From: Micavibrio sp.
Lineage (GTDB): Bacteria; Patescibacteriota; Minisyncoccia; Moranbacterales; GCA-2747515
Reading direction: 5' to 3'
Assembly (NCBI GenBank): GCA_020718085.1
Contig: DYDB01000006.1
Span: 8,510-72,509 of the forward strand
Length of the DNA: 64,000 bases
Shown: one piece after another, positions 1 through 64,000 of the stretch
How positions within the stretch are numbered: the stretch's first letter is position 1
How the letters are laid out: the number at the start of each line of letters is the position of its first letter
Position numbers and translations under genes: made by a program
Notes under the pieces: generated by a model
Databases searched by the model: none
Seen by the model: the letters and a program-made list of their open reading frames with translations, nothing else
What the model was told of the DNA's origin: nothing

Positions 1-3000
1 TGGAATTCTGTGATGGCACAGATTGGGGCGCACTTGCAGCAGGAAGTGGAGGGGGAATTGATCAGCCGACGCTTTTGGAGGACTCATGGGTAAATACGAC
101 AGCAACTTTACCAACAACGCTATATCAATCTCAAACTGCAGTGATTGGTGATTATGTTTATCTTTTTGGAGGATATGGCGCTACTATAACGAATGCTATT
201 TATCGTGCCCCCATAACAAATCCAACTGCATGGGTCAACACAGGATCGGTGATCCCGAGCAATCTGTACAATTCTCAAATTGCAGTGATCGGTGATTATA
301 TCTATCTTTTTGGTGGACAAAATCCTTCTACGACCAATACTATTTTCCGGGCACCAATCTCAAATCCAACTGCATGGACAAACACGGGTGCGACATTACC
401 AGGCGCTTTGGACGGCTCTCAAGTTGCTGTCATCGGCAGCTACGTCTACCTCTTTGGTGGGTATAATGGGTCTGCATATACAAATGTCATCTATCGAGCC
501 CCTGTTTCCGATCCAACAGCGTGGGTGAATACAGGCAGTGTGCTCCCAAGCGCCTTGCGTGCCTCCCAAGTAGCAGTGATCGGCGACTACGTTTATCTTT
601 TCGGCGGACATAATGGTTCTGCTGTGGTTAGTACAATTTTCCGTGCACCAGTCTCCAATCCGACAGCATGGGTAAATACCAATGCTACACTCCCTGGAAT
701 AAATCATTGGGCGCAAGTGGCAATCATCGGCGACTATGTCTATCTCTTTGGCGGACATAATGGTGCAGCACTTAATTCCATTTTTCGTGCACCAGTCTCC
801 AGTCCGACATCATGGGTCAACACAACATCTGTTTTGCCGACGACAATGTATTATGCACAGCCGGTGACGATCATTGGCAACAATGTCTATCTCTTTGGTG
901 GTTATAATGCATCTGGTCCTACCAATCTCATCTACCGCGCAGAAATCAAATCAGACTACCCATCCCTCGCACAAAATCCAAGTTGGAAAACCAGATACTC
1001 CACAAACGGAAGTGGTTCCACCACATCCCTCAGTTCACTCTGGGATCTCGACAGTGATACAGGTATCCAAGTAGAAGAAAGTGCAGACGAAGACATGATC
1101 AGATTTGATACAAACGGTACAGAAAAAATGCGTATCGACTCACTCGGTAATCTCACACCATCCACAAACAACACAATCTCACTCGGTTCTTCCACAAACA
1201 GATGGAAAGACCTGTATCTAAACTCAAATTCTCTTCACATCGGCACAGACGGCAATGAAGTAACTTTAAGTTACAATGAGACCACACAAACTCTAGAAAC
1301 AAATCGTTCCATCAAAACACTGGGATCAATTCAATTAGGTGATGATGCATCAGCGTGCTCTATTACCAAAGAGGGTGCAATGAAATACAATAACTCTACG
1401 AAGGTCATGGAGTTCTGTGACGGCACGACATGGAGTGTGTTTGGCGGCGCAACAAGTAGTGGAGTAGAACAGCCAACATTGTTGGAGAGTTCTTTTGTGA
1501 GCGCAGGAACGACATTGCCGACTAATCTCGGCCAATCCCAAACTGCGGTCATCGGAGATTATATCTATCTCTTTGGTGGAAGAATTGCATCTGTATATAC
1601 AAATGTGATTTACCGTGCACCTGTTACGAATCCAACAGCATGGACAAATACTGGCGCGACACTTCCAGGAAATCTCGGAATTTCTCAAATAGCTGTCATC
1701 GGCGACTACGCCTATCTCTTTGGCGGGTACAACGGATCTGCTTTTACCAATGTGATCTACCGCGCTCCAATCACCAATCCACTTGCATGGACAAATACAG
1801 GGGCAACGATCCCAGGTAATTTGGCTTACTCTCAAATAGCTGTCATCGGCGACTACGCCTATCTCTTTGGCGGATATAATGGTTCTACTTATCTTAACGT
1901 GATCTATCGTGCACCTGTTACGAATCCAACAGCATGGACAAACACTGGCGCGACACTTCCAGGAAATCTCGGAACTTCTCAAATAGCTGTCATCGGCGAC
2001 TATGTCTATCTCTTTGGCGGGTACAACGGAACGGCTGTTACTAATGTTATTTATAAAGCGCCAATCTCAAATCCAACAGCATGGACAAACACTGGTTCAA
2101 CTCTTCCAATATCGGTACATGCACATGAAATGGCAGTTATTGGCAACTACATCTATCTCTATGGTGGTAACACGACAGCTGCAGTAAATACCATCTATCG
2201 CGCTTCAGTCAATAATCCAACCAACTGGACTGATACACGTGCAGTGCTTCCAGGTGTATTACACTATTCACAATCAGCGATCATCGGTAATTACATTTAT
2301 CTCTTTGGAGGCATCAATGCATCAGCTGATACAAATGTGATCTATCGCGCACAGATCAACAATAGCTACCCATCTCTCGCGCAAAATCCAGATTGGAAAA
2401 CCAGATATGCTACAAGCGGTAGTGGTAGTGAAAGCACGGTCTCCCTCACATCTCTGTGGGATGATAATGCAGATACAGGCATCCAAGTAGAAGAAAGTGC
2501 AGACGAGGATATGATCAGATTTGATACCAATGGCACTCAGCGTATGTTCATTAGTGAAATTGGTAATATCGGTATTGGCACAACTACACTGCCAACAACA
2601 GCAAAGCTCCAAATTACTAGCGCAGCAAGCAATGCATCAAACACACTGTTCACCACAAACGATTATGCACTCAACACTACGGGATCATCCCTCGCAATTG
2701 ATTTTGGTACAACCAGTGGTAACACCTACACACAACTCTCTGCAAAAAGCGCAGGTGGTTCAGCATGGAATAACCTCGTATTGCAAGGTGGTGGGGGAAA
2801 TGTGGGAATTGGAACAACGACACCATCAGCACTTCTCGACCTTCAGAAAGCAGGTACAGCAAAATCTAATCTCGATATTCTCGAACTCACCAACAGTGCC
2901 AATGCAGCAGATATGGACACAACACAAACATCGATCCTCTTCAATCAATATTACTATGATGCAACTACACCGGCAGTAGCAGACTCAGCACGTCTTACAG

Positions 3001-4334
3001 TTGGCGCAGAACAGGATTGGACATCTACCGCTACAACGCAGGATTCTTTCATGTCATTTGCTACTGCACTTGATGGGGCACTTAGTGAAAAGGTACGGAT
3101 TACGAGCGGGGGCAATATGGGGCTTGGAACGGGAACACCTGGGGCAACACTTGATATCGCAAGCCTAATAGGGTCCAATACTCCTGGTTTAAATCATAAG
3201 TTACGATTTTCATATGGAGGTACAGGCCTGTTTGGTTGGCGGGTAGATTCTGGTAATGCTACTTTAGTTTTGGATAGTTTCGATTATTCATCAGTGTGGA
3301 ATCCAACGATATCAGTTCTAAGAAATGTTGGTTATGTAGGTATTGGCACGGCATCACCCACCCAAAAACTAACCGTCTACAACGGATCCACAACAGGCAC
3401 CTACACCACAACAGGATGGGTCCACTCATCAGATGAAAGACTAAAAACCAACATCGCATCAATCGATGATCCACTACAAAAAGTCCTTCAACTCGATGAT
3501 GTCTATTTCAATTGGAAGGCAAATCCAAATAGCGACAGACAAATTGGGTTCATCGCACAAGATGTGCAAAAGATCATTCCGGAAGTTGTCGTAGGAAACG
3601 ACAAAGATGGCTATGGAATTTCTTATGGTAATATCACAGCACTTCTCGTGGGTGCAATGCAAGAACAAAACACACTCATCGAAACAAACACAAACGACCT
3701 TACCACAAAAGCCACAGCCACATCACTAGCAGACTTGCAAAATATGACAGATGCACAATTCACAGAAACATCTGAGATCCTGAAACAAGTTCAGGATGAC
3801 ACATTAGAACTCCAACAAGAAGCAAACACACAATCAAACATTCTCACACAAATTCAACTCGATCTCACAGAACTACAAGCAGGTATAGACATGCTCACAA
3901 CACTTGGCACAATAGATGCACTCAAGCTCAGTGAACTTCTCGCAATCGATCCAAACACACTTCTCATCGCAACAGAAGAAGGCGATCTCACAATTACAGG
4001 CATCATGACAACACAACAGATCATCACAGATGAAATTGAAACAAAAAAGTTCACGATCAATGATGATGTCACGACAAAAGACGAAAATGATGAAGAGATC
4101 AGCGCAGCATCTGTAGGCACAGCAACCATTCCCGCACATGAAACGGAAACAACTGTAGAAACAGCGGCAATTACAGATACTAGTAGGGTTTTTGTGACGG
4201 CGCGCGGAGATGAGGCTGTGGATGTTACGCTCACTGTTACAGATATAAAAGATGGTATGTGCACAGTGCGCATCCCTGAAGAAAAAGAGCAAGAAGTCAT
4301 CTTTGATTGGTTTGTGGTAAGTGGAAAGGAGTAG
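1..4334 (+). CDS. Giant surface/adhesin-like protein, 5'-partial (open frame continues to window start at pos 3). Two 6-bladed Kelch-like beta-propeller modules, linker modules, a beta-helix-like region, and a C-terminal peptidase S74 intramolecular-chaperone (tail-spike auto-chaperone) domain followed by a coiled-coil tail
   Basis: Frame 3 is open from position 3 and reads EFCDGTDW...QPTLLEDS, the same module that recurs internally (MEFCDGTTWSVFGGATSSGVEQPTLLESS). There are 12 repeats of the ~50-aa unit 'xNTGATLPxxLxxSQxAVIGDYxYLFGGYNGSxxTNVIYRAPxxNPTAW' (Kelch signature: GG doublet, Y, W). The linker module 'SYPSLAQNPxWKTRY...IQVEESADEDMIRFDTNGT' is duplicated. The C-terminal 'SSDERLKTNIASIDDPLQKVLQLDDVYFNWKANPNSDRQIGFIAQDVQKIIPEVV' matches the S74 chaperone consensus (DxRLKxNI ... 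GFIAQEV). Confidence 0.7.
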   Translation, partial: EFCDGTDWGALAAGSGGGIDQPTLLEDSWVNTTATLPTTLYQSQTAVIGDYVYLFGGYGATITNAIYRAPITNPTAWVNTGSVIPSNLYNSQIAVIGDYIYLFGGQNPSTTNTIFRAPISNPTAWTNTGATLPGALDGSQVAVIGSYVYLFGGYNGSAYTNVIYRAPVSDPTAWVNTGSVLPSALRASQVAVIGDYVYLFGGHNGSAVVSTIFRAPVSNPTAWVNTNATLPGINHWAQVAIIGDYVYLFGGHNGAALNSIFRAPVSSPTSWVNTTSVLPTTMYYAQPVTIIGNNVYLFGGYNASGPTNLIYRAEIKSDYPSLAQNPSWKTRYSTNGSGSTTSLSSLWDLDSDTGIQVEESADEDMIRFDTNGTEKMRIDSLGNLTPSTNNTISLGSSTNRWKDLYLNSNSLHIGTDGNEVTLSYNETTQTLETNRSIKTLGSIQLGDDASACSITKEGAMKYNNSTKVMEFCDGTTWSVFGGATSSGVEQPTLLESSFVSAGTTLPTNLGQSQTAVIGDYIYLFGGRIASVYTNVIYRAPVTNPTAWTNTGATLPGNLGISQIAVIGDYAYLFGGYNGSAFTNVIYRAPITNPLAWTNTGATIPGNLAYSQIAVIGDYAYLFGGYNGSTYLNVIYRAPVTNPTAWTNTGATLPGNLGTSQIAVIGDYVYLFGGYNGTAVTNVIYKAPISNPTAWTNTGSTLPISVHAHEMAVIGNYIYLYGGNTTAAVNTIYRASVNNPTNWTDTRAVLPGVLHYSQSAIIGNYIYLFGGINASADTNVIYRAQINNSYPSLAQNPDWKTRYATSGSGSESTVSLTSLWDDNADTGIQVEESADEDMIRFDTNGTQRMFISEIGNIGIGTTTLPTTAKLQITSAASNASNTLFTTNDYALNTTGSSLAIDFGTTSGNTYTQLSAKSAGGSAWNNLVLQGGGGNVGIGTTTPSALLDLQKAGTAKSNLDILELTNSANAADMDTTQTSILFNQYYYDATTPAVADSARLTVGAEQDWTSTATTQDSFMSFATALDGALSEKVRITSGGNMGLGTGTPGATLDIASLIGSNTPGLNHKLRFSYGGTGLFGWRVDSGNATLVLDSFDYSSVWNPTISVLRNVGYVGIGTASPTQKLTVYNGSTTGTYTTTGWVHSSDERLKTNIASIDDPLQKVLQLDDVYFNWKANPNSDRQIGFIAQDVQKIIPEVVVGNDKDGYGISYGNITALLVGAMQEQNTLIETNTNDLTTKATATSLADLQNMTDAQFTETSEILKQVQDDTLELQQEANTQSNILTQIQLDLTELQAGIDMLTTLGTIDALKLSELLAIDPNTLLIATEEGDLTITGIMTTQQIITDEIETKKFTINDDVTTKDENDEEISAASVGTATIPAHETETTVETAAITDTSRVFVTARGDEAVDVTLTVTDIKDGMCTVRIPEEKEQEVIFDWFVVSGKE

Positions 4335-4374
4335 TCATAGCTTCTGTAAAGCAAAGTTCAACATTCTGCTAGTA

Positions 4375-4410
4375 CCCTCACCCCAACCCTCTCCCAGAGG
4401 GAGAGGGGGC
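4375..4410. repeat. 36-nt hairpin-forming repeat, copy 1 (intergenic): ccctcaccccaaccctctcccagagggagagggggc. Perfect 9-bp stem ccctctccc/gggagaggg with a 3-nt loop
   Basis: 34/36 nt identical to a second copy at 34730..34765 (inside ileS). The palindrome was read directly from the sequence. Confidence 0.6.
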
Positions 4411-4604
4411 TAAAATAGGAGAACTTTTATATAGGGATCATACTAAATAGAAATGTAAAAATTAGGTCATTGCGAGTGAAATGTAATATAGCGAAGCAAT
4501 CTCCTAAAATTATCAATAATCTGTAATACAAAGAGACTACCAAGAATATTTTCGATGATCATCGAAAGTGTTCTTGCAATGACAATGTAGGGTCTTCCAG
4601 GAAA

Positions 4605-4631
4605 TTAGCACTCTCTTCAAGAGATTGCTAA
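4605..4631 (+). promoter_or_regulatory. CIRCE element (HrcA operator) upstream of dnaJ: TTAGCACTC-N9-GATTGCTAA
   Basis: Matches the CIRCE consensus TTAGCACTC-N9-GAGTGCTAA with 2 mismatches in the right arm. It lies 70 bp upstream of the dnaJ ATG, followed by an AT-rich -10-like region. Confidence 0.75.
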
Positions 4632-4700
4632 TTTTTATTTTACATGATAATATGTGTATTATATTGATCACAGATTACTCGTTACGTATTACGAAAAACT

Positions 4701-5783
4701 ATGTCAAAAAACTATTATGATATTCTTGGTGTGTCCAAAAGTGCTTCTGCAGCTGAAATTAAAAAGGCATATCGCACATTGGCACACAAACATCATCCCG
4801 ATAAAAATGGTGGGGATGAGGCAAAATTCAAAGAGGTAAATGAGGCATATCAAGTTTTGTCAAACAAAGAGAAGCGTGCGCAATATGATCAGTTCGGACA
4901 AACTTTCAACGGCACCAATGGCGGACAAAGCGGTTTTGGCGGATACGATTTTTCGCAGTTTCAACAAGGATTTGGCAGTCAAGGATTTGAATTTAATTTT
5001 GGAGGAGATGGCATGGGAGATATTTTTTCGGAAATGTTTGGCGGAGGGGGTCGTCGCAGTCGTCGTGGACGTGATGTGCAAGTGGATGTGGAGATCAGTT
5101 TTGCAGAAATGATCCATGGTGTGAAAAAGGAAATTACCATATTTAAATCTGTGCGGTGTGATCATTGTGATGGTAAGGGTGGTGAGCCGGGAAGTAATGC
5201 ACATACATGTGCCACTTGTCAGGGAAGCGGACATATGCAAAAACGCATGCAAACAATTCTTGGTACGATCGCGCAAACGGTCGTGTGTGATACATGTGGT
5301 GGAAGAGGAAAAACATTTGATAAAAAGTGTACAAAATGCAAAGGTGTGGGACACTATCGCGAAGAAGTGCGCGAAAGCATAGATATTCCCGCCGGCATTC
5401 ATGATGGACAGGCAATTGCGATATCTGGACGTGGTGAAGTTGGTGAAAGTGGTTCAATGGCAGGAGATCTTATTGTGTCAGTACATGTTGTACCGGATCA
5501 TCGATTTACACGAGATGGTAATGATATTCATACAAAAAAACACGTGTCTTTTTCGCAAGCTGCACTTGGAGATAAAGTAATGGTGGAAACGGTGGATGGT
5601 GAAGTAAAAATGAAAATCCCGGCAGGTACACAATCTGGAGAGATTTATCGCATGCGTGGGAAAGGTGTGCCAAAACTACAAAGCATCGGTCGCGGAGATC
5701 ATTTAGTGGAGATCATTGTGGATGTTCCGACAAAACTTTCTCGCGAAGCAAAAAAACTTATTGAACAGTTGCGCGAATTATAG
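4701..5783 (+). CDS. dnaJ: Molecular chaperone DnaJ (J domain, G/F-rich region, four CxxCxGxG zinc-finger repeats, C-terminal domain)
   Basis: [21 protein letters not shown]...HPDKN (HPD motif). A G/F linker is present. Four CxxCxGxG repeats: [32 protein letters not shown]. Confidence 0.95.
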
Positions 5784-5792
5784 AACTTTTTC

Positions 5793-6431
5793 ATGGAAAA
5801 AGAGATAGAAGAAATCATACGTGTCTTGAGTGGTGGCGGTATCGGCGTGATGCCAACGGATACGATCTATGGCCTTGTGGCAGGTGCACATGATGTACAA
5901 GCTGTGGAAAAAGTATATCAACTAAAGGGTCGAGCACCACAGCGACCGTTTCTTGTGCTTGTTGCACATATTGCACAAATTGAAGAATTTGACATTGTAT
6001 TGAGCGAACAGCAGAAAAATATTCTCACAGGGATTTGGACTGCTGAAAGTGGATATTACGCAAAAGTAGTGGATTTACAATATGCTGTTGTTGAAAGAAG
6101 CAATCGTCCGATCAGCGTAGTGATTCCATGCATGAGCGATAAATATTCCTATATTCATCGAGGGCAAAACTCAATCGGTTTTCGTCTTGTTGCCCAGCAA
6201 AATGAGATCTGTCACAGCATGTATGTGCATGAGATTCTGAAAAAGACTGGACCGATCATTGCAACGAGTGCGAATATTTCTGGTCAACCTTTTGCAAGAA
6301 CAATTGAGCAGGCACGTATATATTTTGGGGACGCATGTGATTTTTATGTAAAAAAAGTTCATAGTTTACATGCACAGCCGTCAGTTGTGGCATCTCTCAA
6401 TGATGATGCGCTTACAATTGTGCGTGCATAA
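5793..6431 (+). CDS. tsaC: L-threonylcarbamoyladenylate synthase, TsaC/YrdC/Sua5 family
   Basis: The N-terminal 'GGIGVMPTDTIYGLVAGAHDVQAVEKVYQLKGRAPQRPFLVLV' is the typical YrdC fold signature. Length 212 aa. Confidence 0.7.
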   Translation: MEKEIEEIIRVLSGGGIGVMPTDTIYGLVAGAHDVQAVEKVYQLKGRAPQRPFLVLVAHIAQIEEFDIVLSEQQKNILTGIWTAESGYYAKVVDLQYAVVERSNRPISVVIPCMSDKYSYIHRGQNSIGFRLVAQQNEICHSMYVHEILKKTGPIIATSANISGQPFARTIEQARIYFGDACDFYVKKVHSLHAQPSVVASLNDDALTIVRA

Positions 6432-6509
6432 GTGAGTTGTATATGATAAAATATGATCATTCTGATGCTCTCAGGATCTATATTTTTGATAATCTATAAA
6501 AATAAAAGA

Positions 6510-7190
6510 ATGAAAAAAGGAATCCTAAATGTTTGCGTGTGTTTTTTAATGAGTATTTTTTTCTTTATAAATGTTGCACACGCCGCAACTGTGGCTGTGC
6601 CGAATGTAAAGATCAAAAAACAAAAAGACACATCGGTTACTTTGCAGGTGATATCAACAGATCTTGCAAAAAAGGATGTAAAGATCAAAGTGAAAATTGA
6701 AAATCAAGACAATGACACGTCGACGACTAAAACATTCGATGTAAAATTGAAAAAGACCGGAAAGGTGGATGTAAAAATTGACGGACTCACAAAGGATCAG
6801 GAGTATTCTTTTAAGGCTATGATCAAGAAATCATCCGGTGGCAGTTATTCTGCATATTCTGATGCCGTGTCTATCAATGAAAGTGGCAACGATTCATATA
6901 GTGCAAAAATTGGTACATCGGATATTTCATCAAGTTCGTTTGTACTTAAAATGACATCTGCAACACTCAAGAAAAAAGATGTAAAGATCAAGGTGCGGAT
7001 TGAGAATGAGGATACAGATAAGACTGAGACGCGCATCTTTAGTGCAAAGTTAGATAAGAAAGGCAGCACAAAGGTGACTATTGATGGACTCACTGGTGAT
7101 ACGGAGTATAAAGTAAAAGCTGCGATCAAAAAGAAAAAAGATAATACATACTCATCATTTTCCGGTGAGAGATCAATCACCACAGATTAA
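6510..7190 (+). CDS. Secreted protein with two tandem Fn3/Ig-like ~95-aa repeats, K-rich. The ORF could alternatively start at the upstream ATG at 6453
   Basis: The signal-peptide-like N-terminus MKKGILNVCVCFLMSIFFFINVAHA begins at 6510. An internal duplication is visible: 'KKDVKIKVKIENQDNDTSTTKTFDVKLKKTGKVDVKIDGLTKDQEYSFKAMIKK' vs 'KKDVKIKVRIENEDTDKTETRIFSAKLDKKGSTKVTIDGLTGDTEYKVKAAIKK'. Confidence 0.6.
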   Translation: MKKGILNVCVCFLMSIFFFINVAHAATVAVPNVKIKKQKDTSVTLQVISTDLAKKDVKIKVKIENQDNDTSTTKTFDVKLKKTGKVDVKIDGLTKDQEYSFKAMIKKSSGGSYSAYSDAVSINESGNDSYSAKIGTSDISSSSFVLKMTSATLKKKDVKIKVRIENEDTDKTETRIFSAKLDKKGSTKVTIDGLTGDTEYKVKAAIKKKKDNTYSSFSGERSITTD

Positions 7191-7210
7191 TAGAAAATTC
7201 ATAAATATAA

Positions 7211-7236
7211 AAAGAGAGTGTGAACTCTCTTTTTTA
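7211..7236 (+). terminator. Rho-independent terminator (stem aaagagag/ctctcttt, loop tgtgaa, then T-run)
   Basis: Hairpin followed by TTTTT directly after the 7190 stop. Confidence 0.6.
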
Positions 7237-7262
7237 ATATGTTAGACAACCTTCATTATTGC

Positions 7263-7291
7263 TTAAAAAACATTGACTTTTTTAGGTTTTT
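7263..7291 (+). promoter_or_regulatory. Sigma70-like promoter: TTGACT-17-TAAAAT
   Basis: TTGACT at 7263-7268, a 17-nt spacer, and TAAAAT at 7286-7291. It lies about 75 bp upstream of the histidine-kinase gene, which has an AGGAGG RBS. Confidence 0.45.
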
Positions 7292-7365
7292 AATGTAAAA
7301 TGCAAAATCTCAGTTTTTTTAACAATAAAAGAAATCTATAACAATGTGATATAGGAGGATATATC

Positions 7366-9447
7366 ATGAAAATATGCGGATTTACGGTAATTTTTTTGGT
7401 GTATGGTGGTGTACTTCTGACAATACATACATACACAGATCACAGATTTACAGGAATCATCTTTTTCGGTTCATTGATCATTTGTGGCATAATTTTTGGC
7501 TACATGTGTGAAAAAAAGACGCGTGATCAAAAAAAGTATGAGAGCATCATCACGCAACTGCAACAAAATGTTGTTTCATGTGAGCAAAGACAATCAGATC
7601 TCTACTTTTCACGTTCGCCATTGGCAGTGATCGAGTGGAATACGGATTTTGTTGTGCGGTCATGGAATAAAAAAGCAGAGGAAGTTTTCGGTTATACGGC
7701 AGAAGAAATGATCGGTCAACATGCATCAAGAATCATACCAATGCAATATCAGGATAGGGCAATGGATGTAATGCGCGCTATTCTCATACATGATGAGAGC
7801 CAACAAAACATCTTTAAAAATTTTACCAAGGATGGTGAGGAGATCTATTGCGAATGGTTTAATACGCCGATTACAGATGTACATGGACATGTAACGGTGT
7901 ATTCACTTGTTCAAGATATTACGCAAAAAAAGCGAGCAGAGATCGCTTTGCGAGAAAACAAGAACAAGCTTGATGATATCTTCAACGCATTACATGATAT
8001 GGTATATGTCATTGAACCCGACGGATTTATAAGTTACGCAAATCCAAAATCCTATGATCTACTGGGGATTCCTGTGGAAGAATACGGCACTGTGCATTTT
8101 TCTCAACTTCTTGATGAGGAGGAGCAAATAATTGCACGTAAGAGGATCGCATTTCTATTGACGGAAAATGGCAGGATGACCACACCGCAAGTTTACCATT
8201 TGAAAAAAAGAGGAAATGATGATCAGCGGCTACCCGTTGAGATCATCACTGTGCCATTTAAAGAGAATGGAGTAAGAAAAGTTCTGGGGGTGGCAAGATT
8301 AATTTCAGAACGTCTGGAACTGGATCATGAGCGAGCGCGTAGCCAACGTATGCAGTCAATTAGTATTTTGGCCGGCGGCGTAGCACATGATTTTAACAAC
8401 TTGCTCATGGCAATTAGTGGCAATGTATCTCTTATGATGCATAATGGAAAAGATTCTGCTGAAAAATACTGTGAGAAAATCCTTGTTGCTGTAGAACGTG
8501 CAACAGGACTCACGCAACAGTTAAGTGCACTTGCAAAAGGAGGTGTTTCCATAAAGCAAGTGGCATTTATTTCCGATGTTGTGCAACAGACAGCAATGAT
8601 CATTGGTGATAGCACACAAAGTCGTTTCAGATTTGACTTTGAAGAAAGCTTAAAGCCGTGCTTCATTGATCAAAAAAAGATCGGTCAGGTATTTCAAAAT
8701 CTTTTCATCAATGCGAGTCACGCGATGCCCGGTGGGGGAATTATTCACGTTACCGGGGAAAACATAGATCTCGAAGAAGATAATCAATTTCTTCTGAAGT
8801 CTGGTAGTTACGTGCATGTTTCTGTGCGAGATTCTGGAACAGGCATTGCGGAGAAGTATCTATCGCGCATCTTTGAACCATATTTCACGACAAAGAGTGC
8901 GGGAGAAGGAACGGGATTGGGATTATATGTTGTATATTCTATTGTTGTAGAGCATGGTGGGCATATTGGTGTAAAATCAAAAGCTGATAAAGGAACAACA
9001 TTCCATATATATTTACCAGCAACTGAACTTATTGTAGAAAAAGAGCAAACGCTCGTGGAGGAAAAATTGCAAGGGAAAAAACTATCCATTCTTGCTGTGG
9101 ATGATATGGAAATGAATAGGGAGTTGCTTGCAGAAATGTCTCGTGCAATTGGACATGCATGTGATGTTGCAGCTGATGGCAGAGAAGGGTTAACTCTTTA
9201 TAAGAAGGCAATGGAGGCCAAAAAACCTTATGATCTGGTAATTACAGACCTGACAATTCCCGGCGGTATGGGTGGCGCGGAGTTTATTGAAGAGCTGCGA
9301 AAAATTCGTGAGAGTGTTATTGTGATCGTATCTTCTGGGTATTCAGATCATATGCCGGAGAATGTCGCTGGTTCTTTGCCAAAACCATTCAGCTTTCAAG
9401 CCATGCAAAAAGTGATTTATCGTGCCATGCAGTCTGACGTGACATGA
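7366..9447 (+). CDS. Hybrid sensor histidine kinase: 2 N-terminal TM helices, two PAS domains, HisKA, HATPase_c and a C-terminal receiver domain
   Basis: H-box 'ILAGGVAHDFNNLLMAISGNV'. ATPase G-box 'SGTGIAEKYLSRIFEPYFTTKSAGEGTGLGL'. Receiver 'LSILAVDDMEMNRELL...YDLVITDLTIPGGMGG'. AGGAGG RBS 6 nt upstream. Confidence 0.9.
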   Translation: MKICGFTVIFLVYGGVLLTIHTYTDHRFTGIIFFGSLIICGIIFGYMCEKKTRDQKKYESIITQLQQNVVSCEQRQSDLYFSRSPLAVIEWNTDFVVRSWNKKAEEVFGYTAEEMIGQHASRIIPMQYQDRAMDVMRAILIHDESQQNIFKNFTKDGEEIYCEWFNTPITDVHGHVTVYSLVQDITQKKRAEIALRENKNKLDDIFNALHDMVYVIEPDGFISYANPKSYDLLGIPVEEYGTVHFSQLLDEEEQIIARKRIAFLLTENGRMTTPQVYHLKKRGNDDQRLPVEIITVPFKENGVRKVLGVARLISERLELDHERARSQRMQSISILAGGVAHDFNNLLMAISGNVSLMMHNGKDSAEKYCEKILVAVERATGLTQQLSALAKGGVSIKQVAFISDVVQQTAMIIGDSTQSRFRFDFEESLKPCFIDQKKIGQVFQNLFINASHAMPGGGIIHVTGENIDLEEDNQFLLKSGSYVHVSVRDSGTGIAEKYLSRIFEPYFTTKSAGEGTGLGLYVVYSIVVEHGGHIGVKSKADKGTTFHIYLPATELIVEKEQTLVEEKLQGKKLSILAVDDMEMNRELLAEMSRAIGHACDVAADGREGLTLYKKAMEAKKPYDLVITDLTIPGGMGGAEFIEELRKIRESVIVIVSSGYSDHMPENVAGSLPKPFSFQAMQKVIYRAMQSDVT

Positions 9448-9468
9448 TAAACTGAAAAATATCAGACG

Positions 9469-9505
9469 CGGACCATTTCTTTTTAAAGAGATGGTCCGTT
9501 TTTAT
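9469..9505 (+). terminator. Rho-independent terminator (cggaccat...atggtccg stem + TTTTTAT)
   Basis: Long hairpin 9469-9498 followed by a T-run, 20 bp after the histidine-kinase stop. Confidence 0.7.
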
Positions 9506-9764
9506 ATAAAAGTTTTTTCACTATAGGGAAATAATAAAGGTATGCAAAATGTGGTCTTCTTAAATTTTTTTATATACTCTCTAAGGATAGCGGAATATGC
9601 AGATTTCTTTTTTTACCAAACGGAAGTATCGCCCTGAGAGAGTTTGGAACTTTAAGGTATTTACAAAATGCAAAAAGTATGGTAGAAAAAAGAGCTGACA
9701 ATGGGATCAGTTAGATTAAGGCAGTTCTTGAACAATTACATAATACAACAGAGAGGTGTTGGCG

Positions 9765-11825
9765 ATGAGAATAAAAAAGATGAAGTACACGACAAGACTG
9801 TTTATGGGAGTGATCGCAATCTGTGCCGCTTTGATTTTTGCGATTTCTACAAAATCAATCTATGACTCCACAGGTGGTTTATATAACCTCGGAGAAAAGG
9901 CAATTCAAGGATTTTTGCAATCGATGTACAATTCGTTGGTTCTGCAAGGTGATCTGACTAAAGAAAAACTATCTTCCGATAGTAGGGTGTTTTCTCGTGA
10001 GTTGGAATCGATGGGGAAAATCGGTCTTGCAGCAGATCAGGAAATATCTGTCACAATGACCGATCAAGATGACCCGCGTATATCAAAAACCGTGAAAATT
10101 CATCCTCTCAAAGTTGGTGAAAATATTCTCAACGGTGACGAGAAGCTTGTGGATAAAATACAAGAAATAATTGGCGGAAGAGCGACGGTCTTTCAGGTTG
10201 TAGACGGTGTGTTATTGCGTATTTCCACAAATGTCAAAAAGGCAGATGGAAAACGTGCTATTGACACGTACATTTCATCAAAAAGTCCTGTTACACAAGC
10301 TATCCTCAGTGGGCAACCTTTTGAAGGCAAACGGGCGACTGTCGTGGGGGAGCCGTATTTGGCGACATACATTCCGTTGCGTGATGAACAAAACGCTATA
10401 ATTGGTGCAATCTTTGTGGGACGTCCGATTCTTTCTGATAAAATACGAGCGTTCATCTCGAAAACGAAGCTTGGAAAAGGATATTTTTTCGTGTATGATA
10501 ATACGGAGAAGAAAACGGTAGTTCTCCATCCGTTGCTTGAGGGAAAAAGTCTCATTGAGGCTGTTAAAGATTTCAAGGGACATGAAGCCGGTCGTTTGGA
10601 ATACATCTTCAATGATGTATTGAAGGTGACCTACACTATCTACATTGAACAATGGGAGCTCAATCTCGGTTTTGGTTTGAATAAGATCGACATTGTTGAT
10701 GAACTGGATAAAAAAATGATGAAAAATAACATTGTCGTAGGATTGGTTGGGATATTGATTAGTTTATGTATGACATTGTTATTAGTGAGGTCAATCAACC
10801 GTCCTCTCAAAGAATTATCACAAAAAGTAGAACAAGTTGGGTCCGGTGATTTTACGGCTATGTTTGATACAAACATGCCTGATGATGAAATTGGCAAAGT
10901 TGCAAGATCAACATCGACTATGGTTGAAAAAATGAGGAAAATGATCGGAGAGATCACTTTATCTGCTCAGTCACTTTCTGCGTCGTCCACAGAACTTTCC
11001 GCAATTTCAAAACAGATGGAAAATGGTGCGGGGGTAACCGCAAAAATTTCCGAAGAAGTCTCAGAGGATTCCACGAAAGTTGCAGCGAATATGGATGCTG
11101 TGGCTGCTGCCATGGAACAATCAACGACCAGCCATCATCTTATTGCATCTGCAACGGAAGAGATGACTGCGACAACACGCGATATCGCACAGAATGGCGC
11201 AAGAGCAAGCGCAATCACACAAAAAGCTGTTGAAAGTGCAACGCGTTCGCAAAAAAGTGTTGATCAACTTGGTAAAGAAGCAAAGGAAATCGGAAATATC
11301 GTAGAAGAAATCAAAGATATTTCTGATCAAACCAACTTACTTGCACTTAACGCGACAATTGAAGCTGCGCGTGCTGGCGAAGCTGGTAAAGGGTTTGCAG
11401 TTGTTGCCAATGAGATCAAAGAATTGGCGCGACAAACCGCGTCTGCAACCGGACACATTAAAGCATCAATTGAATCGATTCAAAAAAAGACGGAAGAAAC
11501 AGTATGTGATATTGCATCTGTTACAGCAGTGATCGGCGACGTGAATGATATTGTTGCGTCAATTGCAACAGCGGTTGAAGAACAATCCGTAACAACCGGT
11601 GAAATCGGACAAAATTTAACGCAAGCATCGCAGGGCATTGGTGAGATCAATGAAAAAATTGCTGATAGCTCGCAGATGGTGCAGGATGTGTCGATAAAAA
11701 TTGAAAAAGTTTTGGGACACGCACAAGAGGTGAACGAAGGCAGTAGCCATGTGACGATTGCTTCAACAGAGTTATCACAAATGGCAGAGAAGTTAAATTC
11801 TCTTGTGGCACAATTCAAGATCTGA
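9765..11825 (+). CDS. Methyl-accepting chemotaxis protein with a periplasmic Cache-like sensor domain, HAMP and an MCP signalling domain. ATG at 9765 preferred over the GTG at 9756
   Basis: TM1 '[16 protein letters not shown]', a ~290-aa periplasmic domain, TM2 '[19 protein letters not shown]'. Highly conserved MCP signalling motif '[35 protein letters not shown]'. GAGAGG RBS 8 nt before the ATG. Confidence 0.9.
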
Positions 11826-11843
11826 CATGTAGAATGTCAGGAG

Positions 11844-11879
11844 GCGGAGGAAGAAACTATTTCTTTCCTCCGCTTTTTA
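11844..11879 (+). terminator. Rho-independent terminator (gcggaggaagaaa/tttctttcctccgc + TTTTT)
   Basis: 13-bp GC-containing stem and T-run immediately after the MCP stop. Confidence 0.8.
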
Positions 11880-11910
11880 ATTTACCTTGACAACCTTAGA
11901 TGGTGTGCTA

Positions 11911-11945
11911 ATATATCTATACCTATGGTATAGGTATAGATATAT
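11911..11945. promoter_or_regulatory. Perfect 16-3-16 inverted repeat ATATATCTATACCTAT-GGT-ATAGGTATAGATATAT. Candidate operator for the downstream CsoR/RcnR-family repressor and RND efflux operon
   Basis: The reverse complement of the 35-mer equals itself except for the 3 central nt. It lies 20 bp upstream of the 11965 ATG, with a TATAAT-like 'cataat' between them. Confidence 0.6.
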
Positions 11946-11964
11946 TTAGCATAATAAAATTTAT

Positions 11965-12252
11965 ATGAATGATAAGAAAATGAAGATCGCAATTGCACTC
12001 AAAAAAGCGCGCACGAGTATTGATAAAATTTTATATGCCATGGATTCTTCGCAGGATAAAAAATGTTTTGATATTATTCAACAAAATCTTGCAGTGATCG
12101 GACTTCTTAAATCTGCAAATATCTTGATGCTTGAAACGCATCTGGACGTATCTATAGAAAGTGTAAAGAACATGACGCCGTCGGAAAAGAAAAAGATGAA
12201 ACAAATTCGTGATGAGGTTGTGCGTATTGTGCAAACAGCACAAAATAAGTAA
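11965..12252 (+). CDS. CsoR/RcnR/FrmR-family (DUF156) metal/stress-sensing transcriptional repressor with an atypical ligand set
   Basis: 'LKKARTSIDKILYAMDSSQDKKCFDIIQQNLAVIGLLKSANILMLETHLD' aligns with RcnR/CsoR '[51 protein letters not shown]'. Cys at the X position and His at Y are conserved. The Z position (i+4 from His) is Ser, and there is no N-terminal His. Confidence 0.7.
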   Translation: MNDKKMKIAIALKKARTSIDKILYAMDSSQDKKCFDIIQQNLAVIGLLKSANILMLETHLDVSIESVKNMTPSEKKKMKQIRDEVVRIVQTAQNK

Positions 12253-12255
12253 TTT

Positions 12256-13365
12256 ATGCATATGCAAAAAAAACATAAGATCATTCTCGCCATATCTATC
12301 GTACCCGTGATCATTGCAGGATCTATTTTAGTTTTCTTTACTAAAAGGAGCATGGCGGCGCAAGGAGCAGAAGAAAAAAGATATCCTGTTAAGACGATTG
12401 CTGTGCAACCTGGCGTATTTGTGCCATTTGGTGAATATGGAGGATTTGTCCAAGGAAAAGATCAATCGATTGTATCTTCAAAGATCAATGGTCGTTTAGT
12501 TGAAATGAAAAAATATGATGGGGATATCGTACACAAAGGGGATGTGATTGCTGTGATCAATGCTGATGAATTAGCACAACAAGTTGTAAATGCACAAAAA
12601 ATGATCTCGTCCTTGGAAGACACGCTTCAGGATACAAAAAAATATTATGAACAAAAAGTTGATGAAGCAAAAGATGATGACGCAAGTAAAGAGGTTGTTT
12701 CCAGTGCGAAAAAATTGCGTTCATTGCAGGTGCAAAGTGTGCAAAATAGCATTGTAGAGGCGCAAGGAAATCTGCAATTGGCACAAAGTTTCGCCAAAGA
12801 AACAATCGTGAGAGCGCCATTTGATGGGGTGATTGTACGCACATTTCAAGAAAGCAGCCAAATTGTTGGTCCAGCGACACCACTTTTTGAAATTGCTGAT
12901 ATGTCGGAATTACAGGTTGAATTGTTTGTTGCGAAAGATGCTATGTTGGAACTTCCTGTAAATGCACGCGTTGATATTTTGATTGGTGAATCAAAAAAAG
13001 TTTTGGTTGGCACAGTGACATCTGTTGGGAAGCGTGCACAGAGCAGTGCACAACAGGCACGTATAACAGTAAAAATTGAAGAAAAAACAAATGTGCAAAT
13101 TGGACAATATGTGACAGTGCAATTGCCACACAATGTGATCTACGATGATGCAATTGTCATTCCAGAAGATGCGATTTTACAAAAATATGATGAAACTTTT
13201 GTATTTGTCGTAGAAAATGATCGTGCGATTATGCGTAAAATAGATCTTGGTGTGATATATGACGGAAAAGCGGCTGTGACCTCCGGCATTTCTTCCGGAG
13301 AACATGTCATTGTAGAGGGCATGCACACAGTGAGAGATCGATATTATGTAAAAGTCTATGATTGA
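12256..13365 (+). CDS. Efflux RND transporter periplasmic adaptor subunit (membrane fusion protein, HlyD family)
   Basis: N-terminal TM anchor, coiled-coil region, beta-barrel/lipoyl-like motifs (VTVQLPHNVIYDDAIVIPEDAI), ~369 aa. It begins 4 nt after the regulator stop. Confidence 0.8.
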   Translation: MHMQKKHKIILAISIVPVIIAGSILVFFTKRSMAAQGAEEKRYPVKTIAVQPGVFVPFGEYGGFVQGKDQSIVSSKINGRLVEMKKYDGDIVHKGDVIAVINADELAQQVVNAQKMISSLEDTLQDTKKYYEQKVDEAKDDDASKEVVSSAKKLRSLQVQSVQNSIVEAQGNLQLAQSFAKETIVRAPFDGVIVRTFQESSQIVGPATPLFEIADMSELQVELFVAKDAMLELPVNARVDILIGESKKVLVGTVTSVGKRAQSSAQQARITVKIEEKTNVQIGQYVTVQLPHNVIYDDAIVIPEDAILQKYDETFVFVVENDRAIMRKIDLGVIYDGKAAVTSGISSGEHVIVEGMHTVRDRYYVKVYD

Positions 13366-16300
13366 TATGAAAAAATTGCCAAAAACGGATCTTGGAATTG
13401 CAGGAAAATTGACATATTTTTTCCTTCATAATACAGTTTTTTCCGTTCTCTTGATCATCATTATTGTTGTGTGGGGTGTAATATCTTTTGTTGTGATGCC
13501 GAAGCAATACAATCCAGAGATCGTTGCACCGGCTTTTGTGATCACAACGGACTATCCATATGCAACGAGTCGTGAAATATATGAACAGATCACGCGACCA
13601 ATGGAAGATAAAATATCGGAGTTGCAAAATATTGATGGTATTATGTCACAAAGCATTCCTGGCGGACGCAGTATCGTAACAGTAAAATTCGAAATTGGTT
13701 CAGATCAAGAGGATGCAAAAGTATTGCTCAATCAAAAAATGCAGGATAATATGGCGCTCAAACCAATTGGCGCACAAGATCCTCTCATTCGTTCAATTGA
13801 CCCTGATGATGTTCCAATCATGGATGTCGGCATTTCTTCGCAGATATATAGCGAAAGCTCTTTGCGTAAAATGGCATTTGATATTGCCGATGAATTAAAA
13901 AAAGTGGAGGGTGTATCAAAATTTGACGTAATTGGTGGACGTACAAAACAACTCTCTGTGAAGCCTCGTAGTGCACAGCTTTCGGCATATGATATCTCAT
14001 TGCAAGAAATTATGTCAGTAATAGCGTCGGTAAATGGTGTGTATACTTCTGACATGATCTCAAGTGATGCACGAAATTTTATCGTGAACATATCACAATC
14101 TATTTCATCACCAGAAGAGGCTGGGCAACTTATTGTGCGTGAAGAAAATGGCGCGTTTGTGCGTTTGGGTGATATCGCAGACATTTCATACGATGAAGGA
14201 GAGATCACGCATTATGTAGATATCACAGACAAAAATGGTGATGAAAAACCTGTTGTGCACATAGCATTTGCAAAGATCAAGGGAACAAATGCCACAACTG
14301 TATCAAAGGGCATAGAAGAAAAGCTTGAGGTGTTGCATGGTTCACTGATCCCTTCAGATGTTTCTGTAACGATCTTGCGAGATGAAGGCGAAGTGGCGCA
14401 AAATGAGATTGGTAAATTAACGTATGATCTTATAAAGTCAATTATAATTGTTGCAGCATTGCTCATGATCTTTTTGGGCATGCGTAATTCTATGGTTGCT
14501 GCAGTATCTATTCCGCTTGTCCTGCTTGTGGTCTTTGGTATCGGATTGCTCTTTGGACACACGGTAAATCGCATCACGCTTTTCGCACTCATTTTATCTT
14601 TGGGACTTTTGGTAGATGATGCAATTGTTGTGATTGAAAACATTGCGCGGTATTTTCGGATGTATCCACAAGAAAATAAAAAGAAGGTGATCGTTTTTGC
14701 AGTAAATGAAGTTGGTTCGGCATTATCATTATCAACAGTGACAATGGCATTGGCATTTGTGCCTATGGCATTTGTAACAGGCATGATGGGTCCGTATATG
14801 GGTCCAATCCCATTTTTTGTACCAGTTGCTCTTTTAGCATCACTCGTTCTTTCCGTAACGATCAATCCGTTTCTTGCGCTGATTTTTACAAAACAAACAC
14901 AACGATCGCAAAATATTTTTTTGCGGTGGTTTGGCATTATAGAGGAAAAGTATGCACATGGCGTAGATTACCTGCTCGCAGAAAAGAAACGTTATCGCAT
15001 GACAATCATGGTCGTGATGATCATTTTTGTGTTTTCGGTTATTTTGCCATTTACACCGCTCGTGCCGTTTCGCATGCTTCCAAAAGCGGATCGTGATCAG
15101 TTTTATGTGTACCTTGATCTGCCAAGTGATACCACAAGTGAAAAAATGCGAACTGTTGCACGTACGGTCACAAAGTCACTTGCACAAGATCAATATGTCA
15201 CAAGTGTGGAAAGTTTTGTCGGTACGGCGCCAGTGGAGGATTTTAATGGATTATTTCGCGGAAGTGGGCAGCGTATATATGAAAATCAGGCAACAATAAA
15301 AATAAACCTCACTTCACATGAATTGCGTAATTATAAGTCAGAGGATATTGCACAGGAATTTCGCTTGCGGTCACGAGATGTCATTGCACAGCATCCAGAT
15401 CTTACAATACGCATTGTGGAGGATCCGCCGGGACCACCTGTTCTTGCAACATTTTTGATAAAAGTTACGGGGAAGGATGATGTTATGCGTGAGCAGATCG
15501 CAGAAGATGTTCTATTGCGCGTGCAGAATATTTCCGGCGTTGACGATATTGATATTTCATCGCCAAATCATGTGCTTCATCAGACATATAAGATCAATAC
15601 AGAAAAAGCACAGCAGCTCGGTGTATCGCCAAAAATGATCGCACAGACATTGCATACAGCGCTATCGGGTTCCATTGCTGGGATCTATCATCACGATGAT
15701 ATACGATCATCACGATACGCTGAACAAGAATATATCATTGTACAATTATCGCATGATGATCGTGATGCTGCAGATGTGCTTTCAACGCTATCCGTCACAA
15801 CATCGCATGGTGTGCAAATTGGTATTGGGGAATTTTTGGAAAAAACAAATACATCTTTTGATATGCCGATCATTACAGATGCACGAAATGTCGTAACATA
15901 TATTTCCGGGGAAATGGTAGGACGTAGTGTCGTGTATGCAGCAATCGAACTTTTGTCGCAATTACGTACATATAATATTCCGAACAGCGAAGGTCAATTA
16001 GTACACTGGTCACTTTTTGGTGCGGAATATGAAGATATGGCTAGCGGGCAAAAATATGAGGTCTTGATCGATGGAGAATGGAAGTTAACATTGGAAATCT
16101 TTCGTGATCTAGGTATTGCGATGGGCATTGCAATTTTTATGATCTATTTTGTACTTGCTGGAAAAATAAAATCGTTTTTTGTACCACTGTTGATCATGGT
16201 GAGCATTCCACTTGGTTTTATCGGTGTATTTTTTGGGTTTGCGATACTTTTTGCGATCAAGGGAACGTATTTTAATGCAACATCAATGATTGGGATCATT

Positions 16301-16609
16301 GCACTTGCTGGGCTATCTGTAAAAAATGCTGTGATCTTTTTGGAATATCTTGAGCCACTGCACTCTGTCGGATATGATTTGCGCAGAGCATTGGTGGAAA
16401 CAGGGCGTATTCGTCTGTTGCCGATCGTGCTCACATCTCTTACGGCGATACTTGGGTCACTAACGATCATTTCCGATCCTGTGTGGGAAGGTTTGGCATG
16501 GGCTCTCATTTTTGGCTTGACGGTGTCAACTGTCTTAACTTTGGTTATTTTTCCACTTATGTATTACGCCTTCATGAAGGATCGATGGAATGATAAAATA
16601 AAAAAATAA
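13358..16609 (+). CDS. Efflux RND transporter permease subunit (AcrB/CzcA/HAE family), 12 TM with two large periplasmic loops
   Basis: 1083 aa. Typical layout of TM1, a large loop, then a TM cluster 'ALLMIFLGMRNSMVAAVSIPLVLLVVFGIGLLFGHTVNRITLFALILSLGLLVDDAIVVIEN' carrying the conserved D-D in TM4, repeated in the C-terminal half. It overlaps the adaptor-subunit stop by 8 nt (translational coupling). Confidence 0.9.
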   Translation: MIDMKKLPKTDLGIAGKLTYFFLHNTVFSVLLIIIIVVWGVISFVVMPKQYNPEIVAPAFVITTDYPYATSREIYEQITRPMEDKISELQNIDGIMSQSIPGGRSIVTVKFEIGSDQEDAKVLLNQKMQDNMALKPIGAQDPLIRSIDPDDVPIMDVGISSQIYSESSLRKMAFDIADELKKVEGVSKFDVIGGRTKQLSVKPRSAQLSAYDISLQEIMSVIASVNGVYTSDMISSDARNFIVNISQSISSPEEAGQLIVREENGAFVRLGDIADISYDEGEITHYVDITDKNGDEKPVVHIAFAKIKGTNATTVSKGIEEKLEVLHGSLIPSDVSVTILRDEGEVAQNEIGKLTYDLIKSIIIVAALLMIFLGMRNSMVAAVSIPLVLLVVFGIGLLFGHTVNRITLFALILSLGLLVDDAIVVIENIARYFRMYPQENKKKVIVFAVNEVGSALSLSTVTMALAFVPMAFVTGMMGPYMGPIPFFVPVALLASLVLSVTINPFLALIFTKQTQRSQNIFLRWFGIIEEKYAHGVDYLLAEKKRYRMTIMVVMIIFVFSVILPFTPLVPFRMLPKADRDQFYVYLDLPSDTTSEKMRTVARTVTKSLAQDQYVTSVESFVGTAPVEDFNGLFRGSGQRIYENQATIKINLTSHELRNYKSEDIAQEFRLRSRDVIAQHPDLTIRIVEDPPGPPVLATFLIKVTGKDDVMREQIAEDVLLRVQNISGVDDIDISSPNHVLHQTYKINTEKAQQLGVSPKMIAQTLHTALSGSIAGIYHHDDIRSSRYAEQEYIIVQLSHDDRDAADVLSTLSVTTSHGVQIGIGEFLEKTNTSFDMPIITDARNVVTYISGEMVGRSVVYAAIELLSQLRTYNIPNSEGQLVHWSLFGAEYEDMASGQKYEVLIDGEWKLTLEIFRDLGIAMGIAIFMIYFVLAGKIKSFFVPLLIMVSIPLGFIGVFFGFAILFAIKGTYFNATSMIGIIALAGLSVKNAVIFLEYLEPLHSVGYDLRRALVETGRIRLLPIVLTSLTAILGSLTIISDPVWEGLAWALIFGLTVSTVLTLVIFPLMYYAFMKDRWNDKIKK

Positions 16610-16678
16610 TTTATGTGAATTGAGATAGTGACGTATTTGTGTTATAGTGGTGCATAGATTTTAATTGTGACTATATTT

Positions 16679-17323
16679 ATGGGAATTATTGATTTTATCT
16701 TGCATGTTGATGTTCATCTGGGAGAGTTGATCGCGCAATACGGCAGTGTGACATATGGTATTCTATTTACAATTATTTTTGCGGAGACGGGATTGGTATT
16801 CACACCTTTTTTGCCGGGAGATTCACTTTTGTTCGCGGCGGGCATGTTCGCGGCAAATGGGGCGTTTGATCCAATCTTTTTAGCGGTAATTTTGATGATT
16901 GCAACGCTTTTGGGAGACAATGTGAACTATTGGATCGGGCATTATTTTGGCAAAAAGATCGTGAATAATACAATGATCCCGATCAAGCAAAAACACATCG
17001 ACAAAACAGAATTGTTCATGAAAAAATATGGGGGAAAAACAATTTTCCTCGCGCGTTTTATGCCGATCGTACGCACATTTGCACCGTTTGTTGCAGGAAC
17101 AGGGAGAATGGATTATCGCAAGTTTTTGATCTTTAGCATTGCAGGATGTGTAACGTGGGTATGGGGATTTATCTTCGCAGGATATTTTTTCGGTAATATT
17201 CCAATTGTGCGTGATAATTTTTCTCTGGTTGTTATGGGCATTATCGCGATCTCTGTCGCACCTGCATTTTGGGAATTTGCAAAAAAGATATTCCATAAAT
17301 ATCATGCAAAATATTCTGCGTGA
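16679..17323 (+). CDS. DedA/SNARE-associated (VTT domain) family membrane protein (ORF track starts at the GTG at 16667)
   Basis: 'FAETGLVFTPFLPGDSLLFAAGMFAA' is the DedA hallmark. ~215 aa, multi-TM. Confidence 0.8.
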   Translation: MGIIDFILHVDVHLGELIAQYGSVTYGILFTIIFAETGLVFTPFLPGDSLLFAAGMFAANGAFDPIFLAVILMIATLLGDNVNYWIGHYFGKKIVNNTMIPIKQKHIDKTELFMKKYGGKTIFLARFMPIVRTFAPFVAGTGRMDYRKFLIFSIAGCVTWVWGFIFAGYFFGNIPIVRDNFSLVVMGIIAISVAPAFWEFAKKIFHKYHAKYSA

Positions 17324-17361
17324 TATAATAAAGGAGTGGTGTAATTACTAAAATAAATTTT

Positions 17362-17598
17362 ATGATAGAGCAAAAGCAAAAGCATTATCGCATGTGTGTG
17401 GGATATTGGCATATTCCGCGTGCGATCTATTTGATCGGTGGTTTCTTGATCTTTGCATCCGTTTTTCTTGCTCTGATGTTTGATGAAAAATGGCTATATC
17501 TCACCCTCTTTATAGGATTTATGTTCATGAGTTTTGCGTTTACGGGGTATTGTCCGATGGCAATTCTCTTGGATAAGATTGGATTGCGACGAGAGTGA
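17362..17598 (+). CDS. DUF2892 (YgaP C-terminal-like) small membrane protein, rhodanese-associated
   Basis: 78 aa with two TM helices. 'GFMFMSFAFTGYCPMAILLDKIG' matches the DUF2892 GxCPxxxxLG motif. The same domain is fused to a rhodanese at 19537..20067. Confidence 0.6.
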   Translation: MIEQKQKHYRMCVGYWHIPRAIYLIGGFLIFASVFLALMFDEKWLYLTLFIGFMFMSFAFTGYCPMAILLDKIGLRRE

Positions 17599-17784
17599 AA
17601 AATATTTTTCAGAACAGCGGAGGAGTACGCTAAATTCTGACATGATCATGAGGATCGTCGAAAAATTCTTGGCATATCATACGTATGAGAAGAACCCTCA
17701 TCCAAAAGTTCTGTTGGGGGGAGGTCGTTTACGCGTTTATTGTTTGTATATTTTGTGATATTCTGTAAGAGAAAAGAAAAATAT

Positions 17785-19152
17785 ATGAAAAAAAAATCGA
17801 CAATTACATTTTATGGTGGTGCGGGGTTTGTGACGGGAGCAAATTTTTTATTTGACACGGGTGGACGAAAGATCCTCATCGATTGCGGTTTGGAGCAGGA
17901 GGGAGCGGGTTGTTATATGAAAGACAATGAGTTTCACTATGATCCGGCAACAGTTCATGCACTTATTGTGACACATGCACATGCGGATCACATAGGAAAG
18001 ATACCCAAGCTCGTGAAAGATGGATTTCAGGGCACAATTTATTCTACATCTGCAACTAAAGATCTTTCGGCTGTGATGCTGGATGATGCTTTGAAAATCC
18101 TCACTGAGGAGGCGGATGAATTTGGTTGTGCACCTCTTTACGATCGTGTGGATATTGCACACGCATTGTCAAAATGGCGCACAATTGAGTATCATCATCC
18201 TTTTACGGTTGGTGATGGTGTTATGATTGAGTTTCTTGATGCGGGTCATATTTTAGGTAGTGCAATGGTGCAATGTGAACGAGAAGGGCGCAGAATCATC
18301 TTTACGGGGGATCTGGGAAATTCTCCGGAGCTTATTTTGCCGGATACGGAGAAAATTCATGATGCGAATTACTTGCTCATGGAAAGCGTCTACGGCGATC
18401 GTAATCATGAAAGTCGTCGAGATCGCACAGAGCGTTTAGCTCAGGCAATTCGCGATAATTATAAGCGCGGTGGCACACTACTTATCCCGACATTTGCACT
18501 GCAACGTGCTCAAATCCTTCTTTATGAGATCAATAAGCTTGTGGAACATAAACGCGTCCCGGAAATGCCGGTATATTTTGATGCACCACTCGCACAACGT
18601 GTCACGGAAATATTCCGTCGTTATAAAAAGCTATATAACACAAGAGTGCAAACAGAGATTTCTCGTGGGGATGATATTTTTGATTTTCCACACTTTGTAA
18701 GTGTAAAGACCATCACAGAATCTTTGATGTTGGATAAAAAAAATGGCCCAAAAATTGTCATCGCAAGCTCTGGCATGTCCAATGGCGGACGCATTCGGTT
18801 GCATGAGAAAAAGCTTTTGGAAGACAAAAAAAATACGATACTTTTTGTGGGCTATCAGGCATTTGGCACCTTGGGGAGAGAGATCTCAGAACGTAAGAAA
18901 AAGAAGGTGTATATTGATGGGGTGTGGGTGCGCATGCGTGCAAAAATTGACATTATTCAAGGATATTCAGGGCATAAAGACAGTAATGGTCTCATTGATT
19001 TTGTAGGAAGTAGTGCGCAGACACTTGAAAAAATTTTTGTTGCGATGGGGGAACCGGCATCTGCACAGCATTTAGCACAAAAATTGCGTGATAAATATCA
19101 TATTGATACAAAAACGCCACATGAAGATGATGTAGAGGAAATCGATTTTTGA
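17785..19152 (+). CDS. Beta-CASP family MBL-fold ribonuclease (CPSF73/RNase J-like RNA-metabolising metallo-beta-lactamase)
   Basis: HxHxDH 'HAHADHIG'. 'DAGHILGSA'. Beta-CASP motif A 'ESVYGDRNH' immediately followed by 'RGGTLLIPTFALQRAQILLYEI' (CPSF-type signature). Motifs B/C 'GYSGHKD'. The ATG at 17785 (MKKKSTITFYGGAG) is preferred over the far-upstream GTG. Confidence 0.8.
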   Translation: MKKKSTITFYGGAGFVTGANFLFDTGGRKILIDCGLEQEGAGCYMKDNEFHYDPATVHALIVTHAHADHIGKIPKLVKDGFQGTIYSTSATKDLSAVMLDDALKILTEEADEFGCAPLYDRVDIAHALSKWRTIEYHHPFTVGDGVMIEFLDAGHILGSAMVQCEREGRRIIFTGDLGNSPELILPDTEKIHDANYLLMESVYGDRNHESRRDRTERLAQAIRDNYKRGGTLLIPTFALQRAQILLYEINKLVEHKRVPEMPVYFDAPLAQRVTEIFRRYKKLYNTRVQTEISRGDDIFDFPHFVSVKTITESLMLDKKNGPKIVIASSGMSNGGRIRLHEKKLLEDKKNTILFVGYQAFGTLGREISERKKKKVYIDGVWVRMRAKIDIIQGYSGHKDSNGLIDFVGSSAQTLEKIFVAMGEPASAQHLAQKLRDKYHIDTKTPHEDDVEEIDF

Positions 19153-19161
19153 TAAGAAAAC

Positions 19162-19199
19162 AACACAGCCTCTCAAGAAAATGAAAGGCTGTGTTTTTT
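19162..19199 (+). terminator. Rho-independent terminator (aacacagcc...ggctgtgtt + TTTTTT)
   Basis: 9-bp stem and T-run 10 bp after the stop. Confidence 0.75.
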
Positions 19200-19536
19200 G
19201 ATGCTTTATGTGACATGTTGTACGATCTCTTTTGCACAGACAGTATTTTGTATGTGTATATGTTTGTGTATTTTAGTGCCTGTGTGTGCAATTCAGTTAG
19301 CAAACCCCGCATATTTTTAACATAAGTTGTATGAGAATATGCGAGTCTATCTTTTGTTTGTCGTAACAGAAATTCACAATGTGGAAATCTATTTTTTTTA
19401 TATTGTATTTTTAAAGCACATAAAGCATACATTGGTTGTACCAAACAATATTTTTTTTGTCAAAGTTTTGCTGTGGATAACATATCGGTGTAAAATGGAA
19501 ATAGGGAAAGTTTAGATCCAGAATAATATAAGACAC

Positions 19537-20067
19537 ATGGCACAAAAAATTATTGCGCAAGATTTTTATAAAATACTAAAAGAAAATTTCGAACACGAAA
19601 GAGTGTGTGTAGATGTCCGTACAGAAGCAGAACATGATAGTGAGTGTATTGCAAATTCAATGAACATTCCTGTCGATCAGTTGCGTAGTCATCTAGATAT
19701 TCTGAGATCTTTTGAAAGCGTGTATGTATATTGTGCAAGTGGTAATCGATCAGCGATGGCATGTGAAATTCTTGAGAATAATGGCTTTAAAAAAGTATAT
19801 GATCTGCAAGATGGTCTAAATGGGTGGAAACTTGAAAAATTGCCAACAATTTGTAAAGAAAAAAATCGTTTACCGTTGATGCAGCAAGTACTAATTGTTG
19901 TGGGTGCGATCGTTTTTGGAAGTATTATTTTAGGGTATACGGTGTATGAGCTATTTTTTATCTTGCCGCTTCTTTTGAGCATTGGACTTTTGTATGCCGG
20001 TTTTAGTGGCAATTGTCTTTTGACAAAAGTTCTCATCAGAATGCCATGGAATCAACATAAAAAATAA
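19537..20067 (+). CDS. Rhodanese-domain sulfurtransferase fused to a C-terminal DUF2892 membrane domain (YgaP-like)
   Basis: Active-site loop 'YVYCASGNRSAMACEIL'. C-terminal TM region 'LPLLLSIGLLYAGFSGNCLLTKVLIRMPW'. Confidence 0.8.
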   Translation: MAQKIIAQDFYKILKENFEHERVCVDVRTEAEHDSECIANSMNIPVDQLRSHLDILRSFESVYVYCASGNRSAMACEILENNGFKKVYDLQDGLNGWKLEKLPTICKEKNRLPLMQQVLIVVGAIVFGSIILGYTVYELFFILPLLLSIGLLYAGFSGNCLLTKVLIRMPWNQHKK

Positions 20068-20085
20068 TTTTTTAACATAATTATT

Positions 20086-20403
20086 ATGGTCATTTCTTCA
20101 GTGTCTCCTGTGGAAGCAAAAGAAATTATGGACGCCAGTGGTACTGATGCGATCCTTTTGGATGTGCGTACAGAAGGAGAATATCAACGCGTGCACATTC
20201 CTGGATCGATCCTGATTCCTGTTGATGAGCTACAAAAACGTTATAGCGAACTGGATCGTAAAAAAAGGATCGTCGTGTACTGTGCAAGTGGCAATCGATC
20301 ACAAACAGCTTGTCGCATTCTTGAACAGGAAGGATTCAGTGAGTGCATAAATATGGCTGGAGGAATAGGTGCATGGATCACGCATGGACTGGTCGTGGAA
20401 TGA
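20086..20403 (+). CDS. Single-domain rhodanese-like sulfurtransferase
   Basis: 'VVYCASGNRSQTACRILEQEGF', 105 aa. Confidence 0.85.
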   Translation: MVISSVSPVEAKEIMDASGTDAILLDVRTEGEYQRVHIPGSILIPVDELQKRYSELDRKKRIVVYCASGNRSQTACRILEQEGFSECINMAGGIGAWITHGLVVE

Positions 20404-20432
20404 TCTATAAGTAAAATATACTAAAAAAATAA

Positions 20433-23400
20433 ATGAATATGAAAAGGTTGTTACAATATGTGTTGCTATTTTTTATGTCATCACTTTTGATATGTCACAC
20501 GACTTACGCAGCGGATGGTGATAGAGATCCCGATTTTTTAAGTGGTATAAACGGTGCTAATGGTGATATTTATACAACAATACTGCAACCAGATGGTAAA
20601 ATTATTATTGGAGGAGATTTTACCATTTATGGAGGAATAAATAGTCGTAATCATATTGCTCGTCTCAATGTCGATGGTTCTCTGGATATGAGTTTTGATC
20701 CGGGCAGTGGAGCTAACGATTATGTTCGCATCGCCGCTGTTCAATCCGATGGAAAAATCATTATTGGGGGAAATTTCACTACATACAATGGCATAGGCTC
20801 AAATCGCATTATTCGACTCAATGCTGACGGTTCACTAGACTCCTCATTTACCATAGGCACTGGAGCAAATAATAGTGTGACAGAAATTTCTTTTCAGTCC
20901 GATGGAAAAATCGTTATCGGTGGCAATTTCACCACATATAATGGTATATCTAGGAGTCGTATTGCTCGTCTCAATACTGACGGCACATTAGATGCGAGTT
21001 TTAATCCAGGAACGGGATTCAATGCTTCTGTGGCGGGTGTTGATATTCAATCCGATGGAAAAATTGTTGTCGGAGGTGTTTTTACCAGTTATAACAGTAT
21101 CGGCCAGAATCGCATCGCACGCCTTAATGCCGATGGCTCGTTAGACACGAGTTTCATCGTTGGTACGGGAGCAGATAGTTCTGTCCTTGCAACCGGCATG
21201 CAGACTGATGGAAAAATTATCATCGCTGGACGATTTGCCAGCTACAATGGCATTAGTATTAATGATGTTGCACGTCTCAATACTGATGGCTCGCTGGATA
21301 CAAGTTTTGATCCTGGAACGGGAACAACGGGTGATGTGGAGCAGGTTAATATGCAAACTGATGGAAAAATTGTCATTTCTGGTTATTTTAGTACATATAA
21401 TGGTACAGCAAGAAAATATATAGCTCGTCTCAATTCTGATGGTTCAGTAGATGCAAGTTTTGATCCGGGAACAGGAATTGGTGGTGAAAATCTTATTATT
21501 TTTAGTACAGCCATTCAAACAGATAACAAAATTGTTATTGGCGGAAGTTTTGATAACTATGGCGGCGTTTCTCGCAATCACATTGCACGTCTCAATGCTG
21601 ATGGCATACTCGATAATGTATTCAACATAGGTAATGGAGCGGGAACAAGCGGTGATGTCAGAGGTACGGCAACACAGTCCGATGGAAAGGTTGTTATTGT
21701 GGGAAACTTTGATAGCTATAATGGCGTTAACAGTAACTATATTGCTCGCATTAACGTTGATGGTACATTGGATACCACGTTTGATGTTGGTGCGGGGGCA
21801 AATAACTATATTTATGATGTGGGTATTCAGTCAGACGGCAAAGTTATCATTGCAGGAAGTTTCAGCGCATATAATGGCACGGCGATCAATCGTATTGCTC
21901 GTCTTAATACTGATGGAAGTCTAGATACTACTTTCAATAGCGGTTCAGCAGCAAATAATGTTATTTTTGCTATTGATATTCAGCAAAATGATAAAATTAT
22001 TATTGGTGGTAATTTCACTGCATACAACGGCACAACCAGAAACCGTATCGCGCAGCTCAATGTGGATGGTACGTTAGATGCGAACTTTTCTACAGGGGCT
22101 GGAGCGAATAATTCCATCTACAATATAGGAGTTCAATCAGATGGCAAGATTATTATTGCAGGTAACTTCACTGCATACAATGGCACAACCAGAAACCGTA
22201 TTGCGCGCGTGAATGTCGACGGCACACTAGATACAGAATTTACAGTAGGGACAGGAGCAAATAATATTATTTATACTACCATTATCCAGCCTGATGATAA
22301 GATCGTTATTGGTGGTAATTTTACCACATACAACGGTACAACCAGAAACCGTATTGCTCGCCTTGATGCCAATGGCACATTAGATGCGGCATTTACTATA
22401 GGAACAGGTGCAAATAATTATGTCTATGATATGGATATTCAATTTGACAATAAAATTGTTATTGGTGGCAACTTCACTACATACAACGGGATAATGAGAA
22501 ATTATATCGCGCGTCTTAATACTGATGGCACATTAGATACGAGTTTTGATCCGGGCTCAGGTGCAGATAGCGAGGTTAGCAGTATTGAGCTTCAGTCTGA
22601 TGGAAAAATTATGGCTGGAGGATGGTTTGAAATTTATGATAATACACATGCTGAATATGTAACAAGGATTTTATCTGATTTTCAAACTATAAGTCCAACA
22701 GTTTTTACTGGTCGAGTAAGTAACAATGCAGACGCAAGTGCTACTATGGAGGGTATCATTACGGGTACAGGCGGTGAGAATCCGGAACGTATTATCGAAT
22801 GGGGAACGGAAAGTAGTAATTATAATAACTTTTGTACGGCTGGTGTGGGAGGTATTGGGGGTTATGCATGTTCTATGACAGGGCTTACACTGAACGATAC
22901 ATATTTCATTCGAGCAAAGGCTACAAATAGTATCGGAACAAGCTATGGTCAAGAGATAACATATACACATTTTGAGTCTCTTGCGGAGACCATTGTTCCC
23001 AATGAATTTATTGGAGGAGGTGTCAGTCAAGGGTGGCAGGATGATGAAATGACGTGGGCATATACACTTCCGTTTGATTTTTCATTTTACGGTGAATTAT
23101 ATGTTGCAGGAACGTCAATTGGCATCACATCAAACGGACAAATTTGCTTGGAGGATGATTCAACTTGTGTGGATTATGAAAATAATATTACATCACAATT
23201 GCATGGACCATTTATTGCGCCATTGTGGACAGATTTAAATTCCACAAATACAGGTGGCATTTTCATTACGGAAACACCGGAATATATCGTTATCAGATGG
23301 GAAACGGAAGAATATGATGTCCCGGGAGAGGTGTTGAATTTTGAAGTCGTGCTCTATTCTAATGGTAACATTAAATTTAATTATGATACGCAAACTGCTC

Positions 23401-24089
23401 CATTGGAAAATGTTGTCGCCACGGTTGGAATTTCGAAGGGCGATGGCACATACGTTGCATCGATTTATGATGGTCATACAGACTTTAATCAAATCGACAC
23501 ATCCGCGTGGGGTGACTTCAATGCTGGCGGAAGCGCAGCACAAACTCACTCCCAATCCCTCTCCGCCACTATCCAAGAAAACCTCACTCTCACCTGCGGA
23601 GGAGATATAGACTTAGACAATAATACAACCCTCATCCCGGGCATCCCGCAATCAAATATCACAACCTGCACCGTAACCACAAATGATGCAGAAGGGTACG
23701 ATCTCCAACTCACAGATGATAGAGGATCGAATAATACACTCCAACACACAATACACGGAACAACAACGGATGGACAAATACAAGACAAAACTCCTTGGAA
23801 TCTCACATCTCCCAATGCCACAAGTTACACAGGAGAAGGACTTGCATTCGGCATCCTAAACTCCACCGCAACAAAAAACACCACCTGGTGGGGCACAGGA
23901 AATACATGCGATGATACAAATCAATTCTATGCAGGAATCCCGCAAACAGACACTACAATCATGGGACACACAACATACTCCAATACACAAACAGACACAG
24001 AGATCTGTTATCGCATAAACGTTCCATCCACACAAATCTCCGGAGAGTATACGGGGTCGGTGACGTATACGGCAACAGGGAGGCCGTAA
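20433..24089 (+). CDS. Giant secreted repeat protein: signal peptide, ~17 tandem ~55-aa 'delta-60'/beta-propeller-type repeats, and C-terminal beta-sandwich (Fn3-like) domains
   Basis: Signal peptide MKRLLQYVLLFFMSSLLICHTTYA. Repeat unit 'DGKIIIGGNFTTYNGxxRNRIARLNxDGSLDTSFxxGTGAN'. The nucleotide repeats are near-identical (e.g. 'acaaccagaaaccgtattgc' x3 at ~22030, 22185, 22340). Confidence 0.75.
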   Translation: MNMKRLLQYVLLFFMSSLLICHTTYAADGDRDPDFLSGINGANGDIYTTILQPDGKIIIGGDFTIYGGINSRNHIARLNVDGSLDMSFDPGSGANDYVRIAAVQSDGKIIIGGNFTTYNGIGSNRIIRLNADGSLDSSFTIGTGANNSVTEISFQSDGKIVIGGNFTTYNGISRSRIARLNTDGTLDASFNPGTGFNASVAGVDIQSDGKIVVGGVFTSYNSIGQNRIARLNADGSLDTSFIVGTGADSSVLATGMQTDGKIIIAGRFASYNGISINDVARLNTDGSLDTSFDPGTGTTGDVEQVNMQTDGKIVISGYFSTYNGTARKYIARLNSDGSVDASFDPGTGIGGENLIIFSTAIQTDNKIVIGGSFDNYGGVSRNHIARLNADGILDNVFNIGNGAGTSGDVRGTATQSDGKVVIVGNFDSYNGVNSNYIARINVDGTLDTTFDVGAGANNYIYDVGIQSDGKVIIAGSFSAYNGTAINRIARLNTDGSLDTTFNSGSAANNVIFAIDIQQNDKIIIGGNFTAYNGTTRNRIAQLNVDGTLDANFSTGAGANNSIYNIGVQSDGKIIIAGNFTAYNGTTRNRIARVNVDGTLDTEFTVGTGANNIIYTTIIQPDDKIVIGGNFTTYNGTTRNRIARLDANGTLDAAFTIGTGANNYVYDMDIQFDNKIVIGGNFTTYNGIMRNYIARLNTDGTLDTSFDPGSGADSEVSSIELQSDGKIMAGGWFEIYDNTHAEYVTRILSDFQTISPTVFTGRVSNNADASATMEGIITGTGGENPERIIEWGTESSNYNNFCTAGVGGIGGYACSMTGLTLNDTYFIRAKATNSIGTSYGQEITYTHFESLAETIVPNEFIGGGVSQGWQDDEMTWAYTLPFDFSFYGELYVAGTSIGITSNGQICLEDDSTCVDYENNITSQLHGPFIAPLWTDLNSTNTGGIFITETPEYIVIRWETEEYDVPGEVLNFEVVLYSNGNIKFNYDTQTAPLENVVATVGISKGDGTYVASIYDGHTDFNQIDTSAWGDFNAGGSAAQTHSQSLSATIQENLTLTCGGDIDLDNNTTLIPGIPQSNITTCTVTTNDAEGYDLQLTDDRGSNNTLQHTIHGTTTDGQIQDKTPWNLTSPNATSYTGEGLAFGILNSTATKNTTWWGTGNTCDDTNQFYAGIPQTDTTIMGHTTYSNTQTDTEICYRINVPSTQISGEYTGSVTYTATGRP

Positions 24090-24108
24090 AACAAAACACA
24101 TGTGCATA

Positions 24109-24143
24109 AAAAACCATGTAACATAAAGTTATATGGTTTTTTA
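24109..24143 (+). terminator. Probable Rho-independent terminator (aaaaccat...atggtttt + TTTT), AT-rich stem
   Basis: Hairpin plus T-run 20 bp after the stop. The stem is weak. Confidence 0.45.
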
Positions 24144-24420
24144 GATTGCTTCTCCGCCCGAGGTGGATCGCAATGACATCCTTATATTTTAGAGAGGTCT
24201 AGTATGAGATAATACAGATTTTAAAAACAAAAAATAGCATCTTTTCAGAATGCTGTTTCTTAAGAAGTAATAAGCAAAAAATAGATTAAAAATAAACTAT
24301 TTATTGTGTTTTGTGAGTGCAAAATTGTTTTATATTTTTATATTTTTTTGATCACATAAAAGCTTTCTTTTTTGTTTTTGGCATGTTAGAGTGTGAGTGT
24401 ATCAGTTAAGTTATGGATGT

Positions 24421-26124
24421 ATGAGAAAAGAGATCGAAAGTGTCGTTTTGAATGCAATCTCGCGTCTTCAGGAGAAATCTAAATGGACTGTTTTTGATGT
24501 GCCAACAGTAAGTATTGATAGGCCGAAGGATAATGCACATGGTGATTGGGTGACGAATGTCTCATTTGCAATTGCAAAAATGTTAAAAAAAACACCGGTT
24601 GTTGTGGCGGAAGAGTTGGCAACAGAGATCAATACTGCAGTTAGTGAGAACATTTCGCATGCTGATGGTATTGCGCCGGGATTTGTGAATTTTTCTTTGC
24701 ATAGAAAAGCAGTGATAGGGGAAGTGCAAAAAATTGTAAATGAAAAAGATGATTTTGGGAAAAATACAGTTCTAACAGGGCAAAAGATCATGGTGGAATA
24801 CACACAGCCAAATCCCTTTAAACCATTTCATATCGGACATCTCATGAGCAATACGATCGGGGAATCGATCTCACGCATTGTGGAATTTTGTGGAGCCAAT
24901 GTTGTGCGTGCAAATTATCAAGGTGATGTGGGGCCACATGTGGCAAAGTCGTTGTGGGCGATCCAGAAATTCGGTTATGACATCACAAACATTGATGAGA
25001 TCGGTAAGGCATATGCAAAAGGCCATGAAGCATATGAGGCAGATGAAAAGGCAAAGGAGGAAATTCATGCGATCAATAAGGCGGTATATATGTGTAGCGA
25101 CGATGCATTGATGCGATTGTATGCGATCGGGCGACAAAAAACATTGGAGCGCTTTGAAGAGATCTATGCAATTCTCGGTACGAAATTTGATGCATATTAT
25201 TTTGAAAGTGAAACATGGAAGCGTGGAGCACAAGTTGTGCGTGAGCACATGGGAGATATTTTTGAGGAAAGTGATGGTGCCGTGATCTTTGATGGAGAAG
25301 AATACAATTTGCATAAACGCGTATTCATCACATCGCAGGGACTGCCTACATATGAGGCAAAAGAGATTGGTCTTGCTCTACTCAAAAAAGAGACTAATCC
25401 TTCCGATCTGTACATGATGACCACTGCCGTAGAACAGGAGGAATATTTTAAAGTGGTGATGAAGGCAATTGAACTTGTTGATGCGACATTTGCGGGAAAG
25501 ATCATACATATTCCACATGGCATGATGATGCTCACAACCGGAAAAATGTCATCGCGCAAAGGAAATGTGATCACAGGAGAAACATTAATTGCTGATGCAC
25601 AAGAGGTTGCCAGACATAAAATGAGTGAGCGGGCAATTGATCACTCGAGGGAGTCTACGGTGAATATGATCGCTGTTGCCGGAATTAAATTTGGCATTCT
25701 CAGGCAATTTATCGGTAAGAACATTGCCTATGACACAGAATCCGCGATGTCTTTTGATGGAGATAGCGGACCATATTTGCAATATACGTATGCACGGTGT
25801 CAGTCGGTAATTGCAAAGGCACAAGAAAAAGGTATCATGAGTTCTTTTGCACATCCATGTGAAGGATCAATATTGTTGGAGCGACTTCTTGTGCAATTTC
25901 CAGAAATTGTTGTGCGTGCAAATGCAGAACGTGCACCACATCAGATTGCAACATATATAATCAAATGTGCACGAGAATTCAATGCATATTATGCAAAAAA
26001 TGTTTTGATCGATGACAGGGATCGTGAACTTTCCGCATATCGTATTGCTGTGGCACAAGCAACGGCGCAAGTTGTTAAAAATGGTCTTTTTCTCCTCGGT
26101 ATTTCAACACCAGAAAAAATGTAA
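24421..26124 (+). CDS. argS: Arginine--tRNA ligase
   Basis: Class I HIGH motif 'PFHIGHLMSNTIGESISRI'. Typical ArgRS Add1 N-terminal domain and C-terminal DALR domain. The ORF track starts at the GTG at 24397; the first in-frame ATG is at 24421. Confidence 0.9.
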   Translation: MRKEIESVVLNAISRLQEKSKWTVFDVPTVSIDRPKDNAHGDWVTNVSFAIAKMLKKTPVVVAEELATEINTAVSENISHADGIAPGFVNFSLHRKAVIGEVQKIVNEKDDFGKNTVLTGQKIMVEYTQPNPFKPFHIGHLMSNTIGESISRIVEFCGANVVRANYQGDVGPHVAKSLWAIQKFGYDITNIDEIGKAYAKGHEAYEADEKAKEEIHAINKAVYMCSDDALMRLYAIGRQKTLERFEEIYAILGTKFDAYYFESETWKRGAQVVREHMGDIFEESDGAVIFDGEEYNLHKRVFITSQGLPTYEAKEIGLALLKKETNPSDLYMMTTAVEQEEYFKVVMKAIELVDATFAGKIIHIPHGMMMLTTGKMSSRKGNVITGETLIADAQEVARHKMSERAIDHSRESTVNMIAVAGIKFGILRQFIGKNIAYDTESAMSFDGDSGPYLQYTYARCQSVIAKAQEKGIMSSFAHPCEGSILLERLLVQFPEIVVRANAERAPHQIATYIIKCAREFNAYYAKNVLIDDRDRELSAYRIAVAQATAQVVKNGLFLLGISTPEKM

Positions 26125-26142
26125 TTTGTAAAATATACATAT

Positions 26143-27309
26143 ATGCGTATAGGAATTGATGCACGTATGATCCTTAATCCAAAAAAAGGAGATGCGATCG
26201 GTGTTGGTCATTATACATATCAATTGATCCGCCATTTGCTCATAATTGATAAAGAAAATGAGTACGTATTGTTTTTTGATGCACGTGTACGACAAAAAGA
26301 TGTACGTAAATTTTCGCAACCAAATGTAAAGATCGTCTTTTATCCTTTCTCGGATTATAAAAAATATCTTCCTGGCGCATATAATGAAATTTTGACAGCA
26401 GCAATATTGGCACGGGAACATTTGGATGTAGTGCATGTTACATCGGCGGAAATTCGTATTCCGTCCACATACCGTGGAAAAATTATCGTGACATTGCATG
26501 ATCTAGGTATTTATTCCAGTCCAGAGTATTACAAAAACACACATCGCTTGCGTGCAAAAGTGGTCCACCACTTCATGTTGCGCAAAGCACATCATGTAAT
26601 TGCCGTATCACAGAAGATCAAAGATGATGCGCAGAAGATCAATGATCATATTTCGGAAAAAACAAGTGTAATACATTCAGGGTTGGACGAACGATTCTTT
26701 AACAGTGAACCGGAAAATGGGCATATCATTCCGAAAAAATTTGGTATCACAAAAAAATATATTTTGTTTTTAGGCACAATTGAACCAATTAAAAATGTCA
26801 CACGTCTTTTACATGCATTTTCAATTTTTAAAGAAATGCGTGCAAAAAATAATCGAGAAGAAAAATGTGATTATCAGCTTTTGATCGCAGGAAAGCCCGG
26901 ATGGCTTGCGCAAGATATAAAAAACTTTGTGCATGATCTGCAATTGACCAAAGATGTCCGTTTTACGGGATATGTTATTGGTGATGAACTTGTGCCACTT
27001 TTCACACATGCGGAATTCTTTGTTCTTCCGTCGTTATATGAAGGGTTTGGCACGACTGTATTAGAAGCATTTGCGACAGGGACACCTGTGATCGCAAGTA
27101 ATGTTGGTTCAATTCCTGAAATCGTGAAGGATGCCGCATATCTTATCGATCCAATTGATACAAAGGGAATCGCAGAGGCAATGACGACATTTGCCAGTGA
27201 TGCAATATTGCGTGATGCATACCGTGCAAAAGGGCGTGAACGTGCAAAAGATTTTAGCTGGCACAAAACTGCACAAGAAACGCTTGCGCTGTATTGTACG
27301 ATTTTATAA
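26143..27309 (+). CDS. Glycosyltransferase family 4 (GT-B, retaining)
   Basis: 'FVLPSLYEGFGTTVLEAFATGTPVIASNVGSIPEIV' is the GT4 E-x7-E motif region. 388 aa. Confidence 0.85.
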   Translation: MRIGIDARMILNPKKGDAIGVGHYTYQLIRHLLIIDKENEYVLFFDARVRQKDVRKFSQPNVKIVFYPFSDYKKYLPGAYNEILTAAILAREHLDVVHVTSAEIRIPSTYRGKIIVTLHDLGIYSSPEYYKNTHRLRAKVVHHFMLRKAHHVIAVSQKIKDDAQKINDHISEKTSVIHSGLDERFFNSEPENGHIIPKKFGITKKYILFLGTIEPIKNVTRLLHAFSIFKEMRAKNNREEKCDYQLLIAGKPGWLAQDIKNFVHDLQLTKDVRFTGYVIGDELVPLFTHAEFFVLPSLYEGFGTTVLEAFATGTPVIASNVGSIPEIVKDAAYLIDPIDTKGIAEAMTTFASDAILRDAYRAKGRERAKDFSWHKTAQETLALYCTIL

Positions 27310-27329
27310 CTTCAGAATTTATCAAAATT

Positions 27330-28283
27330 TCAGTTTGCTACCGGTAAGTCTCCTGCTTGGCGTAGTTCACGTATGGAGAGGTAGAGGAATACGCCAAGGA
27401 TGATAATCGTATTGAGTGGAGCGAGCCAATAAGGGAAATGTTCTCCAAATGCTTCCAATATCATGATGCCTCCAAGCACGCCAATGGAATACATAGCACC
27501 ATTTTTGAGATATTCATATTTTGCAATGCGATCTATGCCTTTGACCGTCAGTTCACGTACAACAAATGCACCAATGCCGTTGCCAATCAAAATGAGCGGA
27601 ATGGATAACGTGAAAGCAAAGGCGCCAATTACGCCATCGATGGAAAAGCTGGTATCTAATACTTCGAGGTAAATAATTTTTGACCATGCGGACACATTGC
27701 TTTTTGTCTGCAATTCTTTCTCTTTCTCTTCTGCGTTTTTTTTGAAACCGTCTGTGATGAAGAATGCAGAAACACCGATGCTTGCTGCAAGCGCAAGATG
27801 CGGAATTTCTTGGTATGAAAGCGCCTTATATACGATAAGGGTGGTGACGATAGATGAAATCGCATAAAACCACACGCTTTGACGATGAAGAAATCCTTCA
27901 ACCAAAAATGCATATTTCTTTTCTTCCATAAAAAGCCATGCGAGAAAGACAAAAAAAAGATAGACACCGCCTGCCAAAAGAAGAAGAGGTTTTGAACGTT
28001 CCAAGGATTCAACAACAGCGCTGTCTTGTGAAAATGCAGCTGTAAAAACCTGTACGATCGAAAGATCCGGATTGGCGATCCAAATGATCACAAACGGGAG
28101 TAGCCCGCGAACAATAAAGACAGCAAAAAGAATACCCCAAAAAAGAAAGATCTTTCGATATTTTTGTGGCAATGTACGCAAAACATGTGCATTTACGATC
28201 GCATTGTCAATTGAAGAAATAATTTCAAAAACAACCAAACCAATAATGATGACAACGGCAGAAAAAAACATATTTTGTAACAT
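27330..28283 (-). CDS. TerC/DUF475-family integral membrane protein
   Basis: The N-terminal 'FEIISSIDNAIVNA' resembles the TerC E..LS.DN motif. Multi-TM, 317 aa. Confidence 0.5.
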   Translation of the reverse strand: MLQNMFFSAVVIIIGLVVFEIISSIDNAIVNAHVLRTLPQKYRKIFLFWGILFAVFIVRGLLPFVIIWIANPDLSIVQVFTAAFSQDSAVVESLERSKPLLLLAGGVYLFFVFLAWLFMEEKKYAFLVEGFLHRQSVWFYAISSIVTTLIVYKALSYQEIPHLALAASIGVSAFFITDGFKKNAEEKEKELQTKSNVSAWSKIIYLEVLDTSFSIDGVIGAFAFTLSIPLILIGNGIGAFVVRELTVKGIDRIAKYEYLKNGAMYSIGVLGGIMILEAFGEHFPYWLAPLNTIIILGVFLYLSIRELRQAGDLPVAN

Positions 28284-28473
28284 TTCTAATTATGAACATG
28301 GTGTATGGTAGCATAAATTTCTTTTTGCGTAAAACCTGTCTACATAGTCGTATGAGAATCTTTAGATGATCACCAAAAGATCTATTTGACAAATATATGT
28401 GATAAATTACCATAATGGGTAGGGGAAGAATGCCACGGAAAATCAAAAAACACAAAATCACGGAGGAATCTCT

Positions 28474-28890
28474 ATGAAAAAAAATGATGATCGTCACGTG
28501 ATCATTTCATTGTGTATGCACTGTAGAAAAGTCTATGGATGCAAGGTGACTGGGTTAAGCGGGCAAAAAGATAAAACATGTAGGCAGTGTGAAGAGAAAA
28601 GAGTGTGTGCGTGGCGTCATTTTAATGTGTCGCAAGTTGGCAAACAGGAAATCTCCATTTCCCATGGATATTGTTCGAACATCTGTATACTTGTAAATGG
28701 AGACAATGTGGAAAATTTCACCACTGATGAAATTATAAACATGCTTACCACGCAGTCTGGATTTCACGGGAATCCGGCTTTGCTCCGACAACAGATGAAA
28801 ACAGTTGAACATAACGTGCAGTCGAAGCTCATCAGTGAAGAAAATGGTCTTCGGAAGAAAAAAGATATTATTTTGAGGATGTTGTTATGA
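28474..28890 (+). CDS. Hypothetical Cys-rich small protein (possible zinc-ribbon)
   Basis: 'CMHCRKVYGCKVTGLSGQKDKTCRQCEEKRVCAW'. GGAGG RBS 7 nt upstream. No family recognised. Confidence 0.5.
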   Translation: MKKNDDRHVIISLCMHCRKVYGCKVTGLSGQKDKTCRQCEEKRVCAWRHFNVSQVGKQEISISHGYCSNICILVNGDNVENFTTDEIINMLTTQSGFHGNPALLRQQMKTVEHNVQSKLISEENGLRKKKDIILRMLL

Positions 28891-29014
28891 GAGCGTTTTT
28901 GGTGAATACCAAGGCGCTCTTTCTCATTTTTATTGTGAACTTCATATAATGCAGACACATAGTGGTATAATATACATATTACGTTTATATAAATTTTGTA
29001 ATAGACATAACATT

Positions 29015-29863
29015 ATGCACGCGCAAGATCTATATGCACAATTGGAAAAAGATTTCATTACAAAAGACATGAGTGATGAATGGGCGGAATATATGGAGGA
29101 TGTCAAAATGTATCTGTCGGAAAATTTCAAGACACGATCCATGGGAGTTGTGTGTGATTTTGCAAAAAATATCACATGTGCATATACGGCAGTTTTTCCA
29201 TCCGATCGTGTCATGCAATACATGATCGACCGTGATGTATCTGATGCCGTGTTGTTCTTACATCATCCGGAAATTTGGGATGTTCGTCACATGCCTCCGT
29301 TTTATAATATAAATAGTTTTTTTCTTGACATCTTTCGTGAAAGGAACATTGCAATTTATAATTTGCATGTGCCGTTGGATCAATTCAATCCATATGGCAC
29401 AAGCGTCAACCTTGCAAATGCACTTGATCTTACGATCGAACGTCCATTTGCACCATATCTTGGTGCGATGGCGGGCGTGATCGCGACAAGTAATGTACAA
29501 ACGATTGAAGAATTACAAAAGAATTTTGCACATGCGGTTGGCCATGATGTTGCATTATATACATACGGCGACAAGGATATGCATGAGCAAAAGATTGCGC
29601 TTGTTGCAGGAGGCGGTTTGGGGGAAACGATCGGAGAGGTGTATGAAGCGGGCGCAACCATATTCGTGACGGGTGTATCATCCGTAATTTTGCCAGAGTA
29701 TCAAAAAGCACATGATTTTGCCAAAGAAAAAAAGATCAGTATTTTGGGAGGCACGCATTATTCAACGGAAAAATTTGCATGTCAGAAGATGGTTGCATAC
29801 TTTACAGAAAAGGGATTGTCGGCAGAATTCATCGCAGATGATCCACTTATGGAGGATCTATAA
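29015..29863 (+). CDS. Nif3-family dinuclear metal-centre protein (YqfO/YbgI-like)
   Basis: 'FLHHPEIWD', 'IYNLHVPLDQ...GTSVNLANAL', C-terminal 'GGTHYSTEKFA' (Nif3 HHP / H.PLD / GHY.TE motifs). The ORF track begins at an upstream ATG at 28949; the Nif3-like N-terminus starts at 29015. Confidence 0.6.
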   Translation: MHAQDLYAQLEKDFITKDMSDEWAEYMEDVKMYLSENFKTRSMGVVCDFAKNITCAYTAVFPSDRVMQYMIDRDVSDAVLFLHHPEIWDVRHMPPFYNINSFFLDIFRERNIAIYNLHVPLDQFNPYGTSVNLANALDLTIERPFAPYLGAMAGVIATSNVQTIEELQKNFAHAVGHDVALYTYGDKDMHEQKIALVAGGGLGETIGEVYEAGATIFVTGVSSVILPEYQKAHDFAKEKKISILGGTHYSTEKFACQKMVAYFTEKGLSAEFIADDPLMEDL

Positions 29864-29885
29864 ACTCACACAACCATAAAAAGTA

Positions 29886-29925
29886 AAACGAGATCAGAGG
29901 GCATTGCCTCAGATCTCGTTTTCAT
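29886..29925. terminator. Bidirectional terminator hairpin between convergent genes (aaacgagatc...gatctcgttt)
   Basis: ~10-bp outer stem plus inner gagg/cctc stem. T-run on the + strand and A-run on the - strand. Confidence 0.7.
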
Positions 29926-29927
29926 TT

Positions 29928-30386
29928 TTAGAGTTTTTCTTGTATCCATGATCGCGCGATCTCAAACGCATGAGGAATCGGCATATCCGGTTTGATGTTG
30001 CCAATCAGACGGATCTTTTTTGGTTCATGGTCAGGACGTTCCAATAATTTTCTATGGGAACTTTCATAAGGTGTGATCACCAGGTCGAACGCGGAAAGAT
30101 CACGAATCTTCGTGAGGTGTGTTTGATTGTGGACGATAGCAATAATTTCTGTTTCAGAATTTTTTGCATTAAGTTTTTTTTGCAGTGCAGGATCGCGACA
30201 GATCAGAAATCCCAATTGCGCGGCAATTTCACGTACGGATGTTTTGATCTCGAGACCGCGATGTGCGTATCGATCTGTCCCGGCACTTTGTACAGTATCA
30301 ACACCGAATTTTTTCATGAGCAAAAGCTTTATGAGTAAATTCAGCTCGTTATCAAATAAACCAACACATAGGATCTTTTTGTACAT
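29928..30386 (-). CDS. LMW phosphotyrosine-phosphatase/ArsC-fold-like protein with a degenerate active site (possible pseudo-phosphatase)
   Basis: 'KKILCVGLFDNELN...VDTVQSAGTD' aligns with LMW-PTP 'VLFVCLGNICRSP...V.SAGT'. The CX4CR P-loop has lost the Arg and second Cys, and the DPYY loop is replaced by 'TPYE'. Confidence 0.35.
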   Translation of the reverse strand: MYKKILCVGLFDNELNLLIKLLLMKKFGVDTVQSAGTDRYAHRGLEIKTSVREIAAQLGFLICRDPALQKKLNAKNSETEIIAIVHNQTHLTKIRDLSAFDLVITPYESSHRKLLERPDHEPKKIRLIGNIKPDMPIPHAFEIARSWIQEKL

Positions 30387-30499
30387 CTCTACCTCCTTTT
30401 GATGAATTTTTCAACGTTTCCATGTTGCATATACTAGACGAAGTATGGCAACTCTGTCAATTATTAAGGGGTCTTTTTTGGGAAAGAATCTCGCAAACA

Positions 30500-30528
30500 T
30501 TGACAATTTGTAAAAAATATGATATAAT
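30500..30528 (+). promoter_or_regulatory. Near-consensus sigma70 promoter TTGACA-17-TATAAT
   Basis: TTGACA 30500-30505, 17-nt spacer, TATAAT 30523-30528. A second 'ttgacaatttg' copy lies 50 bp downstream. Confidence 0.6.
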
Positions 30529-30594
30529 CCGATATTAGTATCGTTTTTTGACAATTTGAAAGATTTTCAAAAATTACAAAATTGAAGTTACTGA

Positions 30595-30768
30595 ATGCAA
30601 GAAAATGATGTCATTGTAAGTGCAAGAGCGCTTGCAAAAGTATGGGAAATTGTGCGTGAAAAATTGCGCACAGAAGATCTTGTGCGATTTGCGCGCACAG
30701 AAAAAGGTATTTATGCTATGTGGGTGCAAAACGAGCTTAACCGCCGTAAAGTAGGCGGTCACACATGA
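30595..30768 (+). CDS. Small ORF (57 aa) in its own promoter-to-terminator unit: MQENDVIVSARALAKVWEIVREKLRTEDLVRFARTEKGIYAMWVQNELNRRKVGGHT
   Basis: Not in the ORF track (<60 aa). Balanced composition, a strong promoter upstream and an intrinsic terminator downstream. No obvious SD sequence. Confidence 0.35.
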   Translation: MQENDVIVSARALAKVWEIVREKLRTEDLVRFARTEKGIYAMWVQNELNRRKVGGHT

Positions 30769-30793
30769 CAAGATATGAACAGAAACAAAAAAG

Positions 30794-30830
30794 AACGACG
30801 TGTATGTAAGAACATACCGTCGTTTTTCAT
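30794..30830 (+). terminator. Rho-independent terminator (aacgacg-t-gtatgt...acatac-cgtcgtt + TTTTT)
   Basis: Long interrupted hairpin and T-run 25 bp after the small ORF stop. Confidence 0.7.
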
Positions 30831-30949
30831 TTTTACTTAAGCCGATCACACTTGTCTTCCAACTATTTTAATGCTGTATGGGAAAAGATGGGTAGTTCTA
30901 AAAAATTGCAAAAAAATGGCTTTTGATATACGATTGAAACATAAAAGTA

Positions 30950-31160
30950 ACATCCTTTGACGACATGATCACTGTCGGAATCTGCTCTCTCGGGCGATGG
31001 GATATGAGAAGAAATCACTCATGTACGTGTGAAAATAGAACTCATCGGGTAAGCCCGTAAGCGCTGTAGTTGAGAGTGGTCAGTCATTGGCTACTGAATT
31101 AAGGTGGTACCACGTTTATGATCTGTGAACGTCCTTAAAAGATTTTTAAGGATTTTTTTG
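30950..31160 (+). ncRNA. Candidate structured RNA leader (riboswitch-like or small RNA). A GC-enriched segment with nested stems, ending in the intrinsic terminator at 31132..31160, just upstream of the membrane glycosyltransferase-like gene
   Basis: Local GC content is clearly above the flanking intergenic DNA. Stems such as cgggcgatg...catcgggtaagcccg are visible. The segment terminates in tccttaaaa-gat-ttttaagga + TTTTTTT. No class could be assigned. Confidence 0.3.
31132..31160 (+). terminator. Intrinsic terminator/attenuator hairpin (tccttaaaa/ttttaagga, loop gat, T7 run)
   Basis: Perfect 9-bp stem plus a T-run, located immediately 5' of the first in-frame ATG (31170) of the next gene. 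Confidence 0.5.
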
Positions 31161-31169
31161 TTTCATCAA

Positions 31170-32297
31170 ATGATCATGCGGACATCTTTTTTCAAAAACA
31201 GGGCAGTTATCTTGGCATTATTATGGTTTGTTTTGGTAAATGTGATCGGACTGGTTGCCAATAACCGTGTTGATCTTGATGCAGATACAGCATATTCATG
31301 GATGCCTGTGGAAAAATATGACCAGGATCAGTCATGGTATATTGTGGATTTACATGCGCGCTGGGATTCCAACTGGTATGTGGATATCGTGAAAAATGGA
31401 TATCAGCGAAAAGCAGATGACACGCTTTCTAATCTTGTGTTTTTCCCATTGTATCCATTTTTGGTGAAGGTTGTTTCATTTTTTACACAGGGACATATTG
31501 AATTGGCTGGCTGGATCGTGAGTGGCACATTCATGATCTTGAGTTGCATGATCCTTCTGAAATTAGTAAAAGAATTTCATCAGGGTATTGCAGAACCACT
31601 TTATGCAGTTTTTCTCCTTCTTATTTTTCCGACGGCGTTTTTTCTCAATGCGGTGTATACAGAATCACTATTCTTATTTTTGTCACTCTCGACTTTTTAT
31701 TGGGCGTTCAGGCGAAATTATGTGTTGGTTGGGATCTTTGGTTTTTTGGCAGCAATAACGCGTGTGACCGGTGTGTTGCTTTTTGTGCCACTCGTGATCC
31801 ATATGTGGATGTTGTGGAGAACTGATGGTGAATCGGTAAAAAAAGCGTGGGCACTGGTTCTCATCCCATGTGGCACAGCAGTATTTTTTCTCTATCATTG
31901 GATTTTTTATGGAGATCCATTACTGTTTTTTACTATAGAGAGCGCATGGGGACGGTCGTTTGCCGTTAATAAAGATCATTTTATCTTTCTCACACATGCT
32001 TCTCGGGCAAATTTTTTCTTGGATGTATCTTATCTCGTATTCGGACTTGGCGTGGCAGCATATTTAATGAGAATCAAACAATATGCGTATAGCGTATATA
32101 TGTTTAGTACGATCGGTGTAGCTGTGGCAAGTGGTACACTGATGAGTATCGGACGGTATATTCTTGTGCTGTTTCCCATATACATTGTCGGTGCGATGAT
32201 CAAAAATGATGTGATAAGATATGTGTGGATCCTTACATCAACAATGCTGATGGCACTCAATACATATTTATTTGTGAACTGGTATTGGGCGGGGTAA
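31170..32297 (+). CDS. Polytopic membrane protein, GT-C-fold glycosyltransferase-like (PIG-V/DUF2029-type mannosyltransferase-like)
   Basis: 'WDSNWYVDIVKNGYQRKADDTLSNLVFFPLYPFLVK' resembles the PIG-V/GT-C 'W..WD..WY..IA..GY...FFPLYP' loop. About 10 TM helices. The ORF-track GTG at 31125 overlaps the terminator hairpin, so the ATG at 31170 is preferred. Confidence 0.45.
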   Translation: MIMRTSFFKNRAVILALLWFVLVNVIGLVANNRVDLDADTAYSWMPVEKYDQDQSWYIVDLHARWDSNWYVDIVKNGYQRKADDTLSNLVFFPLYPFLVKVVSFFTQGHIELAGWIVSGTFMILSCMILLKLVKEFHQGIAEPLYAVFLLLIFPTAFFLNAVYTESLFLFLSLSTFYWAFRRNYVLVGIFGFLAAITRVTGVLLFVPLVIHMWMLWRTDGESVKKAWALVLIPCGTAVFFLYHWIFYGDPLLFFTIESAWGRSFAVNKDHFIFLTHASRANFFLDVSYLVFGLGVAAYLMRIKQYAYSVYMFSTIGVAVASGTLMSIGRYILVLFPIYIVGAMIKNDVIRYVWILTSTMLMALNTYLFVNWYWAG

Positions 32298-32342
32298 AAC
32301 ACGTGTAAATTTTTACTATAATAATTATTATATAAAGATCAT

Positions 32343-35300
32343 ATGAAAAATTTTAAAGAAGTGGAACAAGGTAAAAAGTACGCAGAGATGGAACATGATG
32401 TGATGCAGTTTTGGCATGAGGACAAAACATTTGAAAAATCTGTAGATGGGCGCAGTGCGGAAAATACCTATGTGTTTTATGACGGTCCGCCGTTCATCAC
32501 GGGCGTACCGCATTACGGGACATTGCTCTCATCGATCATCAAAGATGTTGTTCCACGGTATTGGACGATGAAAGGCAAGCGTGTGGAGCGTCGCTGGGGG
32601 TGGGATTGTCATGGGCTTCCTGCAGAGAATTTGGTGGAAAAGCAACTTGGCATCAAAGATAAGCGCGATGTGGCGAAAGTGGGATTGGAAAAATATATTG
32701 AGACATGTCACGCTGCGATGGTGCAAGGTAGTGATGCATGGGAAAGCACGGTAGAGCGTATCGGGCGGTGGGTGAATTTCAAGGGCGCCTACAAAACGAT
32801 GGACCGTGACTATATGGAAAGTGTATGGTGGGCATTCAAAACACTCTATGATAAGAAAAAGATCTATGAGGGAGAAAAAGTGCTTTTGTATTGTCCGCGT
32901 TGTGCAACGCCAATTTCCAAAGCGGAAGTGTCGATGGATAACAGCTATCGTGATGTAACTGATCCATCGGTGTATGTGAAATTTGCACTGATTGAAGAAG
33001 ATCAAAAAAATGTCATCCCGACCGAAGTGGAGGGATCTCTCGACAAGCTCGAGATGACACCACAGACATATTTTTTGGCATGGACGACAACACCATGGAC
33101 ATTGTCGGCAAATGTGGCATTGGCAATCAATACAAAATTGACATACGTGAAGGTCCTAATTGGTGGTGAAACGTTTATTATGGCGGAAGACCTTGTATCA
33201 AAAGTGTTGGTTGATGAAAAAAAGATGTCATTGGAGCATGTTGTAATGGAAAAAAAAAGTGGAGCAGATCTTGTGAATAAAAAATACAAACCACTTTTCG
33301 ATGATCATGGTGAACATGCACATCGTATTGTTGCGGCGGATTTTGTGACGACGGAAGATGGTACGGGCATTGTGCATATTGCACCCGCGTTTGGTGAAGA
33401 TGATTATGCGCTCGCAAAGAAAGAGAATTTACCACTTGTGAACACGGTGGATGATAATGGCTTGTATAAAGATGGGCGATGGGCTGGTCAGCATGTGTGG
33501 GAGATCAATAAGGAAATCGCGAAGACGCTTCTGCGTGAAGGCGTGGTGTTTAAAATTGAGTATATTCAACATGAGTACCCGCATTGTCACAGATGTGATA
33601 CGAAGCTTATGTATCGTGCACATCCGAGTTGGTTCATGGATATTGATGGACAGCGATCTGAAATGCTTGCAAAAAATGAGAATATCAACTGGTTTCCAAC
33701 GCATATCAAACAGAAGCGTTTTCGCAATACGGTGGAGACGGCACCAGATTGGAATTTGAGTCGTGACCGTTTCTGGGCGACGCCGCTTCCTGTGTGGCGC
33801 GGAACCAAAGAAGATGGCACGATGGTGGAAAAAGTGATCGGCAGTTATGCGGAACTTAAAGAATTATCGGGAAAGGAACTTCCGGATTATCATTTGCCGT
33901 ACGTGGACGCCGTGACATTTGAGTGGGAGGGGGTTACGATGAAGCGCATTGATAAGGTTATGGATTGTTGGTTTGAGTCCGGCTCAATGCCGTTTGCACA
34001 ATTTCATTATCCGTTTGAGAACAAAGAAAAATTTGAGGCAAATTTCCCCGGTGATTTCATCGCAGAATATGTGGGACAGGTACGTGCGTGGTTTTATTAT
34101 ATGCATGCAATTTCCGTGGGCATCTTTGGTGAAGAGGCATTCAAAAATGTGATCGTGACGGGAACGATCGCGGGTAATGATGGGCGCAAGATGTCCAAAT
34201 CATATGGAAATTATACAGCGCCGGAGATCTTATTGGAAAAATACAGCGCCGATGCACTCCGATATTTACTTGTAAGCTCACCACTTCTTAATGGTGAGGA
34301 TTTTGCGCTTGTGGATAAAGATGTTGCGGATGTGCAAAGAAAGCTCGGAACACTGTGGAATAGCTATTCATTTTTTGTCATGTACGCCAATGTAGATGGA
34401 TGGAAACCATCAGAAAGCAAAGGGGCACCAAAAAGTGAAAATGTATTGGATCAATGGATCGTTTCACAGTTGCATACACTAATTGCTCAAGTGGACGCTG
34501 ATATGCAAAGGTACGATCTGCCAAATGCATCAAAGCCGATCATAAAATTCATCGATGATCTGTCAAATTGGTACATTCGTCGTTCTCGTAAGCGATTTTG
34601 GAAAAGTGAAAATGATGGTGACAAAAACAATGCATATGCAACACTGCATTATGTGCTTGTGGAATTATCCAAGGTAATGGCACCATTCACACCATTTATT
34701 GCGGAAGAGATCTATGGGAATCTCACTTGCCCTCACCCCAAGCCTCTCCCAAAGGGAGAGGGGGCAGCTGCTTCTGTACATTTGACCGATTTTCCTAAGG
34801 GTGATGTAGGTTTGATCAATGAAGATTTGAATATGCAAATGCAAAGAACGCGTGATGTGATCAGTGAAGGGCTTAAACTGCGCGCACGTACACAGCTCAA
34901 GGTACGTCAACCACTACAAAAGTTAATGGTGGTGAGTGAAAAATGGCATGTTTCACAAGAGATGGAAGATATTGTGTGTGAAGAGTTAAATGTCAAAGAA
35001 GTTGTCGATGTAGAAAAAATTGATGGTGAGCAGAAAAATATTGGAGAGATCGATGGTATAAAGATCGAACTTGATATCGTAGTAACGGATGCATTGAAAT
35101 TGGAGGGACAGGCCAGAGAGGCTATTCGCTACATCCAACAATTGCGCAAAAAAGCCGACTATAATGTGGATGATCGCATCGCCGTAGGAATTGACGGTAT
35201 GGCAGATGTTTTTACTGCGCACAAAGATGATATAGCACATGAAGTATTGGCACAGACGATCGTGCAAGGGGTTGTGGAAGATCATGATATCACAGAGGAG

Positions 35301-35345
35301 TGTGAGATCGATGGGAAAAAAGTGACGATTTCTTTAAAGAAGTAA
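32343..35345 (+). CDS. ileS: Isoleucine--tRNA ligase (type 2, eukaryote/archaeal-like), carrying a 12-aa in-frame insertion encoded by a hairpin repeat
   Basis: HIGH-region 'PPFITGVPHYGTLLS', 'WDCHGLP', editing (CP1) domain, KMSKS 'RKMSKSYGNY'. 1000 aa. The insertion 'CPHPKPLPKGEG' at 34730..34765 corresponds to repeat copy 2. Confidence 0.9.
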   Translation: MKNFKEVEQGKKYAEMEHDVMQFWHEDKTFEKSVDGRSAENTYVFYDGPPFITGVPHYGTLLSSIIKDVVPRYWTMKGKRVERRWGWDCHGLPAENLVEKQLGIKDKRDVAKVGLEKYIETCHAAMVQGSDAWESTVERIGRWVNFKGAYKTMDRDYMESVWWAFKTLYDKKKIYEGEKVLLYCPRCATPISKAEVSMDNSYRDVTDPSVYVKFALIEEDQKNVIPTEVEGSLDKLEMTPQTYFLAWTTTPWTLSANVALAINTKLTYVKVLIGGETFIMAEDLVSKVLVDEKKMSLEHVVMEKKSGADLVNKKYKPLFDDHGEHAHRIVAADFVTTEDGTGIVHIAPAFGEDDYALAKKENLPLVNTVDDNGLYKDGRWAGQHVWEINKEIAKTLLREGVVFKIEYIQHEYPHCHRCDTKLMYRAHPSWFMDIDGQRSEMLAKNENINWFPTHIKQKRFRNTVETAPDWNLSRDRFWATPLPVWRGTKEDGTMVEKVIGSYAELKELSGKELPDYHLPYVDAVTFEWEGVTMKRIDKVMDCWFESGSMPFAQFHYPFENKEKFEANFPGDFIAEYVGQVRAWFYYMHAISVGIFGEEAFKNVIVTGTIAGNDGRKMSKSYGNYTAPEILLEKYSADALRYLLVSSPLLNGEDFALVDKDVADVQRKLGTLWNSYSFFVMYANVDGWKPSESKGAPKSENVLDQWIVSQLHTLIAQVDADMQRYDLPNASKPIIKFIDDLSNWYIRRSRKRFWKSENDGDKNNAYATLHYVLVELSKVMAPFTPFIAEEIYGNLTCPHPKPLPKGEGAAASVHLTDFPKGDVGLINEDLNMQMQRTRDVISEGLKLRARTQLKVRQPLQKLMVVSEKWHVSQEMEDIVCEELNVKEVVDVEKIDGEQKNIGEIDGIKIELDIVVTDALKLEGQAREAIRYIQQLRKKADYNVDDRIAVGIDGMADVFTAHKDDIAHEVLAQTIVQGVVEDHDITEECEIDGKKVTISLKK
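34730..34765. repeat. 36-nt hairpin repeat, copy 2, inserted in-frame within ileS: ccctcaccccaagcctctcccaaagggagagggggc
   Basis: 34/36 identity with the intergenic copy at 4375..4410. It lies in the ileS reading frame (codon phase checked: C-P-H-P-K-P-L-P-K-G-E-G). Confidence 0.6.
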
Positions 35346-35356
35346 AATATTTCTTC

Positions 35357-36091
35357 GTGAAACAAAATTATCATGCAATTGCATTGGATAAAAAGGATAC
35401 TGGTGAGATGGACCGTCTCTACACATTTTACACGCGGGAAAATGGTTTGATACGCGTGCCTGCAAAATCCATTCGTAAAAGTGAGGCAAAACTTGCGGCG
35501 CAGGTGGAGGATTTTGTATTGGCGCATATCACAGTTGTGAAAAATTATGGTCGCGGAACGCTTGCTGGTGCTGTGGCAGAAGAATATTTTGATGGATTAC
35601 ATATGCATTATGTTGCATTGTCTTGTGTCGATCATGTACGAAAAGTTTTTTTGACCGTTGTGCAAGAGCAAGAGCGAGACGAACAAGTTTTTGGATTGCT
35701 TTTGGCATATTTGCGAAAGATCGAAGAGTTGTCTGATATAAAAGATCATGTACAAAATGATGAGCAAATAAAATGGATCACGTATGCATTTTTGATCAAA
35801 TTATTTGGGATTCAGGGGTATGTGTTCGATGTAAAGAAATGTGTGGCATGTGATGTTTTACCAACAGCACAAACACATACTGTTTTTGATGTACATAATG
35901 GAGGAATGATATGTGGACGTTGTGCACAAAAAACGATCAATGTTTGTGCAATGGATGTTGACACGATCAAATCACTGCGTGCGATCTACAGTAATCATTT
36001 GCCCATGCTTTCCAAAATTGTGGTGCATCAAACTGTAAATAAACAATTGCAAAATATTGTGACACAGATCGAAAAATGGATCATGCGGTAG
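35357..36091 (+). CDS. recO: DNA repair protein RecO (GTG start)
   Basis: N-terminal OB-fold 'AIALDKKDTGEMDRLYTFYTRENGLIRVPAKSIRKSEAKL' (RecO GIVL...GEsD..v.lfT...G motif). C-terminal zinc finger 'CVACDV...CGRCAQ'. Confidence 0.75.
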   Translation: MKQNYHAIALDKKDTGEMDRLYTFYTRENGLIRVPAKSIRKSEAKLAAQVEDFVLAHITVVKNYGRGTLAGAVAEEYFDGLHMHYVALSCVDHVRKVFLTVVQEQERDEQVFGLLLAYLRKIEELSDIKDHVQNDEQIKWITYAFLIKLFGIQGYVFDVKKCVACDVLPTAQTHTVFDVHNGGMICGRCAQKTINVCAMDVDTIKSLRAIYSNHLPMLSKIVVHQTVNKQLQNIVTQIEKWIMR

Positions 36092-36169
36092 TTTGATGAA
36101 AATCTGATATAATACAAAGGAGAGGTAAGAGATGAATATGATCATCTTTTTAACCGTTAACACAAAAAT

Positions 36170-38041
36170 ATGTCTTTACGAGAAATAGAGAAAGATATTC
36201 AAAAACATGAATCAGAAATAATTAAGCGTGAACACGATACAACTGCATATGATGTGTGGAGATCACAGGAAAAAATCCAAGAAGATGTTGGTCCGAGCAA
36301 TTGGCAAAAGATCAAGGATCGTTTAATTGGTGTACGCATCAGAGGCATTGTTTTGGGGGGTATAGTATTACTTGGCATTACGATCATTACACTGTCCGTG
36401 GTTTCTTTTGTATATTTTCAAAAAGGTTTTTTTGCGCAAGAGCGTGTGACACTATCCATAGAAGCGAGTCAAGCGATTGACAGCAATAAACTAACGGAAG
36501 TGACTTTTATATATGATAATAACAATCGTGCCACACTAAGTAATGCAGAAATTGCAGTCGGTTTTGGTGATCATTTCGTTCCTGCGGGAGAACAAGATGA
36601 CTTTACACAAGTAAGTGACAGTCAGGGTGTGATTCGCATTGGAAAGATCGGCGGTCATGATAAAGGGAAATTTGTTCTTACGGGATATTTTGCAGGACCG
36701 CAGAATTCTACCAATTCAATTTCCGGTATATTGCGATACACACCGGAAAAAACAAATGCACGCTATGAAACAAATGCGCGCGCTGCTACGACGATCACCT
36801 CATCACCCGTGGTTATTGATGTAGAATCTCCACTTAGTATTGTCAGTGGAAATCTCATGAACATTGTTTTCAAGATTAAAAACACCAGCGATAGCGACTT
36901 ATCGCAACTGAGATTTTCTGTAGAAATGCCAGATACATTCTCTCTCTATAATTCGTCCCCACTTCCTAATTATGGCAATACCTGGTTGCTTGATGGCATA
37001 AAGGCAAAATCTGAAACTGCAATTGTCATACGTGGCGGTATCGGTGCGGCAGTTGGCACAAAGCAAAGTTTTACCGGACGTGTATTTTCTCAAGGATCAA
37101 CGAATGACATTGTAGAATATGCAAATGTAACGTATACGCCAAGCATGATCCAATCTCCGATCACTGTTCAACAAAAGCTTGTGGGTGATAGCGATGTCGT
37201 CTATGCAAATGAACGTTTGTCGTACATCGTAAAATTTGTCAATAATAGCGACGTGCCTTTGCGTGACGCGATCATAACAGTTAATTTGGACAGTGCTGTT
37301 TTGGATTATGAAAAATTGGAGTTATTGGATGGTGGTGATTATGATCAAGAAAATAGACGTATTGTCTGGAAAGCTGCAGATGTTCCTGCCCTCAAAATTT
37401 TTGAACCGCAAAAATCGGGAGAGGTGCGATTTATTGTGCCAGTTTTGGAAAATTTGCCTGTGAACAATGATCAAGATTATCATTTTTCCACATCGTCCAT
37501 TGCTTCGATTGACAGTGAGGATATCCCTTCAGAATTGAGAGAAAACAAGACAGTACTTAGTAATATATTAACTATTCCTGTGGGAGCAAAAGTATTGTAT
37601 GAACCAAAGATCGTATTTAAATCAGGAGCAAGGAAATTAAAAGTTGGAGAAGAAACAATTTATACGGTCACGGTAAAGCTGGGTAGTGTGAATAATGATC
37701 TGGACAATGTAAAAGTTTTTCTCCCTTTGCCAACGCATACAAAATATGAAGGCAATGCAGACAAGGACGGGATGGAATACAATGAGCGTAGTAATGAATT
37801 GGTGTGGAATATCGGAAAAATGACACATGGCACGGGTATCATAAGTGATGCGAGGGAAATTTCTTTTGAATTGAGCATCAAACCAAGCGTTGATCAATTG
37901 GGAACATATGTTCCGATCATAAAAGATCAAAAAATAGCTGGTATGGATGTATTTGCAAAAAGGAATTTTGAGTTCAACAGGGATATGCTCACAACAGCGC
38001 ATAGTGATCAGGATTTCACAGAAAAAACTGTGCAACCTTAG
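36170..38041 (+). CDS. Membrane-anchored extracellular protein with DUF11/CARDB-like repeat domains
   Basis: Cytoplasmic N-terminus, single TM 'IVLGGIVLLGITIITLSVVSFVYF', then ~540 aa of beta-rich repeats (..NNSDVPLRDAIITVNLD.. / ..KNTSDSDLSQLRFSVEMPD..). Confidence 0.4.
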   Translation: MSLREIEKDIQKHESEIIKREHDTTAYDVWRSQEKIQEDVGPSNWQKIKDRLIGVRIRGIVLGGIVLLGITIITLSVVSFVYFQKGFFAQERVTLSIEASQAIDSNKLTEVTFIYDNNNRATLSNAEIAVGFGDHFVPAGEQDDFTQVSDSQGVIRIGKIGGHDKGKFVLTGYFAGPQNSTNSISGILRYTPEKTNARYETNARAATTITSSPVVIDVESPLSIVSGNLMNIVFKIKNTSDSDLSQLRFSVEMPDTFSLYNSSPLPNYGNTWLLDGIKAKSETAIVIRGGIGAAVGTKQSFTGRVFSQGSTNDIVEYANVTYTPSMIQSPITVQQKLVGDSDVVYANERLSYIVKFVNNSDVPLRDAIITVNLDSAVLDYEKLELLDGGDYDQENRRIVWKAADVPALKIFEPQKSGEVRFIVPVLENLPVNNDQDYHFSTSSIASIDSEDIPSELRENKTVLSNILTIPVGAKVLYEPKIVFKSGARKLKVGEETIYTVTVKLGSVNNDLDNVKVFLPLPTHTKYEGNADKDGMEYNERSNELVWNIGKMTHGTGIISDAREISFELSIKPSVDQLGTYVPIIKDQKIAGMDVFAKRNFEFNRDMLTTAHSDQDFTEKTVQP

Positions 38042-38062
38042 TAATTCTTTTGAAGTGTACAT

Positions 38063-40234
38063 ATGCAATATGCCATTCTATGTGTGATCATGTTTTTTTG
38101 TCCATATATTGTTTTGGCTGTGGAAACTGAACGATCGATCGATATCATAGTGGACGAGCAAGAAATTTCTGAGTTGTATATTGAGCATGCTACTGGAAGT
38201 GCATATCAAAAGATTTTACATATTCACAACAATGGGGAAAGTGTGCAGAAAATTATTATTTCCATAGAAGATGAAAAAGAACAACGTGCGGAAAATATAG
38301 CCACACAGAGTCTGGTGTCGCTTACAAGATTTCATACAACCACCCTTGCAGACGAACTTCGAGAGATCTTGGAAAAAAATGATTACGATATCAATGCATT
38401 TTGTAAAAAAAACATCGATGTTGCAAAGAAATGGTGTGATGGTGAAACTGTTGCATCTATCGAAATTGCACCACAGGGCACAAGTGATGTTCCTGTGACC
38501 TTTTATTTTGATGATGATGAAACTGATCATCGGGCATATATGGTCTTTAAAGACAATAGCAATGCAGAACAAGATGAAATTCAACGAATGTTGGTGACAT
38601 ATCATGTGCCTGATAAAAATATTGTACAGATGAAACTGAGGAACTTTAACTTGGAAAAGGAGTTTCCATTTGGTGATTTTGGCATGTGGTTACGATCCGG
38701 CATGCGTGATGATTATGTTGCACAAATTGGCAGCGAGAATAATGGAACCGAAAATGTGCGATACACGTATTTTACAGAAGTGGAATCGGTATGGATCGGA
38801 GAAAAGCTGTTTTTTAGTGAAGAAAATGATAGTGTGAGCGGTTCAGTACAGAGTGATCATGTGCACGTAACGATGCCACGCTTTGGAAAAATGCGCATAA
38901 CGGGTGGTGTTTCTTATATTGATCAAAACCAAAAAATAATTGAGCACAGGAGTGATCCGATAAATTTGATCGTGTGGCCGGTGCATTTTGTAATTATTTT
39001 TTCTCTTGGGAGTTGTTTTTGTGGGATTTGTGTTTTATTATATAAGTATATAAGAAAAAATATGTTTGGATTTAGAAAAAATAAAAAAAATAATACACAA
39101 TTTACAGGTACATATATTGTGCAAGATACGGATAATATTATCTCTATTGCACAAATGTTTGGTGTGCCGTGGAAAGAGCTTGCAGAATACAATAAGATCG
39201 ACGCACCGTATATCCTGATCTCAGGGGAAACAATCAGTGTGCCAGGTCCACAAACTGCTGTTGTTGAGAATGTGCAAGAGGATATGCAAGAGCAAAATGT
39301 TTTGGAACAAAATCATGTAGAGCAAGAGAATGTCGGTATGAAAAACAGTGAACCTGCAATGCAAAAAATTCCAACAATTGCCGAGCAAAGAGGAGAAATG
39401 AAATATGTTGCACAGCGTGATGTGCAGCGCACAAAACAAGATATACAGCATGTCGAGAAGAGAGATCCTCTGACGGTGCCGGGACAAGACCATGGTCCGA
39501 TCAAGAGAAAGGTAACATTTGCTGCGCCACAAAGTATGCTAGCGCAACCAGCTTCAGAGCCGACAACAAGAGCAATTGATATTGAATGGATGCGTGATGA
39601 TGAAGAGGCTTATAATGAGGAAATGGAGTTTCAGCGAAAAAGTGTGAATAAGCGATTGAGCATAGTTGTCGCTGTTGGCGTGTGTGCAATTGGCGGTGTT
39701 ATTGTATGGGGTGCCATGCAATGGATGCAACGCGATGCCGAGAAAAAAGTTTCTGTAGAAACCTTAATTGAAGAGGATACTTCAGTAAAAAATGACGAGA
39801 ATACAACAGCATTGTCGTCAGAAGATGTTGCACAAGACAGTGCTTCTGATGAACAGGGTGATGATGTTGTTGCAGATAATGGTGAAAATCAGAATATAGA
39901 TGAGGAAAAATTAAAGGAACAAGAAACACAGGCAACAACAGAGCAAAAAATGCCAAGTGAGATCACTGTACAAGTATTGAATGCAGGTGCCGCAACCGGC
40001 GCAGCAGGAGCAGTTTCGGCAGAGATCAAAAATAAGGGCTACAAGATAAATTCTGCTCAAAATGCGCAAAGCTCTTATGAAGATGTGATGATTTACTATA
40101 CATCGGAGATGAAGGAATATGTGGATGTACTTGCACAAACTGTCGATGCAAAGTATGGCAGTCAGAAAAAAGAAGAATCTACTGATGTGCCTGGGAAATA
40201 TAAGGCGGATATTGTTATCGTACTTGGAACATAG
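38063..40234 (+). CDS. Secreted/membrane protein with a LysM domain and a C-terminal LytR_cpsA_psr C-terminal (LytR_C) domain
   Basis: Signal peptide MQYAILCVIMFFCPYIVLAV. TM 'LIVWPVHFVIIFSLGSCFCGICVLLY'. LysM 'YIVQDTDNIISIAQMFGVPWKELAEYNKIDAPYILISGETISVP'. LytR_C 'ITVQVLNAGAATGAAGAVSAEIKNKGYKIN...DVMIYY...ADIVIVLG'. Confidence 0.6.
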   Translation: MQYAILCVIMFFCPYIVLAVETERSIDIIVDEQEISELYIEHATGSAYQKILHIHNNGESVQKIIISIEDEKEQRAENIATQSLVSLTRFHTTTLADELREILEKNDYDINAFCKKNIDVAKKWCDGETVASIEIAPQGTSDVPVTFYFDDDETDHRAYMVFKDNSNAEQDEIQRMLVTYHVPDKNIVQMKLRNFNLEKEFPFGDFGMWLRSGMRDDYVAQIGSENNGTENVRYTYFTEVESVWIGEKLFFSEENDSVSGSVQSDHVHVTMPRFGKMRITGGVSYIDQNQKIIEHRSDPINLIVWPVHFVIIFSLGSCFCGICVLLYKYIRKNMFGFRKNKKNNTQFTGTYIVQDTDNIISIAQMFGVPWKELAEYNKIDAPYILISGETISVPGPQTAVVENVQEDMQEQNVLEQNHVEQENVGMKNSEPAMQKIPTIAEQRGEMKYVAQRDVQRTKQDIQHVEKRDPLTVPGQDHGPIKRKVTFAAPQSMLAQPASEPTTRAIDIEWMRDDEEAYNEEMEFQRKSVNKRLSIVVAVGVCAIGGVIVWGAMQWMQRDAEKKVSVETLIEEDTSVKNDENTTALSSEDVAQDSASDEQGDDVVADNGENQNIDEEKLKEQETQATTEQKMPSEITVQVLNAGAATGAAGAVSAEIKNKGYKINSAQNAQSSYEDVMIYYTSEMKEYVDVLAQTVDAKYGSQKKEESTDVPGKYKADIVIVLGT

Positions 40235-40285
40235 CTGTGCATGATGCGCAATTGAAAAATACAAAAAACACAAATATAAATTTAT

Positions 40286-42979
40286 ATGAAAAAGTTTGCA
40301 CAGAGACCATATCACACCATGTCGTCTAGTGCGTCACTTCTGCATCTGCAAACATCTGAAAAGGGATTGAGTGATTTTGATGCCGCAGGACGTATCAATG
40401 CCTTTGGAAAGAACTCTTTGCCAATGCAAAAAAAGTTATCGCGAACACGTCTTTTTTTGCGACAATTTCACAATCCATTGATCTATATTGTGATCATCGC
40501 TGCGGTGGTTTCCTTTGCAATTGATCATGTTGTAGATGCATTTTTTATTCTTTTTGTGATCGTTCTCAATGCCGTTGTGGGATTTGTGCAAGAGAATAAA
40601 GCGGAGAGATCCCTTGAAAAATTGCGTGAGAGCATAAAACAATATGTACGAGTGATCCGCTCTGGACGTAAGAAAAAGGTGTTATCAGAGGATGTTGCTG
40701 TTGGGGACGTTGTGGATCTCATTGCGGGTGACCGCATTTCTGCAGATGGACGATTGTTCATGATAGCTGATTTTTATGTGAATGAATCCACCTTGACCGG
40801 TGAATGGCACGATGTGGAGAAAAACATTGATATTATCGATGAAAATATCATCACTTCCGATCAAAAGAACATGGTTTTTGCTGGTACAAATGTAACACAA
40901 GGTCATGCACTTTATGTCGTAACTGCAACAGGAGTGGATTCTGAGCTTGGTAAAATTTCTCATTTTGTACAGAGCACGGAGCAGGCGAAGACGCCTCTGC
41001 AAAAAAGATTTGCACAGCTTTCTGTGATCATAGGTTTTGCAATTTTTGTTGCGATTCTCGGATTCGCTTTTGTGGGTGTTTGGCGAGGACAAGATGTGAA
41101 AGATATCTTTATTGCAGCTACAGCCCTTACCGTAAGTGCAATTCCAGAAGGATTACTTCCTGCCGTGACGATCGTGCTGATTTTTGGCATGCGTCGATTG
41201 GCACGACAATACGCATTGGTGAGGAAATTAAATGCGAGTGAAACAATGGGTGCGATCACAACTATTTGCACAGATAAAACAGGCACGTTAACGGAAGGGA
41301 AAATGGGTGTTAGTCACATTCTTACTGGAGCAAATGAACTGTTGGACTTCAATGATGGTGGAATTACAACACATGCAAAACATAAGGATTTTTCTGGACA
41401 TATCAAAGCCTTGACAATTGCATCTGTCGTTAATGATGCATATGTGGAAAATTTACAAGATGAACTATCACAACCAATCGTGCATGGCAGACCGACTGAT
41501 CGGGCACTTTTGATGGCTGCGATACAGGTTGGAATCGATGTGGAGGCATTTCAATATGAATATCCATTAGTGGATCAAGAGTTTTTCAAATCGGAGAGCA
41601 AATATGCAGTTCGTATTCATCAGTGGGGTAAGGATAAAATGCGTATTATGATGTTGGGAGCACCAGAACAAGTGCTGTCCAAAGCTTCTTTTATTGATGT
41701 TCATGGAGTGCGCATGCCAATCAATTCAATTGAGGGGGATCGGCTCAAAGAAACATTTGAAGATCTCACGCGAAAAGGTTTGCGTGTTTTAGCGTGCAGT
41801 GAGCGTGTCTTGACGAATGAAACATTTCAGAGATTGTCAAAAGAAGAAAGATATGAGTCAATGTCCCTCGTTGGCTTCATCGCTCTCAAAGATCCTTTGC
41901 GTTATGATGTAGAAGAATCGTTGCATGTTGCAGAGCGGGCGGGCATTCGCCTTGTCGTTATTACGGGAGACCATGCTGTAACCGCAAGATCTGTGATGGC
42001 GGAATTAGGACATAATGTATCTGAACAAAATATCTGTCTTGGAACAGAAATGGATCATATGTCTGACGCACAATTACAAGAACGTGTAAAATATGTGCAG
42101 ATCTTTGCACGTGTTTTGCCGGAACATAAAATTAGGATCGTGCGTGCATTGCAAAATAATGGAGAAGTTGTGGCAATGGTGGGGGATGGTATCAATGATG
42201 CACCGGCAATTAAAGCATCAGATGTTGGCATCAGCATTGGAGAGGGTGCGGATATTGCAAGAGAAGTGTCGGACATTGTTCTTCTTAATAGTAGTTTTAC
42301 GACGATTATCAAGGCAATTGAGCAAGGGCGTGTGATCTATGAAAATATTCGCAGGGTTCTTATTTATCTTGTGGCGGATGATTTTTCTGAGATTTTTATT
42401 TTTTTTGTTGCAATGTTCTTTGGTTGGCCATTACCTCTTTTGCCTCTGCAGATATTATGGATCAATATGATCGAAGATAGTTTTCCAAATATTGCACTAA
42501 CGACAGAATATGACAGTAAGAATTTAATGAAGGAGCCACCACGTAGTCCACACGAACCGATCATCTCCTCCGCATATAAAAAATTTATGAGCATCGTTTT
42601 TATCGTATCCGGACTTGCTGCAACATTTATTTTTTGGGTAACGCGAGAGATCACACAGGATATTGATACGGCGCGCACAGCTGCTTTTGTACTCATTTCC
42701 CTAGATTCCTTGATCTTTGTGTATGTCATCAGAAGCATGCGACAATATATTGTACGTCATGATATTTTTGATAATAAGTATGTGAATTATGCAGTGTTAT
42801 TATCATTTGTGATCCTTCTGGCAGGTTTATATATCCCATTATTTGCGCAATTTTTGGGCACTGTGCCATTATCTGGTGACATGTGGATCGTAATTGCGCT
42901 CATAACGATCATTGAAGTGGTGATATTTGAGGCAAGTAAAGGCATGTTATTTATACGACAAACGCAAGCGAAAATGTAA
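40286..42979 (+). CDS. Cation-transporting P-type ATPase (type II, Ca2+/Mg2+-ATPase-like)
   Basis: Phosphorylation motif 'ICTDKTGTLTEGKM'. 'TGD' hinge. 'VAMVGDGINDAPAIKASDVGISIG'. 10 TM. 897 aa. Confidence 0.9.
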   Translation: MKKFAQRPYHTMSSSASLLHLQTSEKGLSDFDAAGRINAFGKNSLPMQKKLSRTRLFLRQFHNPLIYIVIIAAVVSFAIDHVVDAFFILFVIVLNAVVGFVQENKAERSLEKLRESIKQYVRVIRSGRKKKVLSEDVAVGDVVDLIAGDRISADGRLFMIADFYVNESTLTGEWHDVEKNIDIIDENIITSDQKNMVFAGTNVTQGHALYVVTATGVDSELGKISHFVQSTEQAKTPLQKRFAQLSVIIGFAIFVAILGFAFVGVWRGQDVKDIFIAATALTVSAIPEGLLPAVTIVLIFGMRRLARQYALVRKLNASETMGAITTICTDKTGTLTEGKMGVSHILTGANELLDFNDGGITTHAKHKDFSGHIKALTIASVVNDAYVENLQDELSQPIVHGRPTDRALLMAAIQVGIDVEAFQYEYPLVDQEFFKSESKYAVRIHQWGKDKMRIMMLGAPEQVLSKASFIDVHGVRMPINSIEGDRLKETFEDLTRKGLRVLACSERVLTNETFQRLSKEERYESMSLVGFIALKDPLRYDVEESLHVAERAGIRLVVITGDHAVTARSVMAELGHNVSEQNICLGTEMDHMSDAQLQERVKYVQIFARVLPEHKIRIVRALQNNGEVVAMVGDGINDAPAIKASDVGISIGEGADIAREVSDIVLLNSSFTTIIKAIEQGRVIYENIRRVLIYLVADDFSEIFIFFVAMFFGWPLPLLPLQILWINMIEDSFPNIALTTEYDSKNLMKEPPRSPHEPIISSAYKKFMSIVFIVSGLAATFIFWVTREITQDIDTARTAAFVLISLDSLIFVYVIRSMRQYIVRHDIFDNKYVNYAVLLSFVILLAGLYIPLFAQFLGTVPLSGDMWIVIALITIIEVVIFEASKGMLFIRQTQAKM

Positions 42980-43027
42980 GGATAAAAAAACGCGCACTTT
43001 CATTTTTTTGGGAAGACTGTTACAGTA

Positions 43028-44113
43028 ATGATATGTAAAAATAGTATGATGCATAACGATATGATCCTCAAAAATCTCAATATTTATTTCTTTCTGGCAC
43101 TTCTGATAGGTGGTTCTATCGCGGGGTTTTTACTTGTCAAACCATTTCTTGGAGCTATATTCATTGCCGCGCTTTTTGCCGTACTTTTTAATAGACCTTA
43201 TGAGTATATAAGTGCAAAAATGCACAGTCCGGCGATCGCATCTGCGATCATGCTTTGTATTGTGGTCATCACGATCATTTTGCCGATCATATTTATTTCT
43301 GGATTGGTAGTTAGTGAAGTGTCGCAAGTGATTGCCGAGGCTACAATAGAAGATTCTGGTATGCGAAAATCTGTGGATGCGGTTGTAGAAAAGGTCTCAC
43401 AATTGCCATTTTCAGAAAAAGTGCTACATAACATAACACTGGACAGCATTAATGAAGAACAAGTTGTGAGAGTGTTAAAAAATACCGCATCATTCTTTCA
43501 AGCCGCATATCAAAGTGTTGTTAATGGTGTGATCGGATTTTTTGTGATGCTTTTTACGTTATTTTATTTCTTTATTGACGGACGACGTTTTGTGCACTAT
43601 GGAATGCAACTGAGTCCGCTACAGGATAGACATGAAGTGAAATTGATCCAGGAATTTATCTCCATGACACGCGCAACATTAAAAGGCACTGTTGTAATTG
43701 GATGTATTCAAGGAATCATCGGTGGTATTGCATTTGCAATTGCAGGAGTTGTTTCACCAATTTTTTGGATGGTTGTAATGATCGTCTTTAGTATTATTCC
43801 TGCTGTGGGAGCAGGTTTTGTGATCTTTCCTACAGCGATTGTGATGCTTCTCTTGGGGCATGTGTGGCAAGCGATCTTCCTGATCGTGGTCGGAACACTT
43901 GTATCAATTATTGACAATATTTTGCGACCAAAACTAGTCGGAAATGATACCCAGATGCATAGCTTGGCAGTATTCTTCGCAACGCTTGGCGGACTAAAGC
44001 TTTTTGGATTCATTGGATTTGTCGTTGGTCCGATCATTATGGCGCTCATGCTTGCAATGTGGAAGATCTACGCTGTTGAATTCAAAAAAGATCTGGAGCG
44101 ATTTAACGCATAG
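43028..44113 (+). CDS. AI-2E family transporter (UPF0118/PerM-like)
   Basis: 8 TM. C-terminal 'LVSIIDNILRPKLVGNDTQMHSLAVFFATLGGLKLFGFIGFVVGPIIMAL' is the AI-2E signature. Confidence 0.7.
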   Translation: MICKNSMMHNDMILKNLNIYFFLALLIGGSIAGFLLVKPFLGAIFIAALFAVLFNRPYEYISAKMHSPAIASAIMLCIVVITIILPIIFISGLVVSEVSQVIAEATIEDSGMRKSVDAVVEKVSQLPFSEKVLHNITLDSINEEQVVRVLKNTASFFQAAYQSVVNGVIGFFVMLFTLFYFFIDGRRFVHYGMQLSPLQDRHEVKLIQEFISMTRATLKGTVVIGCIQGIIGGIAFAIAGVVSPIFWMVVMIVFSIIPAVGAGFVIFPTAIVMLLLGHVWQAIFLIVVGTLVSIIDNILRPKLVGNDTQMHSLAVFFATLGGLKLFGFIGFVVGPIIMALMLAMWKIYAVEFKKDLERFNA

Positions 44114-44115
44114 CT

Positions 44116-44946
44116 ATGCAGGAATTTTGGCAACATCTTCCCGAATATTTTGATCCGATCGCATTTTCGATTGGAGAATTTTCGGTTTTTTGGTATTCGC
44201 TTATGTGGCTTACGGCATTTGCTGTGTGTTATGGCATGTTGGTATACCGTATGAGAAACAAAGAAATTGCATATGATAGGGAGTTAATTCAAGATGTCAT
44301 AACCAATGCACTTTTTGGTGCGTTGGTGGGAGGGCGATTGGGGTACGTGTTTTTCTATGATCTGTCATACTACGTTACAAATCCACTATCTATAATTTCT
44401 CCATACGACTTTAATTTGGGAGAATGGGTTGGCATCTATGGCATGAGCTATCATGGGGGTGTGATTGGTGTGGCGATTGCCATTTTTTTAATAGCACACA
44501 AAAAGAATATACGTGTGTTGAAGCTTTATGATCTCATAGTACCTGTTGTGCCATTCGGTTATATGTTCGGGCGTATTGGAAATTTTCTCAATCAGGAGTT
44601 AGTGGGGCGTATCACAACATCGCCTGTAGGCATGTATTTCAATGAGGAATCAGTACTGCGTCATCCATCGCAATTATATGAAGCTTTTTTCGAAGGCTTG
44701 GTATTATTTGGGATCATGTGGCAATTGCGCAATAAAGAGTTTTCGACAGGAACGCTTTCGGCGCTTTATCTCATGCTATATTCATTTTTTCGGTTTGTGA
44801 TCGAATTTTACCGTGCGCCTGATGAGCATCTTGGTCTCATTGTCGGCAATCTCACAATGGGACAGTTATTGTCGATTGGCGCCATCATTCTAAGTACGGG
44901 ATTTTTAATATATCGGAGAATGCATCGTGATCAAAAATTCTCATAA
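44116..44946 (+). CDS. lgt: Prolipoprotein diacylglyceryl transferase
   Basis: 'GGRLGYVFFY', 'YHGGVIG', Lgt signature 'GRIGNFLNQELVGR'. 276 aa. Confidence 0.9.
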   Translation: MQEFWQHLPEYFDPIAFSIGEFSVFWYSLMWLTAFAVCYGMLVYRMRNKEIAYDRELIQDVITNALFGALVGGRLGYVFFYDLSYYVTNPLSIISPYDFNLGEWVGIYGMSYHGGVIGVAIAIFLIAHKKNIRVLKLYDLIVPVVPFGYMFGRIGNFLNQELVGRITTSPVGMYFNEESVLRHPSQLYEAFFEGLVLFGIMWQLRNKEFSTGTLSALYLMLYSFFRFVIEFYRAPDEHLGLIVGNLTMGQLLSIGAIILSTGFLIYRRMHRDQKFS

Positions 44947-44996
44947 TGGTCAATAATCAGAAAAAATCTAAATATTTTTTATTATAGTTTAATCAC

Positions 44997-45839
44997 ATGG
45001 AGCATGTTTCCGCATTTATTTTTGCAACGTTTCAGGAAGCATTTGAGTATATGCATCCATATCTTTCCAATTATCAAAAATTTTCCAGATCTTTATCAAA
45101 ACAGATCAAGGTCAAAGAAAATGATAATATTCAATACAGCTTTGATGTGAAACTGGATCAGATGATCAAAAATAAAATTGAAGAATTTGGTATTACTGGA
45201 AAGATATTTTCAGAAGAAAGCGGATTTTTTGAATGTGGAAAAAATGTCTACAGAGTTGTCTATGATCCATTTTGTAACAGTTCTCTAGCAACGCGCACTT
45301 TTCAAGAAGCAGCTATCGGCATTTCTGTTTTTAGTTATGACTATGAATTTATCACTTCCGCCATTATGGATTTTCAAACTGGCATTGTGGGAATCGTGCA
45401 AGATGGAAAAAGTAATTTTTATCAAATTCAATCAAAAGAACAACTTATTTTTGATTATGTTAAAAATGAAACTCTTGAAGATTCTTGGGCTGTGATTACG
45501 TTGGAAAATCGTGAGGAAAGAAAAAATGTAGATGAAATTTTTGACATATTGAAAAAAACAAAAAGGATCATTGTCAGTAGTGGTCATATATACTGGCTAA
45601 AATTGGCAACTGGTATGATAGATATCTATGCTGACCCTTTTGGTGGAGAAAAGTTATATGAAATGTTCGCATGTACCGTGGCTCAGAAAAATGGTTGCAT
45701 TGTTACTGATAAGGATGGAAAATATTTTGATCCGGTTGAAAATTTGAAAATATTTGAGAACGATCAAAATCATATATATTATCCTGTTGCTACAACAAAT
45801 GAGGCTTTACATAAAGAGATTCTTAAACATATAAAATAA
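44997..45839 (+). CDS. Inositol-monophosphatase/FBPase-fold protein with degenerate catalytic motifs
   Basis: 'KIFSEESGFFECGKNVYRVVYDPFCNSSLATRTFQEAAIGISV' aligns with the IMPase 'sEE....wviDPiDGTtnF..g.p.faVsIal' region (DPxDGT becomes DPFCNS). 'IDIYADPFGGEKLYEMFACTVAQKNGCIVTDKDGKYFD' aligns with the C-terminal 'gkldgy.e..lkpWD.aAg.li..EAGG.vtd..G' region. Confidence 0.45.
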   Translation: MEHVSAFIFATFQEAFEYMHPYLSNYQKFSRSLSKQIKVKENDNIQYSFDVKLDQMIKNKIEEFGITGKIFSEESGFFECGKNVYRVVYDPFCNSSLATRTFQEAAIGISVFSYDYEFITSAIMDFQTGIVGIVQDGKSNFYQIQSKEQLIFDYVKNETLEDSWAVITLENREERKNVDEIFDILKKTKRIIVSSGHIYWLKLATGMIDIYADPFGGEKLYEMFACTVAQKNGCIVTDKDGKYFDPVENLKIFENDQNHIYYPVATTNEALHKEILKHIK

Positions 45840-45873
45840 GAAAGATCCAAATAATGAGAGAAACTTTAAATTT

Positions 45874-46302
45874 ATGAATACAGAATTTGAGGTTAAAATA
45901 TTGGCAATTGATATTGATGAGATCATTGTGAAATTGGCAGAATTGGGAGCAGAAAAAATTGGTGAAAAACAGCAAAGAAGGTTTGTGTATGATCTCATGC
46001 CAAAAAAAGAAAATTTATGGATCAGATTGAGAACGGATGGACAAAAGACAACAATGACCCTCAAAGAAATTCAAAATGATAAGATCGATGGCACGAAAGA
46101 AATCGAAATTCTTGTCGATGATTTTGATAAAACAAAAATTTTTCTGGAAAAATTGGGATATGAACATAAGAGTTATCAAGAAAATAGGCGTACAAGCTAT
46201 ATTCTGGATGGCGTGGAAATAGAAATTGATCTTTGGCCTCTTATTCCGCCATATGTGGAAATCGAAGGAAAGTCTGTTGATATGAAGTTGAACGAATGGT
46301 GA
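45874..46302 (+). CDS. CYTH-domain protein (class IV adenylyl cyclase / triphosphatase-like), apparently C-terminally truncated by a frameshift
   Basis: N-terminal ExExK signature 'EFEVKI'. 'WIRLRTDGQKTTMTLKE', 'VEIEIDLWP'. Only 142 aa; CYTH proteins are usually ~180 aa. The missing C-terminal part is found in the -1 frame at 46296..46436. Confidence 0.6.
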   Translation: MNTEFEVKILAIDIDEIIVKLAELGAEKIGEKQQRRFVYDLMPKKENLWIRLRTDGQKTTMTLKEIQNDKIDGTKEIEILVDDFDKTKIFLEKLGYEHKSYQENRRTSYILDGVEIEIDLWPLIPPYVEIEGKSVDMKLNEW

Positions 46303-46436
46303 AATTACTCGGATGTGAATCGTCACAAACAACGTCGATGAGCGTGAGTGATGTTTATAAAAAATACGGCATAGATATTGCTTCTATGAAAGAGTTGAAA
46401 TTTGGATCAAAAAACAAAGATGCAAATGTGACATGA
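46296..46436 (+). other. Out-of-frame ORF (46 aa) likely encoding the displaced C-terminus of the CYTH protein (frameshift or pseudogenisation)
   Basis: Frame 0 ORF MVKLLGCESSQTTSMSVSDVYKKYGIDIASMKELKFGSKNKDANVT overlaps the CYTH stop by 7 nt. Combined length is ~188 aa. Confidence 0.3.
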
Positions 46437-46481
46437 AATGTATCTCACACTTTTTTCAAAAATGTGGTATACTGTCTTGGT

Positions 46482-47795
46482 ATGGATATAGGTGAAGATT
46501 ATTCGCATCTATATGCGGGTGAAATAAAAAAACGGAAAAAGAAAATATATACAGACGGTTTAAAAGTTGTCGCGAAGAAACTCTGCGTTGATGCAGTGCG
46601 CGCACAAATGGGAGAACGTCATAATAATATTTCTGCCTTACTTCTACGGGGTGAGCGCACGAGTTTTTTTGTTACTGAAGATTCTGGTAAATATATCACT
46701 CCACTTGCACAACAAAAATACATGCAGAGCTATGAGCGCATCAACGCTGGGATGCGTTTTGATAGTGTGCATATTCGCTATCAAAAAAAATATACTGTCG
46801 GTGAAATGCATGTAAAACAATTGTCGGTTTATACAGATCGTTTCTTCAACACGGTGGAAAATTATCGCGCAGCCCTGCGTATTACGATGTCGCCTGTGCG
46901 TATGTACCAAGTTTCACTTGGAGGTGCGATGATATTTGGCATGGTTTCCATGAGCATGATCTATCAGAACCTTGGTCCCAGTGTATTTGCTGAGGGATTA
47001 GAAAATGTTATGAATAAAAATGATGATGCAAAAGAGGTTGTGCGCGTGATCGAAAATGTTGCCGATGAAAAAGAGCTTGTACAAGAAGAAAAAGTAGATG
47101 AAGGAAATGAAGATGTAAAAGAAGACGTGCAGGAAGAGATTAAGAGGACTGATGAAGTTTCTAAAGAAGAGGGACAGATCAAAAATGAAGATGAAAATAT
47201 ACAAAAGTCGGAACCGGTGATCATGTCGGATATTGTACCAAAGAATACGGAAGCGACTTCGCAGGAAAAACAAACGTCCGAAGAAAATAAAATGCAGGTT
47301 GTAACAAAATCAGTTGATAGTGTTGTCAAAAAGGAAGATGTGACAGAATCTGAAAGCATATCGGAAAAAACTCTTGAAGAATTGGCATATGAAACAGTAA
47401 AAGGACATCCAATTGAAAAGATGTTGCCATACATTCTCGAGCAGGATCCTGAAGTGGCAAAATATTTTATTGCCATTTCAAAACAAGAAAGCGGTTTTGG
47501 TGAACATGTGCCGGTTCTTAACGGACAGGATTGCTATAACTATCTTGGGTATCGTGGAAAGCGCAAGTTGATGGGAACGGGTGGACATACATGTTTTAAT
47601 AGCCGTAAGGATGCAGTGGAAACGATCAGTAAGCGTATCAAAACATTGATCTATGATCAGGATCAGAACACAGCACGAAAGCTTGTGGGTACATGGAAAT
47701 GTGGTAGCAAGGATTGTGCCGGACACTCAAAAGAGAGTGTCGATCGATGGGTGGGTTCTGTGGGGTCAACATATGATCAATTATCTGGAAAATGA
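46482..47795 (+). CDS. Membrane-anchored protein with an acidic E/K-rich linker and a C-terminal Cys-rich transglycosylase-like (QES motif) domain. Paralog of the 58718..59536 gene
   Basis: TM 'GGAMIFGMVSMSMIY'. ~130-aa low-complexity E/K region. C-terminal domain 'GHPIEKM...AISKQESGFGEHVP...DCYNYLGY...C...AVE...KR...WKCGSKDCAGHSKESVDRWVGSV'. The ORF track starts at the GTG at 46464. Confidence 0.55.
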   Translation: MDIGEDYSHLYAGEIKKRKKKIYTDGLKVVAKKLCVDAVRAQMGERHNNISALLLRGERTSFFVTEDSGKYITPLAQQKYMQSYERINAGMRFDSVHIRYQKKYTVGEMHVKQLSVYTDRFFNTVENYRAALRITMSPVRMYQVSLGGAMIFGMVSMSMIYQNLGPSVFAEGLENVMNKNDDAKEVVRVIENVADEKELVQEEKVDEGNEDVKEDVQEEIKRTDEVSKEEGQIKNEDENIQKSEPVIMSDIVPKNTEATSQEKQTSEENKMQVVTKSVDSVVKKEDVTESESISEKTLEELAYETVKGHPIEKMLPYILEQDPEVAKYFIAISKQESGFGEHVPVLNGQDCYNYLGYRGKRKLMGTGGHTCFNSRKDAVETISKRIKTLIYDQDQNTARKLVGTWKCGSKDCAGHSKESVDRWVGSVGSTYDQLSGK

Positions 47796-47916
47796 TCATG
47801 ACTCTGTGAAAAGGCGTAATAAACGCCTTTTTTGTGTAGTTGCTAAGAACTTGTCAGATATTATTTTACTGGTAATATTGTAATTGTTTTGATTTTTATA
47901 AAAAATAATTTGCATA

Positions 47917-48099
47917 ATAAGTAACTGTCTAGTATCTCACCGTCATAAAATGATTTGTCGATTGAAATGCAAAAATTTCGGCTGCAAAACATTCAGATCT
48001 CGTCATGTTACCTATGGGTAGCGTTCTCTCGATCTTCATGTTTTTCGCTCGAAATTTTAGAATTTCAATTCGACATGAGATATTAGACAGTTACTAAGC
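47917..48099. repeat. Pair of 21-bp inverted repeats (taagtaactgtctagtatctc ... gagatattagacagttactaa, 19/21 complementary) flanking a ~133-bp AT-rich segment immediately upstream of the Nuo-like operon. Candidate MITE-like element or large regulatory hairpin
   Basis: Read directly from the sequence: left arm 47917-47940, right arm 48074-48099. Confidence 0.45.
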
Positions 48100-48105
48100 A
48101 TTTCT

Positions 48106-49137
48106 ATGGAAAAGAGCAAAAGGATGTTGATCGCACTCAATAAAAAGCATTCCGAAATGTTTCAAAGTCAGAGGTTGGAACGGGAGTTGTATCTTTCACA
48201 GCATCCTACAAATGTGATCGTTTTTAAATGTATGGATGGACGCATTCACATGCCGACAGTAACACGTACTCCGCTTGGTATTATGCAACCATTTCGCAAC
48301 ATCGGAGGAAGGTTTGATTTAGGATGGCCGATGCTGAATGAGTCTTTTGATCAACATATCAAAAAAGCGGTGTCGAAAGGTAATCGTACACTCGTTTTGG
48401 TTACATATCATTTTTCCGCCGGTGATGAACATCGTGGTTGTGCAGGATTTAATTATGATTGCGAAGAATCGAAAAGATTCACAGAAAACTTTCGCAAACA
48501 AATTTTGCGTACATATGGAAAAGATAATGGTGTTGTCTACCCGATCCTTGTGGGCTTGGAAACTGATAAAGATGCGCTGATATTTCATGGGGAGCGTGGA
48601 CGCATTTTGGATGTGTCACAAATCGTTGATGCATCATTTGAATCATTATTTGTGTCATTTCATAAATTATATCCATCAATGCCGGAACGTATCCTACATG
48701 ATCTGATCCCATTGGTACAGGGTAATGTGCAATGTATTAAAGAAACAATGAACATGGGCAAGCCGCTCAAGCAAATGGTGCATGGTGAATGGATATTAGC
48801 TGTTGGAAAAGGTTTTGATTGGTTACATACGCCGAACATCGCTCTTATCGTAGGACCGTATGATCCGAATATTGGAGAACCGATCAAAAAAGCGGTAGGG
48901 ATCATCAAATCAAATTTACATACAAAAAAGACGAAAGACGGGTTTGTTCTCTTGTCATCAGCAGTATATTCTGACGCTGCGGAAAAAAACCGAGCAAAAG
49001 AACGCACGACATATCTTAGCAATTTAACACAAGAGATCATTGCGCAGCATTATGCGGATATGATTGCACGTACACATGTAATGTCTGTGATCATCAATGC
49101 ACAAACAATGGAAATGGAAATGATCAATCGAAAATAA
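48106..49137 (+). CDS. Beta-carbonic-anhydrase-like protein (internally duplicated; N-terminal half retains the zinc-site motif), first gene of the Nuo/Ehr-like cluster
   Basis: N-terminal half: 'KCMDGRI' (C-x-D-x-R), 'FRNIGG' (beta-CA RNxGN-like), 'YHFSAGDEHRGCAGF' (H-x-x-C-[AG]). The C-terminal half repeats the fold with ligands lost ('VQCIKETMNMG', 'FVLLSSAVYSDAAE'). Confidence 0.45.
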   Translation: MEKSKRMLIALNKKHSEMFQSQRLERELYLSQHPTNVIVFKCMDGRIHMPTVTRTPLGIMQPFRNIGGRFDLGWPMLNESFDQHIKKAVSKGNRTLVLVTYHFSAGDEHRGCAGFNYDCEESKRFTENFRKQILRTYGKDNGVVYPILVGLETDKDALIFHGERGRILDVSQIVDASFESLFVSFHKLYPSMPERILHDLIPLVQGNVQCIKETMNMGKPLKQMVHGEWILAVGKGFDWLHTPNIALIVGPYDPNIGEPIKKAVGIIKSNLHTKKTKDGFVLLSSAVYSDAAEKNRAKERTTYLSNLTQEIIAQHYADMIARTHVMSVIINAQTMEMEMINRK

Positions 49138-49241
49138 GATATTTGACAGGCACACCGGAGGAGAGTACCATATAGTCTATAAAAAAGCACAAATTGGCAT
49201 CAAAGAGTGACATGCCATGTTTTATAGTGTGAAAAAACTTT

Positions 49242-49787
49242 ATGAAAATTTTTAAGCTGATCTACCTATTGGTTTTTGGAAAAAAAGTAACGGAAAAACG
49301 AAAAAAATTCGAAGAAAAAAACCAGAGCGGAAAAGAATTTGATGTCATTGGTGCAGAGGTGCAACAAATCATCAAAAAATTGTACAATGGTCGATCCTTA
49401 CGCATTCGCGCTGTTGATGCTGGTTCAACCAATGCGGAAGAAATCGAGCTGACAGCATTAAATAATGCATATTATGACATTGATCGCTTTGGCTTGAGTT
49501 TTGTTGCATCGCCGCGTCATGCGGACATGCTCTTTGTAACAGGTCCGGTTACGAGAAATTTGGAAAACGCTCTTCGTACGACATATGAGGCTGCACCACA
49601 GCCGTGTATTGTGGTTGCTGTTGGAGATGGTGCATGTACGGGGGGAATATGGAAAGATTCATATGCTGTAGTTGGTGCCGTGGATCAGGTGATACCAGTG
49701 CATGTGCGTATTCCGGGAGACCCGCCAACCCCAACAGAGATCTTGCGGGGCATATTAACAGCGCTGAAAACAAATAACTCACAATAA
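49242..49787 (+). CDS. NuoB/HycG-like small subunit lacking 3 of 4 N2 [4Fe-4S] cysteine ligands
   Basis: 'SFVASPRHADMLFVTGPVTRNLENALRTTYEAAPQPCIVVAVGDGACTGG...PVHVRIPGDPPTPTE' aligns with NuoB 'ASPRQADVMIVAG...GACA.SGG...PGCPPRPE'. The CCxxE motif is replaced by 'DAGSTNAEEIE' and 'PGCPP' has become 'PGDPP'. Confidence 0.8.
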   Translation: MKIFKLIYLLVFGKKVTEKRKKFEEKNQSGKEFDVIGAEVQQIIKKLYNGRSLRIRAVDAGSTNAEEIELTALNNAYYDIDRFGLSFVASPRHADMLFVTGPVTRNLENALRTTYEAAPQPCIVVAVGDGACTGGIWKDSYAVVGAVDQVIPVHVRIPGDPPTPTEILRGILTALKTNNSQ

Positions 49788-49796
49788 TTCATATTT

Positions 49797-51797
49797 ATGT
49801 TAGGACAATATATTGTTTTTGGGATCATATTCTATTTTTTGAGCTTATTTCTATCTGGCGTTCTGGTGTTTATTGACCGTACGTTCATCAATGCAGCATG
49901 GCTTTTCGTTGTCTCTAACATTGTGGGATTTATTTCGGGTGTCTTGTATTTTGTTGGTTTTTTTGGATATAATATTACAATCGCGCATTTTGATTGGTTT
50001 TTTCAATTTTCACCACATATCGCATCTCTTTCTGCGATCTTTTTTACATTGATCAGCGGGGTTTCCGCGGTTGTGGGTGTGTATAGTGTGCGATATTTGA
50101 CCATCTACGAAAAAACGTATGATCCGCGGTCTGTACTGTTTTTGATGGCATTTTTTGTATTGGGCATGCAGGGAGTGATTGTCGCCAATAATGCATTTTC
50201 ATTTTTATTCTTTTGGGAATTGATGTCCATCTCATCATTTTTTCTTGTTCTTGTTGATCGTACGCAAAAATCAATTTCAGCAGCGTTTTTATATTTCATC
50301 ATGACGCATCTGGGAGCGTCAGCAATCTTGGGTGGATTCTTGATCTTGGGAAACGGTTCTTTTCTTTTTGAACTTTCAGGCATGTATGATGCAGCACAGA
50401 CATTGTCACCAGCGCTTCGCAATACGGCATTTCTTCTTTTCATTTTTGGATTTGGTTCAAAGGCTGGACTCGTACCATTTCACATCTGGCTCCCGGAGGC
50501 GCATCCTCAGGCACCAAGTAATATTTCTGCACTGATGAGCGGGCTGATGTTGAAGATCGCAATATACGGTTTTACAATGATCATACTCGCAATGGGGCAG
50601 ATGCCCGTATGGATCGCTCTGATCGTGTTATTTTTGGGAATGTTGTCCAGTATCGTGGGAGCACTTTATGCTGTTGTCGAGAGGGATATGAAACGTGCAT
50701 TTGCATACAGCAGTATTGAAAACATGGGAATTATCTTTTCCATGTTTGGACTGGCGTTGTATTTCTTTGCACAAGATGCTTCGATGGCTACATTAATGAT
50801 CGGAGTGAGCATAATTGCATTTGCTCTATTTCATGCAGTAAGTCACGCGCTTTTTAAAACGGCGCTCTTTCTTAGCAGTGGTGTTGTGATCAGTCGTACG
50901 CATACGAAGAGTCTTGATGCGATGGGAGGACTTGCAAAAATCATGCCGATTTTCACTGTTGGCTTTCTTGTGGTGACATTGAGCGCTTTGCCAATCCCTC
51001 CATTTGGTACATTTTACGGAGAATGGGGTTTTGTGCAGAATATCATTTTTGCAATGCGAGATATGATCATGGAACCAAAGACAATTGTGTTGCTACTTGG
51101 CACATTGATCGTGACAGGTCTGGTAAGTGGTTTGGCAATTTTTGCGATGATCCGTATTTTTAGCTTGTCGATGCTCGGGTTATCACATGATCCACGAAGA
51201 CCACATCGTGATGAAAGAATGGATCATCTTCTCATTATGCCAATTATCGTTTTGGGCATTACTGTTCTTGTGTGTGGTTTTTTTGCGAGCACGATCGTTG
51301 ATACATTGACTTTTGCGGTATATACAACTGGTGGATATGCGCGAGATATAACAGTAAATATAGCGCCGCATATGGACATGATGGTTGGTGTGGGGACAGT
51401 TTTGTGTTTTTTTGTGGGAGCGGCAATTTATATGTGGATCAAAAAAAATACACGAATGCGTGCATACCATACATGGGATTGTGGACAACCGATTGACGCG
51501 ACAATGCAATACAGTGCAACTGCGTTTTGTGCCCCGATCAGATTTTTTTTCCTTACATTTATCGGGCGTAAAAAGGTCATGTCTTCACAACCAATCATAC
51601 AATCGAACCCGTGGATCGTAAAGAATACATTTGCGTTATCCATACGATCGAAATGGAGTGATATATTCTATGATCCAATTGCAAAAATTCTGCTTTTCAT
51701 TGCTGATCGGATTCGTTTTGTACAAAATGGACGTATTCAATATTACATTCTTTTTCTCTTTCTTGCGTTAATTCTTACTCTTATATTTGTGTTATGA
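49797..51797 (+). CDS. NuoL/MrpA/HyfB-like antiporter-type membrane subunit (666 aa)
   Basis: 'GLVPFHIWLPEAHPQAPSNISALMSG' is the WLPDAxxxxPTPVSAL antiporter-module motif. About 16-18 TM. Confidence 0.85.
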   Translation: MLGQYIVFGIIFYFLSLFLSGVLVFIDRTFINAAWLFVVSNIVGFISGVLYFVGFFGYNITIAHFDWFFQFSPHIASLSAIFFTLISGVSAVVGVYSVRYLTIYEKTYDPRSVLFLMAFFVLGMQGVIVANNAFSFLFFWELMSISSFFLVLVDRTQKSISAAFLYFIMTHLGASAILGGFLILGNGSFLFELSGMYDAAQTLSPALRNTAFLLFIFGFGSKAGLVPFHIWLPEAHPQAPSNISALMSGLMLKIAIYGFTMIILAMGQMPVWIALIVLFLGMLSSIVGALYAVVERDMKRAFAYSSIENMGIIFSMFGLALYFFAQDASMATLMIGVSIIAFALFHAVSHALFKTALFLSSGVVISRTHTKSLDAMGGLAKIMPIFTVGFLVVTLSALPIPPFGTFYGEWGFVQNIIFAMRDMIMEPKTIVLLLGTLIVTGLVSGLAIFAMIRIFSLSMLGLSHDPRRPHRDERMDHLLIMPIIVLGITVLVCGFFASTIVDTLTFAVYTTGGYARDITVNIAPHMDMMVGVGTVLCFFVGAAIYMWIKKNTRMRAYHTWDCGQPIDATMQYSATAFCAPIRFFFLTFIGRKKVMSSQPIIQSNPWIVKNTFALSIRSKWSDIFYDPIAKILLFIADRIRFVQNGRIQYYILFLFLALILTLIFVL

Positions 51798-53395
51798 ATT
51801 CCTTAATAGCCATTTCTATACAGATCATATTTGTTTTGTTGGTTGCACCGTTTGCATCTGGTATGGTTCGGTTTGTAAAAGCGCGCTTACAAGGAAGGCA
51901 TGGTGCGTCACCATTTCTTCCATATATAACATTATTAACTTTGATGCGTAAAGAGATGGTTGTATCATCTGCAACATCGTGGATATTTCACGTTGTGCCA
52001 TTTGTGGTTTTGGGAAGCACATTTGCTTTAGCGTGTATTGTGCCAACGATCTTTGTAGGAACATCAGTTGCAAATGTGAGTGATTTTTTGGTTGTGGCAG
52101 GCATACTGATCATTGGCTCAGTTTTCTTGGTCATGGGTGGTTTGGATACGGGAAGTGCGTTCGGTGGTATGGGCTCAAGTCGTGAGATGACAATTGCCGC
52201 GTTGTTGGAACCAGTGATCATTATGGTTTTTGCGACACTGAGTTTTGTAACGGGAACGTCAACAATTGATGGTATGTTACAACAACAATTGAGTTTTGCG
52301 GATCCGTATTTGTTTTTAATTATTGGCGCTCTTGGACTTGTTGCATTGGCGGAAAACGCACGATATCCTGTAGATAATCCTGCAACACATTTGGAATTAA
52401 CAATGGTACATGAGGCAATGATCTTGGAATATTCCGGTGCGTATCTGGCTTTGTTGGAGTATGCAGCAGCAATTAAGTTAACAATCTTTTCTCTCCTTAT
52501 TGCAAACTTTGCTTTTCCTCAGACGATGCTCAGTGGTTCTTTGGAGGGTGGTATCGCAGCTGTTGGTGTGGGAATGGTTTATGCCACAGTAAAGATCATT
52601 GTAGTGATGATCGGTTTGGCTTTTGTAGAATCTTTACTGGTAAAAATGCGATTCTATCGTATGTCTGAATATTTTTCTATTGCTTTTGTTGTAGCATTGT
52701 TGGGCATGATCGTTGCTCTTTTTTCCCAACATGCCGGAGTATCGATGCAATATCATGTGCTTTTCTCGCTGTGTACGATCATTTGCATCGTCTTATTATT
52801 TGGACGCGTGCGTCTCAAGGCTATGTTGCGATACTATGCAATCTCTTCTTTTGCGATTGCAGGTATCGCGTGGGGATTATTACCACTTGTAGTGGAGGAA
52901 GAAAGGATTCATTTGTGGATATTTGCTCTTTTCACAATTGTGACAAAAACATTCGCAGTACCATATGTGATCAATCATGCGGGGCATGTGAAGAAAAGTC
53001 TCACAAACCTCCCATCGTTTTTACGACCGGGGAAAAGTTATTTTCTAGCGGTTATTCTTCTTATGATCACATACTTTGTTTTGAATGAAGTGTCTATTAC
53101 GGGTCTCATTAAATGGAATTCTTTACTTTATGCATCTGTTGCCTCAATTGTTCTTGGCATTGCTCTGATGATCATTAAGAGAAATATTTTTTCGCAAATC
53201 ATCGGATTATTGATCATAGAAAATGGAATCGCAATTTTTGTGTTGGCAACAGTTGGTTCATTGCCAGTGATGATCGAATTTGGCATTTTTGCCGTGACAG
53301 TGGCAACTGCATACATTTTGGCATTGTTGAGTGCACAGATCAATGAACTGTATGGTAGTACTGATACGGAAGACCTGCGAGAACTGATCGAGTAA
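51794..53395 (+). CDS. Fusion of a NuoH/HycD-like subunit with a NuoK/HyfE-like C-terminal module (533 aa)
   Basis: N-terminal 'KARLQGRHGASPFLPYITLLTLMRKE' matches NuoH/HycD 'R.QxRxGPxxLQPxxDxLKLxxKE'. C-terminal 'IIGLLIIENGIAIFVLATVGSLPVMIEFGIFAVTVATAYIL' is NuoK/HyfE-like with a membrane-embedded Glu. The start overlaps the upstream stop (ATGA). Confidence 0.7.
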   Translation: MNSLIAISIQIIFVLLVAPFASGMVRFVKARLQGRHGASPFLPYITLLTLMRKEMVVSSATSWIFHVVPFVVLGSTFALACIVPTIFVGTSVANVSDFLVVAGILIIGSVFLVMGGLDTGSAFGGMGSSREMTIAALLEPVIIMVFATLSFVTGTSTIDGMLQQQLSFADPYLFLIIGALGLVALAENARYPVDNPATHLELTMVHEAMILEYSGAYLALLEYAAAIKLTIFSLLIANFAFPQTMLSGSLEGGIAAVGVGMVYATVKIIVVMIGLAFVESLLVKMRFYRMSEYFSIAFVVALLGMIVALFSQHAGVSMQYHVLFSLCTIICIVLLFGRVRLKAMLRYYAISSFAIAGIAWGLLPLVVEEERIHLWIFALFTIVTKTFAVPYVINHAGHVKKSLTNLPSFLRPGKSYFLAVILLMITYFVLNEVSITGLIKWNSLLYASVASIVLGIALMIIKRNIFSQIIGLLIIENGIAIFVLATVGSLPVMIEFGIFAVTVATAYILALLSAQINELYGSTDTEDLRELIE

Positions 53396-53414
53396 TTTCT
53401 TATCTTATTTTATT

Positions 53415-54890
53415 ATGATCATTATATTATTAACATTGTTCATTCTCACAGCAATTGGTGCGTGGTTTGGACGTAATGCAAAAAATGTGCGCACTGTCAG
53501 TGTATTTTTAGCCGCGTTAAGTAGCATTATGCTCGTACTGGCTGCATGGTCACCAGTAATGTATGGACAGATCGCGCGATATGGATCATGGTGGACGATT
53601 GATGGTTTTTCGGGTCTCATGATCATATTGATCGCATGCGTATACATGGCCACTGTTGCGATTAGCGTGCGATATATCGGTCATGAATTGGCAAGTCAAA
53701 TCATTTCTTTCAATCAGTATCGGTTGTATTTTACATTACTTCCGATCTTTGCTTTGTGTATGGTGATCACTGTACTTACCAATAACTCTCTGGTGTTATG
53801 GCTTGCATTGGAAGGAACAACACTTTTTTCAACATTTCTTGTAGGTCTGTACCGTAAAAAAACAAGCATTGAAGCAGCATGGAAATACATGATCCTTTGC
53901 TCAACGGGCATTAGTATTGGTTTAGTTGGTATTTTGTTATTGAGCTATGGTGTGCATGACAGCGAAATTCGTGGAGGTGAAATGTTCTTGATCAGCACAT
54001 TAGTGGAACATGCACAACTGATCCCAGAAAATATTATAAAACTTTCTTTCGTCCTGCTCTTTATTGGTTTTGGAACAAAGGTGGGTCTGGTTCCAATGCA
54101 TACATGGTTACCCGATGCACATAGTAAAGCACCATCTCCAATTTCTGCTATTTTTTCGGCGGTATTGCTCAATGTTGCACTTTATGCAATTATCCGTTTC
54201 AAATACATTGCGGATGTATCCTTTGGAAATGCAGAATGGACGAGTCAGTTATTTGTGATATTTGGATGCATCTCAGTATTTTTGGCTGCACTTATGATGC
54301 TCATTCAACAAAATTATAAACGCATGTTGGCATATTCCAGTATTGAACACATGGGACTTATACTTTTTGCGATCGGACTTTCTCCATTTGGCGCAATTGC
54401 TGCTGTGATGCATATGATCGGACACACATTTGCTAAGTCAGCACTTTTTTTTGGTGCTGGTGAGATCCTGATCCGTTGGAAAACGACAAAGATCCCAAAA
54501 ATTGCCAATATGTATGTGCAAGCGCCGTATACAAGCATTCTTTTTATCATTGCAATCTTGGGCATTATTGCAATCCCACCATCAGCACTTTTTGTGAGTG
54601 AGTACGGTATGTTTGCGCAGGCGATCATCATGTATCCAAAAACTACATTAGCACTTTTTGTTGCTCTGGCTGTGATCGCTTATGCGATGCTCTCTCTCAC
54701 GATCACGATGGTCTTTCATGAGGATGAGAGTAAGATAAATGGAAGTATCAAGAAGGAGTCATGGAATATTACACATACAGTGATCGTGATCGAACTGGTC
54801 ATAATTGTGATCTTTGCAATGTGGTTTACAACAACACAGGGTTCTGACGTGATCAACAATATCGTTAATAGTTTTTTGTTTATAAAATAA
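53415..54890 (+). CDS. NuoM/NuoN/MrpD/HyfF-like antiporter-type membrane subunit
   Basis: 'GLVPMHTWLPDAHSKAPSPISAIFSAVLLNVALYAIIRF' is the canonical antiporter-module motif. 491 aa, ~14 TM. Confidence 0.85.
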   Translation: MIIILLTLFILTAIGAWFGRNAKNVRTVSVFLAALSSIMLVLAAWSPVMYGQIARYGSWWTIDGFSGLMIILIACVYMATVAISVRYIGHELASQIISFNQYRLYFTLLPIFALCMVITVLTNNSLVLWLALEGTTLFSTFLVGLYRKKTSIEAAWKYMILCSTGISIGLVGILLLSYGVHDSEIRGGEMFLISTLVEHAQLIPENIIKLSFVLLFIGFGTKVGLVPMHTWLPDAHSKAPSPISAIFSAVLLNVALYAIIRFKYIADVSFGNAEWTSQLFVIFGCISVFLAALMMLIQQNYKRMLAYSSIEHMGLILFAIGLSPFGAIAAVMHMIGHTFAKSALFFGAGEILIRWKTTKIPKIANMYVQAPYTSILFIIAILGIIAIPPSALFVSEYGMFAQAIIMYPKTTLALFVALAVIAYAMLSLTITMVFHEDESKINGSIKKESWNITHTVIVIELVIIVIFAMWFTTTQGSDVINNIVNSFLFIK

Positions 54891-54908
54891 GTGGGATGCA
54901 TGTGATCT

Positions 54909-56489
54909 ATGATCATGCACAATAAGAATATGGATATCAAAGAAATCAGCAATCGTTTTCAAAACATGACAATAGTTTCTGTGGATGAAAGTCTCATGTG
55001 TGTTCGTGTCTCACGTGAGGATCTTGCACATGTCATCACATCTCTTGTAGAAGAAGGTCAGGCGCAACTATCATCTCTTTTTGCCACAGACGATCGACAA
55101 GAACAAGGTGTATTTGGTGTACATGCGATTTGCAGCATATACGATGTACCTCAGCGAATGATGATCTCTATTTCCATTCCTGCTGATGATCCACAATATC
55201 CATCGATCACACAAACGGTTATGGCTGCGCATTGGTATGAACGTTATATGAGGGATATGTTTGGTATTGAACCTGTTGGACATCCAGATTTGCGACGATT
55301 GGTGCATCATGAAAATGTGCCAGAAAATATTCATCCACTCAGAAAAGATTTTGCATGGAATACGAAAATGCCAAAAGCAAACATCGCATATCCGATGCAC
55401 CATATAAAGGGAGAGGGTATATTTGAAATTCCTGTCGGACCGATTCATGCAGGTATCATTGAGCCGGGACACTTTCGTTTCAATGTGGCAGGGGAACGCA
55501 TTCTTACACTAGAGGGCAAGTTATTTTTTACACACAAGGGTGTAGAAAAATTGGTGGAAAACAAGAAACCTATTGATGCGTTACCCTTTATTGAAAGATT
55601 GTCTGGAGACATGAGTGCTGCACATGCACTTGCATATGTGGAGGCTGTGGAAAAGATCGGGCAATGTCATGTATCAAAACGAGCACAGATGTTGCGTGCG
55701 ATCATCACGGAATGTGAGCGTATCACAATGCATATACATGACCTTGCAAATATCGGCGGCATGGGAACAGGATACAGTTTTATTGCGGCGAATGGATTTC
55801 GTATCAAAGAACGTATGATGCGTTTGTCAGATGAGCTATGTGGTAATCGTTTTTGGCGGGGCGTTATCACAATTGGCGGCATGACAAGGGATTGGACTAC
55901 AGATGAACTTGATCATGTAGTTGCGACCTCTTATGAAGCATGGCAAGAAATTGCACATATTGTATCTTTGGCATTGGACAGTGAAGGATTCCTGGATCGT
56001 TTACAGTATACGGGGGAATTGCCATACGAGGCGGCGCAGGCGTTTGGGGCTGTTGGATTACCTGCACGTGCTTCTGGTGTGGATCGTGATGTGCGCAGAG
56101 ATTATCCATATGCATCATATACAGACTTTCCGGTAACGGTGATCAAAAAGAAAAGTAGCGATGTGTTTGCGCGATACCGTATGCGTATCTTAGAAATTGA
56201 ACAATCTATTGCGTTGATTAAAACACTTGTAGCAGAAATTGCGGACGGAGAGGTTATGACATCATGTGAACCGAAAAATGGCCTTGCTATTGGTTCAGTG
56301 GAGTCATGGAGGGGTGAAATTATTTGTGTGGTACGCATAAATAATGGCGTGATCGACAGATGTTTTCCACGTGATCCGTCTTTTTGTAATTGGGCGCTTT
56401 TTGGTATTATGGGGCCTGGTAATATTGTGCCGGATTTTCCACTAATTAATAAAAGTTTAAATCTCTCCTATTCGGGAACGGATCTATAG
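54909..56489 (+). CDS. Fused NuoC-like + NuoD/[NiFe]-hydrogenase-large-subunit-like protein lacking all four NiFe-binding cysteines
   Basis: N-terminal NuoC-like 'AAHWYERYMRDMFGIEPVGHPDLRRL'. The large-subunit region where hydrogenases carry RxCGxCxxxH reads 'ERLSGDMSAAHALAYVEAVE'. The C-terminal 'VESWRGEI...RDPSFCNWALFGIM...SLNLSYSGTDL' lacks the DPCxxCxxH motif. Confidence 0.8.
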   Translation: MIMHNKNMDIKEISNRFQNMTIVSVDESLMCVRVSREDLAHVITSLVEEGQAQLSSLFATDDRQEQGVFGVHAICSIYDVPQRMMISISIPADDPQYPSITQTVMAAHWYERYMRDMFGIEPVGHPDLRRLVHHENVPENIHPLRKDFAWNTKMPKANIAYPMHHIKGEGIFEIPVGPIHAGIIEPGHFRFNVAGERILTLEGKLFFTHKGVEKLVENKKPIDALPFIERLSGDMSAAHALAYVEAVEKIGQCHVSKRAQMLRAIITECERITMHIHDLANIGGMGTGYSFIAANGFRIKERMMRLSDELCGNRFWRGVITIGGMTRDWTTDELDHVVATSYEAWQEIAHIVSLALDSEGFLDRLQYTGELPYEAAQAFGAVGLPARASGVDRDVRRDYPYASYTDFPVTVIKKKSSDVFARYRMRILEIEQSIALIKTLVAEIADGEVMTSCEPKNGLAIGSVESWRGEIICVVRINNGVIDRCFPRDPSFCNWALFGIMGPGNIVPDFPLINKSLNLSYSGTDL

Positions 56490-56584
56490 TTTTTCGTGCG
56501 TAAGCACATTAGTAGGGCGTGTATAGTTCTTTATCATGGCAATAAGTAGTTCATTAAAATATATACAACAGCGAGGATTGATTC

Positions 56585-57496
56585 ATGTATGATCAAAATG
56601 GAAAAAAAATTGTGGCTACGGTACCTTTTTTTGATGGTGAATGTAATGCAATTGTTGCAATGCCGATCAGTTTTAATTTTATGGATGAAATGATTGGTTG
56701 TACACGAGTTGCATTGGGTATGAAGAGATTTGATCTCTTGGGTATCCCTGGATTTTCCAAGAGAGTATCTCTTGATAGTAAAACTGTTTTGGATACGATC
56801 ACACTCGCAGTTACAAAACACCTTGTTCGTGACATTGTGATATTTCAGCACATGGATTTTCACAATGATGGTAATTCGACACGATTTGTGAGTAGGCTTG
56901 ATGAGGACTATTATCATAAAAGGATCCTTATTGATGCAGCACAGAAGATCAAAACGCTATATCCAGAAATAAATGTGGCATTGATCTATGCAAGGATTGT
57001 AAAAAGCAAGAGCGAGATTGAGTTTTCCAAGATCTTCCAAAGTGGTAATGAAGAAGTGTGTCTGCGCACTCCGTTTCTTTTTGGGAAGGTGAATACATGT
57101 GGAAATACGGTTATACAATGTTTGGATTATCGATTCAGGGCAGAAACACGACAATGTATTCAAAATGCCTTTGGCGTCGAACATTTCAATATCATCGGTC
57201 TTCCTGGATCTACAAAATCGTTTTTGGAGGGAAGCATGACTGCGTGGAAGGGAATTAAAATGTCCTATGAAAAACATGGTTGTCGGAGGTTTTTCATCGT
57301 TCATCATGAGGATTGTGGTGCATATGGAAGTTCCAGATCTTTTGTCAATCCTGAAAAGGAAGAAGCCTTTCACAATGTACAATTGTGTGCAATGAGAGAT
57401 CGACTTGTAAAAATGTACACAGATGTTGACGTTATACTGATCTATGCAAAGCTCATTGGCACAACAAATCGAATGATCCAATTCATTGTTGTATGA
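56585..57496 (+). CDS. Beta-carbonic-anhydrase-like protein (internally duplicated pseudo-dimer; C-terminal half retains the complete zinc-site motif), last gene of the cluster
   Basis: C-terminal half: 'VIQCLDYRFRAE' (C-x-D-x-R), 'FNIIGLPGSTKSF', 'FFIVHHEDCGAYG' (H-x-x-C-G-A, cf. beta-CA HSDCGA/HTNCGG). N-terminal half is the degenerate repeat: 'AIVAMPISFNFMDE', 'FDLLGIPGFSKRV', 'IVIFQHMDFHNDG'. Confidence 0.5.
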   Translation: MYDQNGKKIVATVPFFDGECNAIVAMPISFNFMDEMIGCTRVALGMKRFDLLGIPGFSKRVSLDSKTVLDTITLAVTKHLVRDIVIFQHMDFHNDGNSTRFVSRLDEDYYHKRILIDAAQKIKTLYPEINVALIYARIVKSKSEIEFSKIFQSGNEEVCLRTPFLFGKVNTCGNTVIQCLDYRFRAETRQCIQNAFGVEHFNIIGLPGSTKSFLEGSMTAWKGIKMSYEKHGCRRFFIVHHEDCGAYGSSRSFVNPEKEEAFHNVQLCAMRDRLVKMYTDVDVILIYAKLIGTTNRMIQFIVV

Positions 57497-57519
57497 TACA
57501 TGTGTTACAATAGGAGATC

Positions 57520-57550
57520 TCTAATTTAGAGATCTCCTATCTTCATATAT
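57520..57550. promoter_or_regulatory. Perfect 13-bp inverted repeat ATAGGAGATCTCT-aattt-AGAGATCTCCTAT: terminator-like hairpin or operator
   Basis: Located 24 bp after the 57496 stop. Not followed by a T-run. A TATAAT-like box follows at ~57565. Confidence 0.4.
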
Positions 57551-57633
57551 TCTTATTTGATCGCATGCGGTATAATCAATAGGGTATGAAGATGTTGCGA
57601 TGGTTTTTTGTATGAATTTAAACAATACGTATT

Positions 57634-58098
57634 ATGTTTACAATTGGTGCATTCGGTGTGATCATTAACAAAAATAATGAAGTTCTTTTGTGTCACCGGC
57701 GAGATAAGGACATCTGGGATATTCCTGGTGGTATGGTGGAACGCGGTGAATCTCCATGGGAGGGTGCTGTGAGAGAGATAAAAGAAGAGGTTGGGCTTGA
57801 TATTGAGATCGTGCGATTGGTTGGTGTGTATAGCAAAAAAAAGAAAAATGATGTGATATTTTCTTTTTTATGCAAAATTTGTGGTGGTGAGATCTCGTTA
57901 ACAGATGAGGCAGATGAGATCGCGTATTTTTCCATAGATGATCTGCCAAAAAATTTATCACCAAAACATGTAGAGCGAATTATGGATGCGACACAAGGTG
58001 CTGCACGCACTCTTTTGAAAATACAAAGTGATTTATCCGGATGGGATTTAGTGCAACGTGCATATAAAAAAGAAAAAAGTGATATAGGTTCTATATGA
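57634..58098 (+). CDS. NUDIX hydrolase
   Basis: Nudix box 'GGMVERGESPWEGAVREIKEEVGLDIEI' (GX5EX7REUXEEXGU). Confidence 0.9.
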   Translation: MFTIGAFGVIINKNNEVLLCHRRDKDIWDIPGGMVERGESPWEGAVREIKEEVGLDIEIVRLVGVYSKKKKNDVIFSFLCKICGGEISLTDEADEIAYFSIDDLPKNLSPKHVERIMDATQGAARTLLKIQSDLSGWDLVQRAYKKEKSDIGSI

Positions 58099-58400
58099 GC
58101 AAAAATCATCGCAGCGGTGGAAAAATGGGTGGAAGGCACACAACGGTAATTGATGCGTCAAAACCGATTATTGATCATCTTCTCAAAAATCCTTATGTTA
58201 CAAATATTATTGCAGGGCGCATTAAAACTGGGATTGGAGCTGCTCCTCAAAGACTTAAATTACGCGAGGAATCGGGATGCTTGTTGATCACTGTTCGTGG
58301 TAGCGCAAGTATGCAAGAAATACGAGTCTTCTCTACAGAAATGCAGAAAGTTATTAATGATCTGCAAAATGAGTTCACGAAACTATGCAAGAAAAAATGA
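58095..58400 (+). CDS. Hypothetical protein (101 aa). Its start overlaps the NUDIX stop (ATGA)
   Basis: Translationally coupled ORF. No family recognised. Confidence 0.4.
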   Translation: MSKNHRSGGKMGGRHTTVIDASKPIIDHLLKNPYVTNIIAGRIKTGIGAAPQRLKLREESGCLLITVRGSASMQEIRVFSTEMQKVINDLQNEFTKLCKKK

Positions 58401-58717
58401 TCTGTTATGGATAAAATATTCGTCACGGGTGCTTTTTTTGATGGTACATGATTGCAAGATCCATTAAAATGGTATAAATATTTGATGGATGCTTTAGCAA
58501 TATTTTATTCGTGACAATGTCCATTTGGAGGTGTTCTTGAAGAGGTGAAAAAATAGAAAAAACCATTAATTCAAGCCATTTTTTGGCATTTGTGCATAAC
58601 TTTTCATTGACTTTTTCGCTCATTTTAGTATACTTGGTTCTGCGTGTGTTTTTTATAGACACACTTCTTTGTTTCTTAGCAAGGAGCGAAGTGGGGGTTT
58701 TATTCGTAAAACAACTT

Positions 58718-59536
58718 ATGGTTATTAATGAAGAACCATCACTGATCAAGCGTCTACGTGTGGGGACGCTCAAGATGCTTAAAGCATCACTACATACAGT
58801 TCGTTTATATACAACAAAATATGCATATTTTGTGCTCACAGGTGTTACATTCATGATTGCCGGAAGTTTTTTTGTGTTTAATCACAGCACGGAGGCAATT
58901 GGTGATGAAATGCCTATCGCAGATCAAGAATTGCAACAGTACACAGCATGTGTTTTTAGCAAAAGTCTTATGGACACAGATGCAAATCAAGGCATAACTG
59001 TGGGTATTGATGAGGAATGTAAAAAGGCTAGTGCAAATGATGTGTTCGTTGAAACGGAAGAGGATTGGTTTGAGCAAGAGTTGAATGATATGCTCGCCGG
59101 TCACCCAATGGAGATCATGGCAGGATCGATCGCACAACAGGATAAAAAGGTTGCCGGTTTGATCGTGGGTATTGCAAGACAAGAAAGCCAATGGGGTATG
59201 CATGCACCATCAAAGGGCGGCGTGGATTGTTATAATTATTGGGGCTATAAATCTACAGGTACACGTGGGCAATCAATGGGATATGCGTGCTTTGGATCAC
59301 CTCAGGAAGCTGTGGAGGTTGTGGCAAAACGATTGGATCATTTTGTGTACGATGCACATCGTGATACACCAGCAAAGATGGTAACGCCATGGAAATGTGG
59401 CAATAGTTGCGCATCACATTCGCCGGAAAGTGTGCAAAGATGGGTGGGTACAGTGAGTACATATTTCAATCAAATTGTTGCATTGGATGTGCAAGACACA
59501 CAAATACAAAATACATTATTATCTTTCAATAAATAG
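58718..59536 (+). CDS. Membrane-anchored Cys-rich transglycosylase-like (QES motif) domain protein. Paralog of the 46482..47795 gene
   Basis: TM 'YAYFVLTGVTFMIAGSFFVF'. C-terminal domain 'GHPMEIM...IARQESQWGMHAP...DCYNYWGY...C...AVE...KR...WKCGNSCASHSPESVQRWVGTV' aligns along its length with the 46482 protein. The start is uncertain: the ORF track begins at a TTG at 58583, and the first in-frame ATG is 58718. Confidence 0.5.
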   Translation: MVINEEPSLIKRLRVGTLKMLKASLHTVRLYTTKYAYFVLTGVTFMIAGSFFVFNHSTEAIGDEMPIADQELQQYTACVFSKSLMDTDANQGITVGIDEECKKASANDVFVETEEDWFEQELNDMLAGHPMEIMAGSIAQQDKKVAGLIVGIARQESQWGMHAPSKGGVDCYNYWGYKSTGTRGQSMGYACFGSPQEAVEVVAKRLDHFVYDAHRDTPAKMVTPWKCGNSCASHSPESVQRWVGTVSTYFNQIVALDVQDTQIQNTLLSFNK

Positions 59537-59545
59537 AATTTAAAA

Positions 59546-59576
59546 AAAGATGCTCTTTCGAGCATCTTTTTTGTTT
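59546..59576 (+). terminator. Rho-independent terminator (aaagatgctc...gagcatcttt + TTTTTGTTTT)
   Basis: 10-bp stem plus T-run 10 bp after the stop. Confidence 0.8.
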
Positions 59577-59836
59577 TGTATATTTGGACGAAGATCAAAA
59601 AAAATATACAATAGAGATAAGACATAAGGAGATAGCGAGGAAAATAGTCTGAAATAATTATTTAATGATCAATTTTCAATTTACAATGAATTTTCAATGT
59701 CTTAATTATTCAATATGGTGAAACTTGTGAAAATGGGATATTGATTGTAAATTTATCATTGGAAATTAAATTATGTTAGACAGAGTACTATTTTCAAATG
59801 TGATGTCTGTGGAAGTTAATACATTAATGGGCAACA

Positions 59837-61030
59837 TTGCAATATATGTTTGAACGAACAAAAAATCTCAATTTATCCGTGATCAAGCAGATGGAGATTC
59901 GTGCGCATAAATACCCGGATATGATCTCTTTGGCACAGGGAGTGCCGAATTTTGACACGCCATCATGTATTAAAAGGCGTGTAGAACTGGCTCTGCAAAA
60001 AGGCGTTGTGGCGAAATATTCACTCTCACCAGGCTTGGCAGAGTTGCGTGAATTGATCGAAATCACCTTGGCAAAAGATCATATGTTCTATGATTGGGAA
60101 AAAGAAATTATTGTCACAGCAGGATCGATCGAGGGAATTACTGCTACGATTCTTGCGATTGCAAATCCTGGGGACGAGATCATTATTCCTGAGCCGACAT
60201 ATACATCGTACAGGGAAGTGATCATTCTTGCGGGATGTGTTCCAGTTTTTGTGCCTCTCGATGAGGAAAATGGATGGGCATTTGATTGTAAAAAATTTGC
60301 TGCGGCGATTACACCAAAAACAAAAGCGATCTTTTATTGTAACCCAAATAATCCTACGGGAACGATCTACTCAAGGGAGCAATTGATGGAGCTGGCAAAA
60401 TTGGCAGAAACACATGACTTGTTTTTGATCTCAGATGAGGTTTATAAGGATTTTCTTTTTGAAGAGGGGCAACATATTTTCAGTTTGGCGGAAGTTGCAA
60501 AATATCGAAAACGTGTGATCCGTTTATTTAGTTTTTCAAAATCTTATGCAATGACAGGATGGCGCGTGGGATATGTGCATACAGACGAAAGTGTTGCACA
60601 GGAAATCATCAAAGTACATGATGCCTTGGTAACATGTGCGCCTGTTATTTCGCAGTATGCTGCAATGGGCGCGCTTGAGATGGGAGAATCTGACGTGCGC
60701 ATGATGAATCAGGCATACAAGAGACGTCGTGATGTAATCTGTGCGCATCTGGATGATCTATCACATATTTTTTCCTATGTACGACCGGAGAGTTCATATT
60801 ATGTTTTTCCGAAAATTCTTTGCGATGTGCCACATCATGCATCAGACGTGCATAATGACAGTGTGTCTTGGCGTTTTGCTTTGTGGATGCTGGAACAAAC
60901 ACAGGTGGTGATGGTGCCGGGTGTCGCGTTCGGTCCGAATGGTGAGGATCATGTGCGATTTAGTTTTGGACGAAGCACGAAAGATATTAATATTGCTTTT
61001 GCGCGAATAAAAAAGTTCTTTGAGAAATGA
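59837..61030 (+). CDS. Class I/II PLP-dependent aminotransferase (aspartate/aromatic aminotransferase-like)
   Basis: PLP-lysine motif 'FSFSKSYAMTGWRVGY'. 'NPNNPTG'. 397 aa. Confidence 0.85.
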   Translation: MQYMFERTKNLNLSVIKQMEIRAHKYPDMISLAQGVPNFDTPSCIKRRVELALQKGVVAKYSLSPGLAELRELIEITLAKDHMFYDWEKEIIVTAGSIEGITATILAIANPGDEIIIPEPTYTSYREVIILAGCVPVFVPLDEENGWAFDCKKFAAAITPKTKAIFYCNPNNPTGTIYSREQLMELAKLAETHDLFLISDEVYKDFLFEEGQHIFSLAEVAKYRKRVIRLFSFSKSYAMTGWRVGYVHTDESVAQEIIKVHDALVTCAPVISQYAAMGALEMGESDVRMMNQAYKRRRDVICAHLDDLSHIFSYVRPESSYYVFPKILCDVPHHASDVHNDSVSWRFALWMLEQTQVVMVPGVAFGPNGEDHVRFSFGRSTKDINIAFARIKKFFEK

Positions 61031-61058
61031 TATATAAATTTAATTTTTCACGTATTAT

Positions 61059-61823
61059 ATGATGAGGGTTCTATGTAAAATTATTCTCCAATATTATTTG
61101 AAGGTCATAACGAAGATCGTTCTTTTTGTACATCACCCTATGATCATTGTGATTGCCGGTAGTGTTAACAAAACATTTGTGCGTGATGAGGTGAAGCGAG
61201 TTTTGCATACAAGAGAATATCGTGTGCGCTCAAATCCCAAAAACTTCAATACGGAAATTGGATTACCTTTGGCGATATTAAATATTGAGAGTGGATATAA
61301 TTCTTATAAGCGCTGGGTTCCTGCAATATGTGCAGCTATGCGTGCTGTTTTTCAAAAAGATTTTCCAGAATGTTTAGTATTGGAATTAGGTGTTGCAAAA
61401 AAAGGAGACATGCGATATTTACTCTCCCTTGTATCACCGCATATCACCATTATTACTGATATCACGCAACGATACATAGAATCATTCTCTGGTATGGATC
61501 GATTGGTAAATGAGTATGCGTATCTTGTAAAAAAAACACCGCAAAATGGAAAAGTGATATTGAATTGGGATAATGAGCGCGTTCGTGCATTGCAAGATGT
61601 TGCAACTGCGCCAGTTACTTTTTTTGGATTTGCGGTGGAAAACATGGGTGAACATGGCAAAATTGAAGAAATTAGTAAAGATTCCAATGGCATAAATGTT
61701 TCTATGTGCTATAAAGGTGAGAAAAAAAACATACACATCCCGCGATTTGGCACGCATCACGCAGTTGCTTTTTTGGTGGGGTGGATCGTATTGACAGAGA
61801 TCAATAATGTGCGCACGAAATGA
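61059..61823 (+). CDS. Mur-ligase-family protein, MurF-like central domain only: truncated (no C-terminal domain) with a degenerate P-loop. Possible gene remnant
   Basis: 'IVIAGSVNKTF' stands in for GSNGKTT. 'NFNTEIGLPLAILNI' matches MurF 'NLNNEIGVPLTLL'. 'LVLELGVAKKGDMRYLLSLVSPHITIITDI' matches 'AVIELGANHPGEIAYL..LARPDVALVTNV'. The ORF ends at 61823, overlapping the next gene start, where a MurF C-terminal domain (~130 aa) would be expected. Confidence 0.5.
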   Translation: MMRVLCKIILQYYLKVITKIVLFVHHPMIIVIAGSVNKTFVRDEVKRVLHTREYRVRSNPKNFNTEIGLPLAILNIESGYNSYKRWVPAICAAMRAVFQKDFPECLVLELGVAKKGDMRYLLSLVSPHITIITDITQRYIESFSGMDRLVNEYAYLVKKTPQNGKVILNWDNERVRALQDVATAPVTFFGFAVENMGEHGKIEEISKDSNGINVSMCYKGEKKNIHIPRFGTHHAVAFLVGWIVLTEINNVRTK

Positions 61824-63004
61824 ATAAGGTAAAAGATCAATTTTTATGGGGCGTTGTTAATATTGGCACGCAGACAGCAGGGAATGATCATTATAGCAAT
61901 TGGTCTGCGTGGGCACGACGTGGTCTCGTGCCAAAAATTGGTGTGGCAAATGCATACGAACGACGATATCGTGAAGATCATGATCTCGCGGAGGAGTTGG
62001 GATGTAATAGTATGCGCATTACAATTGAATGGTCACGCATCGAACCACGAGAAAATTTTTTTGATGACGAAGCACTTAAATATTATGAGAACATTTTATA
62101 TGATCTCAAGAAACGAAATATAAAAACAGTTGTCGGTTTGTGGCACTGGAGCATCCCATTGTGGTGTGAGGAATTTTATGGCATGCACGATCGATGTGTT
62201 GTAAAAAAATTTGAAAGATTTGTACAACATGTCTGTACACATCTTGGACACATGATCGATTATGTAGTTGTGATCAATGAACCGACTGTATATGTGCAGT
62301 CAAGTTATATTAGCAGGTTGCGTCCACCTTTTTTAAAAAACTATACGAAAGCATATTGTGTCTCCAAGAATCTGATTGCAATGCATAAAAATGTATATAG
62401 GTTGTGGAAAAGTGCATATCCACATACGTTGATCGGGTCAACATATTTATGGAATGACGAATGTGGTGCACAAAGTACGATCATACAAAAAATATATTTT
62501 GTGATAAAGAAATATTTTGCCGTGACGTTCTTTATAAGAGCCTTACTTTCTTGCAGTGATTTCATCGGGATTAATTATTATACAAGTAATCGATTTTTCT
62601 TTGGAAAAAGCGGAAAGAGTTGGGGTGTGCATGGCACAAATGATTGGCATGATCCGGATGTATGGCGGACATTTCCAGAGGGCTTGTATGCTGTGCTCAT
62701 GCAGGTAAAAAAATATCACAAGCCGATCATTGTTTTGGAAAACGGAAAACCAACAAATAGTGGCACACAAGATCTTGATCGACAAATATTTCTTGAACAA
62801 TCTGTTATGTATGTAAAAAAAGCGAAAATAGATGGTGCGGACGTGCAAGGATATTTTCACTATTGTCTTTGTGACAGTTACGAATGGGACAGCGGTTATA
62901 ATTTCAAATTTGGACTCGTGGAGATCGATCGTGCAACTGGTGGGCGTATGCGAAGAGATAGTTTTGAAACGTACAAAAATATTATTGCACAGGACCGTGA
63001 ATAA
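61820..63004 (+). CDS. Glycoside hydrolase family 1 (beta-glucosidase-like)
   Basis: 'FLWGVVNIGTQTAGND' (GH1 N-terminal signature). Acid/base 'VVINEPTVY'. Nucleophile 'IVLENGK'. 'YCLCDSYEWDSGYNFKFGLVEID'. Confidence 0.75.
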   Translation: MNKVKDQFLWGVVNIGTQTAGNDHYSNWSAWARRGLVPKIGVANAYERRYREDHDLAEELGCNSMRITIEWSRIEPRENFFDDEALKYYENILYDLKKRNIKTVVGLWHWSIPLWCEEFYGMHDRCVVKKFERFVQHVCTHLGHMIDYVVVINEPTVYVQSSYISRLRPPFLKNYTKAYCVSKNLIAMHKNVYRLWKSAYPHTLIGSTYLWNDECGAQSTIIQKIYFVIKKYFAVTFFIRALLSCSDFIGINYYTSNRFFFGKSGKSWGVHGTNDWHDPDVWRTFPEGLYAVLMQVKKYHKPIIVLENGKPTNSGTQDLDRQIFLEQSVMYVKKAKIDGADVQGYFHYCLCDSYEWDSGYNFKFGLVEIDRATGGRMRRDSFETYKNIIAQDRE

Positions 63005-63040
63005 TTGGTTTTTTTCGATAAAATGGTATAACATAAAGCA

Positions 63041-63472
63041 ATGAAAATGATGATCGTGACAATTGGACAGCCGAAACTTTCTTTTGCAAAAGAAGGTTTT
63101 GCAGAGTATATAAAAAGATTGTCGGGATTTCACAAAATGGAAGTTACGCATCTTAGTGATAAAGTGACGGATGATAAATTGTTGCAAGTAATTGACAATC
63201 ATTTTTGTATTGTTTTGGATGAACATGGTGTTGAATATACGAGTAGAGAATTTGCGCGATTTTTAGATGAAAAGTCAGTGAATGGTGTGAGTGAAATTGT
63301 TTTTGTAATTGGTGGTCCGGAAGGGCATAGTGAAAAAATAAAAAAGCATGCGAATGTATTATGGAGCATGAGCAAGCTTACATTTCCGCATGATCTGGCG
63401 ATGATGATCTTGGCAGAGACTTTATATCGTTCAAGTACGATCAATGCGGGACATCCATATCATAGAGAATAG
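63041..63472 (+). CDS. rlmH: 23S rRNA (pseudouridine1915-N3)-methyltransferase RlmH (SPOUT)
   Basis: 'VFVIGGPEGHSEKI', 'LSMSKLTFPHDLAMMILAETLYRSSTINAGHPYHRE' is the RlmH C-terminal signature. Confidence 0.85.
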   Translation: MKMMIVTIGQPKLSFAKEGFAEYIKRLSGFHKMEVTHLSDKVTDDKLLQVIDNHFCIVLDEHGVEYTSREFARFLDEKSVNGVSEIVFVIGGPEGHSEKIKKHANVLWSMSKLTFPHDLAMMILAETLYRSSTINAGHPYHRE

Positions 63473-63492
63473 ATATTTATCATATTTTATAT

Positions 63493-64000
63493 ATGCAAGA
63501 ACAATACAGAGAGTTATATCAAAAATCTAAAAAAGGTCAGGCGGATACGGTGGTCATTGAGGGAATGCATGCATTTAAACATGCGGCACGTTTTGGTGCG
63601 GAATTTGTAGATGTGATAACTGATGATAAAAAGGCTGCCATAGAGCTTATGCAGCGTATTGCTACGACACAAGATGTGGAACACGTGGAACAATTTGCGC
63701 GGGAGATCGACTCTGTGCAATTTCGTGACATTGCCTCATCATCACTGCGCACGGGTATTGTGGCAATCGCCAAAAAACCGGTCTATACAATTGCAGATGC
63801 AAAAGATAAACAAGTTATTTTTATCGAAAATCCACACGATATCAATAATGTTGGTGCAGTGGTGCGTGTTGCTGCAGGTTATGGTGTAGGGGCCGTGGCG
63901 ATCGTGGGAGAGATCAGTCCGTGGCACATGTTGGCAATTCGTGCTGGCGCGGGATTGCAATGGGCAGTGCCAATGTTACATGTTGGCTCTATTGCAGATG
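63493..64000 (+). CDS. SpoU/TrmH-family RNA 2'-O-methyltransferase, 3'-partial (runs off the window end); not in the ORF track
   Basis: ATG at 63493, open frame to 64000. Motif 1 'IFIENPHDINNVGAVVRVAAGYGVGAVAIVGE' (SpoU ENPxDPxNLGAIxRTAxAFG-like). Confidence 0.65.
   Translation, partial: MQEQYRELYQKSKKGQADTVVIEGMHAFKHAARFGAEFVDVITDDKKAAIELMQRIATTQDVEHVEQFAREIDSVQFRDIASSSLRTGIVAIAKKPVYTIADAKDKQVIFIENPHDINNVGAVVRVAAGYGVGAVAIVGEISPWHMLAIRAGAGLQWAVPMLHVGSIAD

Follow-up and report, generated by a model that had tools for sequence, protein, structure and literature searches.

Repressors of the CsoR/RcnR family have been sorted by their W-X-Y-Z positions into the classes x-C-H-C, x-C-H-H, H-C-H-H, P-C-H-x, H-C-H-C, and x-C-x-C (PMC8643695), and their operators consist of ATAC/GTAT repeats around G/C tracts (PMC5146963). 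In Escherichia coli FrmR, a formaldehyde sensor, His60 lies 3.2 Å from Cys35 and is hydrogen-bonded to it, the H60A variant is constitutively derepressed, and the residue at Z is dispensable (T64A); in vitro, Cys35, His60, and an N/O ligand suffice for FrmR to bind Zn(II), Cu(I), and Co(II) tightly (PMC5146963). In SSN cluster 10, the resolving Cys of the persulfide sensor CstR is reported to show poor conservation (PMC8643695), which makes it conceivable that variants with a single Cys exist.

We analyzed a 64,000-nucleotide stretch of DNA (the window) from an uncultured groundwater bacterium, in which a predicted CsoR-type repressor and a predicted conserved DNA site lie 5' of drug-type efflux pump genes. 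The genes for the regulator (PF02583), a membrane fusion protein (MFP), and an RND permease follow one another tightly packed. Comparison of about 85 related loci showed that the same regulator-pump cassette recurs across Moranbacteria-type bacteria and that its order is kept in every locus of the regulator's clade with downstream sequence, in line with the single unit proposed by the initial annotation. The regulator gene (11965-12252, + strand) and the MFP start at 12256 are separated by 3 nt, not by 4 nt as first reported (the 367-aa NCBI call begins at the ATG at 12262, which would make the gap 9 nt), and the MFP stop codon (13363-13365) and the RND ATG (13358) give the 8-nt overlap already described (ATGATTGA). 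The three genes had been named correctly as parts of the operon, but a conserved fourth gene, DUF2892 (17362-17598, + strand), had been overlooked, as had the derivation of the DNA from a CPR/Moranbacteria lineage. On the 5' side, the intrinsic terminator of the upstream chemoreceptor gene (11839-11878, + strand; fold of -22.2 kcal/mol, z = -4.76, U-run on its 3' side, matched by 0 of 200 shuffles) marks the boundary of the cassette. We give an even chance to the reading that the cassette is a self-contained, Moranbacteria-type (CPR/Patescibacteria) efflux unit, negatively autoregulated and released by Cys34-His59' chemistry.

The predicted regulator (95 aa) matched PF02583 with 29.5 bits (cut-off, 22.8), its family profile matched Mycobacterium tuberculosis CsoR (E = 6e-9), and its AF2 model (pLDDT 93.9; helices at residues 2-28, 35-65, and 72-94) retrieved FrmR, CsoR, CstR, and InrS as the top PDB matches in Foldseek, all of which agrees with the family membership assigned initially. 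Aligned to M. tuberculosis CsoR (2hh7), C34 falls on C36, H59 on H61, and S63 on C65, so that the assignment of Cys to X, His to Y, and Ser to Z stands. Cys34 is the sole cysteine. The N terminus (MNDKK) varies across the clade, and neither the regulator nor the clade alignment showed conservation of an N-terminal His, Pro, or Cys.

Among the top 120 homologues, from which the clade statistics were taken, 81 (the CF group) form a large clade of CPR bacteria that includes the regulator, and 39 form the YCI group. Cys at X was found in 81/81 members of the CF group and His at Y in 78/81, with exactly one Cys in 73 of the 81 proteins; Z was mixed (Y20, H18, S8, T8, E7, A6, Q4, and C4 of 81), and Tyr never preceded the Cys (0/81; Lys in the window regulator). 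In the YCI group, by contrast, Tyr preceded the Cys and Cys occupied Z, each in 38/39. Ser at Z and the missing N-terminal His were thus described correctly for this protein, but Ser is not a feature of the clade: since Z varies freely, the fingerprint is x-C-H-x (here x-C34-H59-x, with S63 at Z) rather than C-H-Ser, FrmR-like at X and Y and without Pro2. As proposed earlier, the predicted regulator fits none of the classes listed in PMC8643695. Compared with canonical CsoR, it would be missing both the Cys at Z that serves as third Cu(I) ligand and the second-shell Tyr; its putative sensing site would consist of its only cysteine, Cys34, and of His59 from the partner subunit.

The genomic contexts divided the loci further. 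All group-A loci with downstream sequence have an MFP gene (and RND gene), and the complete ones (the window, L001/L005, L009, L010, L011, and L083-L086) also carry the DUF2892 gene; the contigs of L003, L004, L006, L007, and L008 end too early to show a full cassette. No MFP or RND gene was found in about 70 group-B/C loci, where ten sampled downstream genes comprised six HMA-DsbD_2(-cupredoxin) fusions, two CopA-type ATPases, one cupredoxin-only gene, and one without a match. The sister clade (Y-C...H...C) adjoins copper genes, and its operators resemble those of the regulator's clade, a likeness that speaks against our main reading.

The MFP (12256-13365, + strand, 369 aa; periplasmic adaptor family) matched TIGR01730 RND_mfp with 153.8 bits (cut-off, 94.9) and Pfam HlyD_3 and HlyD_D23. 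By hydropathy it has one N-terminal transmembrane (TM) helix (about residues 6-31) as an anchor, and by composition it is free of Cys and not enriched in Met. Its best solved relatives were TriA/TriB (8e-25) and MexJ (5e-10), with ZneB merely at 3e-6. The permease (13358-16609, + strand, 1083 aa) matched PF00873 over its full length (E = 5e-155) and scored 398, 372, and 325 bits against multidrug RND models, versus 243 bits for CusA/CzcA; its best PDB matches were MexB, AdeB-like pumps, TriC, MexK, and AcrB. The TM4 segment VDDAIVVIEN aligns with the Asp-Asp pair that HAE1 pumps conserve in TM4 and lacks a CusA or CzcA signature, and GLSVKNA in TM10 and RIRLLPIVLTSL in TM11 align to the TM10 Lys and TM11 Arg of MexB. 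We take these relay residues to be D407/D408/K940/R971 of AcrB. Composition analysis detected no Cys, no Met enrichment, and no Met/Cys/His clusters in either protein. Model scores, PDB relatives, and relay residues thus answer the earlier question of the HME or HAE clade: the predicted pump is HAE1-like (TriABC/MexJK/MexB-like), not a heavy-metal (HME) pump. No outer-membrane factor gene was found within the window; bacteria of the host's lineage probably have no outer membrane. The proton-driven pump, nearest to TriABC/MexJK, would expel an organic amphiphile across the only membrane and would need no outer-membrane channel, with the MFP held in place by its own TM helix. HAE1-like sequence features are in themselves no proof of an organic substrate, a point that counts against our main reading.

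It is possible, if doubtful, that the regulator is instead a reduced-site soft-metal sensor, in which Cys34 and His59' together with solvent, a backbone atom, or Z coordinate Cu(I), Ag(I), or Zn/Cd; on this view the cassette would be a metal exporter that complements the HMA-DsbD-cupredoxin/CopA systems under canonical CsoR paralogues. The closest clade is the canonical x-C-H-C group next to copper genes, and the profile search placed Cu(I) CsoRs first among solved relatives, both of which count against our main reading; so does the presence of His (18/81) or Cys (4/81), 22/81 together, at Z, which could complete a metal site of the Thermus thermophilus x-C-H-H type. The MFP also matched the CzcB/NccB model (4e-34) and has precomputed BSH_CzcB/CusB domains, the Cys35/His60 pair of FrmR can hold Zn, Cu(I), and Co in vitro (PMC5146963), a further point against our main reading, and a Ni-induced, NreA-like CsoR-family gene of Sphingobium clusters with an HME RND system (PMC5557971). 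However, Z shows no constraint (Y, S, T, A, E, Q, and L are all common), the second-shell Tyr is gone in 81/81 members, and Q, K, or A predominates at the position aligned to M. tuberculosis E81 (a less secure stretch of the alignment). The CzcB/NccB score of the MFP (118 bits) is far under the cut-off of 319, with TriA/B and MexJ as the nearest solved proteins, while the permease has the HAE1 Asp-Asp/Lys/Arg relay, higher multidrug scores, and TriC, MexK, and MexB as its nearest relatives. Pump and adaptor alike are without Met, Cys, or His clusters.

Downstream of the permease lies a DedA-family gene (16667-17323, + strand; NF008102, 240.8 bits, cut-off 236; Pfam VTT_dom), which separates the RND gene from the DUF2892 gene in the window's lineage alone and may have its own promoter (promoter-like site at 16620-16648). 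In L001, L009, L010, L011, and L083-L086, DedA is absent at the equivalent position and the DUF2892 gene directly follows the RND gene; wherever the contig extends far enough, the predicted DUF2892 gene is a conserved fourth cassette member. It encodes a YgaP-like, two-TM protein of 78 aa (PF11127, 32 bits, cut-off 25.3) with an invariant TG(Y/W/F)CPMA motif, probably an accessory subunit. It shares with the YgaP transmembrane domain the two TM helices with a G-x-C-P motif and the PF11127 match; it differs in standing alone, without the rhodanese domain, and a full YgaP-type rhodanese is encoded separately in the window (19537-20067). A DUF2892 gene of Azospira was induced about 10-fold by H2S (PMC5358917). 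The link between DUF2892 and sulfur rests on one transcriptome and on the presence of the domain in the rhodanese YgaP.

In our preferred reading, a thiol-reactive non-metal (an electrophile, an oxidant, or a persulfide/polysulfide) is the most likely signal, ahead of copper; DNA binding, effector, and pump substrate are all matters that we infer. Modification or ligation of the Cys34 thiolate would break its link to His59' and release the DNA, by analogy with the Cys35-His60 bond of FrmR and the derepression of H60A, and the regulator and the pump would then be made together. We know of no pocket for non-covalent ligands in the CsoR fold, and Cys chemistry was therefore guessed by elimination. 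Most HAE1 pumps are under regulators that bind their substrates non-covalently, and this would favor a regulator that binds the operator but is released by other means, either by a non-covalent substrate or partner (for example, the DUF2892 product) or as a fixed-level homeostatic autorepressor. No effector is readable from the sequence, and the variable Z and N terminus show relaxed constraint around the classical site. We nevertheless judge release without Cys34 improbable, because Cys34 (81/81) and His59 (78/81) are kept while every other ligand position drifts, which argues for continued selection on the pair; moreover, no non-covalent effector is described for the characterized CsoR/RcnR members covered in PMC8643695 and PMC5146963.

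The regulator gene is preceded by a strong, sigma-70-type promoter (11887-11914, + strand) with a -35 box TTGACA (11887-11892), a 16-nt spacer, and an extended -10 box TGcTAATAT (11906-11914). In the consensus scan it was near consensus (10/12), tying with several sites for the top score among promoter-like sites in 11600-17800, and it was one of only two top-scoring sites with the TG extension. The predicted operator is a perfect 17-3-17 inverted repeat (11910-11946; arms 11910-11926 and 11930-11946, 100% complementary, 3-nt spacer) whose left arm overlaps the -10 box and takes in the expected start of transcription. The initial annotation had recognized the palindrome but made it one pair too short (16-3-16, 11911-11945). 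It is the longest small-loop palindrome within the window, and the longest arms in 30 Markov-1 random sequences were 8 to 11 nt, with one of 15. The conserved core, TATACC-TAT-GGTATA-GGTATA (11918-11938), is made of nested ATACC/GGTAT repeats; this 21-bp sequence (TATACCTATGGTATAGGTATA) occurred once in the window against 0 expected (100 shuffles), and ATACC-N3-11-GGTAT occurred only at the operator. In 14 related loci, TTGAC(A/G) and a -10-like hexamer lie at the same distance from the operator, with the core (ATACC-N3-GGTAT-A-GGTAT) 2 to 6 bp past the -10 box; the core is kept in L001, L004, L006, L009, L010, L022, and L083-L085 and degenerate in L003, L007, L023, and L086, and core and promoter register persist among regulators down to about 45% identity. 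The repeat is perfect, as claimed, but its length is less special than first described: the conserved part is the nested pair (about 9 to 12 bp per arm), the outer AT-rich 5 to 8 bp being peculiar to this contig. The conservation of core and -10 distance supports the earlier proposal that the palindrome behaves as the operator of the regulator, whose tetramers, probably two per nested site, would occupy it and block RNA polymerase. That it is an RNA hairpin, a terminator-like element, or a chance repeat, as the terminator-like call at 11912-11938 in this AT-rich region might suggest, is very improbable, since transcription should begin within the left arm (the -10 box ends at 11914), which leaves the RNA unable to fold into the complete hairpin, a genuine terminator is present upstream (11839-11878), the core sequence itself, beyond its pairing, is fixed relative to the -10 box in 14 loci and matches the family's ATAC/GTAT operator type (PMC5146963), and no core match is expected in shuffles.

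The regulator shares with the Cu(I) CsoRs (M. tuberculosis, Bacillus subtilis, Streptomyces lividans, and T. thermophilus; x-C-H-C or x-C-H-H), its closest solved relatives by profile, the Pfam family, the three-helix fold, the Cys at the start of helix 2 with a His 25 residues on, the place as first gene of the operon that it represses (here a prediction), and an ATACC/GGTAT inverted-repeat operator at the promoter. Unlike them, it lacks the third ligand (Ser at Z; variable in the clade) and the second-shell Tyr before the Cys (Lys; never Tyr in the clade), has one Cys, and precedes an RND cassette instead of copA/copZ. With FrmR of E. coli and Salmonella (P-C-H-x) it has in common the X Cys, the Y His, and a dispensable non-ligand at Z, and the AF2 model has its best structural match in E. 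coli FrmR (TM 0.71), whose Cys-His hydrogen bond offers a ready model of signal transfer (PMC5146963). The sequence likeness is weak (E = 0.27 with a single sequence, 8e-5 with a profile), frmA is not a neighbor, and Pro2 is missing, so the Pro2-CH2-Cys35 bridge of FrmR cannot form. CstR (Staphylococcus aureus, Enterococcus faecalis, and Streptococcus pneumoniae; x-C-x-C) is likewise a non-metal, Cys-based sensor of the family; as with CstR, a DUF2892 gene is always near, and close relatives have a membrane rhodanese too. CstRs, however, have no His at Y (an Asn "wedge"), normally use two Cys that form di- to tetrasulfide links, and target sulfide-oxidation genes rather than an RND pump (PMC8643695). 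The Ni/Co sensors RcnR, InrS, and NreA (H-C-H-H or H-C-H-C) belong to the same superfamily, and the exporters under their control are not P-type ATPases; in Sphingobium, an NreA-like gene clusters with an RND system (PMC5557971). The window regulator is without their N-terminal His and amine ligand set and without a Z ligand, and the Sphingobium RND system is of the HME type, CnrCBA-like, and includes an outer-membrane factor. Finally, the HAE1 systems TriABC-OpmH and MexJK of Pseudomonas aeruginosa provide the best solved relatives of the MFP and are among the best of the permease, in which the Asp-Asp/Lys/Arg proton relay is intact. In contrast to those systems, the window has no outer-membrane factor gene, and the cassette has only one MFP, anchored by an N-terminal TM helix, a regulator of CsoR rather than TetR or MarR type, and an attached, conserved DUF2892 gene.

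The regulator, a protein of 95 aa, is a member of the CsoR/RcnR family according to Pfam, a clade profile, and structural comparison. It matched PF02583 (DUF156) over residues 6 to 88 (29.5 bits; gathering cutoff, 22.8), and a profile of 46 of its relatives matched Mycobacterium tuberculosis CsoR (2hh7) at 6e-9, together with the CsoRs of T. thermophilus, Geobacillus, and S. lividans, S. pneumoniae CstR, FrmR, and InrS. The AF2 model (pLDDT, 93.9) was all alpha, with helices at residues 2 to 28, 35 to 65, and 72 to 94, and FrmR, CsoR, and CstR chains from the PDB took Foldseek ranks 1 to 9. We aligned the protein to M. tuberculosis CsoR and found C34 on C36, H59 on H61, and S63 on C65; the initial annotation was therefore right in placing Cys at X, His at Y, and Ser at Z of the ligand fingerprint. 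The Ser did align with the third CsoR ligand, but it is no defining feature, since Z is unconstrained across the clade described below. The N-terminal His that had been reported as absent is indeed not conserved in the clade, and the N terminus here reads MNDKKMK. The published fingerprint classes are x-C-H-C, x-C-H-H, H-C-H-H, P-C-H-x, H-C-H-C, and x-C-x-C (PMC8643695), and the x-C-H-x pattern of the regulator fits none of them, as had been claimed: it matches FrmR at X and Y but lacks Pro2.

Next, we looked into how this fingerprint is distributed among related proteins. A protein search returned 453 relatives, and the named ones were, without exception, from Moranbacteria/Moraniibacteriota, Parcubacteria, Peregrinibacteria, Gracilibacteria, or Absconditabacteria; a groundwater metagenome contig matched the window. 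The top 120 relatives, from which all group statistics were taken, split into group A (81 sequences, including the window's) and group B (39 sequences), with x-C-F and Y-C-I, respectively, around the Cys. Cys at X was invariant in both groups (81/81 and 39/39), and His at Y was nearly so (78/81 and 39/39). At Z, 38 of the 39 group B proteins carried Cys, whereas group A had Y (20), H (18), S (8), T (8), E (7), A (6), Q (4), C (4), or L (3). The Tyr that precedes Cys X in the M. tuberculosis, T. thermophilus, and Geobacillus CsoRs was present in 38/39 group B proteins and in none of the 81 in group A. Exactly one Cys per protein was found in 73/81 group A members, and group B proteins mostly had two or three. 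Judged by these residues, group B is canonical CsoR and shares its second-shell Tyr with the Cu(I) CsoRs of solved structure. Half of group B had Glu at the position that aligns to the allosteric Glu81 of M. tuberculosis CsoR, and group A had Q, K, or A there; the alignment is less secure in this part.

We also built a rough neighbor-joining tree of the CPR family with five solved outgroups and 20 resamplings. The CPR family excluded the five outgroups in 19/20 resamplings, and group A was nested among x-C-H-C sequences, with 43 group A members and 1 group B member in one clade. Strict monophyly of group A was recovered in 0/20 resamplings, so a derivation from copper sensors rests mainly on the Y-C-[IV]...H...C state common to the solved outgroups and the sister clade. 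One RND-linked regulator, L011 (Ga0224510_10000125, 5870 to 6000), has kept Cys at Z (HLNEC), and upstream of it neither an ATACC/GGTAT site nor a clear TTGACA was seen. This regulator may represent an intermediate, or its wiring may differ from that of the rest of the clade.

The genomic context of the two groups was assessed in 82 related loci, obtained by scanning metagenomes and genomes, together with four individual look-ups. Scanning metagenomes with an alignment was the productive approach; a scan of the genome collection with the single protein gave one locus. A membrane fusion protein (MFP) gene adjoined the regulator gene in every group A locus with downstream sequence, and the loci that were long enough (the window, L001/L005, L009, L010, L011, and L083 to L086) continued with an RND permease gene and then a DUF2892 gene; L003, L004, and L006 to L008 end early, at contig ends. 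The flanking genes vary between lineages, and the four genes thus form a self-contained cassette. Across the roughly 70 group B/C loci, no MFP or RND gene was found. Ten of their downstream genes were sampled: six encoded HMA-DsbD_2 fusions (five with a cupredoxin domain), two encoded HMA-bearing P-type ATPases, one encoded a cupredoxin-only protein, and one had no match. Copper genes were seen only beside this sister clade. From this split, it appears that the canonical paralogues regulate copper genes and that the x-C-H-x clade was recruited to an efflux pump. Among the individual loci, L085 (complete genome CP064994.1, 7287 to 11584) had its MFP and RND genes called as fragments (261 plus 99 aa and 129 plus 488 aa), which suggests that the pump is decaying there, with the regulator and DUF2892 genes still intact. 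The open reading frames of L006 and L007 were broken under genetic code 11 although the tblastn matches ran through, which may reflect an alternative genetic code.

In the window, the cassette begins behind an intrinsic terminator (11839 to 11878; fold, −22.2 kcal/mol; z = −4.8; followed by a U run), which itself lies downstream of a Cache/HAMP chemoreceptor gene (9756 to 11825). A near-consensus promoter follows (TTGACA at 11887, a 16-nt spacer, and TGcTAATAT ending at 11914), overlapped by a perfect 17-3-17 inverted repeat (11910 to 11926 and 11930 to 11946). The regulator gene (11965 to 12252) is separated from the MFP gene (12256 to 13365; 369 aa) by 3 nt, or by 9 nt with the alternative ATG of the NCBI call, and not by the 4 nt first annotated; the 8-nt overlap of the MFP gene with the RND permease gene (13358 to 16609; 1083 aa) was borne out by the coordinates (overlap sequence, ATGATTGA). 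The DUF2892 gene (17362 to 17598; 78 aa) comes after a DedA-family gene (16667 to 17323; 218 aa), which is found at this position, after the RND gene, in the window's lineage alone and whose product matched the NCBIfam DedA equivalog just over the cutoff. A promoter-like site (TTGAGA-17-TGtTATAGT, from 16620) precedes the DedA gene. Rfam and tRNA scans of the whole 64-kb window found no structured RNA or tRNA, so the region hides no structured RNA, and no second CsoR paralogue was found within the window.

Several features of the surrounding sequence were also recorded. Directly upstream (7366 to 11825), a hybrid PAS histidine kinase with a receiver domain, syntenic in L083, is followed by the Cache/HAMP methyl-accepting chemotaxis protein; these sensory genes share a contig with a cassette whose regulator and RND permease have their relatives in small-genome Moranbacteria/Parcubacteria. 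As the matching ENA contig shows, the open reading frame at 75 to 4334 forms the end of a protein of 3658 aa, and 20433 to 24089 encodes a 1218-aa protein with 13 DUF5122 beta-propeller repeats (642 bits). A cluster at 48106 to 57496 encodes a group-4-[NiFe]-hydrogenase/Mrp-like membrane complex (a NuoB-like protein, two Proton_antipo_M proteins, a NuoH+NuoK-like fusion, and a fused NuoC/NuoD/NiFe-large-subunit-like protein) flanked by carbonic-anhydrase-like proteins (CsoSCA-like, 48106 to 49137; Pro_CA_2, 56585 to 57496), a pairing unusual for a putative CPR genome. Nearly all real-looking open reading frames longer than 150 aa are on the plus strand, and at a GC content of about 40%, the GC skew was +0.10 to +0.24 in each 4-kb bin except the first.

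Of all small-loop palindromes in the 64 kb, the inverted repeat was the longest; random sequences of the same composition mostly reached arms of 8 to 11. It had been described as a 16-3-16 palindrome, which is real and perfect but one pair short. The 21-bp core occurred once (0 chance matches expected), and no further copies that could mark a regulon were found within the window. Fourteen group A loci shared a common layout, with TTGAC(A/G), about 17 nt, a −10-like hexamer, 2 to 6 nt, and ATACC-N3-GGTAT-A-GGTAT or a near variant; the variants included ATACCTATACC-N3-GGTATAGGTAT and degenerate GTACC/CTACC left halves. In these loci, the sequence itself was conserved, beyond mere pairing ability, and the register relative to the −10 box was kept with regulators down to 45% identity. 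Both properties mark the element as a protein-binding site, and we predict that the palindrome is the operator of the regulator. It is built from hexamer units (TATAYC/GRTATA), and its ATACC/GGTAT pairs are thereby nested, inner within outer. By analogy, these pairs would fit the tandem or 2:1 tetramer sites that have been described for the CsoR/RcnR family. The same kind of site was found in copper-type loci (e.g., CTATACCTACCCCCCAGGTATAG).

The perfect symmetry in the window runs 5 to 8 bp past the conserved core, into AT-rich sequence that doubles as the −10 box, and this outer symmetry was found in this contig alone. The description of the palindrome as unusually long and perfect therefore holds for this instance but is not a requirement of the family. 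Since the −10 box ends at 11914, transcription is expected to start inside the left arm, so the element would act at the DNA level, where it would cover both the −10 box and the start site, rather than as a hairpin in the RNA. A hairpin or terminator function was rejected because of this predicted start and because the true terminator lies upstream.

To place the pump, we compared the permease with heavy-metal (HME) and multidrug-type (HAE1) RND proteins. PF00873 matched it end to end (residues 20 to 1072), and multidrug RND models scored 398, 372, and 325 bits versus 243 for CusA/CzcA; all scores were under the curated subfamily cutoffs, which indicates a divergent lineage. Its best solved relatives were MexB, AdeB-type pumps, TriC, MdtB, MexK, CmeB, and AcrB, and ZneA, a solved HME pump, ranked well under HAE1 pumps among the PDB matches. 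TM4 (LLVDDAIVVIEN, including VDDAIVVIEN) aligned to the Asp-Asp of HAE1 pumps, and GLSVKNA in TM10 and RIRLLPIVLTSL in TM11 aligned to the Lys and Arg of MexB, so that the full HAE1 proton relay is present. The HME TM4 signatures, which we take to be A-x-V-D-A-A in CusA and D-F-G...D-G-A...E-N in CzcA, have no such Asp-Asp pair. HME pumps also carry Met or His/Asp metal sites; Met was not enriched in the permease (3.3%), Cys was absent from both permease and adaptor, and neither of the two had a Met-rich segment. The MFP, which has one N-terminal TM helix as an anchor, was closest to TriA/TriB (8e-25) and MexJ (5e-10), with ZneB at only 3e-6; its CzcB/NccB model match was far under the cutoff and weaker than the TriA/B and MexJ matches. 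An HME (CusA/CzcA) assignment was rejected on the model scores and the TM4, TM10, and TM11 residues, and by scores, PDB relatives, and relay residues, the pump classifies as HAE1-like and not HME. For the outer-membrane factor of HAE1 tripartite pumps, no OEP/TolC-family match was found among the window open reading frames scanned. The named relatives among the best 120 of the permease were from Moranbacteria or Parcubacteria only.

The fourth gene followed the permease gene in 9/9 complete cassettes. It encodes a YgaP-like TM protein with two TM helices, in which the motif T-G-(Y/W/F)-C-P-M-A is invariant. The DUF2892 domain is the membrane part of the Escherichia coli rhodanese YgaP. In Azospira, a DUF2892 gene is induced about 10-fold by H2S (PMC5358917). 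Downstream of the cassette are genes for a beta-CASP metallo-beta-lactamase (17740 to 19152) and a YgaP-type membrane rhodanese (19537 to 20067; 176 aa, with CASGNRS in the rhodanese domain and two TM helices at about residues 111 to 158), so that two DUF2892-type membrane modules lie within 3 kb. Both genes were syntenic in the two closest relatives (L083 and L084) but not in more distant cassettes, which adjoin SUF/NifU genes (L085) or MsrA/MsrB genes (L086). These neighbors hint at sulfur or redox chemistry.

The sequence data show the parts of the cassette, their order, and how they are conserved; they also show that the Z ligand and the Tyr have been lost and that the relay is of the HAE1 type. 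We infer a mechanism in which the repressor would bind the nested operator at its own promoter and block RNA polymerase there. Cys34, its only Cys, located where helix 2 starts, would face His59 of the partner subunit, as in all solved family members. In E. coli FrmR, the equivalent Cys and His lie within 3.2 Å of each other, H60A leads to constitutive derepression, and the residue at Z can be dispensed with (PMC5146963); on the basis of these data, we propose that the Cys-His link would break, and the DNA be released, once the Cys34 thiolate is modified or ligated. A single transcript would thereupon yield all four proteins (regulator, adaptor, permease, and DUF2892 protein), their translation being coupled.

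As for the signal, we favor a thiol-reactive non-metal, to which we give roughly even odds, over a soft metal because Z and the second shell are unconstrained, because the pump and adaptor resemble exporters of organic substrates, and because lineages of this same group also have canonical CsoRs of the copper type next to copper genes. A soft metal is possible, at a distinctly lower probability. Such a signal would accord with the His or Cys at Z in 22/81 clade members, with the Zn, Cu(I), and Co binding of the FrmR Cys/His site in vitro, and with the clustering of a Ni-responsive NreA-like regulator with an RND system in Sphingobium (PMC5557971). If the metal were copper, the clade would be evidence that Cu(I) can still be sensed with one ligand fewer and without the allosteric Tyr. 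Returning to a non-metal signal, we tentatively suggest, as a composite proposal that has well under an even chance of holding in full, that the clade is a new CsoR/RcnR effector class: a minimal intersubunit Cys-His dyad sensor, with no second Cys, Pro2, or metal site, that would detect a thiol-reactive non-metal (persulfide/polysulfide or an organic electrophile, for example) originating in the host or a sulfidic habitat. It would switch on an RND exporter that has a dedicated Cys-Pro-motif DUF2892 subunit and no outer-membrane channel, in bacteria without an outer membrane.

The CsoR/RcnR proteins are a textbook small fold that has been retuned to Cu, Ni/Co, persulfide, or formaldehyde by a four-position fingerprint. 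The clade reduces this fingerprint to a Cys-His pair and keeps the DNA site and autoregulation, and it thus tests the minimal sensing unit of the fold. It is a natural "minimal" version of a well-studied sensor fold; in principle, it is no surprise. To our knowledge, almost no transcription factor-operator pair is known for CPR bacteria, and the 21-bp operator, the 95-aa protein, which should purify easily, and the conserved target offer a handle on regulation in these uncultured organisms. The cassette also makes one ask how an RND pump resembling TriABC/MexJK, together with its adaptor, works without an outer membrane.

[quoted passage not shown] Cu(I)-sensing CsoRs complete a trigonal S2N site with Cys (or His) at Z. 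Here that ligand is replaced by S63, the second-shell Tyr before Cys X by K33, and the helix-3 Glu by Q80 (in a part where the alignment is less certain), and in place of the adjoining copper genes (copA and copZ), MFP, RND, and DUF2892 genes lie downstream. RcnR and InrS (H-C-H-H and H-C-H-C) have an N-terminal His at W that is not conserved here, and Z is Ser. CstR (x-C-x-C) uses two Cys, at X and Z, for per- or polysulfide cross-links and has no His at Y; this assignment was rejected, as the regulator has a single Cys, like most of its clade, and His at Y. In FrmR, Pro2 forms a methylene bridge to Cys35. An FrmR assignment, which the JGI label "FrmR family," a weak NCBIfam match, and the best Foldseek match would favor, was rejected as well: no Pro is conserved at the N terminus in the clade, and no frmA (formaldehyde dehydrogenase) neighbor was found in the window or the related loci. 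The ATAC/GTAT repeats around short interrupted G/C tracts that characterize CsoR-family operators (PMC5146963) are matched by the window operator. In the literature covered, which is incomplete, we found no report linking CsoR with Patescibacteria/CPR or describing an x-C-H-x class without Pro2; such sequences are probably already contained, undiscussed, in the published superfamily network analysis. A CsoR-family autorepressor with an ATACC/GGTAT operator and an exporter as its target is thus of an already known kind; what is new is the x-C-H-x fingerprint with its single Cys and neither Pro2 nor Tyr, the HAE1-like RND plus DUF2892 cassette without an outer-membrane factor as the target, and the confinement of the clade to CPR bacteria.

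Follow-up and report, generated by a model that had tools for sequence, protein, structure and literature searches.

A 36-nt repeat located in frame within the isoleucyl-tRNA synthetase gene (ileS) of a Patescibacteriota genome (Moranbacterales) is, judged from its sequence, a member of the BoxC/PIT/TM_ECO family, and the short linker of the enzyme (IleRS) that it occupies emerged from ortholog comparisons as a recurrent insertion hotspot. The most probable explanation, to which we assign a probability of roughly 75%, is that a selfish or neutral structured repeat of this family was inserted in ileS and is tolerated as a translated loop. The window, by which we mean the whole stretch analysed, comprises 64,000 nt of contig DYDB01000006.1 (assembly GCA_020718085.1), and the host genome is AT-rich, with 40% GC. 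The 36-mer falls within a family described by Holder et al. 2015 (PMC4666352) and is therefore no new repeat; what is new is its context, which includes a copy within a gene, Patescibacteria, more than 10 phyla and viral contigs.

The 36-mer, with two degenerate positions, matched the window only at 4375-4410 (copy 1) and 34730-34765 (copy 2), both on the plus strand, and no chance match was obtained in 100 dinucleotide shuffles. The two copies are identical at 34/36 positions, and their alignment ends at the same boundaries in both, so that pattern matching and alignment bear out the pair reported by the first-pass annotation. The published TM_ECO pattern, which tolerates one mismatched position, is 5'-CCCTCNCCC-N3-6-GGGNGAGGG-N3-GGGNGAGGG-[G/T/C/-] (PMC4666352). 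In this published orientation both copies lie on the minus strand: copy 1 matched the pattern exactly (4375-4407), and copy 2 matched it with one mismatch, GGGAGAGGC (34730-34762), with no match in shuffles for either. Copy 1 reads CCCTCTCCC-TCT-GGGAGAGGG-TTG-GGGTGAGGG and copy 2 reads CCCTCTCCC-TTT-GGGAGAGGC-TTG-GGGTGAGGG, and the element has a GC content of 69%. As had been noted, copy 1 is intergenic before dnaJ. It begins 41 nt past the stop codon of a Kelch-repeat ORF (75..4334, 1419 aa) and ends 290 nt ahead of dnaJ (4701..5783; Pfam DnaJ, DnaJ_CXXCXGXG and DnaJ_C), between this giant gene and the dnaJ promoter/CIRCE region, and no ORF was found to span it.

The element is more than the plain hairpin repeat initially described, because a third arm accompanies the 9-bp hairpin and its 5' part, CCCTCACCCC, mirrors the stem. 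The perfect 9-bp stem attributed to both copies is present in copy 1 (CCCTCTCCC/GGGAGAGGG), but in copy 2 the stem is perfect over 8 bp only, with G replacing C at 34742. When GGGTGAGGG of copy 1 is laid antiparallel on GGGAGAGGG, only G.G, A.A and T.A triads are read from the sequence, as in a purine-motif third arm (G.G:C, A.A:T, T.A:T) that runs antiparallel to the hairpin's purine arm; copy 2 loses one terminal duplex base pair in this reading (C for G at 34742, minus-strand read). The isolated G-rich strand of E. coli BoxC/TM_ECO sequences forms an intrastrand triplex in vitro, as seen by CD and NMR (PMC4666352), and by analogy the single-stranded DNA of the window element can probably fold back in the same purine-motif form. 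Its G-rich strand, GGGAGAGGGTTGGGGTGAGGG, is also compatible with a G-quadruplex pattern. The strongest local hairpins of the window are those of the element (about -18 kcal/mol), and fold energies of 61-nt stretches were ordinary relative to shuffles (z of -0.8 to -1.3). These folding statistics are unremarkable, and the case for the element therefore rests on its repetition and its family. No stop codon was read in any of the three sense frames or in two of the three antisense frames.

Comparison of at least 275 non-redundant copies, drawn from collections of viral sequences and of genomes, showed a discrete unit of 34-37 nt with kept arms, sharp ends, freely varying loops and unrelated flanks; the left flank has background composition, and the right end is GGGAGAGGG-GG-(C). 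Among the matches listed, the element was found with identical sharp boundaries in hundreds of unrelated contigs, which, together with the intergenic copy in the window, upholds the proposal of a dispersed repeat akin to REPs or MITEs. A near-identical 35-mer with identical arms is spread over more than 10 phyla and was seen both in viral contigs and in AT-rich, ultra-small Patescibacteria. E. coli genomes carry it at a median of 16 places each, it is also present in E. coli plasmids, and Enterobacter asburiae is among the hosts rich in such elements. The arms are identical in sequence across phyla and the loops vary, a pattern closer to constraint than to the decay of a selfish element. Five copies were found in CPR genomes, three in ileS and two intergenic, with densities of 2 per 64 kb in the window and 2 per 23 kb in the P0013 lineage. 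In a genome scan that was not centred on ileS, locus L290 was the sole Patescibacteria match among the at least 119 loci listed, and it lies at the ileS site. No flank motif was shared among the five CPR copies and the at least 275 copies from other genomes, and no direct repeat of 2-4 nt stood out at the borders of the latter. An apparent in-frame insertion in E. coli, under a 'DUF559' CDS, was rejected because this CDS is a truncated pseudogene that ends at the element.

The gene carrying copy 2 was identified from Pfam matches and homologs as ileS (32343..35345, plus strand), encoding a type-2 (eukaryote-like) IleRS of 1000 aa. Pfam matches were tRNA-synt_1 (1e-120), Anticodon_1 (aa 703-860) and DUF5915, and the best of 8000 homologs were annotated as isoleucine--tRNA ligase of Moranbacteria/Parcubacteria. 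In ileS the sense strand is the C-rich complement of copy 2, from which (C)PHPKPLPKGEG(A) would be translated. Protein and codon alignments placed it in a 15-codon linker, CPHPKPLPKGEGAAA (34728..34772, plus strand; aa 796-810), which consists of the element with 2 nt before and 7 nt after it, in the anticodon-binding domain after the helix ending ...EEIYGNLT. The closest orthologs (82%, 76% and 71-75% identical) have a plain linker of 3 residues, and the net gain is therefore 12 aa, or 36 nt. The 12 aa previously placed between EEIYGNLT and SVHLTDFP thus hold as a net gain, and the segment itself has 15 residues. At the same site the 82% identical ortholog (P0002) reads ACA-GAA-AAT-GAG-TCT, where the window's gene has 36 additional bases. 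The difference is exactly +36 nt, with no duplicated bases, no orthologous residue lost and a continuous frame, and the IleRS tree nests the window's sequence among those with 3-residue linkers. Relative to its orthologs, ileS thus has a clean, in-phase repeat insertion, as the first-pass annotation had suggested. The closest relative available for presence or absence has 82% protein identity, and the mobility of the element is one we infer from relatives at or below this level.

Structural comparison agrees with a loop location. The solved homolog 8c8w reads NLT-G-K-SVHL at this point, with a 13-residue gap opposite the insert. The AlphaFold2 model has the helix stopping at residue 795 and coil over 796-811; pLDDT drops below 50 at 801-808 and is about 90 in the flanking blocks. 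Ortholog alignment and model together thus support the earlier expectation that the 12 aa are an insertion in a surface loop, here a predicted coil of low confidence. An exhaustive search against representative sequences across phyla showed the linker to be 3 aa long in CPR relatives and to have about 9 aa in other phyla. The element has 69% GC and the codons on either side of it a GC3 of 0.34, in agreement with the view that its composition is foreign to the host. Orthologs bearing the peptide also carry the nucleotide repeat, the opposite of what a peptide conserved without the repeat would have given. The peptide GEGAAASVHLTDFPK is a predicted tryptic product of this IleRS.

A second, unrelated mini-hairpin element lies in frame in the same gene (33012..33058, plus strand; GTCATC...ATCTCTCGA-CAAGC-TCGAGAT-GAC). 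This element is located in the codons of aa 220-239, a 20-aa segment that the alignment showed only in the window's sequence and that was modelled as coil with pLDDT below 50; the DNA fold has a z of -2.5. The core family of this element, CTCGACAAGCTCGGGATGAC, was found with sharp ends in 8 viral-contig loci. In a scan for in-frame mini-inserts, the other GC-rich islands of the window, the two in ileS excepted, resembled ordinary coding sequence.

Copies at the IleRS linker were found in three lineages: the window's own, that of P0011, P0013 and P0014, and that of L290. All three carry the element at one nucleotide register, in one orientation and in one frame, 2 nt into the first linker codon and 7 nt before TCT-GTN-CAT. 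The proteins are only 53-69% identical, and many lineages with empty sites lie between them on the tree. A register common to three deep lineages is hard to square with insertion at random and passive tolerance. The three elements are 86-92% identical, the flanking third-codon positions are 44-46% identical, and GC is 0.69-0.75 in the elements versus a flanking GC3 of 0.32-0.34. The L290 copy is identical to copy 1 of the window at 35/35 positions. Comparison among P0011, P0013 and P0014 was uninformative about constraint at the DNA level, as their genes differ by 2-5 nt and therefore represent one strain cluster. Other hairpin families were found in the same linker in P0003, P0035, P0040, P0060, L459, L500/502, L509 and several cluster representatives; at least five other repeat families occupy it. 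The inserts vary in family, frame and length (about 10-61 aa), and that of P0060 is a related element in a different frame. In one Moranbacteria IleRS clade nearly all members have an insert. Roughly 80% of CPR-like IleRS genes, among them those of the window's closest relatives, have none.

To account for the ileS copy, we propose that a single copy entered the short linker behind the ...EEIYGNLT helix as a discrete unit of +36 nt, and that it would be translated as an extra flexible loop which the enzyme tolerates. The insertion would have survived because its length is a multiple of three, its sense frame is stop-free, the encoded PHPKPLPKGEG is rich in Pro and Gly, and the loop is naturally variable in length. 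Such an element would need no host function, being a non-autonomous selfish or neutral structured repeat, and its spread may have depended on folded single strands and on functions provided in trans. Searches for a target-site duplication, a flank consensus and a nearby transposase found none of them. We infer that the insert is translated and harmless and that such a trans-supplied route spread the element.

The register shared by three lineages with divergent proteins and empty lineages between them could instead reflect directed, independent integrations, with the ileS linker or its DNA or RNA structure serving as a preferred 'safe harbour'. The position of the L290 match at the ileS site, the other repeat families in the linker and the presence of different REPs at about the same recB site in two Xanthomonas species (PMC3733652) all favour such targeting. 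We consider it unlikely, though worth keeping in view, since no flank motif is shared among the CPR and other copies, and since a 9-nt linker offers about 10 possible positions, perhaps with a favoured frame, so that coincidence by chance has a probability of about 0.01-0.11. Moreover, sampling centred on ileS inflates the apparent preference, and the related element of P0060 uses a different frame. A single ancient entry in an ancestor of these Patescibacteria, followed by vertical inheritance and precise loss in most descendants, would also give one register and frame in three lineages, and it is in line with the clade that has inserts in almost every member and with the deletion-prone behaviour of the family in E. 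coli (PMC4666352). This history is quite improbable, as it needs many independent deletions, each back to exactly 3 residues, and sister lineages such as P0035 next to P0013 carry unrelated inserts. The flanking synonymous sites are near saturation and the elements remain 86-92% identical, and a neutral relic is therefore excluded.

That identity, which extends over third-codon positions, might alternatively be the mark of an exapted function, in which the GC-rich hairpin, alone or together with the proline-rich peptide, is useful at this point of the ileS mRNA and is retained by selection at the nucleic-acid level; its benefit might lie in a slower ribosome ahead of the C-terminal domains, which would aid co-translational folding, or in a more stable mRNA. 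The 35/35 match between the L290 copy and the intergenic copy, the unrelated hairpin-forming inserts at the same point in several other lineages and the strength of the element's hairpins fit with this. High similarity is, however, equally expected of recent insertions from a conserved family, most CPR-like genes and the nearest relatives do without any insert, and the inserts differ in family, length and frame. In vivo tests of the family in E. coli detected no promoter, terminator or polymerase-blocking effect (PMC4666352), and we regard exaptation as doubtful. Least credible of all is an assembly or binning artefact, in which misassembly at a short repeat common to contigs supplied the 36 bases. 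The source is a metagenome-assembled genome, and the exact ileS allele of the window is absent from the record in other assemblies. Nevertheless, both flanks keep the frame of one gene with exactly +36 nt and no orthologous residue lost, a 36-nt repeat is shorter than k-mer problems need for an internal insertion, and independent assemblies have the same architecture (P0013, on 16 contigs from several samples, L290 and L438). Insertion of a tolerated selfish or neutral repeat remains the reading that we prefer.

Knowledge of BoxC/PIT/triplex-motif repeats goes back about 30 years, and the literature presents them as intergenic and essentially proteobacterial. Here, an essential aminoacyl-tRNA synthetase carries such an element and a second, unrelated mini-element as predicted translated loops. 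The entry of the element into a gene as a 36-nt unit without target duplication constrains models of its movement. Such elements would also account for unusual inserts rich in Pro and Gly and for misleading peptide similarities (PHPNPLPEGEG, SLDKLEMT, ILKQVQDD) in metagenome-predicted proteins. It is conceivable, although we would not expect it, that the IleRS linker is a specific, repeatedly used integration point for BoxC/triplex-motif and other ubiquitous mini-hairpins, and that the same-register copies are directed insertions. If so, these would offer, for the first time, natural 'before and after' sites of a repeat family known since the 1990s, and with their clean +36 nt without duplication they would suggest a structure- or sequence-guided single-strand mechanism common to phyla.

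Several known classes of element or signal were compared with the 36-mer and set aside. MITEs typically have 50-400 bp with TIRs and a TSD, whereas the unit here is 36 nt and the change in ileS is +36 nt without duplication. A CRISPR repeat was rejected because 30 kb separate the two copies and they form no array, and Rfam CRISPR-DR32 scored 17.9 bits against a gathering score of 48; no Rfam family reached its gathering score anywhere in the window, and permissive matches around copy 1 were noise. An intrinsic terminator was dismissed, as no terminator-like site was detected in 4250-4750 and the hairpin is followed by TAAAATAGG, with no T-run; a promoter scan gave no convincing hit at copy 1. 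REPs are GC-rich hairpins of 20-40 nt, mostly extragenic and sometimes within genes, for which mobilisation through single-stranded hairpin recognition has been proposed (Di Nocera et al. 2013, PMC3733652). Both are short GC-rich hairpin repeats, but the third mirror arm is present only in our element, and REP families are species-specific whereas this element is nearly identical across phyla. It is not a GTAG/CGTC-tagged REP, since it begins with CCCT and ends with GGGGGC and neither copy has a tag at or next to either end. REP genomes encode a Y1 (IS200-like) RAYT transposase, whose gene the repeats typically flank; tblastn of the 64-kb window with a Patescibacteria Y1_Tnp protein gave nothing (best E = 2.5). 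The only Y1/IS200 transposase gene near ileS, in L186, was rejected as mobiliser, as it is flanked by unrelated hairpins of its own and has no homolog in the window.

The RPEs of Rickettsia (Ogata et al. 2000), as summarised in PMC10969869, are selfish palindromes found in frame in unrelated and often essential genes of a reduced genome, where translation turns them into additional surface segments that protein function can accommodate. On the account of that summary, the behaviour, namely in-frame insertion in housekeeping genes, is what the two have in common: RPEs are about 100-150 bp, Rickettsia-restricted and encode a conserved peptide of 30-50 aa, whereas the window element has 36 nt, many phyla and a triplex-type architecture. 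With size and host different and no sequence relationship, the element was not assigned to RPEs; by analogy, the idea of selfish repeats decorating proteins may extend to a new phylum and a new element family. Lang et al. in 2014 reportedly described mobile GC clusters, or 'byp' elements, in yeast mitochondrial genes. These are GC-rich hairpins in coding genes of AT-rich genomes, often not multiples of three in length and bypassed by the ribosome. They resemble the window element as short GC-rich hairpins in genes, with no sequence relationship. The ileS insertion is exactly 36 nt and stop-free, and ordinary translation therefore suffices, unlike for 'byp'.

Earlier work on BoxC and PIT is said to include that of Bachellier et al. 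in the 1990s and of Hoyne & Maher in 2000 and 2002. The E. coli K-12 copies are reported to be always intergenic, and the family was reported only from Proteobacteria (PMC4666352), whereas the host of the window is an AT-rich patescibacterium. Copies on viral contigs and E. coli plasmids, found here, are absent from the 2015 paper (PMC4666352). Copy 1 is intergenic like the E. coli copies, and copy 2, in frame in an essential gene, is not; intergenic location concerns the placement of copies rather than the sequence by which the family is defined. The second loop is TTG in the window, compared with TTA in E. coli type A and CCG, TCG or CTG in type B. The arms are identical to those of BoxC/PIT/TM_ECO in E. 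coli and other Proteobacteria (CCCTCTCCC, GGGAGAGGG and GGGTGAGGG), and both have a length of 34-37 nt, variable loops, sharp ends and several dispersed copies per genome with no associated transposase.

The element CCCTCACCCCAA[C/G]CCTCTCCCA[G/A]AGGGAGAGGGGGC was found in two copies on the + strand of the window, whose GC content is ~40%. As the first-pass annotation had described, the copies are identical at 34/36 positions, one being intergenic before dnaJ (4375-4410) and the other in phase in ileS (34730-34765). The intergenic copy lies 41 nt 3' of a Kelch-repeat ORF (75..4334, 1419 aa) and 290 nt 5' of dnaJ (4701..5783). The ileS copy is included in frame in a 1000-aa ORF (32343..35345) encoding isoleucyl-tRNA synthetase (IleRS; Pfam: tRNA-synt_1, Anticodon_1, DUF5915), the top homologues of which carry Moranbacteria/Parcubacteria (Patescibacteria) annotation. 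No third copy was observed in the window at up to three mismatches, and 100 dinucleotide-preserving shuffles gave 0 matches to the element.

An IMG/VR search pattern with only 24 bases of the element fixed returned matches in 79 unrelated contigs. Unspecified bases were also conserved in these matches (CCCT upstream, C before the stem and G after it) and the sequence outside the boundaries was unrelated, which indicated that the element is a discrete 35-36-nt unit. By its sequence, it is a canonical member of an already known repeat family, named BoxC in the 1990s and later PIT (potential intrastrand triplex; Hoyne & Maher 2000, 2002) and TM_ECO (Holder et al. 2015, PMC4666352). The published TM_ECO pattern, CCCTCNCCC-N3-6-GGGNGAGGG-N3-GGGNGAGGG (PMC4666352), matched the minus strand of the intergenic copy exactly and that of the ileS copy with one mismatch. 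In vitro, a stable triplex of the purine motif is adopted by the isolated G-rich strand of such repeats, and the triplex was undetected in double-stranded DNA and in vivo; TM_ECO elements, with a total of 3610 copies in 262 proteobacterial genomes, showed no promoter or terminator activity and have no associated mobility genes, and the loci bearing them are unusually variable from strain to strain (PMC4666352).

We found a median of 16 similar places per E. coli genome. The subtype seen in the window (second loop TTG, minus strand) occurred at at least 119 loci in named genomes, and the hosts among the matches listed included Alpha-, Beta- and Gammaproteobacteria, Planctomycetota, Acidobacteriota, Chloroflexota (Dehalococcoidia, Anaerolineae), Nitrospirota, Nitrospinota, Armatimonadota, Myxococcota, Vampirovibrio, Binatia and one Patescibacteria genome; many viral contigs and some E. 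coli plasmids also carried it. Over 275 non-redundant copies, host-locus GC had a median of 0.62 (range 0.35-0.73), the three arms were invariant, partly by construction of the search patterns, and the loops varied freely. The left flank of these copies had background composition, and neither a flank consensus nor a border duplication of 2-4 nt stood out among them. In several E. coli genomes, a copy adjoins the truncation point of a DUF559 pseudogene ('missing C-terminus'), such as L319:1163-1540 in NZ_CP027579.1, between sapF and fabI, and the element may be involved in disrupting this gene.

The ileS copy had been proposed to be an insertion relative to orthologues, and the alignment bore this out. 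The linker between the EEIY.NLT and SVHL.DFP segments contains three residues (GEE, GGE, ENE etc.) in most of 60 aligned relatives and 15 in the window's own IleRS (the query). At the site, P0002, which at 82% identity is the closest relative, has ACA-GAA-AAT-GAG-TCT, and the query has ACT-TG, the 36 nt, then A-GCT-GCT-TCT, a clean gain of 36 nt. With the linker excluded, neighbour joining placed the query as the sister of P0002, nested among sequences with 3-residue linkers; the insertion is thus derived and specific to the query's lineage. The proposed loop location was also supported by structure prediction, in that the AlphaFold2 model (mean pLDDT 73.8) places a helix to residue 795 followed by coil at 796-811, with pLDDT <50 at 801-808 and near 90 in the adjoining blocks. 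The insert falls on a 13-residue gap against the solved type-2 IleRS 8c8w (NLT-G-K-SVHL), within the Anticodon_1 envelope (Pfam, residues 703-860). Among 150 cluster representatives the linker has 3 residues in those of the Patescibacteria type (CPR) and ~9 in many others, so its length is naturally variable. Given that 36 nt keep the reading frame and that stop codons are absent from 3/3 sense and 2/3 antisense frames of the element, as read from its bases, the simplest reading would be ordinary translation into a Pro/Gly-rich loop.

Comparisons across IleRS homologues showed that repeat-like inserts clustered at one position, the linker. The same element, in the same register, orientation and frame, was found in two further lineages, namely the homologues P0011/13/14 and the Patescibacteria MAG contig L290. 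P0011/13/14 share 69% identity with the query and read ACC-AG, CCCTCACCCCAACCCTCTCCCGGAGGGCGAGGGGGT, then T-CCT-GTA-TCT. The ileS copy of L290 is identical to the window's intergenic copy at 35/35 positions, and the C-terminal half of its IleRS reaches only ~53% identity with any other sequence examined. In the 100 flanking codons, the query, P0011/13/14 and L290 share 66-69% nucleotide identity, with third positions at only 44-46%, whereas their elements are 86-92% identical and have a GC of 69-75% against a flanking GC3 of 0.32-0.34. These contrasts rule out that the copies are neutrally drifting relics of one old insertion.

Further lineages had other occupants of the linker, and cluster representatives added several more to those named here. 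Triplex-type variants with different arm sequences were located in P0040 (CCCCTCCCC-AG-CCCTCCCCTG-AGTA-CAGGGGAGGG), in P0060, where a tandem pair occupies another frame, and at locus L459. P0003 has a hairpin of a different kind (ATCCTGAA-ACAAG-TTCAGGAT, which gives the peptide ILKQVQDD in the linker of relatives). The linker of L500/L502 holds a REP-like palindrome with a GTAG tag (GTAGGAACAGAGCG/CGCTCTGTTCCTAC), and that of L509 holds two elements in tandem. The ileS linkers of L185, L186, L187, L189, L459, L500, L502 and L509 hold other repeat families. In 80 further metagenomic ileS loci, ~80% had a 3-4-residue linker and ~7 had long inserts. Canonical copies elsewhere were rare in ~0.85 Mb of CPR DNA, with one other, 5' of recO in the P0013 lineage; this sample was ileS-centred, which biases the apparent preference for the linker. 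The recO copy (L184:13784-13818; L438:7781-7815) lies 8-9 nt 5' of the start codon, and as it ends 8 nt before recO, its GGGAGAGGGGG arm occupies the place at which a ribosome-binding site would be expected. Several viral-contig copies likewise lie just 5' of start codons.

Other elements were observed in the window. A second mini-hairpin, unrelated to the triplex motif, lies in frame in the same ileS (33012-33058, GTCATCCCGACCGAAGTGGAGGGATCTCTCGACAAGCTCGAGATGAC, encoding ..VIPTEVEGSLDKLEMT), within a 20-aa segment unique to this allele (aa 220-239, nt 33000-33059) that is modelled as low-confidence coil. Its core, (a)GATCC-CTCGACAAGCTCGGGATGAC, has sharp ends at 8 viral-contig loci, and the window version keeps the stem via paired changes. 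Two intergenic copies belong to a third family of short hairpins, GTCATTGCGA...GCAATC, at 4466-4501 (+), 56 nt 3' of the intergenic triplex-motif copy, and 24144-24177 (-), after the terminator-like hairpin that follows the DUF5122 gene; its pattern GTCATTGCGAG-N4-30-GCGAAGCAATC matched at least 120 viral-contig loci. An inverted repeat at ~4604-4630, ~70 nt 5' of dnaJ (TTAGCACTC-TCTTCAAGA-GATTGCTAA), is CIRCE-like, corresponding by consensus to the classical heat-shock operator of HrcA, and accounts for the junk palindromic matches to Rfam at 4607-4629. The large tandem-repeat families of the repeat scan are explained by two giant proteins, the Kelch-repeat protein (75-4334), which also has a Peptidase_S74 domain (endosialidase chaperone, tail-fibre-like), and a protein of 1218 aa that carries 13 beta-propeller repeats of DUF5122 (20433-24089). 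Patescibacteria IleRS genes also seem to acquire whole extra domains, such as a histidine-phosphatase-like segment (..SSPLKRAQETAEII..) directly 5' of the C-terminal half in the L290 reading frame (L290:1-2048), and a NUDIX domain (PF00293) in P0004 and P0037.

The data establish the family membership of the element, its gain of 36 nt in ileS, the loop location and the recurrence at the site. As for its origin, the element is probably a structured repeat that is non-autonomous and either selfish or neutral. It would enter by a route that is supplied in trans, acts on single strands and depends on structure, and would survive in a compact genome only where a 36-nt, stop-free, Pro/Gly-coding insert is harmless. 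No Y1 transposase was found in the 64-kb window. In one relative, an IS200-like Y1 transposase gene (L186:7600-8640) is located 1.7 kb upstream of ileS and has a hairpin of its own at either side, in the forms CCCTGCGTGTCCGAGTACAGACAACGCAGGG and a close variant of it, in a REPtron-like arrangement; these hairpins are unrelated to the triplex motif, and the gene was rejected as its mobiliser. The sense strand was the C-rich strand in all CPR copies seen, and GC skew on this strand is positive along most of the window, but the sample is too small to interpret.

An assembly artefact in ileS is unlikely because the reading frame and every orthologous residue are intact and independent assemblies of other lineages have the same architecture, although the exact window allele is absent from other assemblies on record. 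The same register in three deep lineages is the main difficulty for the reading as a selfish or neutral repeat, and could reflect a target preference, a narrow selective filter or a nucleic-acid constraint. A narrow filter could produce the register by coincidence, with a chance of ~0.01-0.11. Targeting of the ileS linker is improbable in our estimation, and an exapted function, for example in translational pausing, is more doubtful still.

Palindromic repeats inside genes are already known: Rickettsia RPEs are inserted in frame in many genes (PMC10969869), and genes can also harbour REPs, as in two Xanthomonas species that have different REPs at roughly one site of recB (PMC3733652). The 23 TM_ECO copies of E. 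coli K-12 are always intergenic (PMC4666352), whereas one of the window's copies is in coding sequence. Literature searches found no earlier report of BoxC/PIT/TM_ECO repeats inside coding sequence or in Patescibacteria, of near-identity of the element over >10 phyla plus viral contigs, or of repeated invasion of one IleRS linker that includes copies in the same register, and these three points appear to be new. The finding places a known repeat in a new context and overturns nothing, while giving a concrete handle on the old, neglected question of how BoxC/PIT/TM_ECO repeats spread.

Follow-up and report, generated by a model that had tools for sequence, protein, structure and literature searches.

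Two paralogues of Moranbacteria-like Patescibacteria share a cysteine-rich domain that is most likely a very divergent relative of GH73 N-acetylglucosaminidases

Two genes, called A and B here, in the window (the whole stretch of DNA analysed, 64 kb) raise the question of what activity, if any, resides in the cysteine-rich domain at the C-termini of their products, which an initial annotation had described as a novel lysozyme- or transglycosylase-like domain of paralogous membrane-anchored proteins. To our knowledge hardly any cell-wall hydrolase of CPR/Patescibacteria has been characterised, and in the literature on GH73 enzymes and peptidoglycan hydrolases of CPR/Parcubacteria we found no description of this family.

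Two paralogues with a common C-terminal domain

A and B are paralogous: BLASTP aligns 176 aa of the two (38% identical, 56% positive; E 5e–38), and the motif string that had been quoted for the pair is visible in both. Pairwise alignment, proposed at the outset as a check on the C-termini, confined the similarity to these (A 269–440, B 127–298, full-ORF numbering), with a domain of about 145 aa in common. The features of the two genes and of the interval between them are as follows.

46482..47795, + strand: gene A, A-type paralogue, 437 aa plus stop (ORF call)
46482..46892, + strand: A residues 1–137, basic N-terminal domain, net +9 (A-type alignment conservation)
46893..46979, + strand: A residues 138–166, presumed membrane helix (conservation, hydropathy, AlphaFold)
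46980..47372, + strand: A residues 167–297, acidic E/K/D-rich disordered linker of 131 aa (composition, AlphaFold)
47373..47792, + strand: A residues 298–437, GH73-like domain (AlphaFold, Foldseek, invariant columns)
47487..47489, + strand: codon of the catalytic-candidate Glu336 of A
47532, 47592, 47700 and 47715, + strand: codons of A Cys351, Cys371, Cys407 and Cys412
48106..58400, + strand: nine-gene block between A and B, not part of the enzymes (Pfam), encoding CsoSCA-like, NuoB-like, two Mrp/NuoL-like, NuoH+K-like, NuoC/D-[NiFe]-hydrogenase large-subunit-like, Pro_CA_2, NUDIX and DUF2103 proteins
58607..58634, + strand: sigma-70-like promoter match TTGACT-16-TATACT, 5' of B (consensus match only)
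58718..59536, + strand: gene B, B-type paralogue, 272 aa from ATG 58718 (ORF call)
58823..58888, + strand: B residues 36–57, transmembrane signal anchor AYFVLTGVTFMIAGSFFVF (hydropathy, AlphaFold helix)
58889..59068, + strand: B residues 58–117, acidic helical stalk that contains Cys78 and Cys101 (AlphaFold, composition, Cys counts)
59069..59503, + strand: B residues 118–262, GH73-like domain (AlphaFold, Foldseek, hhalign, conservation)
59183..59185, + strand: codon of the catalytic-candidate Glu156 of B
59228, 59288, 59396 and 59408, + strand: codons of B Cys171, Cys191, Cys227 and Cys231
59543..59572, + strand: intrinsic-terminator-like hairpin (13-bp stem and T run), 7 nt 3' of the B stop

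The ORF of A runs from 46464/46482 to 47795 (+), with 437 aa from the ATG at 46482; a database gene call of the same length (P0116) is identical from that ATG, and database search found 375 homologues. Its product is laid out, from N to C, as an N-terminal domain that is presumably cytoplasmic, a conserved membrane helix, the acidic linker and the GH73-like domain. The N-terminal domain keeps the motif L-x3-G-x-R-T-x2-F-x-T-E-D-S-x2-Y-I and is modelled by AlphaFold at pLDDT 50–85; a Pfam scan of it gave no match and Foldseek no fold match. The helix that follows, SLxGAxLFGMxSMxMIYxNLG, is strongly conserved, with G153, Y161 and G165 invariant, and AlphaFold extends it over residues 138–173; we presume that residues 138–166 are a signal-anchor or partner-binding transmembrane helix. 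The linker (27 E, 11 D, 16 K and 2 R; net charge –20, pI 4.3) is modelled at pLDDT 31–40 with no secondary structure, in agreement with the acidic E/K-rich stretch already noticed in one paralogue. The C-terminal domain of A is modelled confidently (pLDDT 82–96 by 10-residue block, mean about 93), as is that of B (about 98).

For B the frame is open from 58583 (+) to the end at 59536, and there are two candidate starts: GTG 58691 (281 aa), which has an SD-like AAGGAG directly 5' of it and is used in a database call (P0001, 281 aa, 100% identical), and ATG 58718 (272 aa), which corresponds to the MVINEEPS at which B orthologues begin. The protein begins with a short basic tail and the transmembrane anchor; a helical stalk that bears two Cys leads from there to the GH73-like domain. 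Promoter-like matches in the region showed no excess over the expectation from shuffled sequence, so the match upstream of B is a positional hint only.

How firmly membrane anchoring can be read from the sequence differs between the two. In B it is clear: the hydrophobic segment has a Kyte–Doolittle 19-residue mean of 1.90 and is preceded by an N-terminal tail of net +5. In A it is plausible but borderline, with a moderate mean of 1.32 behind the N-terminal region of net +9, and no second hydrophobic segment emerged from the hydropathy scan of this protein. Both have the positive-inside charge pattern, with the hydrophobic segment followed by the C-terminal domain.

Relation of the domain to GH73

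No curated model covers the domain: scans of A and B against Pfam and NCBIfam returned nothing above threshold. Matches to DUF6488 (E 0.046), XopZ and RomY in these scans were set aside as noise. Among 66 family members, 25 matched the Pfam Glucosaminidase model (PF01832) below threshold and two matched SLT; the best Glucosaminidase match had E 0.0011 and 19 bits against a gathering score of 30.2, over profile positions 5–81 of 123. A and B themselves had no PF01832 match, and none of the 66 homologues reached the curated GH73 threshold. Profile searches of PDB sequences, with full-length and with domain profiles, likewise gave nothing significant, FlgJ reaching only E 0.22. Matches to poly(A)-binding protein and gp41 in that search were dismissed as compositional or chance.

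Direct comparison of profiles was more informative. With hhalign the domain profile scored 77% against E. coli FlgJ and 88.3% (E 2.9e–6, 59 columns) against a profile of 22 FlgJ sequences, pairing GIAKKES.WG with AQAALESGWG where the central helix ends, CYNYWGYK with SYNLFGIK, and CFxSPEEAV with FRVYSSYxEA. The family has the E-S/T-x-W-G helix-end feature of GH73, with the general-acid Glu invariant and aligned to the glutamate of FlgJ ALESGWG (numbered E184 for Salmonella in PMC4752226), and its C-Y-N-Y-W-G-Y-K/R matches the GH73 strand feature Y-N-x-F-G-I-K.

Structure comparison pointed the same way. Two independent AlphaFold models support a lysozyme-like fold, with a helical lobe and central helix set against a beta-hairpin lobe, and the best PDB matches found by Foldseek (8 for the B model, 11 for the A model) were all GH73: FlgJ (5dn4/5dn5), 2zyc/3vwo/3k3t, AtlE (4pi7), LytB (7pj3) and Tge2 (4kt3). 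The Foldseek E-values are modest (0.003–0.04; 0.007–0.7 over the GH73 matches in the PDB, with probability 0.77–1.00), and TM-scores of about 0.4–0.5 show that the relationship is distant. In the viral structure library BFVD the best matches were phage glucosaminidases (E 2.8e–3, probability 1.00).

A different assignment, to the SLT/GH23 lytic transglycosylases, would make Glu-Ser a single catalytic acid and 1,6-anhydro-MurNAc the product. It draws on the identity of IA(K/R)QES with the AIARQES that surrounds Glu478, the catalytic residue of E. coli Slt70, on the lysozyme-like fold common to GH23 and GH73 (a GH23-family chitinase, 3w6f, was matched by the A model with probability 0.89), and on a single-carboxylate mechanism, which is compatible with the missing hairpin Glu described below. 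However, hhalign gave 5.8% over 22 columns against Slt70, far below the FlgJ values; the SLT model (PF01464) was matched, below threshold, by only the two members mentioned (E 0.048); the lytic transglycosylases Cj0843 (6cf9) and SltB1 (4anr) came at E 4.8–5.7 with probability no higher than 0.18; 3w6f itself ranked under every GH73 match; and the residues after Glu-Ser follow the GH73 pattern WG ... YN.(F/W)G.K and diverge from Slt70. We regard membership of SLT/GH23 as very improbable.

The domain is most likely a very divergent relative of the GH73 N-acetylglucosaminidases, of the FlgJ/SagB kind, and has a lysozyme-like rather than a new fold. Of the original description, then, the lysozyme-like fold stands, together with a predicted and probably muralytic activity, while the nearest family is GH73 and the SLT/GH23 lead fails. 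The family is undescribed to the extent that curated models miss it, yet given its alignment with GH73, including the ES.WG and YN.(F/W)G.K motifs, 'novel domain' was too strong a term. One of about 490 retrieved proteins (P0045) had been named automatically by JGI as 'uncharacterized FlgJ-related protein', which we take to be the COG2992/Bax name, and which agrees in direction with the GH73 assignment; the others were either called 'hypothetical' or had no name, and none came with a precomputed Pfam domain.

Candidate active site and cysteines

The Glu-Ser that had been singled out as the likely catalytic centre (E156 and S157; B numbering from here on) is kept almost without exception: all 233 members counted have the Glu, and 232 of them the Ser. 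Of the residues around it, W159 is found in 201 members, Y174 in 230 and G160 in 232, and no member departs from N173 or G176; G160, N173, Y174, G176, W225, K226 and W242 each reach at least 95%.

The family lacks two features of canonical GH73. FlgJ depends on a second catalytic carboxylate (E223) on an extended, mobile beta-hairpin, as do Auto (E156) and TM0633, whereas the hairpin of the A/B family is about 18 residues shorter than that of FlgJ, according to the hhalign gap, and no Asp or Glu is conserved at hairpin positions 178–190 among the 233 members. Further on, the C-terminal motif G-Y-A-T-D-P-x-Y is invariant in the FlgJ alignment; neither hhalign nor Pfam aligned a counterpart at the sequence level, and W-K-C-G-x-S-C-A-x-H occupies that region instead.

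Both absences could mean that the domain is an inactive or repurposed lysozyme-like module, serving in glycan binding or as an envelope scaffold, sensor or regulator, and the conserved cytoplasmic domain and membrane helix of A do resemble those of a transmembrane signalling or scaffolding protein. Yet near-complete conservation of Glu-Ser in both paralogue lines, together with the GH73 groove motifs, is hard to explain without catalysis, and GH73 is known to require only the invariant Glu, some of its sequences lacking a hairpin carboxylate and active enzymes in which none is essential being on record (PMC4752226). Loss of activity is in our judgement distinctly unlikely. If the domain is catalytic, as we prefer to think, the invariant Glu with which the central helix closes (E336 of A and E156 of B) would act as the general acid. 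Since the hairpin is truncated and lacks a conserved carboxylate, the second catalytic function would probably come from elsewhere, from the 2-acetamido group of the substrate or from a conserved residue, for instance D170, N173, Y174 or K226.

Four conserved cysteines had been reported from the two sequences, and each is present in 231–232 of the 233 members. The exceptions are instructive: one protein (P0115) is without C171 and C191 and another (P0227) without C227 and C231, each keeping the other pair. Such paired loss suggests two disulfides, probably C171–C191, which would bridge the short hairpin at its base, and C227–C231 in the WKCGxSC loop, a pairing that is based on co-loss in single sequences and on secondary-structure position. 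A third and B-type-specific disulfide, Cys78–Cys101, is likely in the stalk, where exactly two Cys are found in 67 of 128 non-A-type members and none in 101 of 105 A-type members. The four domain cysteines, with a frequent His, might instead form a structural Zn site, as the C-x3-C-x2-H pattern and the near invariance of the four would allow, and disulfides are less to be expected in the anoxic habitats of many CPR organisms. Against Zn there is the pairwise loss just described, the presence of His234 in only 72% of the 233 members, the extracytoplasmic position of the domain, the further even number of Cys in the B-type stalk, and the membrane-anchored CxxC thioredoxin-fold gene conserved upstream (see below). 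We think a Zn site improbable; this concerns stabilisation only, is compatible with any functional reading, and its probability does not compete with theirs. With disulfides as the preferred reading, the family would be a divergent, probably disulfide-stapled branch of a known fold.

Distribution, proposed function and known systems

The family is confined to Moranbacteria-like Patescibacteria, where 347 of the 1.84 billion clusters formed at 50% identity belong to it, with relatives at 372 loci of species-representative genomes; the domain was C-terminal in all 150 of the representatives listed. Of 80 related species, 54 have the A-type and B-type genes side by side. In the source clade they are set apart by a cluster of roughly 10.8 kb, and the same nine-gene block lies 3' of the A orthologue at another locus (L089). 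Directly upstream of the pair, 20 of the 54 tandem loci have a gene for a membrane-anchored glutaredoxin-fold (thioredoxin-fold CxxC) protein with CPHC or CSHC; this neighbour was not found in the 64-kb window. The CYTH gene at 45874..46302 was considered as the equivalent of a 134-aa upstream neighbour of related genomes and rejected, BLASTP showing no similarity; that 134-aa neighbour is the thioredoxin-fold protein just mentioned. Neighbouring genes include housekeeping envelope genes (Lgt, and YkuD at L002). Neither the Rfam scan nor the tRNA scan of the window gave a match, and no polytopic CAAX-protease-like (SpdC-like) gene was evident beside A or B in the window or at loci L002–L006.

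Our preferred interpretation, held with moderate confidence, is that A and B are type-II membrane proteins that display divergent GH73-type domains outside the cell and most likely cut the glycan strands of peptidoglycan; the divergent GH73 relationship makes them most likely unannotated cell-wall glycan cutters. The predicted topology is N-in and C-out, with the lysozyme-fold domain outside and probably stabilised there by the two disulfides, and the bond cleaved would probably be GlcNAc-beta-1,4-MurNAc, as for FlgJ, AtlE, LytB and SagB. The short helical stalk of B would keep the enzyme near the membrane. A would combine its linker of about 130 residues with a conserved cytoplasmic domain and membrane helix, an architecture that suggests regulation or scaffolding by a putative partner, as SpdC provides for SagB of Staphylococcus aureus.

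The target might alternatively be the wall of a partner or host, or another GlcNAc polymer. CPR bacteria are widely regarded as epibionts, the disordered linker of A could bridge a long distance and so reach host peptidoglycan, and the GH73-like toxin Tge2 is among the structural matches. Yet both proteins are membrane-anchored and have no secretion or toxin-delivery domains, the adjoining genes are the envelope genes named above, with no immunity-like pairing seen, and a tandem pair kept in almost every species resembles core physiology. A foreign target seems to us very unlikely. One may go further and see in the membrane-anchored CxxC thioredoxin-fold protein, the A-type and the B-type enzyme a peptidoglycan processing machine specific to Moranbacteria, a speculative proposal that we consider unlikely as a whole. 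Two differently tethered single-carboxylate GH73-like enzymes would then be oxidatively folded outside the cell, B trimming or releasing nascent strands at the membrane, and A, controlled from the cytoplasm by way of its conserved N-terminal domain and membrane helix, reaching through the wall to more distant sites or to a host cell. If this were true, the family would form a GH73 subfamily with a mechanism of its own, in which the hairpin is truncated, the second carboxylate is missing and WKCGxSC replaces YATD, and it would offer a clue to cell division in ultra-small CPR bacteria, which do without most known autolysins.

The GH73 placement gives a testable function to genes called 'hypothetical' virtually everywhere. 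The family is a natural GH73 variant without the hairpin carboxylate and bears on the question of substrate-assisted catalysis in GH73, and the conserved arrangement of two membrane-tethered enzymes may show how these tiny cells remodel or split their wall. The gain is incremental, since neither a new fold nor a new principle is involved.

Among known systems, the fold of the A/B domain is shared with GH73 enzymes at large (FlgJ of Salmonella, E. coli and Sphingomonas; AtlE; LytB; phage glucosaminidases), as are the E-S-x-W-G helix end, the YN-x-(F/W)-G-x-K strand and the F/CF-x-S-x-x-E-A helix; unlike these, the A/B family has four conserved Cys and carries the domain always C-terminally on a membrane anchor. 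With Slt70 (SLT/GH23) it shares the superfold, the position of the catalytic Glu and, literally, AIARQES, but the likeness ends after 22 columns, a little beyond the ES, and the downstream motifs of A/B are of the GH73 type. In predicted architecture, with a transmembrane anchor towards the N-terminus and a GH73-type domain beyond it on the outside of the cell, A and B are like SagB of S. aureus, although the catalytic domains are only remotely related and the correspondence is by analogy. SagB, a membrane-anchored GH73 enzyme, works with the membrane partner SpdC, which orients its active site for cutting nascent glycan strands close to the membrane (bioRxiv 10.1101/2020.05.21.109470). The A-type proteins have two parts that SagB lacks, a cytoplasmic domain (about 135 residues) and the long acidic linker, and their near-invariant membrane helix would fit the interface to an SpdC-like partner.

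Two paralogous genes and their family

Both genes were found open on the + strand:

46482..47795, + strand: gene A, 437 aa
58718..59536, + strand: gene B, 272 aa

For gene A, the ATG at 46482 yields a product identical to the database gene call P0116, with GTG 46464 as a further possible start; ORF B is open from 58583, and while its ATG at 58718 (MVINEEPS...) is the start in orthologues, a database call uses GTG 58691, with AAGGAG immediately 5' of it. Gene A lacks an evident Shine-Dalgarno sequence in the inspected interval 46444..46484, where an extended -10-like element (TGgTATACT, 46465..46473) stops 8 nt short of its ATG; its transcript may have no leader, or hardly any.

The initial annotation had proposed that A and B are membrane-anchored paralogues sharing a C-terminal domain. 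BLASTP aligned the C-termini only (E 5e-38), where 38% of 176 aligned residues are identical; the claimed paralogy is far beyond chance. Anchoring held up less evenly: in B the signal-anchor helix is clear (Kyte-Doolittle mean 1.90) and follows a tail of net charge +5, but the single helix of A, preceded by a stretch with a net charge of +9, is of only moderate hydrophobicity (mean 1.32), albeit extremely conserved, with G153, Y161 and G165 invariant. The acidic linker of about 130 aa noted earlier for one paralogue is present in A (residues 167-297; 27 Glu, 11 Asp and 16 Lys; net charge -20; pI 4.3) and is disordered in the AlphaFold prediction.

A domain-only profile, run with HMMER exhaustively against 1.84 billion cluster representatives, matched 347 proteins at E <=1e-3 (237 at <=1e-30), the domain being C-terminal in every one of the matches listed (protein lengths 139-465 aa). 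Scanning a single genome for each GTDB species gave 372 family loci. The sources are all uncultured Patescibacteria/CPR, chiefly Candidatus Moraniibacteriota; the labels Parcubacteria, Paceibacteria and Minisyncoccota also occur on some records. The family is thus a real and compact one, confined to a Moranbacteria-like lineage. Nearly all homologues are annotated 'hypothetical' or unnamed, without a precomputed Pfam domain, and one bears the JGI name 'uncharacterized FlgJ-related protein'. Many TPA metagenome-assembled genomes (L016, L017, L021-L023, L026 and others) titled 'uncultured Bdellovibrionales bacterium', 'uncultured Pseudobdellovibrionaceae bacterium' or 'uncultured Micavibrio sp.' have the same synteny of thioredoxin-like gene, A and B as Moraniibacteriota genomes; these are probably CPR bins whose record labels give the wrong taxon.

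Genomic context

Among the best 80 of the 372 species-representative loci, 54 carry A-type and B-type genes in tandem (54 of the 67 with enough flank), with the A-type gene first in 43 and a median gap of about 180 bp. A 134-aa gene lies immediately upstream in 20 of these 54, a conserved neighbour of the pair in many Moranbacteria, and three related genomes have, on one strand, AI-2E transporter, Lgt, the 134-aa gene, A-type and B-type. The 134-aa gene encodes a glutaredoxin/thioredoxin-fold protein that has a transmembrane anchor, a CPHC or CSHC motif and a further pair of cysteines; this fits oxidative folding of exported Cys-bearing proteins, and tblastn found no homologue in the 64-kb window. 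There, a 280-aa ORF between Lgt and a CYTH-domain gene occupies the corresponding slot, with no Pfam match at E <=1.

In the window A and B stand 10.8 kb apart amid housekeeping genes. In a relative (L089) the A orthologue is 71% identical and is directly followed by the same CsoSCA-like/Nuo/Mrp-like block as in the window, and the window's closest relatives (L009 and L010) likewise have no adjacent A; the splitting of the pair by a nine-gene block is therefore clade-wide. In this CPR genome its genes at 48106..57496 make up an energy-converting hydrogenase/complex-I-like membrane module between two carbonic-anhydrase-like proteins, an arrangement that recalls CO2-hydration or DAB-like systems. 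Almost all long ORFs of the window (1..64000) lie on the + strand, and neither tRNA genes nor Rfam families were detected in it.

Other features of the window and its relatives

L002:6432-6836, L005:4478-4882, L006:4284-4688: 134-aa thioredoxin-fold gene (relatives only)
44997..45839: 280-aa ORF
48106..57496: co-directional block with a CsoSCA-like carbonic-anhydrase-domain protein, NuoB-like subunit, two Mrp/NuoL-type antiporter subunits, NuoH+NuoK fusion, fused NuoC/NuoD-[NiFe]-hydrogenase large-subunit-like protein and Pro_CA_2 putative carbonic anhydrase
38063..40234: wall-related, 723-aa protein with LysM and LytR_C
61059..61823: wall-related, 254-aa protein with Mur-ligase middle domain only

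Probable affinity of the domain to GH73

Neither A nor B matched Pfam or NCBIfam above threshold. When 66 members were scanned singly, 25 weakly matched PF01832 Glucosaminidase, of the GH73 peptidoglycan N-acetylglucosaminidases (best E 0.0011, profile positions 5-81 of 123), and only two touched SLT. By hhalign the family profile matched E. coli FlgJ at 76-77% probability and a 22-sequence FlgJ profile at 88.3% (E 2.9e-6, 59 columns), pairing GIAKKES.WG with AQAALESGWG, CYNYWGYK with SYNLFGIK and CFxSPEEAV with FRVYSSYxEA. The SLT-type, lytic transglycosylase affinity suggested at first was not supported by this comparison: Slt70 scored 5.8% over 22 columns, and the helix end aligned there, AIARQES, is the source of that lead.

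AlphaFold models from two different alignments gave the domain a pLDDT of ~98 (B) and 82-96 by block (A). In Foldseek searches of the PDB the first eight matches for B and the first 11 for A were exclusively GH73 (probability 0.77-1.00), among them FlgJ (Salmonella, Sphingomonas), AtlE, LytB and the type VI effector Tge2; lytic transglycosylase structures ranked far below, and the data do not favour that alternative. Phage 'mannosyl-glycoprotein endo-beta-N-acetylglucosaminidases' came top in a viral library (E 2.8e-3, probability 1.00). Foldseek E-values (0.003-0.04) and TM-scores (~0.4-0.5) were modest and searches of PDB sequences with family profiles gave nothing significant; the kinship is therefore remote, yet profile and predicted structure agree. 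The expected lysozyme-like fold is thus recovered in the models, and of the proposed undescribed family of wall enzymes a muralytic-looking group without a curated model stands, but as a predicted divergent branch of GH73-like kind, neither SLT-like nor a novel fold.

Departures from canonical GH73 and proposed mechanism

Across 233 family members the catalytic-type Glu (E156 in B, E336 in A) is present in 233 and the following Ser in 232, while Cys 171, 191, 227 and 231 (B numbering) each stand at 99%, bearing out the Glu-Ser and four cysteines first noticed; G160, P164, G168, N173, Y174, G176, G188, F192, A198, V199, R205, W225, K226, G228 and W242 are at least 95% conserved. A Zn-Cys4 site is not favoured: the cysteines are lost in pairs (P0115 lacks 171 and 191 and keeps 227 and 231; P0227 the converse), His234 occurs in only 72% of members, and B-type stalks usually have exactly two extra cysteines (A-type linkers none), because of which two predicted disulfides, C171-C191 and C227-C231, are suggested.

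Compared with FlgJ, the family has a beta-hairpin some 18 residues shorter, which holds no conserved acidic residue among the 233 members and therefore lacks the second carboxylate on which FlgJ, Auto and TM0633 depend. The invariant GYATDP.Y of FlgJ is likewise unmatched, with WKCGxSCAxH in that region instead. The data do not favour a pseudo-enzyme or scaffold, nor a host-directed enzyme. We propose instead that A and B are type-II membrane proteins whose GH73-like glycosidase domain is displayed on the external side of the membrane, where the invariant Glu would protonate the glycosidic oxygen of the peptidoglycan glycan strand; because the hairpin carboxylate is absent, the substrate acetamido group or another conserved residue would probably act as nucleophile or base. 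Hairpin segments differ systematically (A-type RKLMGTGGHTCFNSRKD, B-type GSRGxxMGYACFGSPEE), which suggests subfunctionalisation.

B would sit near the membrane on a helical stalk of ~60 residues, and A would be tethered through its flexible linker. The predicted cytoplasmic N-terminal domain of A-type proteins (46482..46892 and orthologues) conserves L-x3-G-x-R-T-x2-F-x-T-E-D-S-x2-Y-I and D-S-x3-R; having neither Pfam nor structural match, it is a small uncharacterised domain specific to the Moranbacteria-like lineage. Together with the near-invariant membrane helix, this conserved domain suggests, on the model of SagB-SpdC in S. aureus, that A has an interaction partner and is controlled from the cytoplasmic side.
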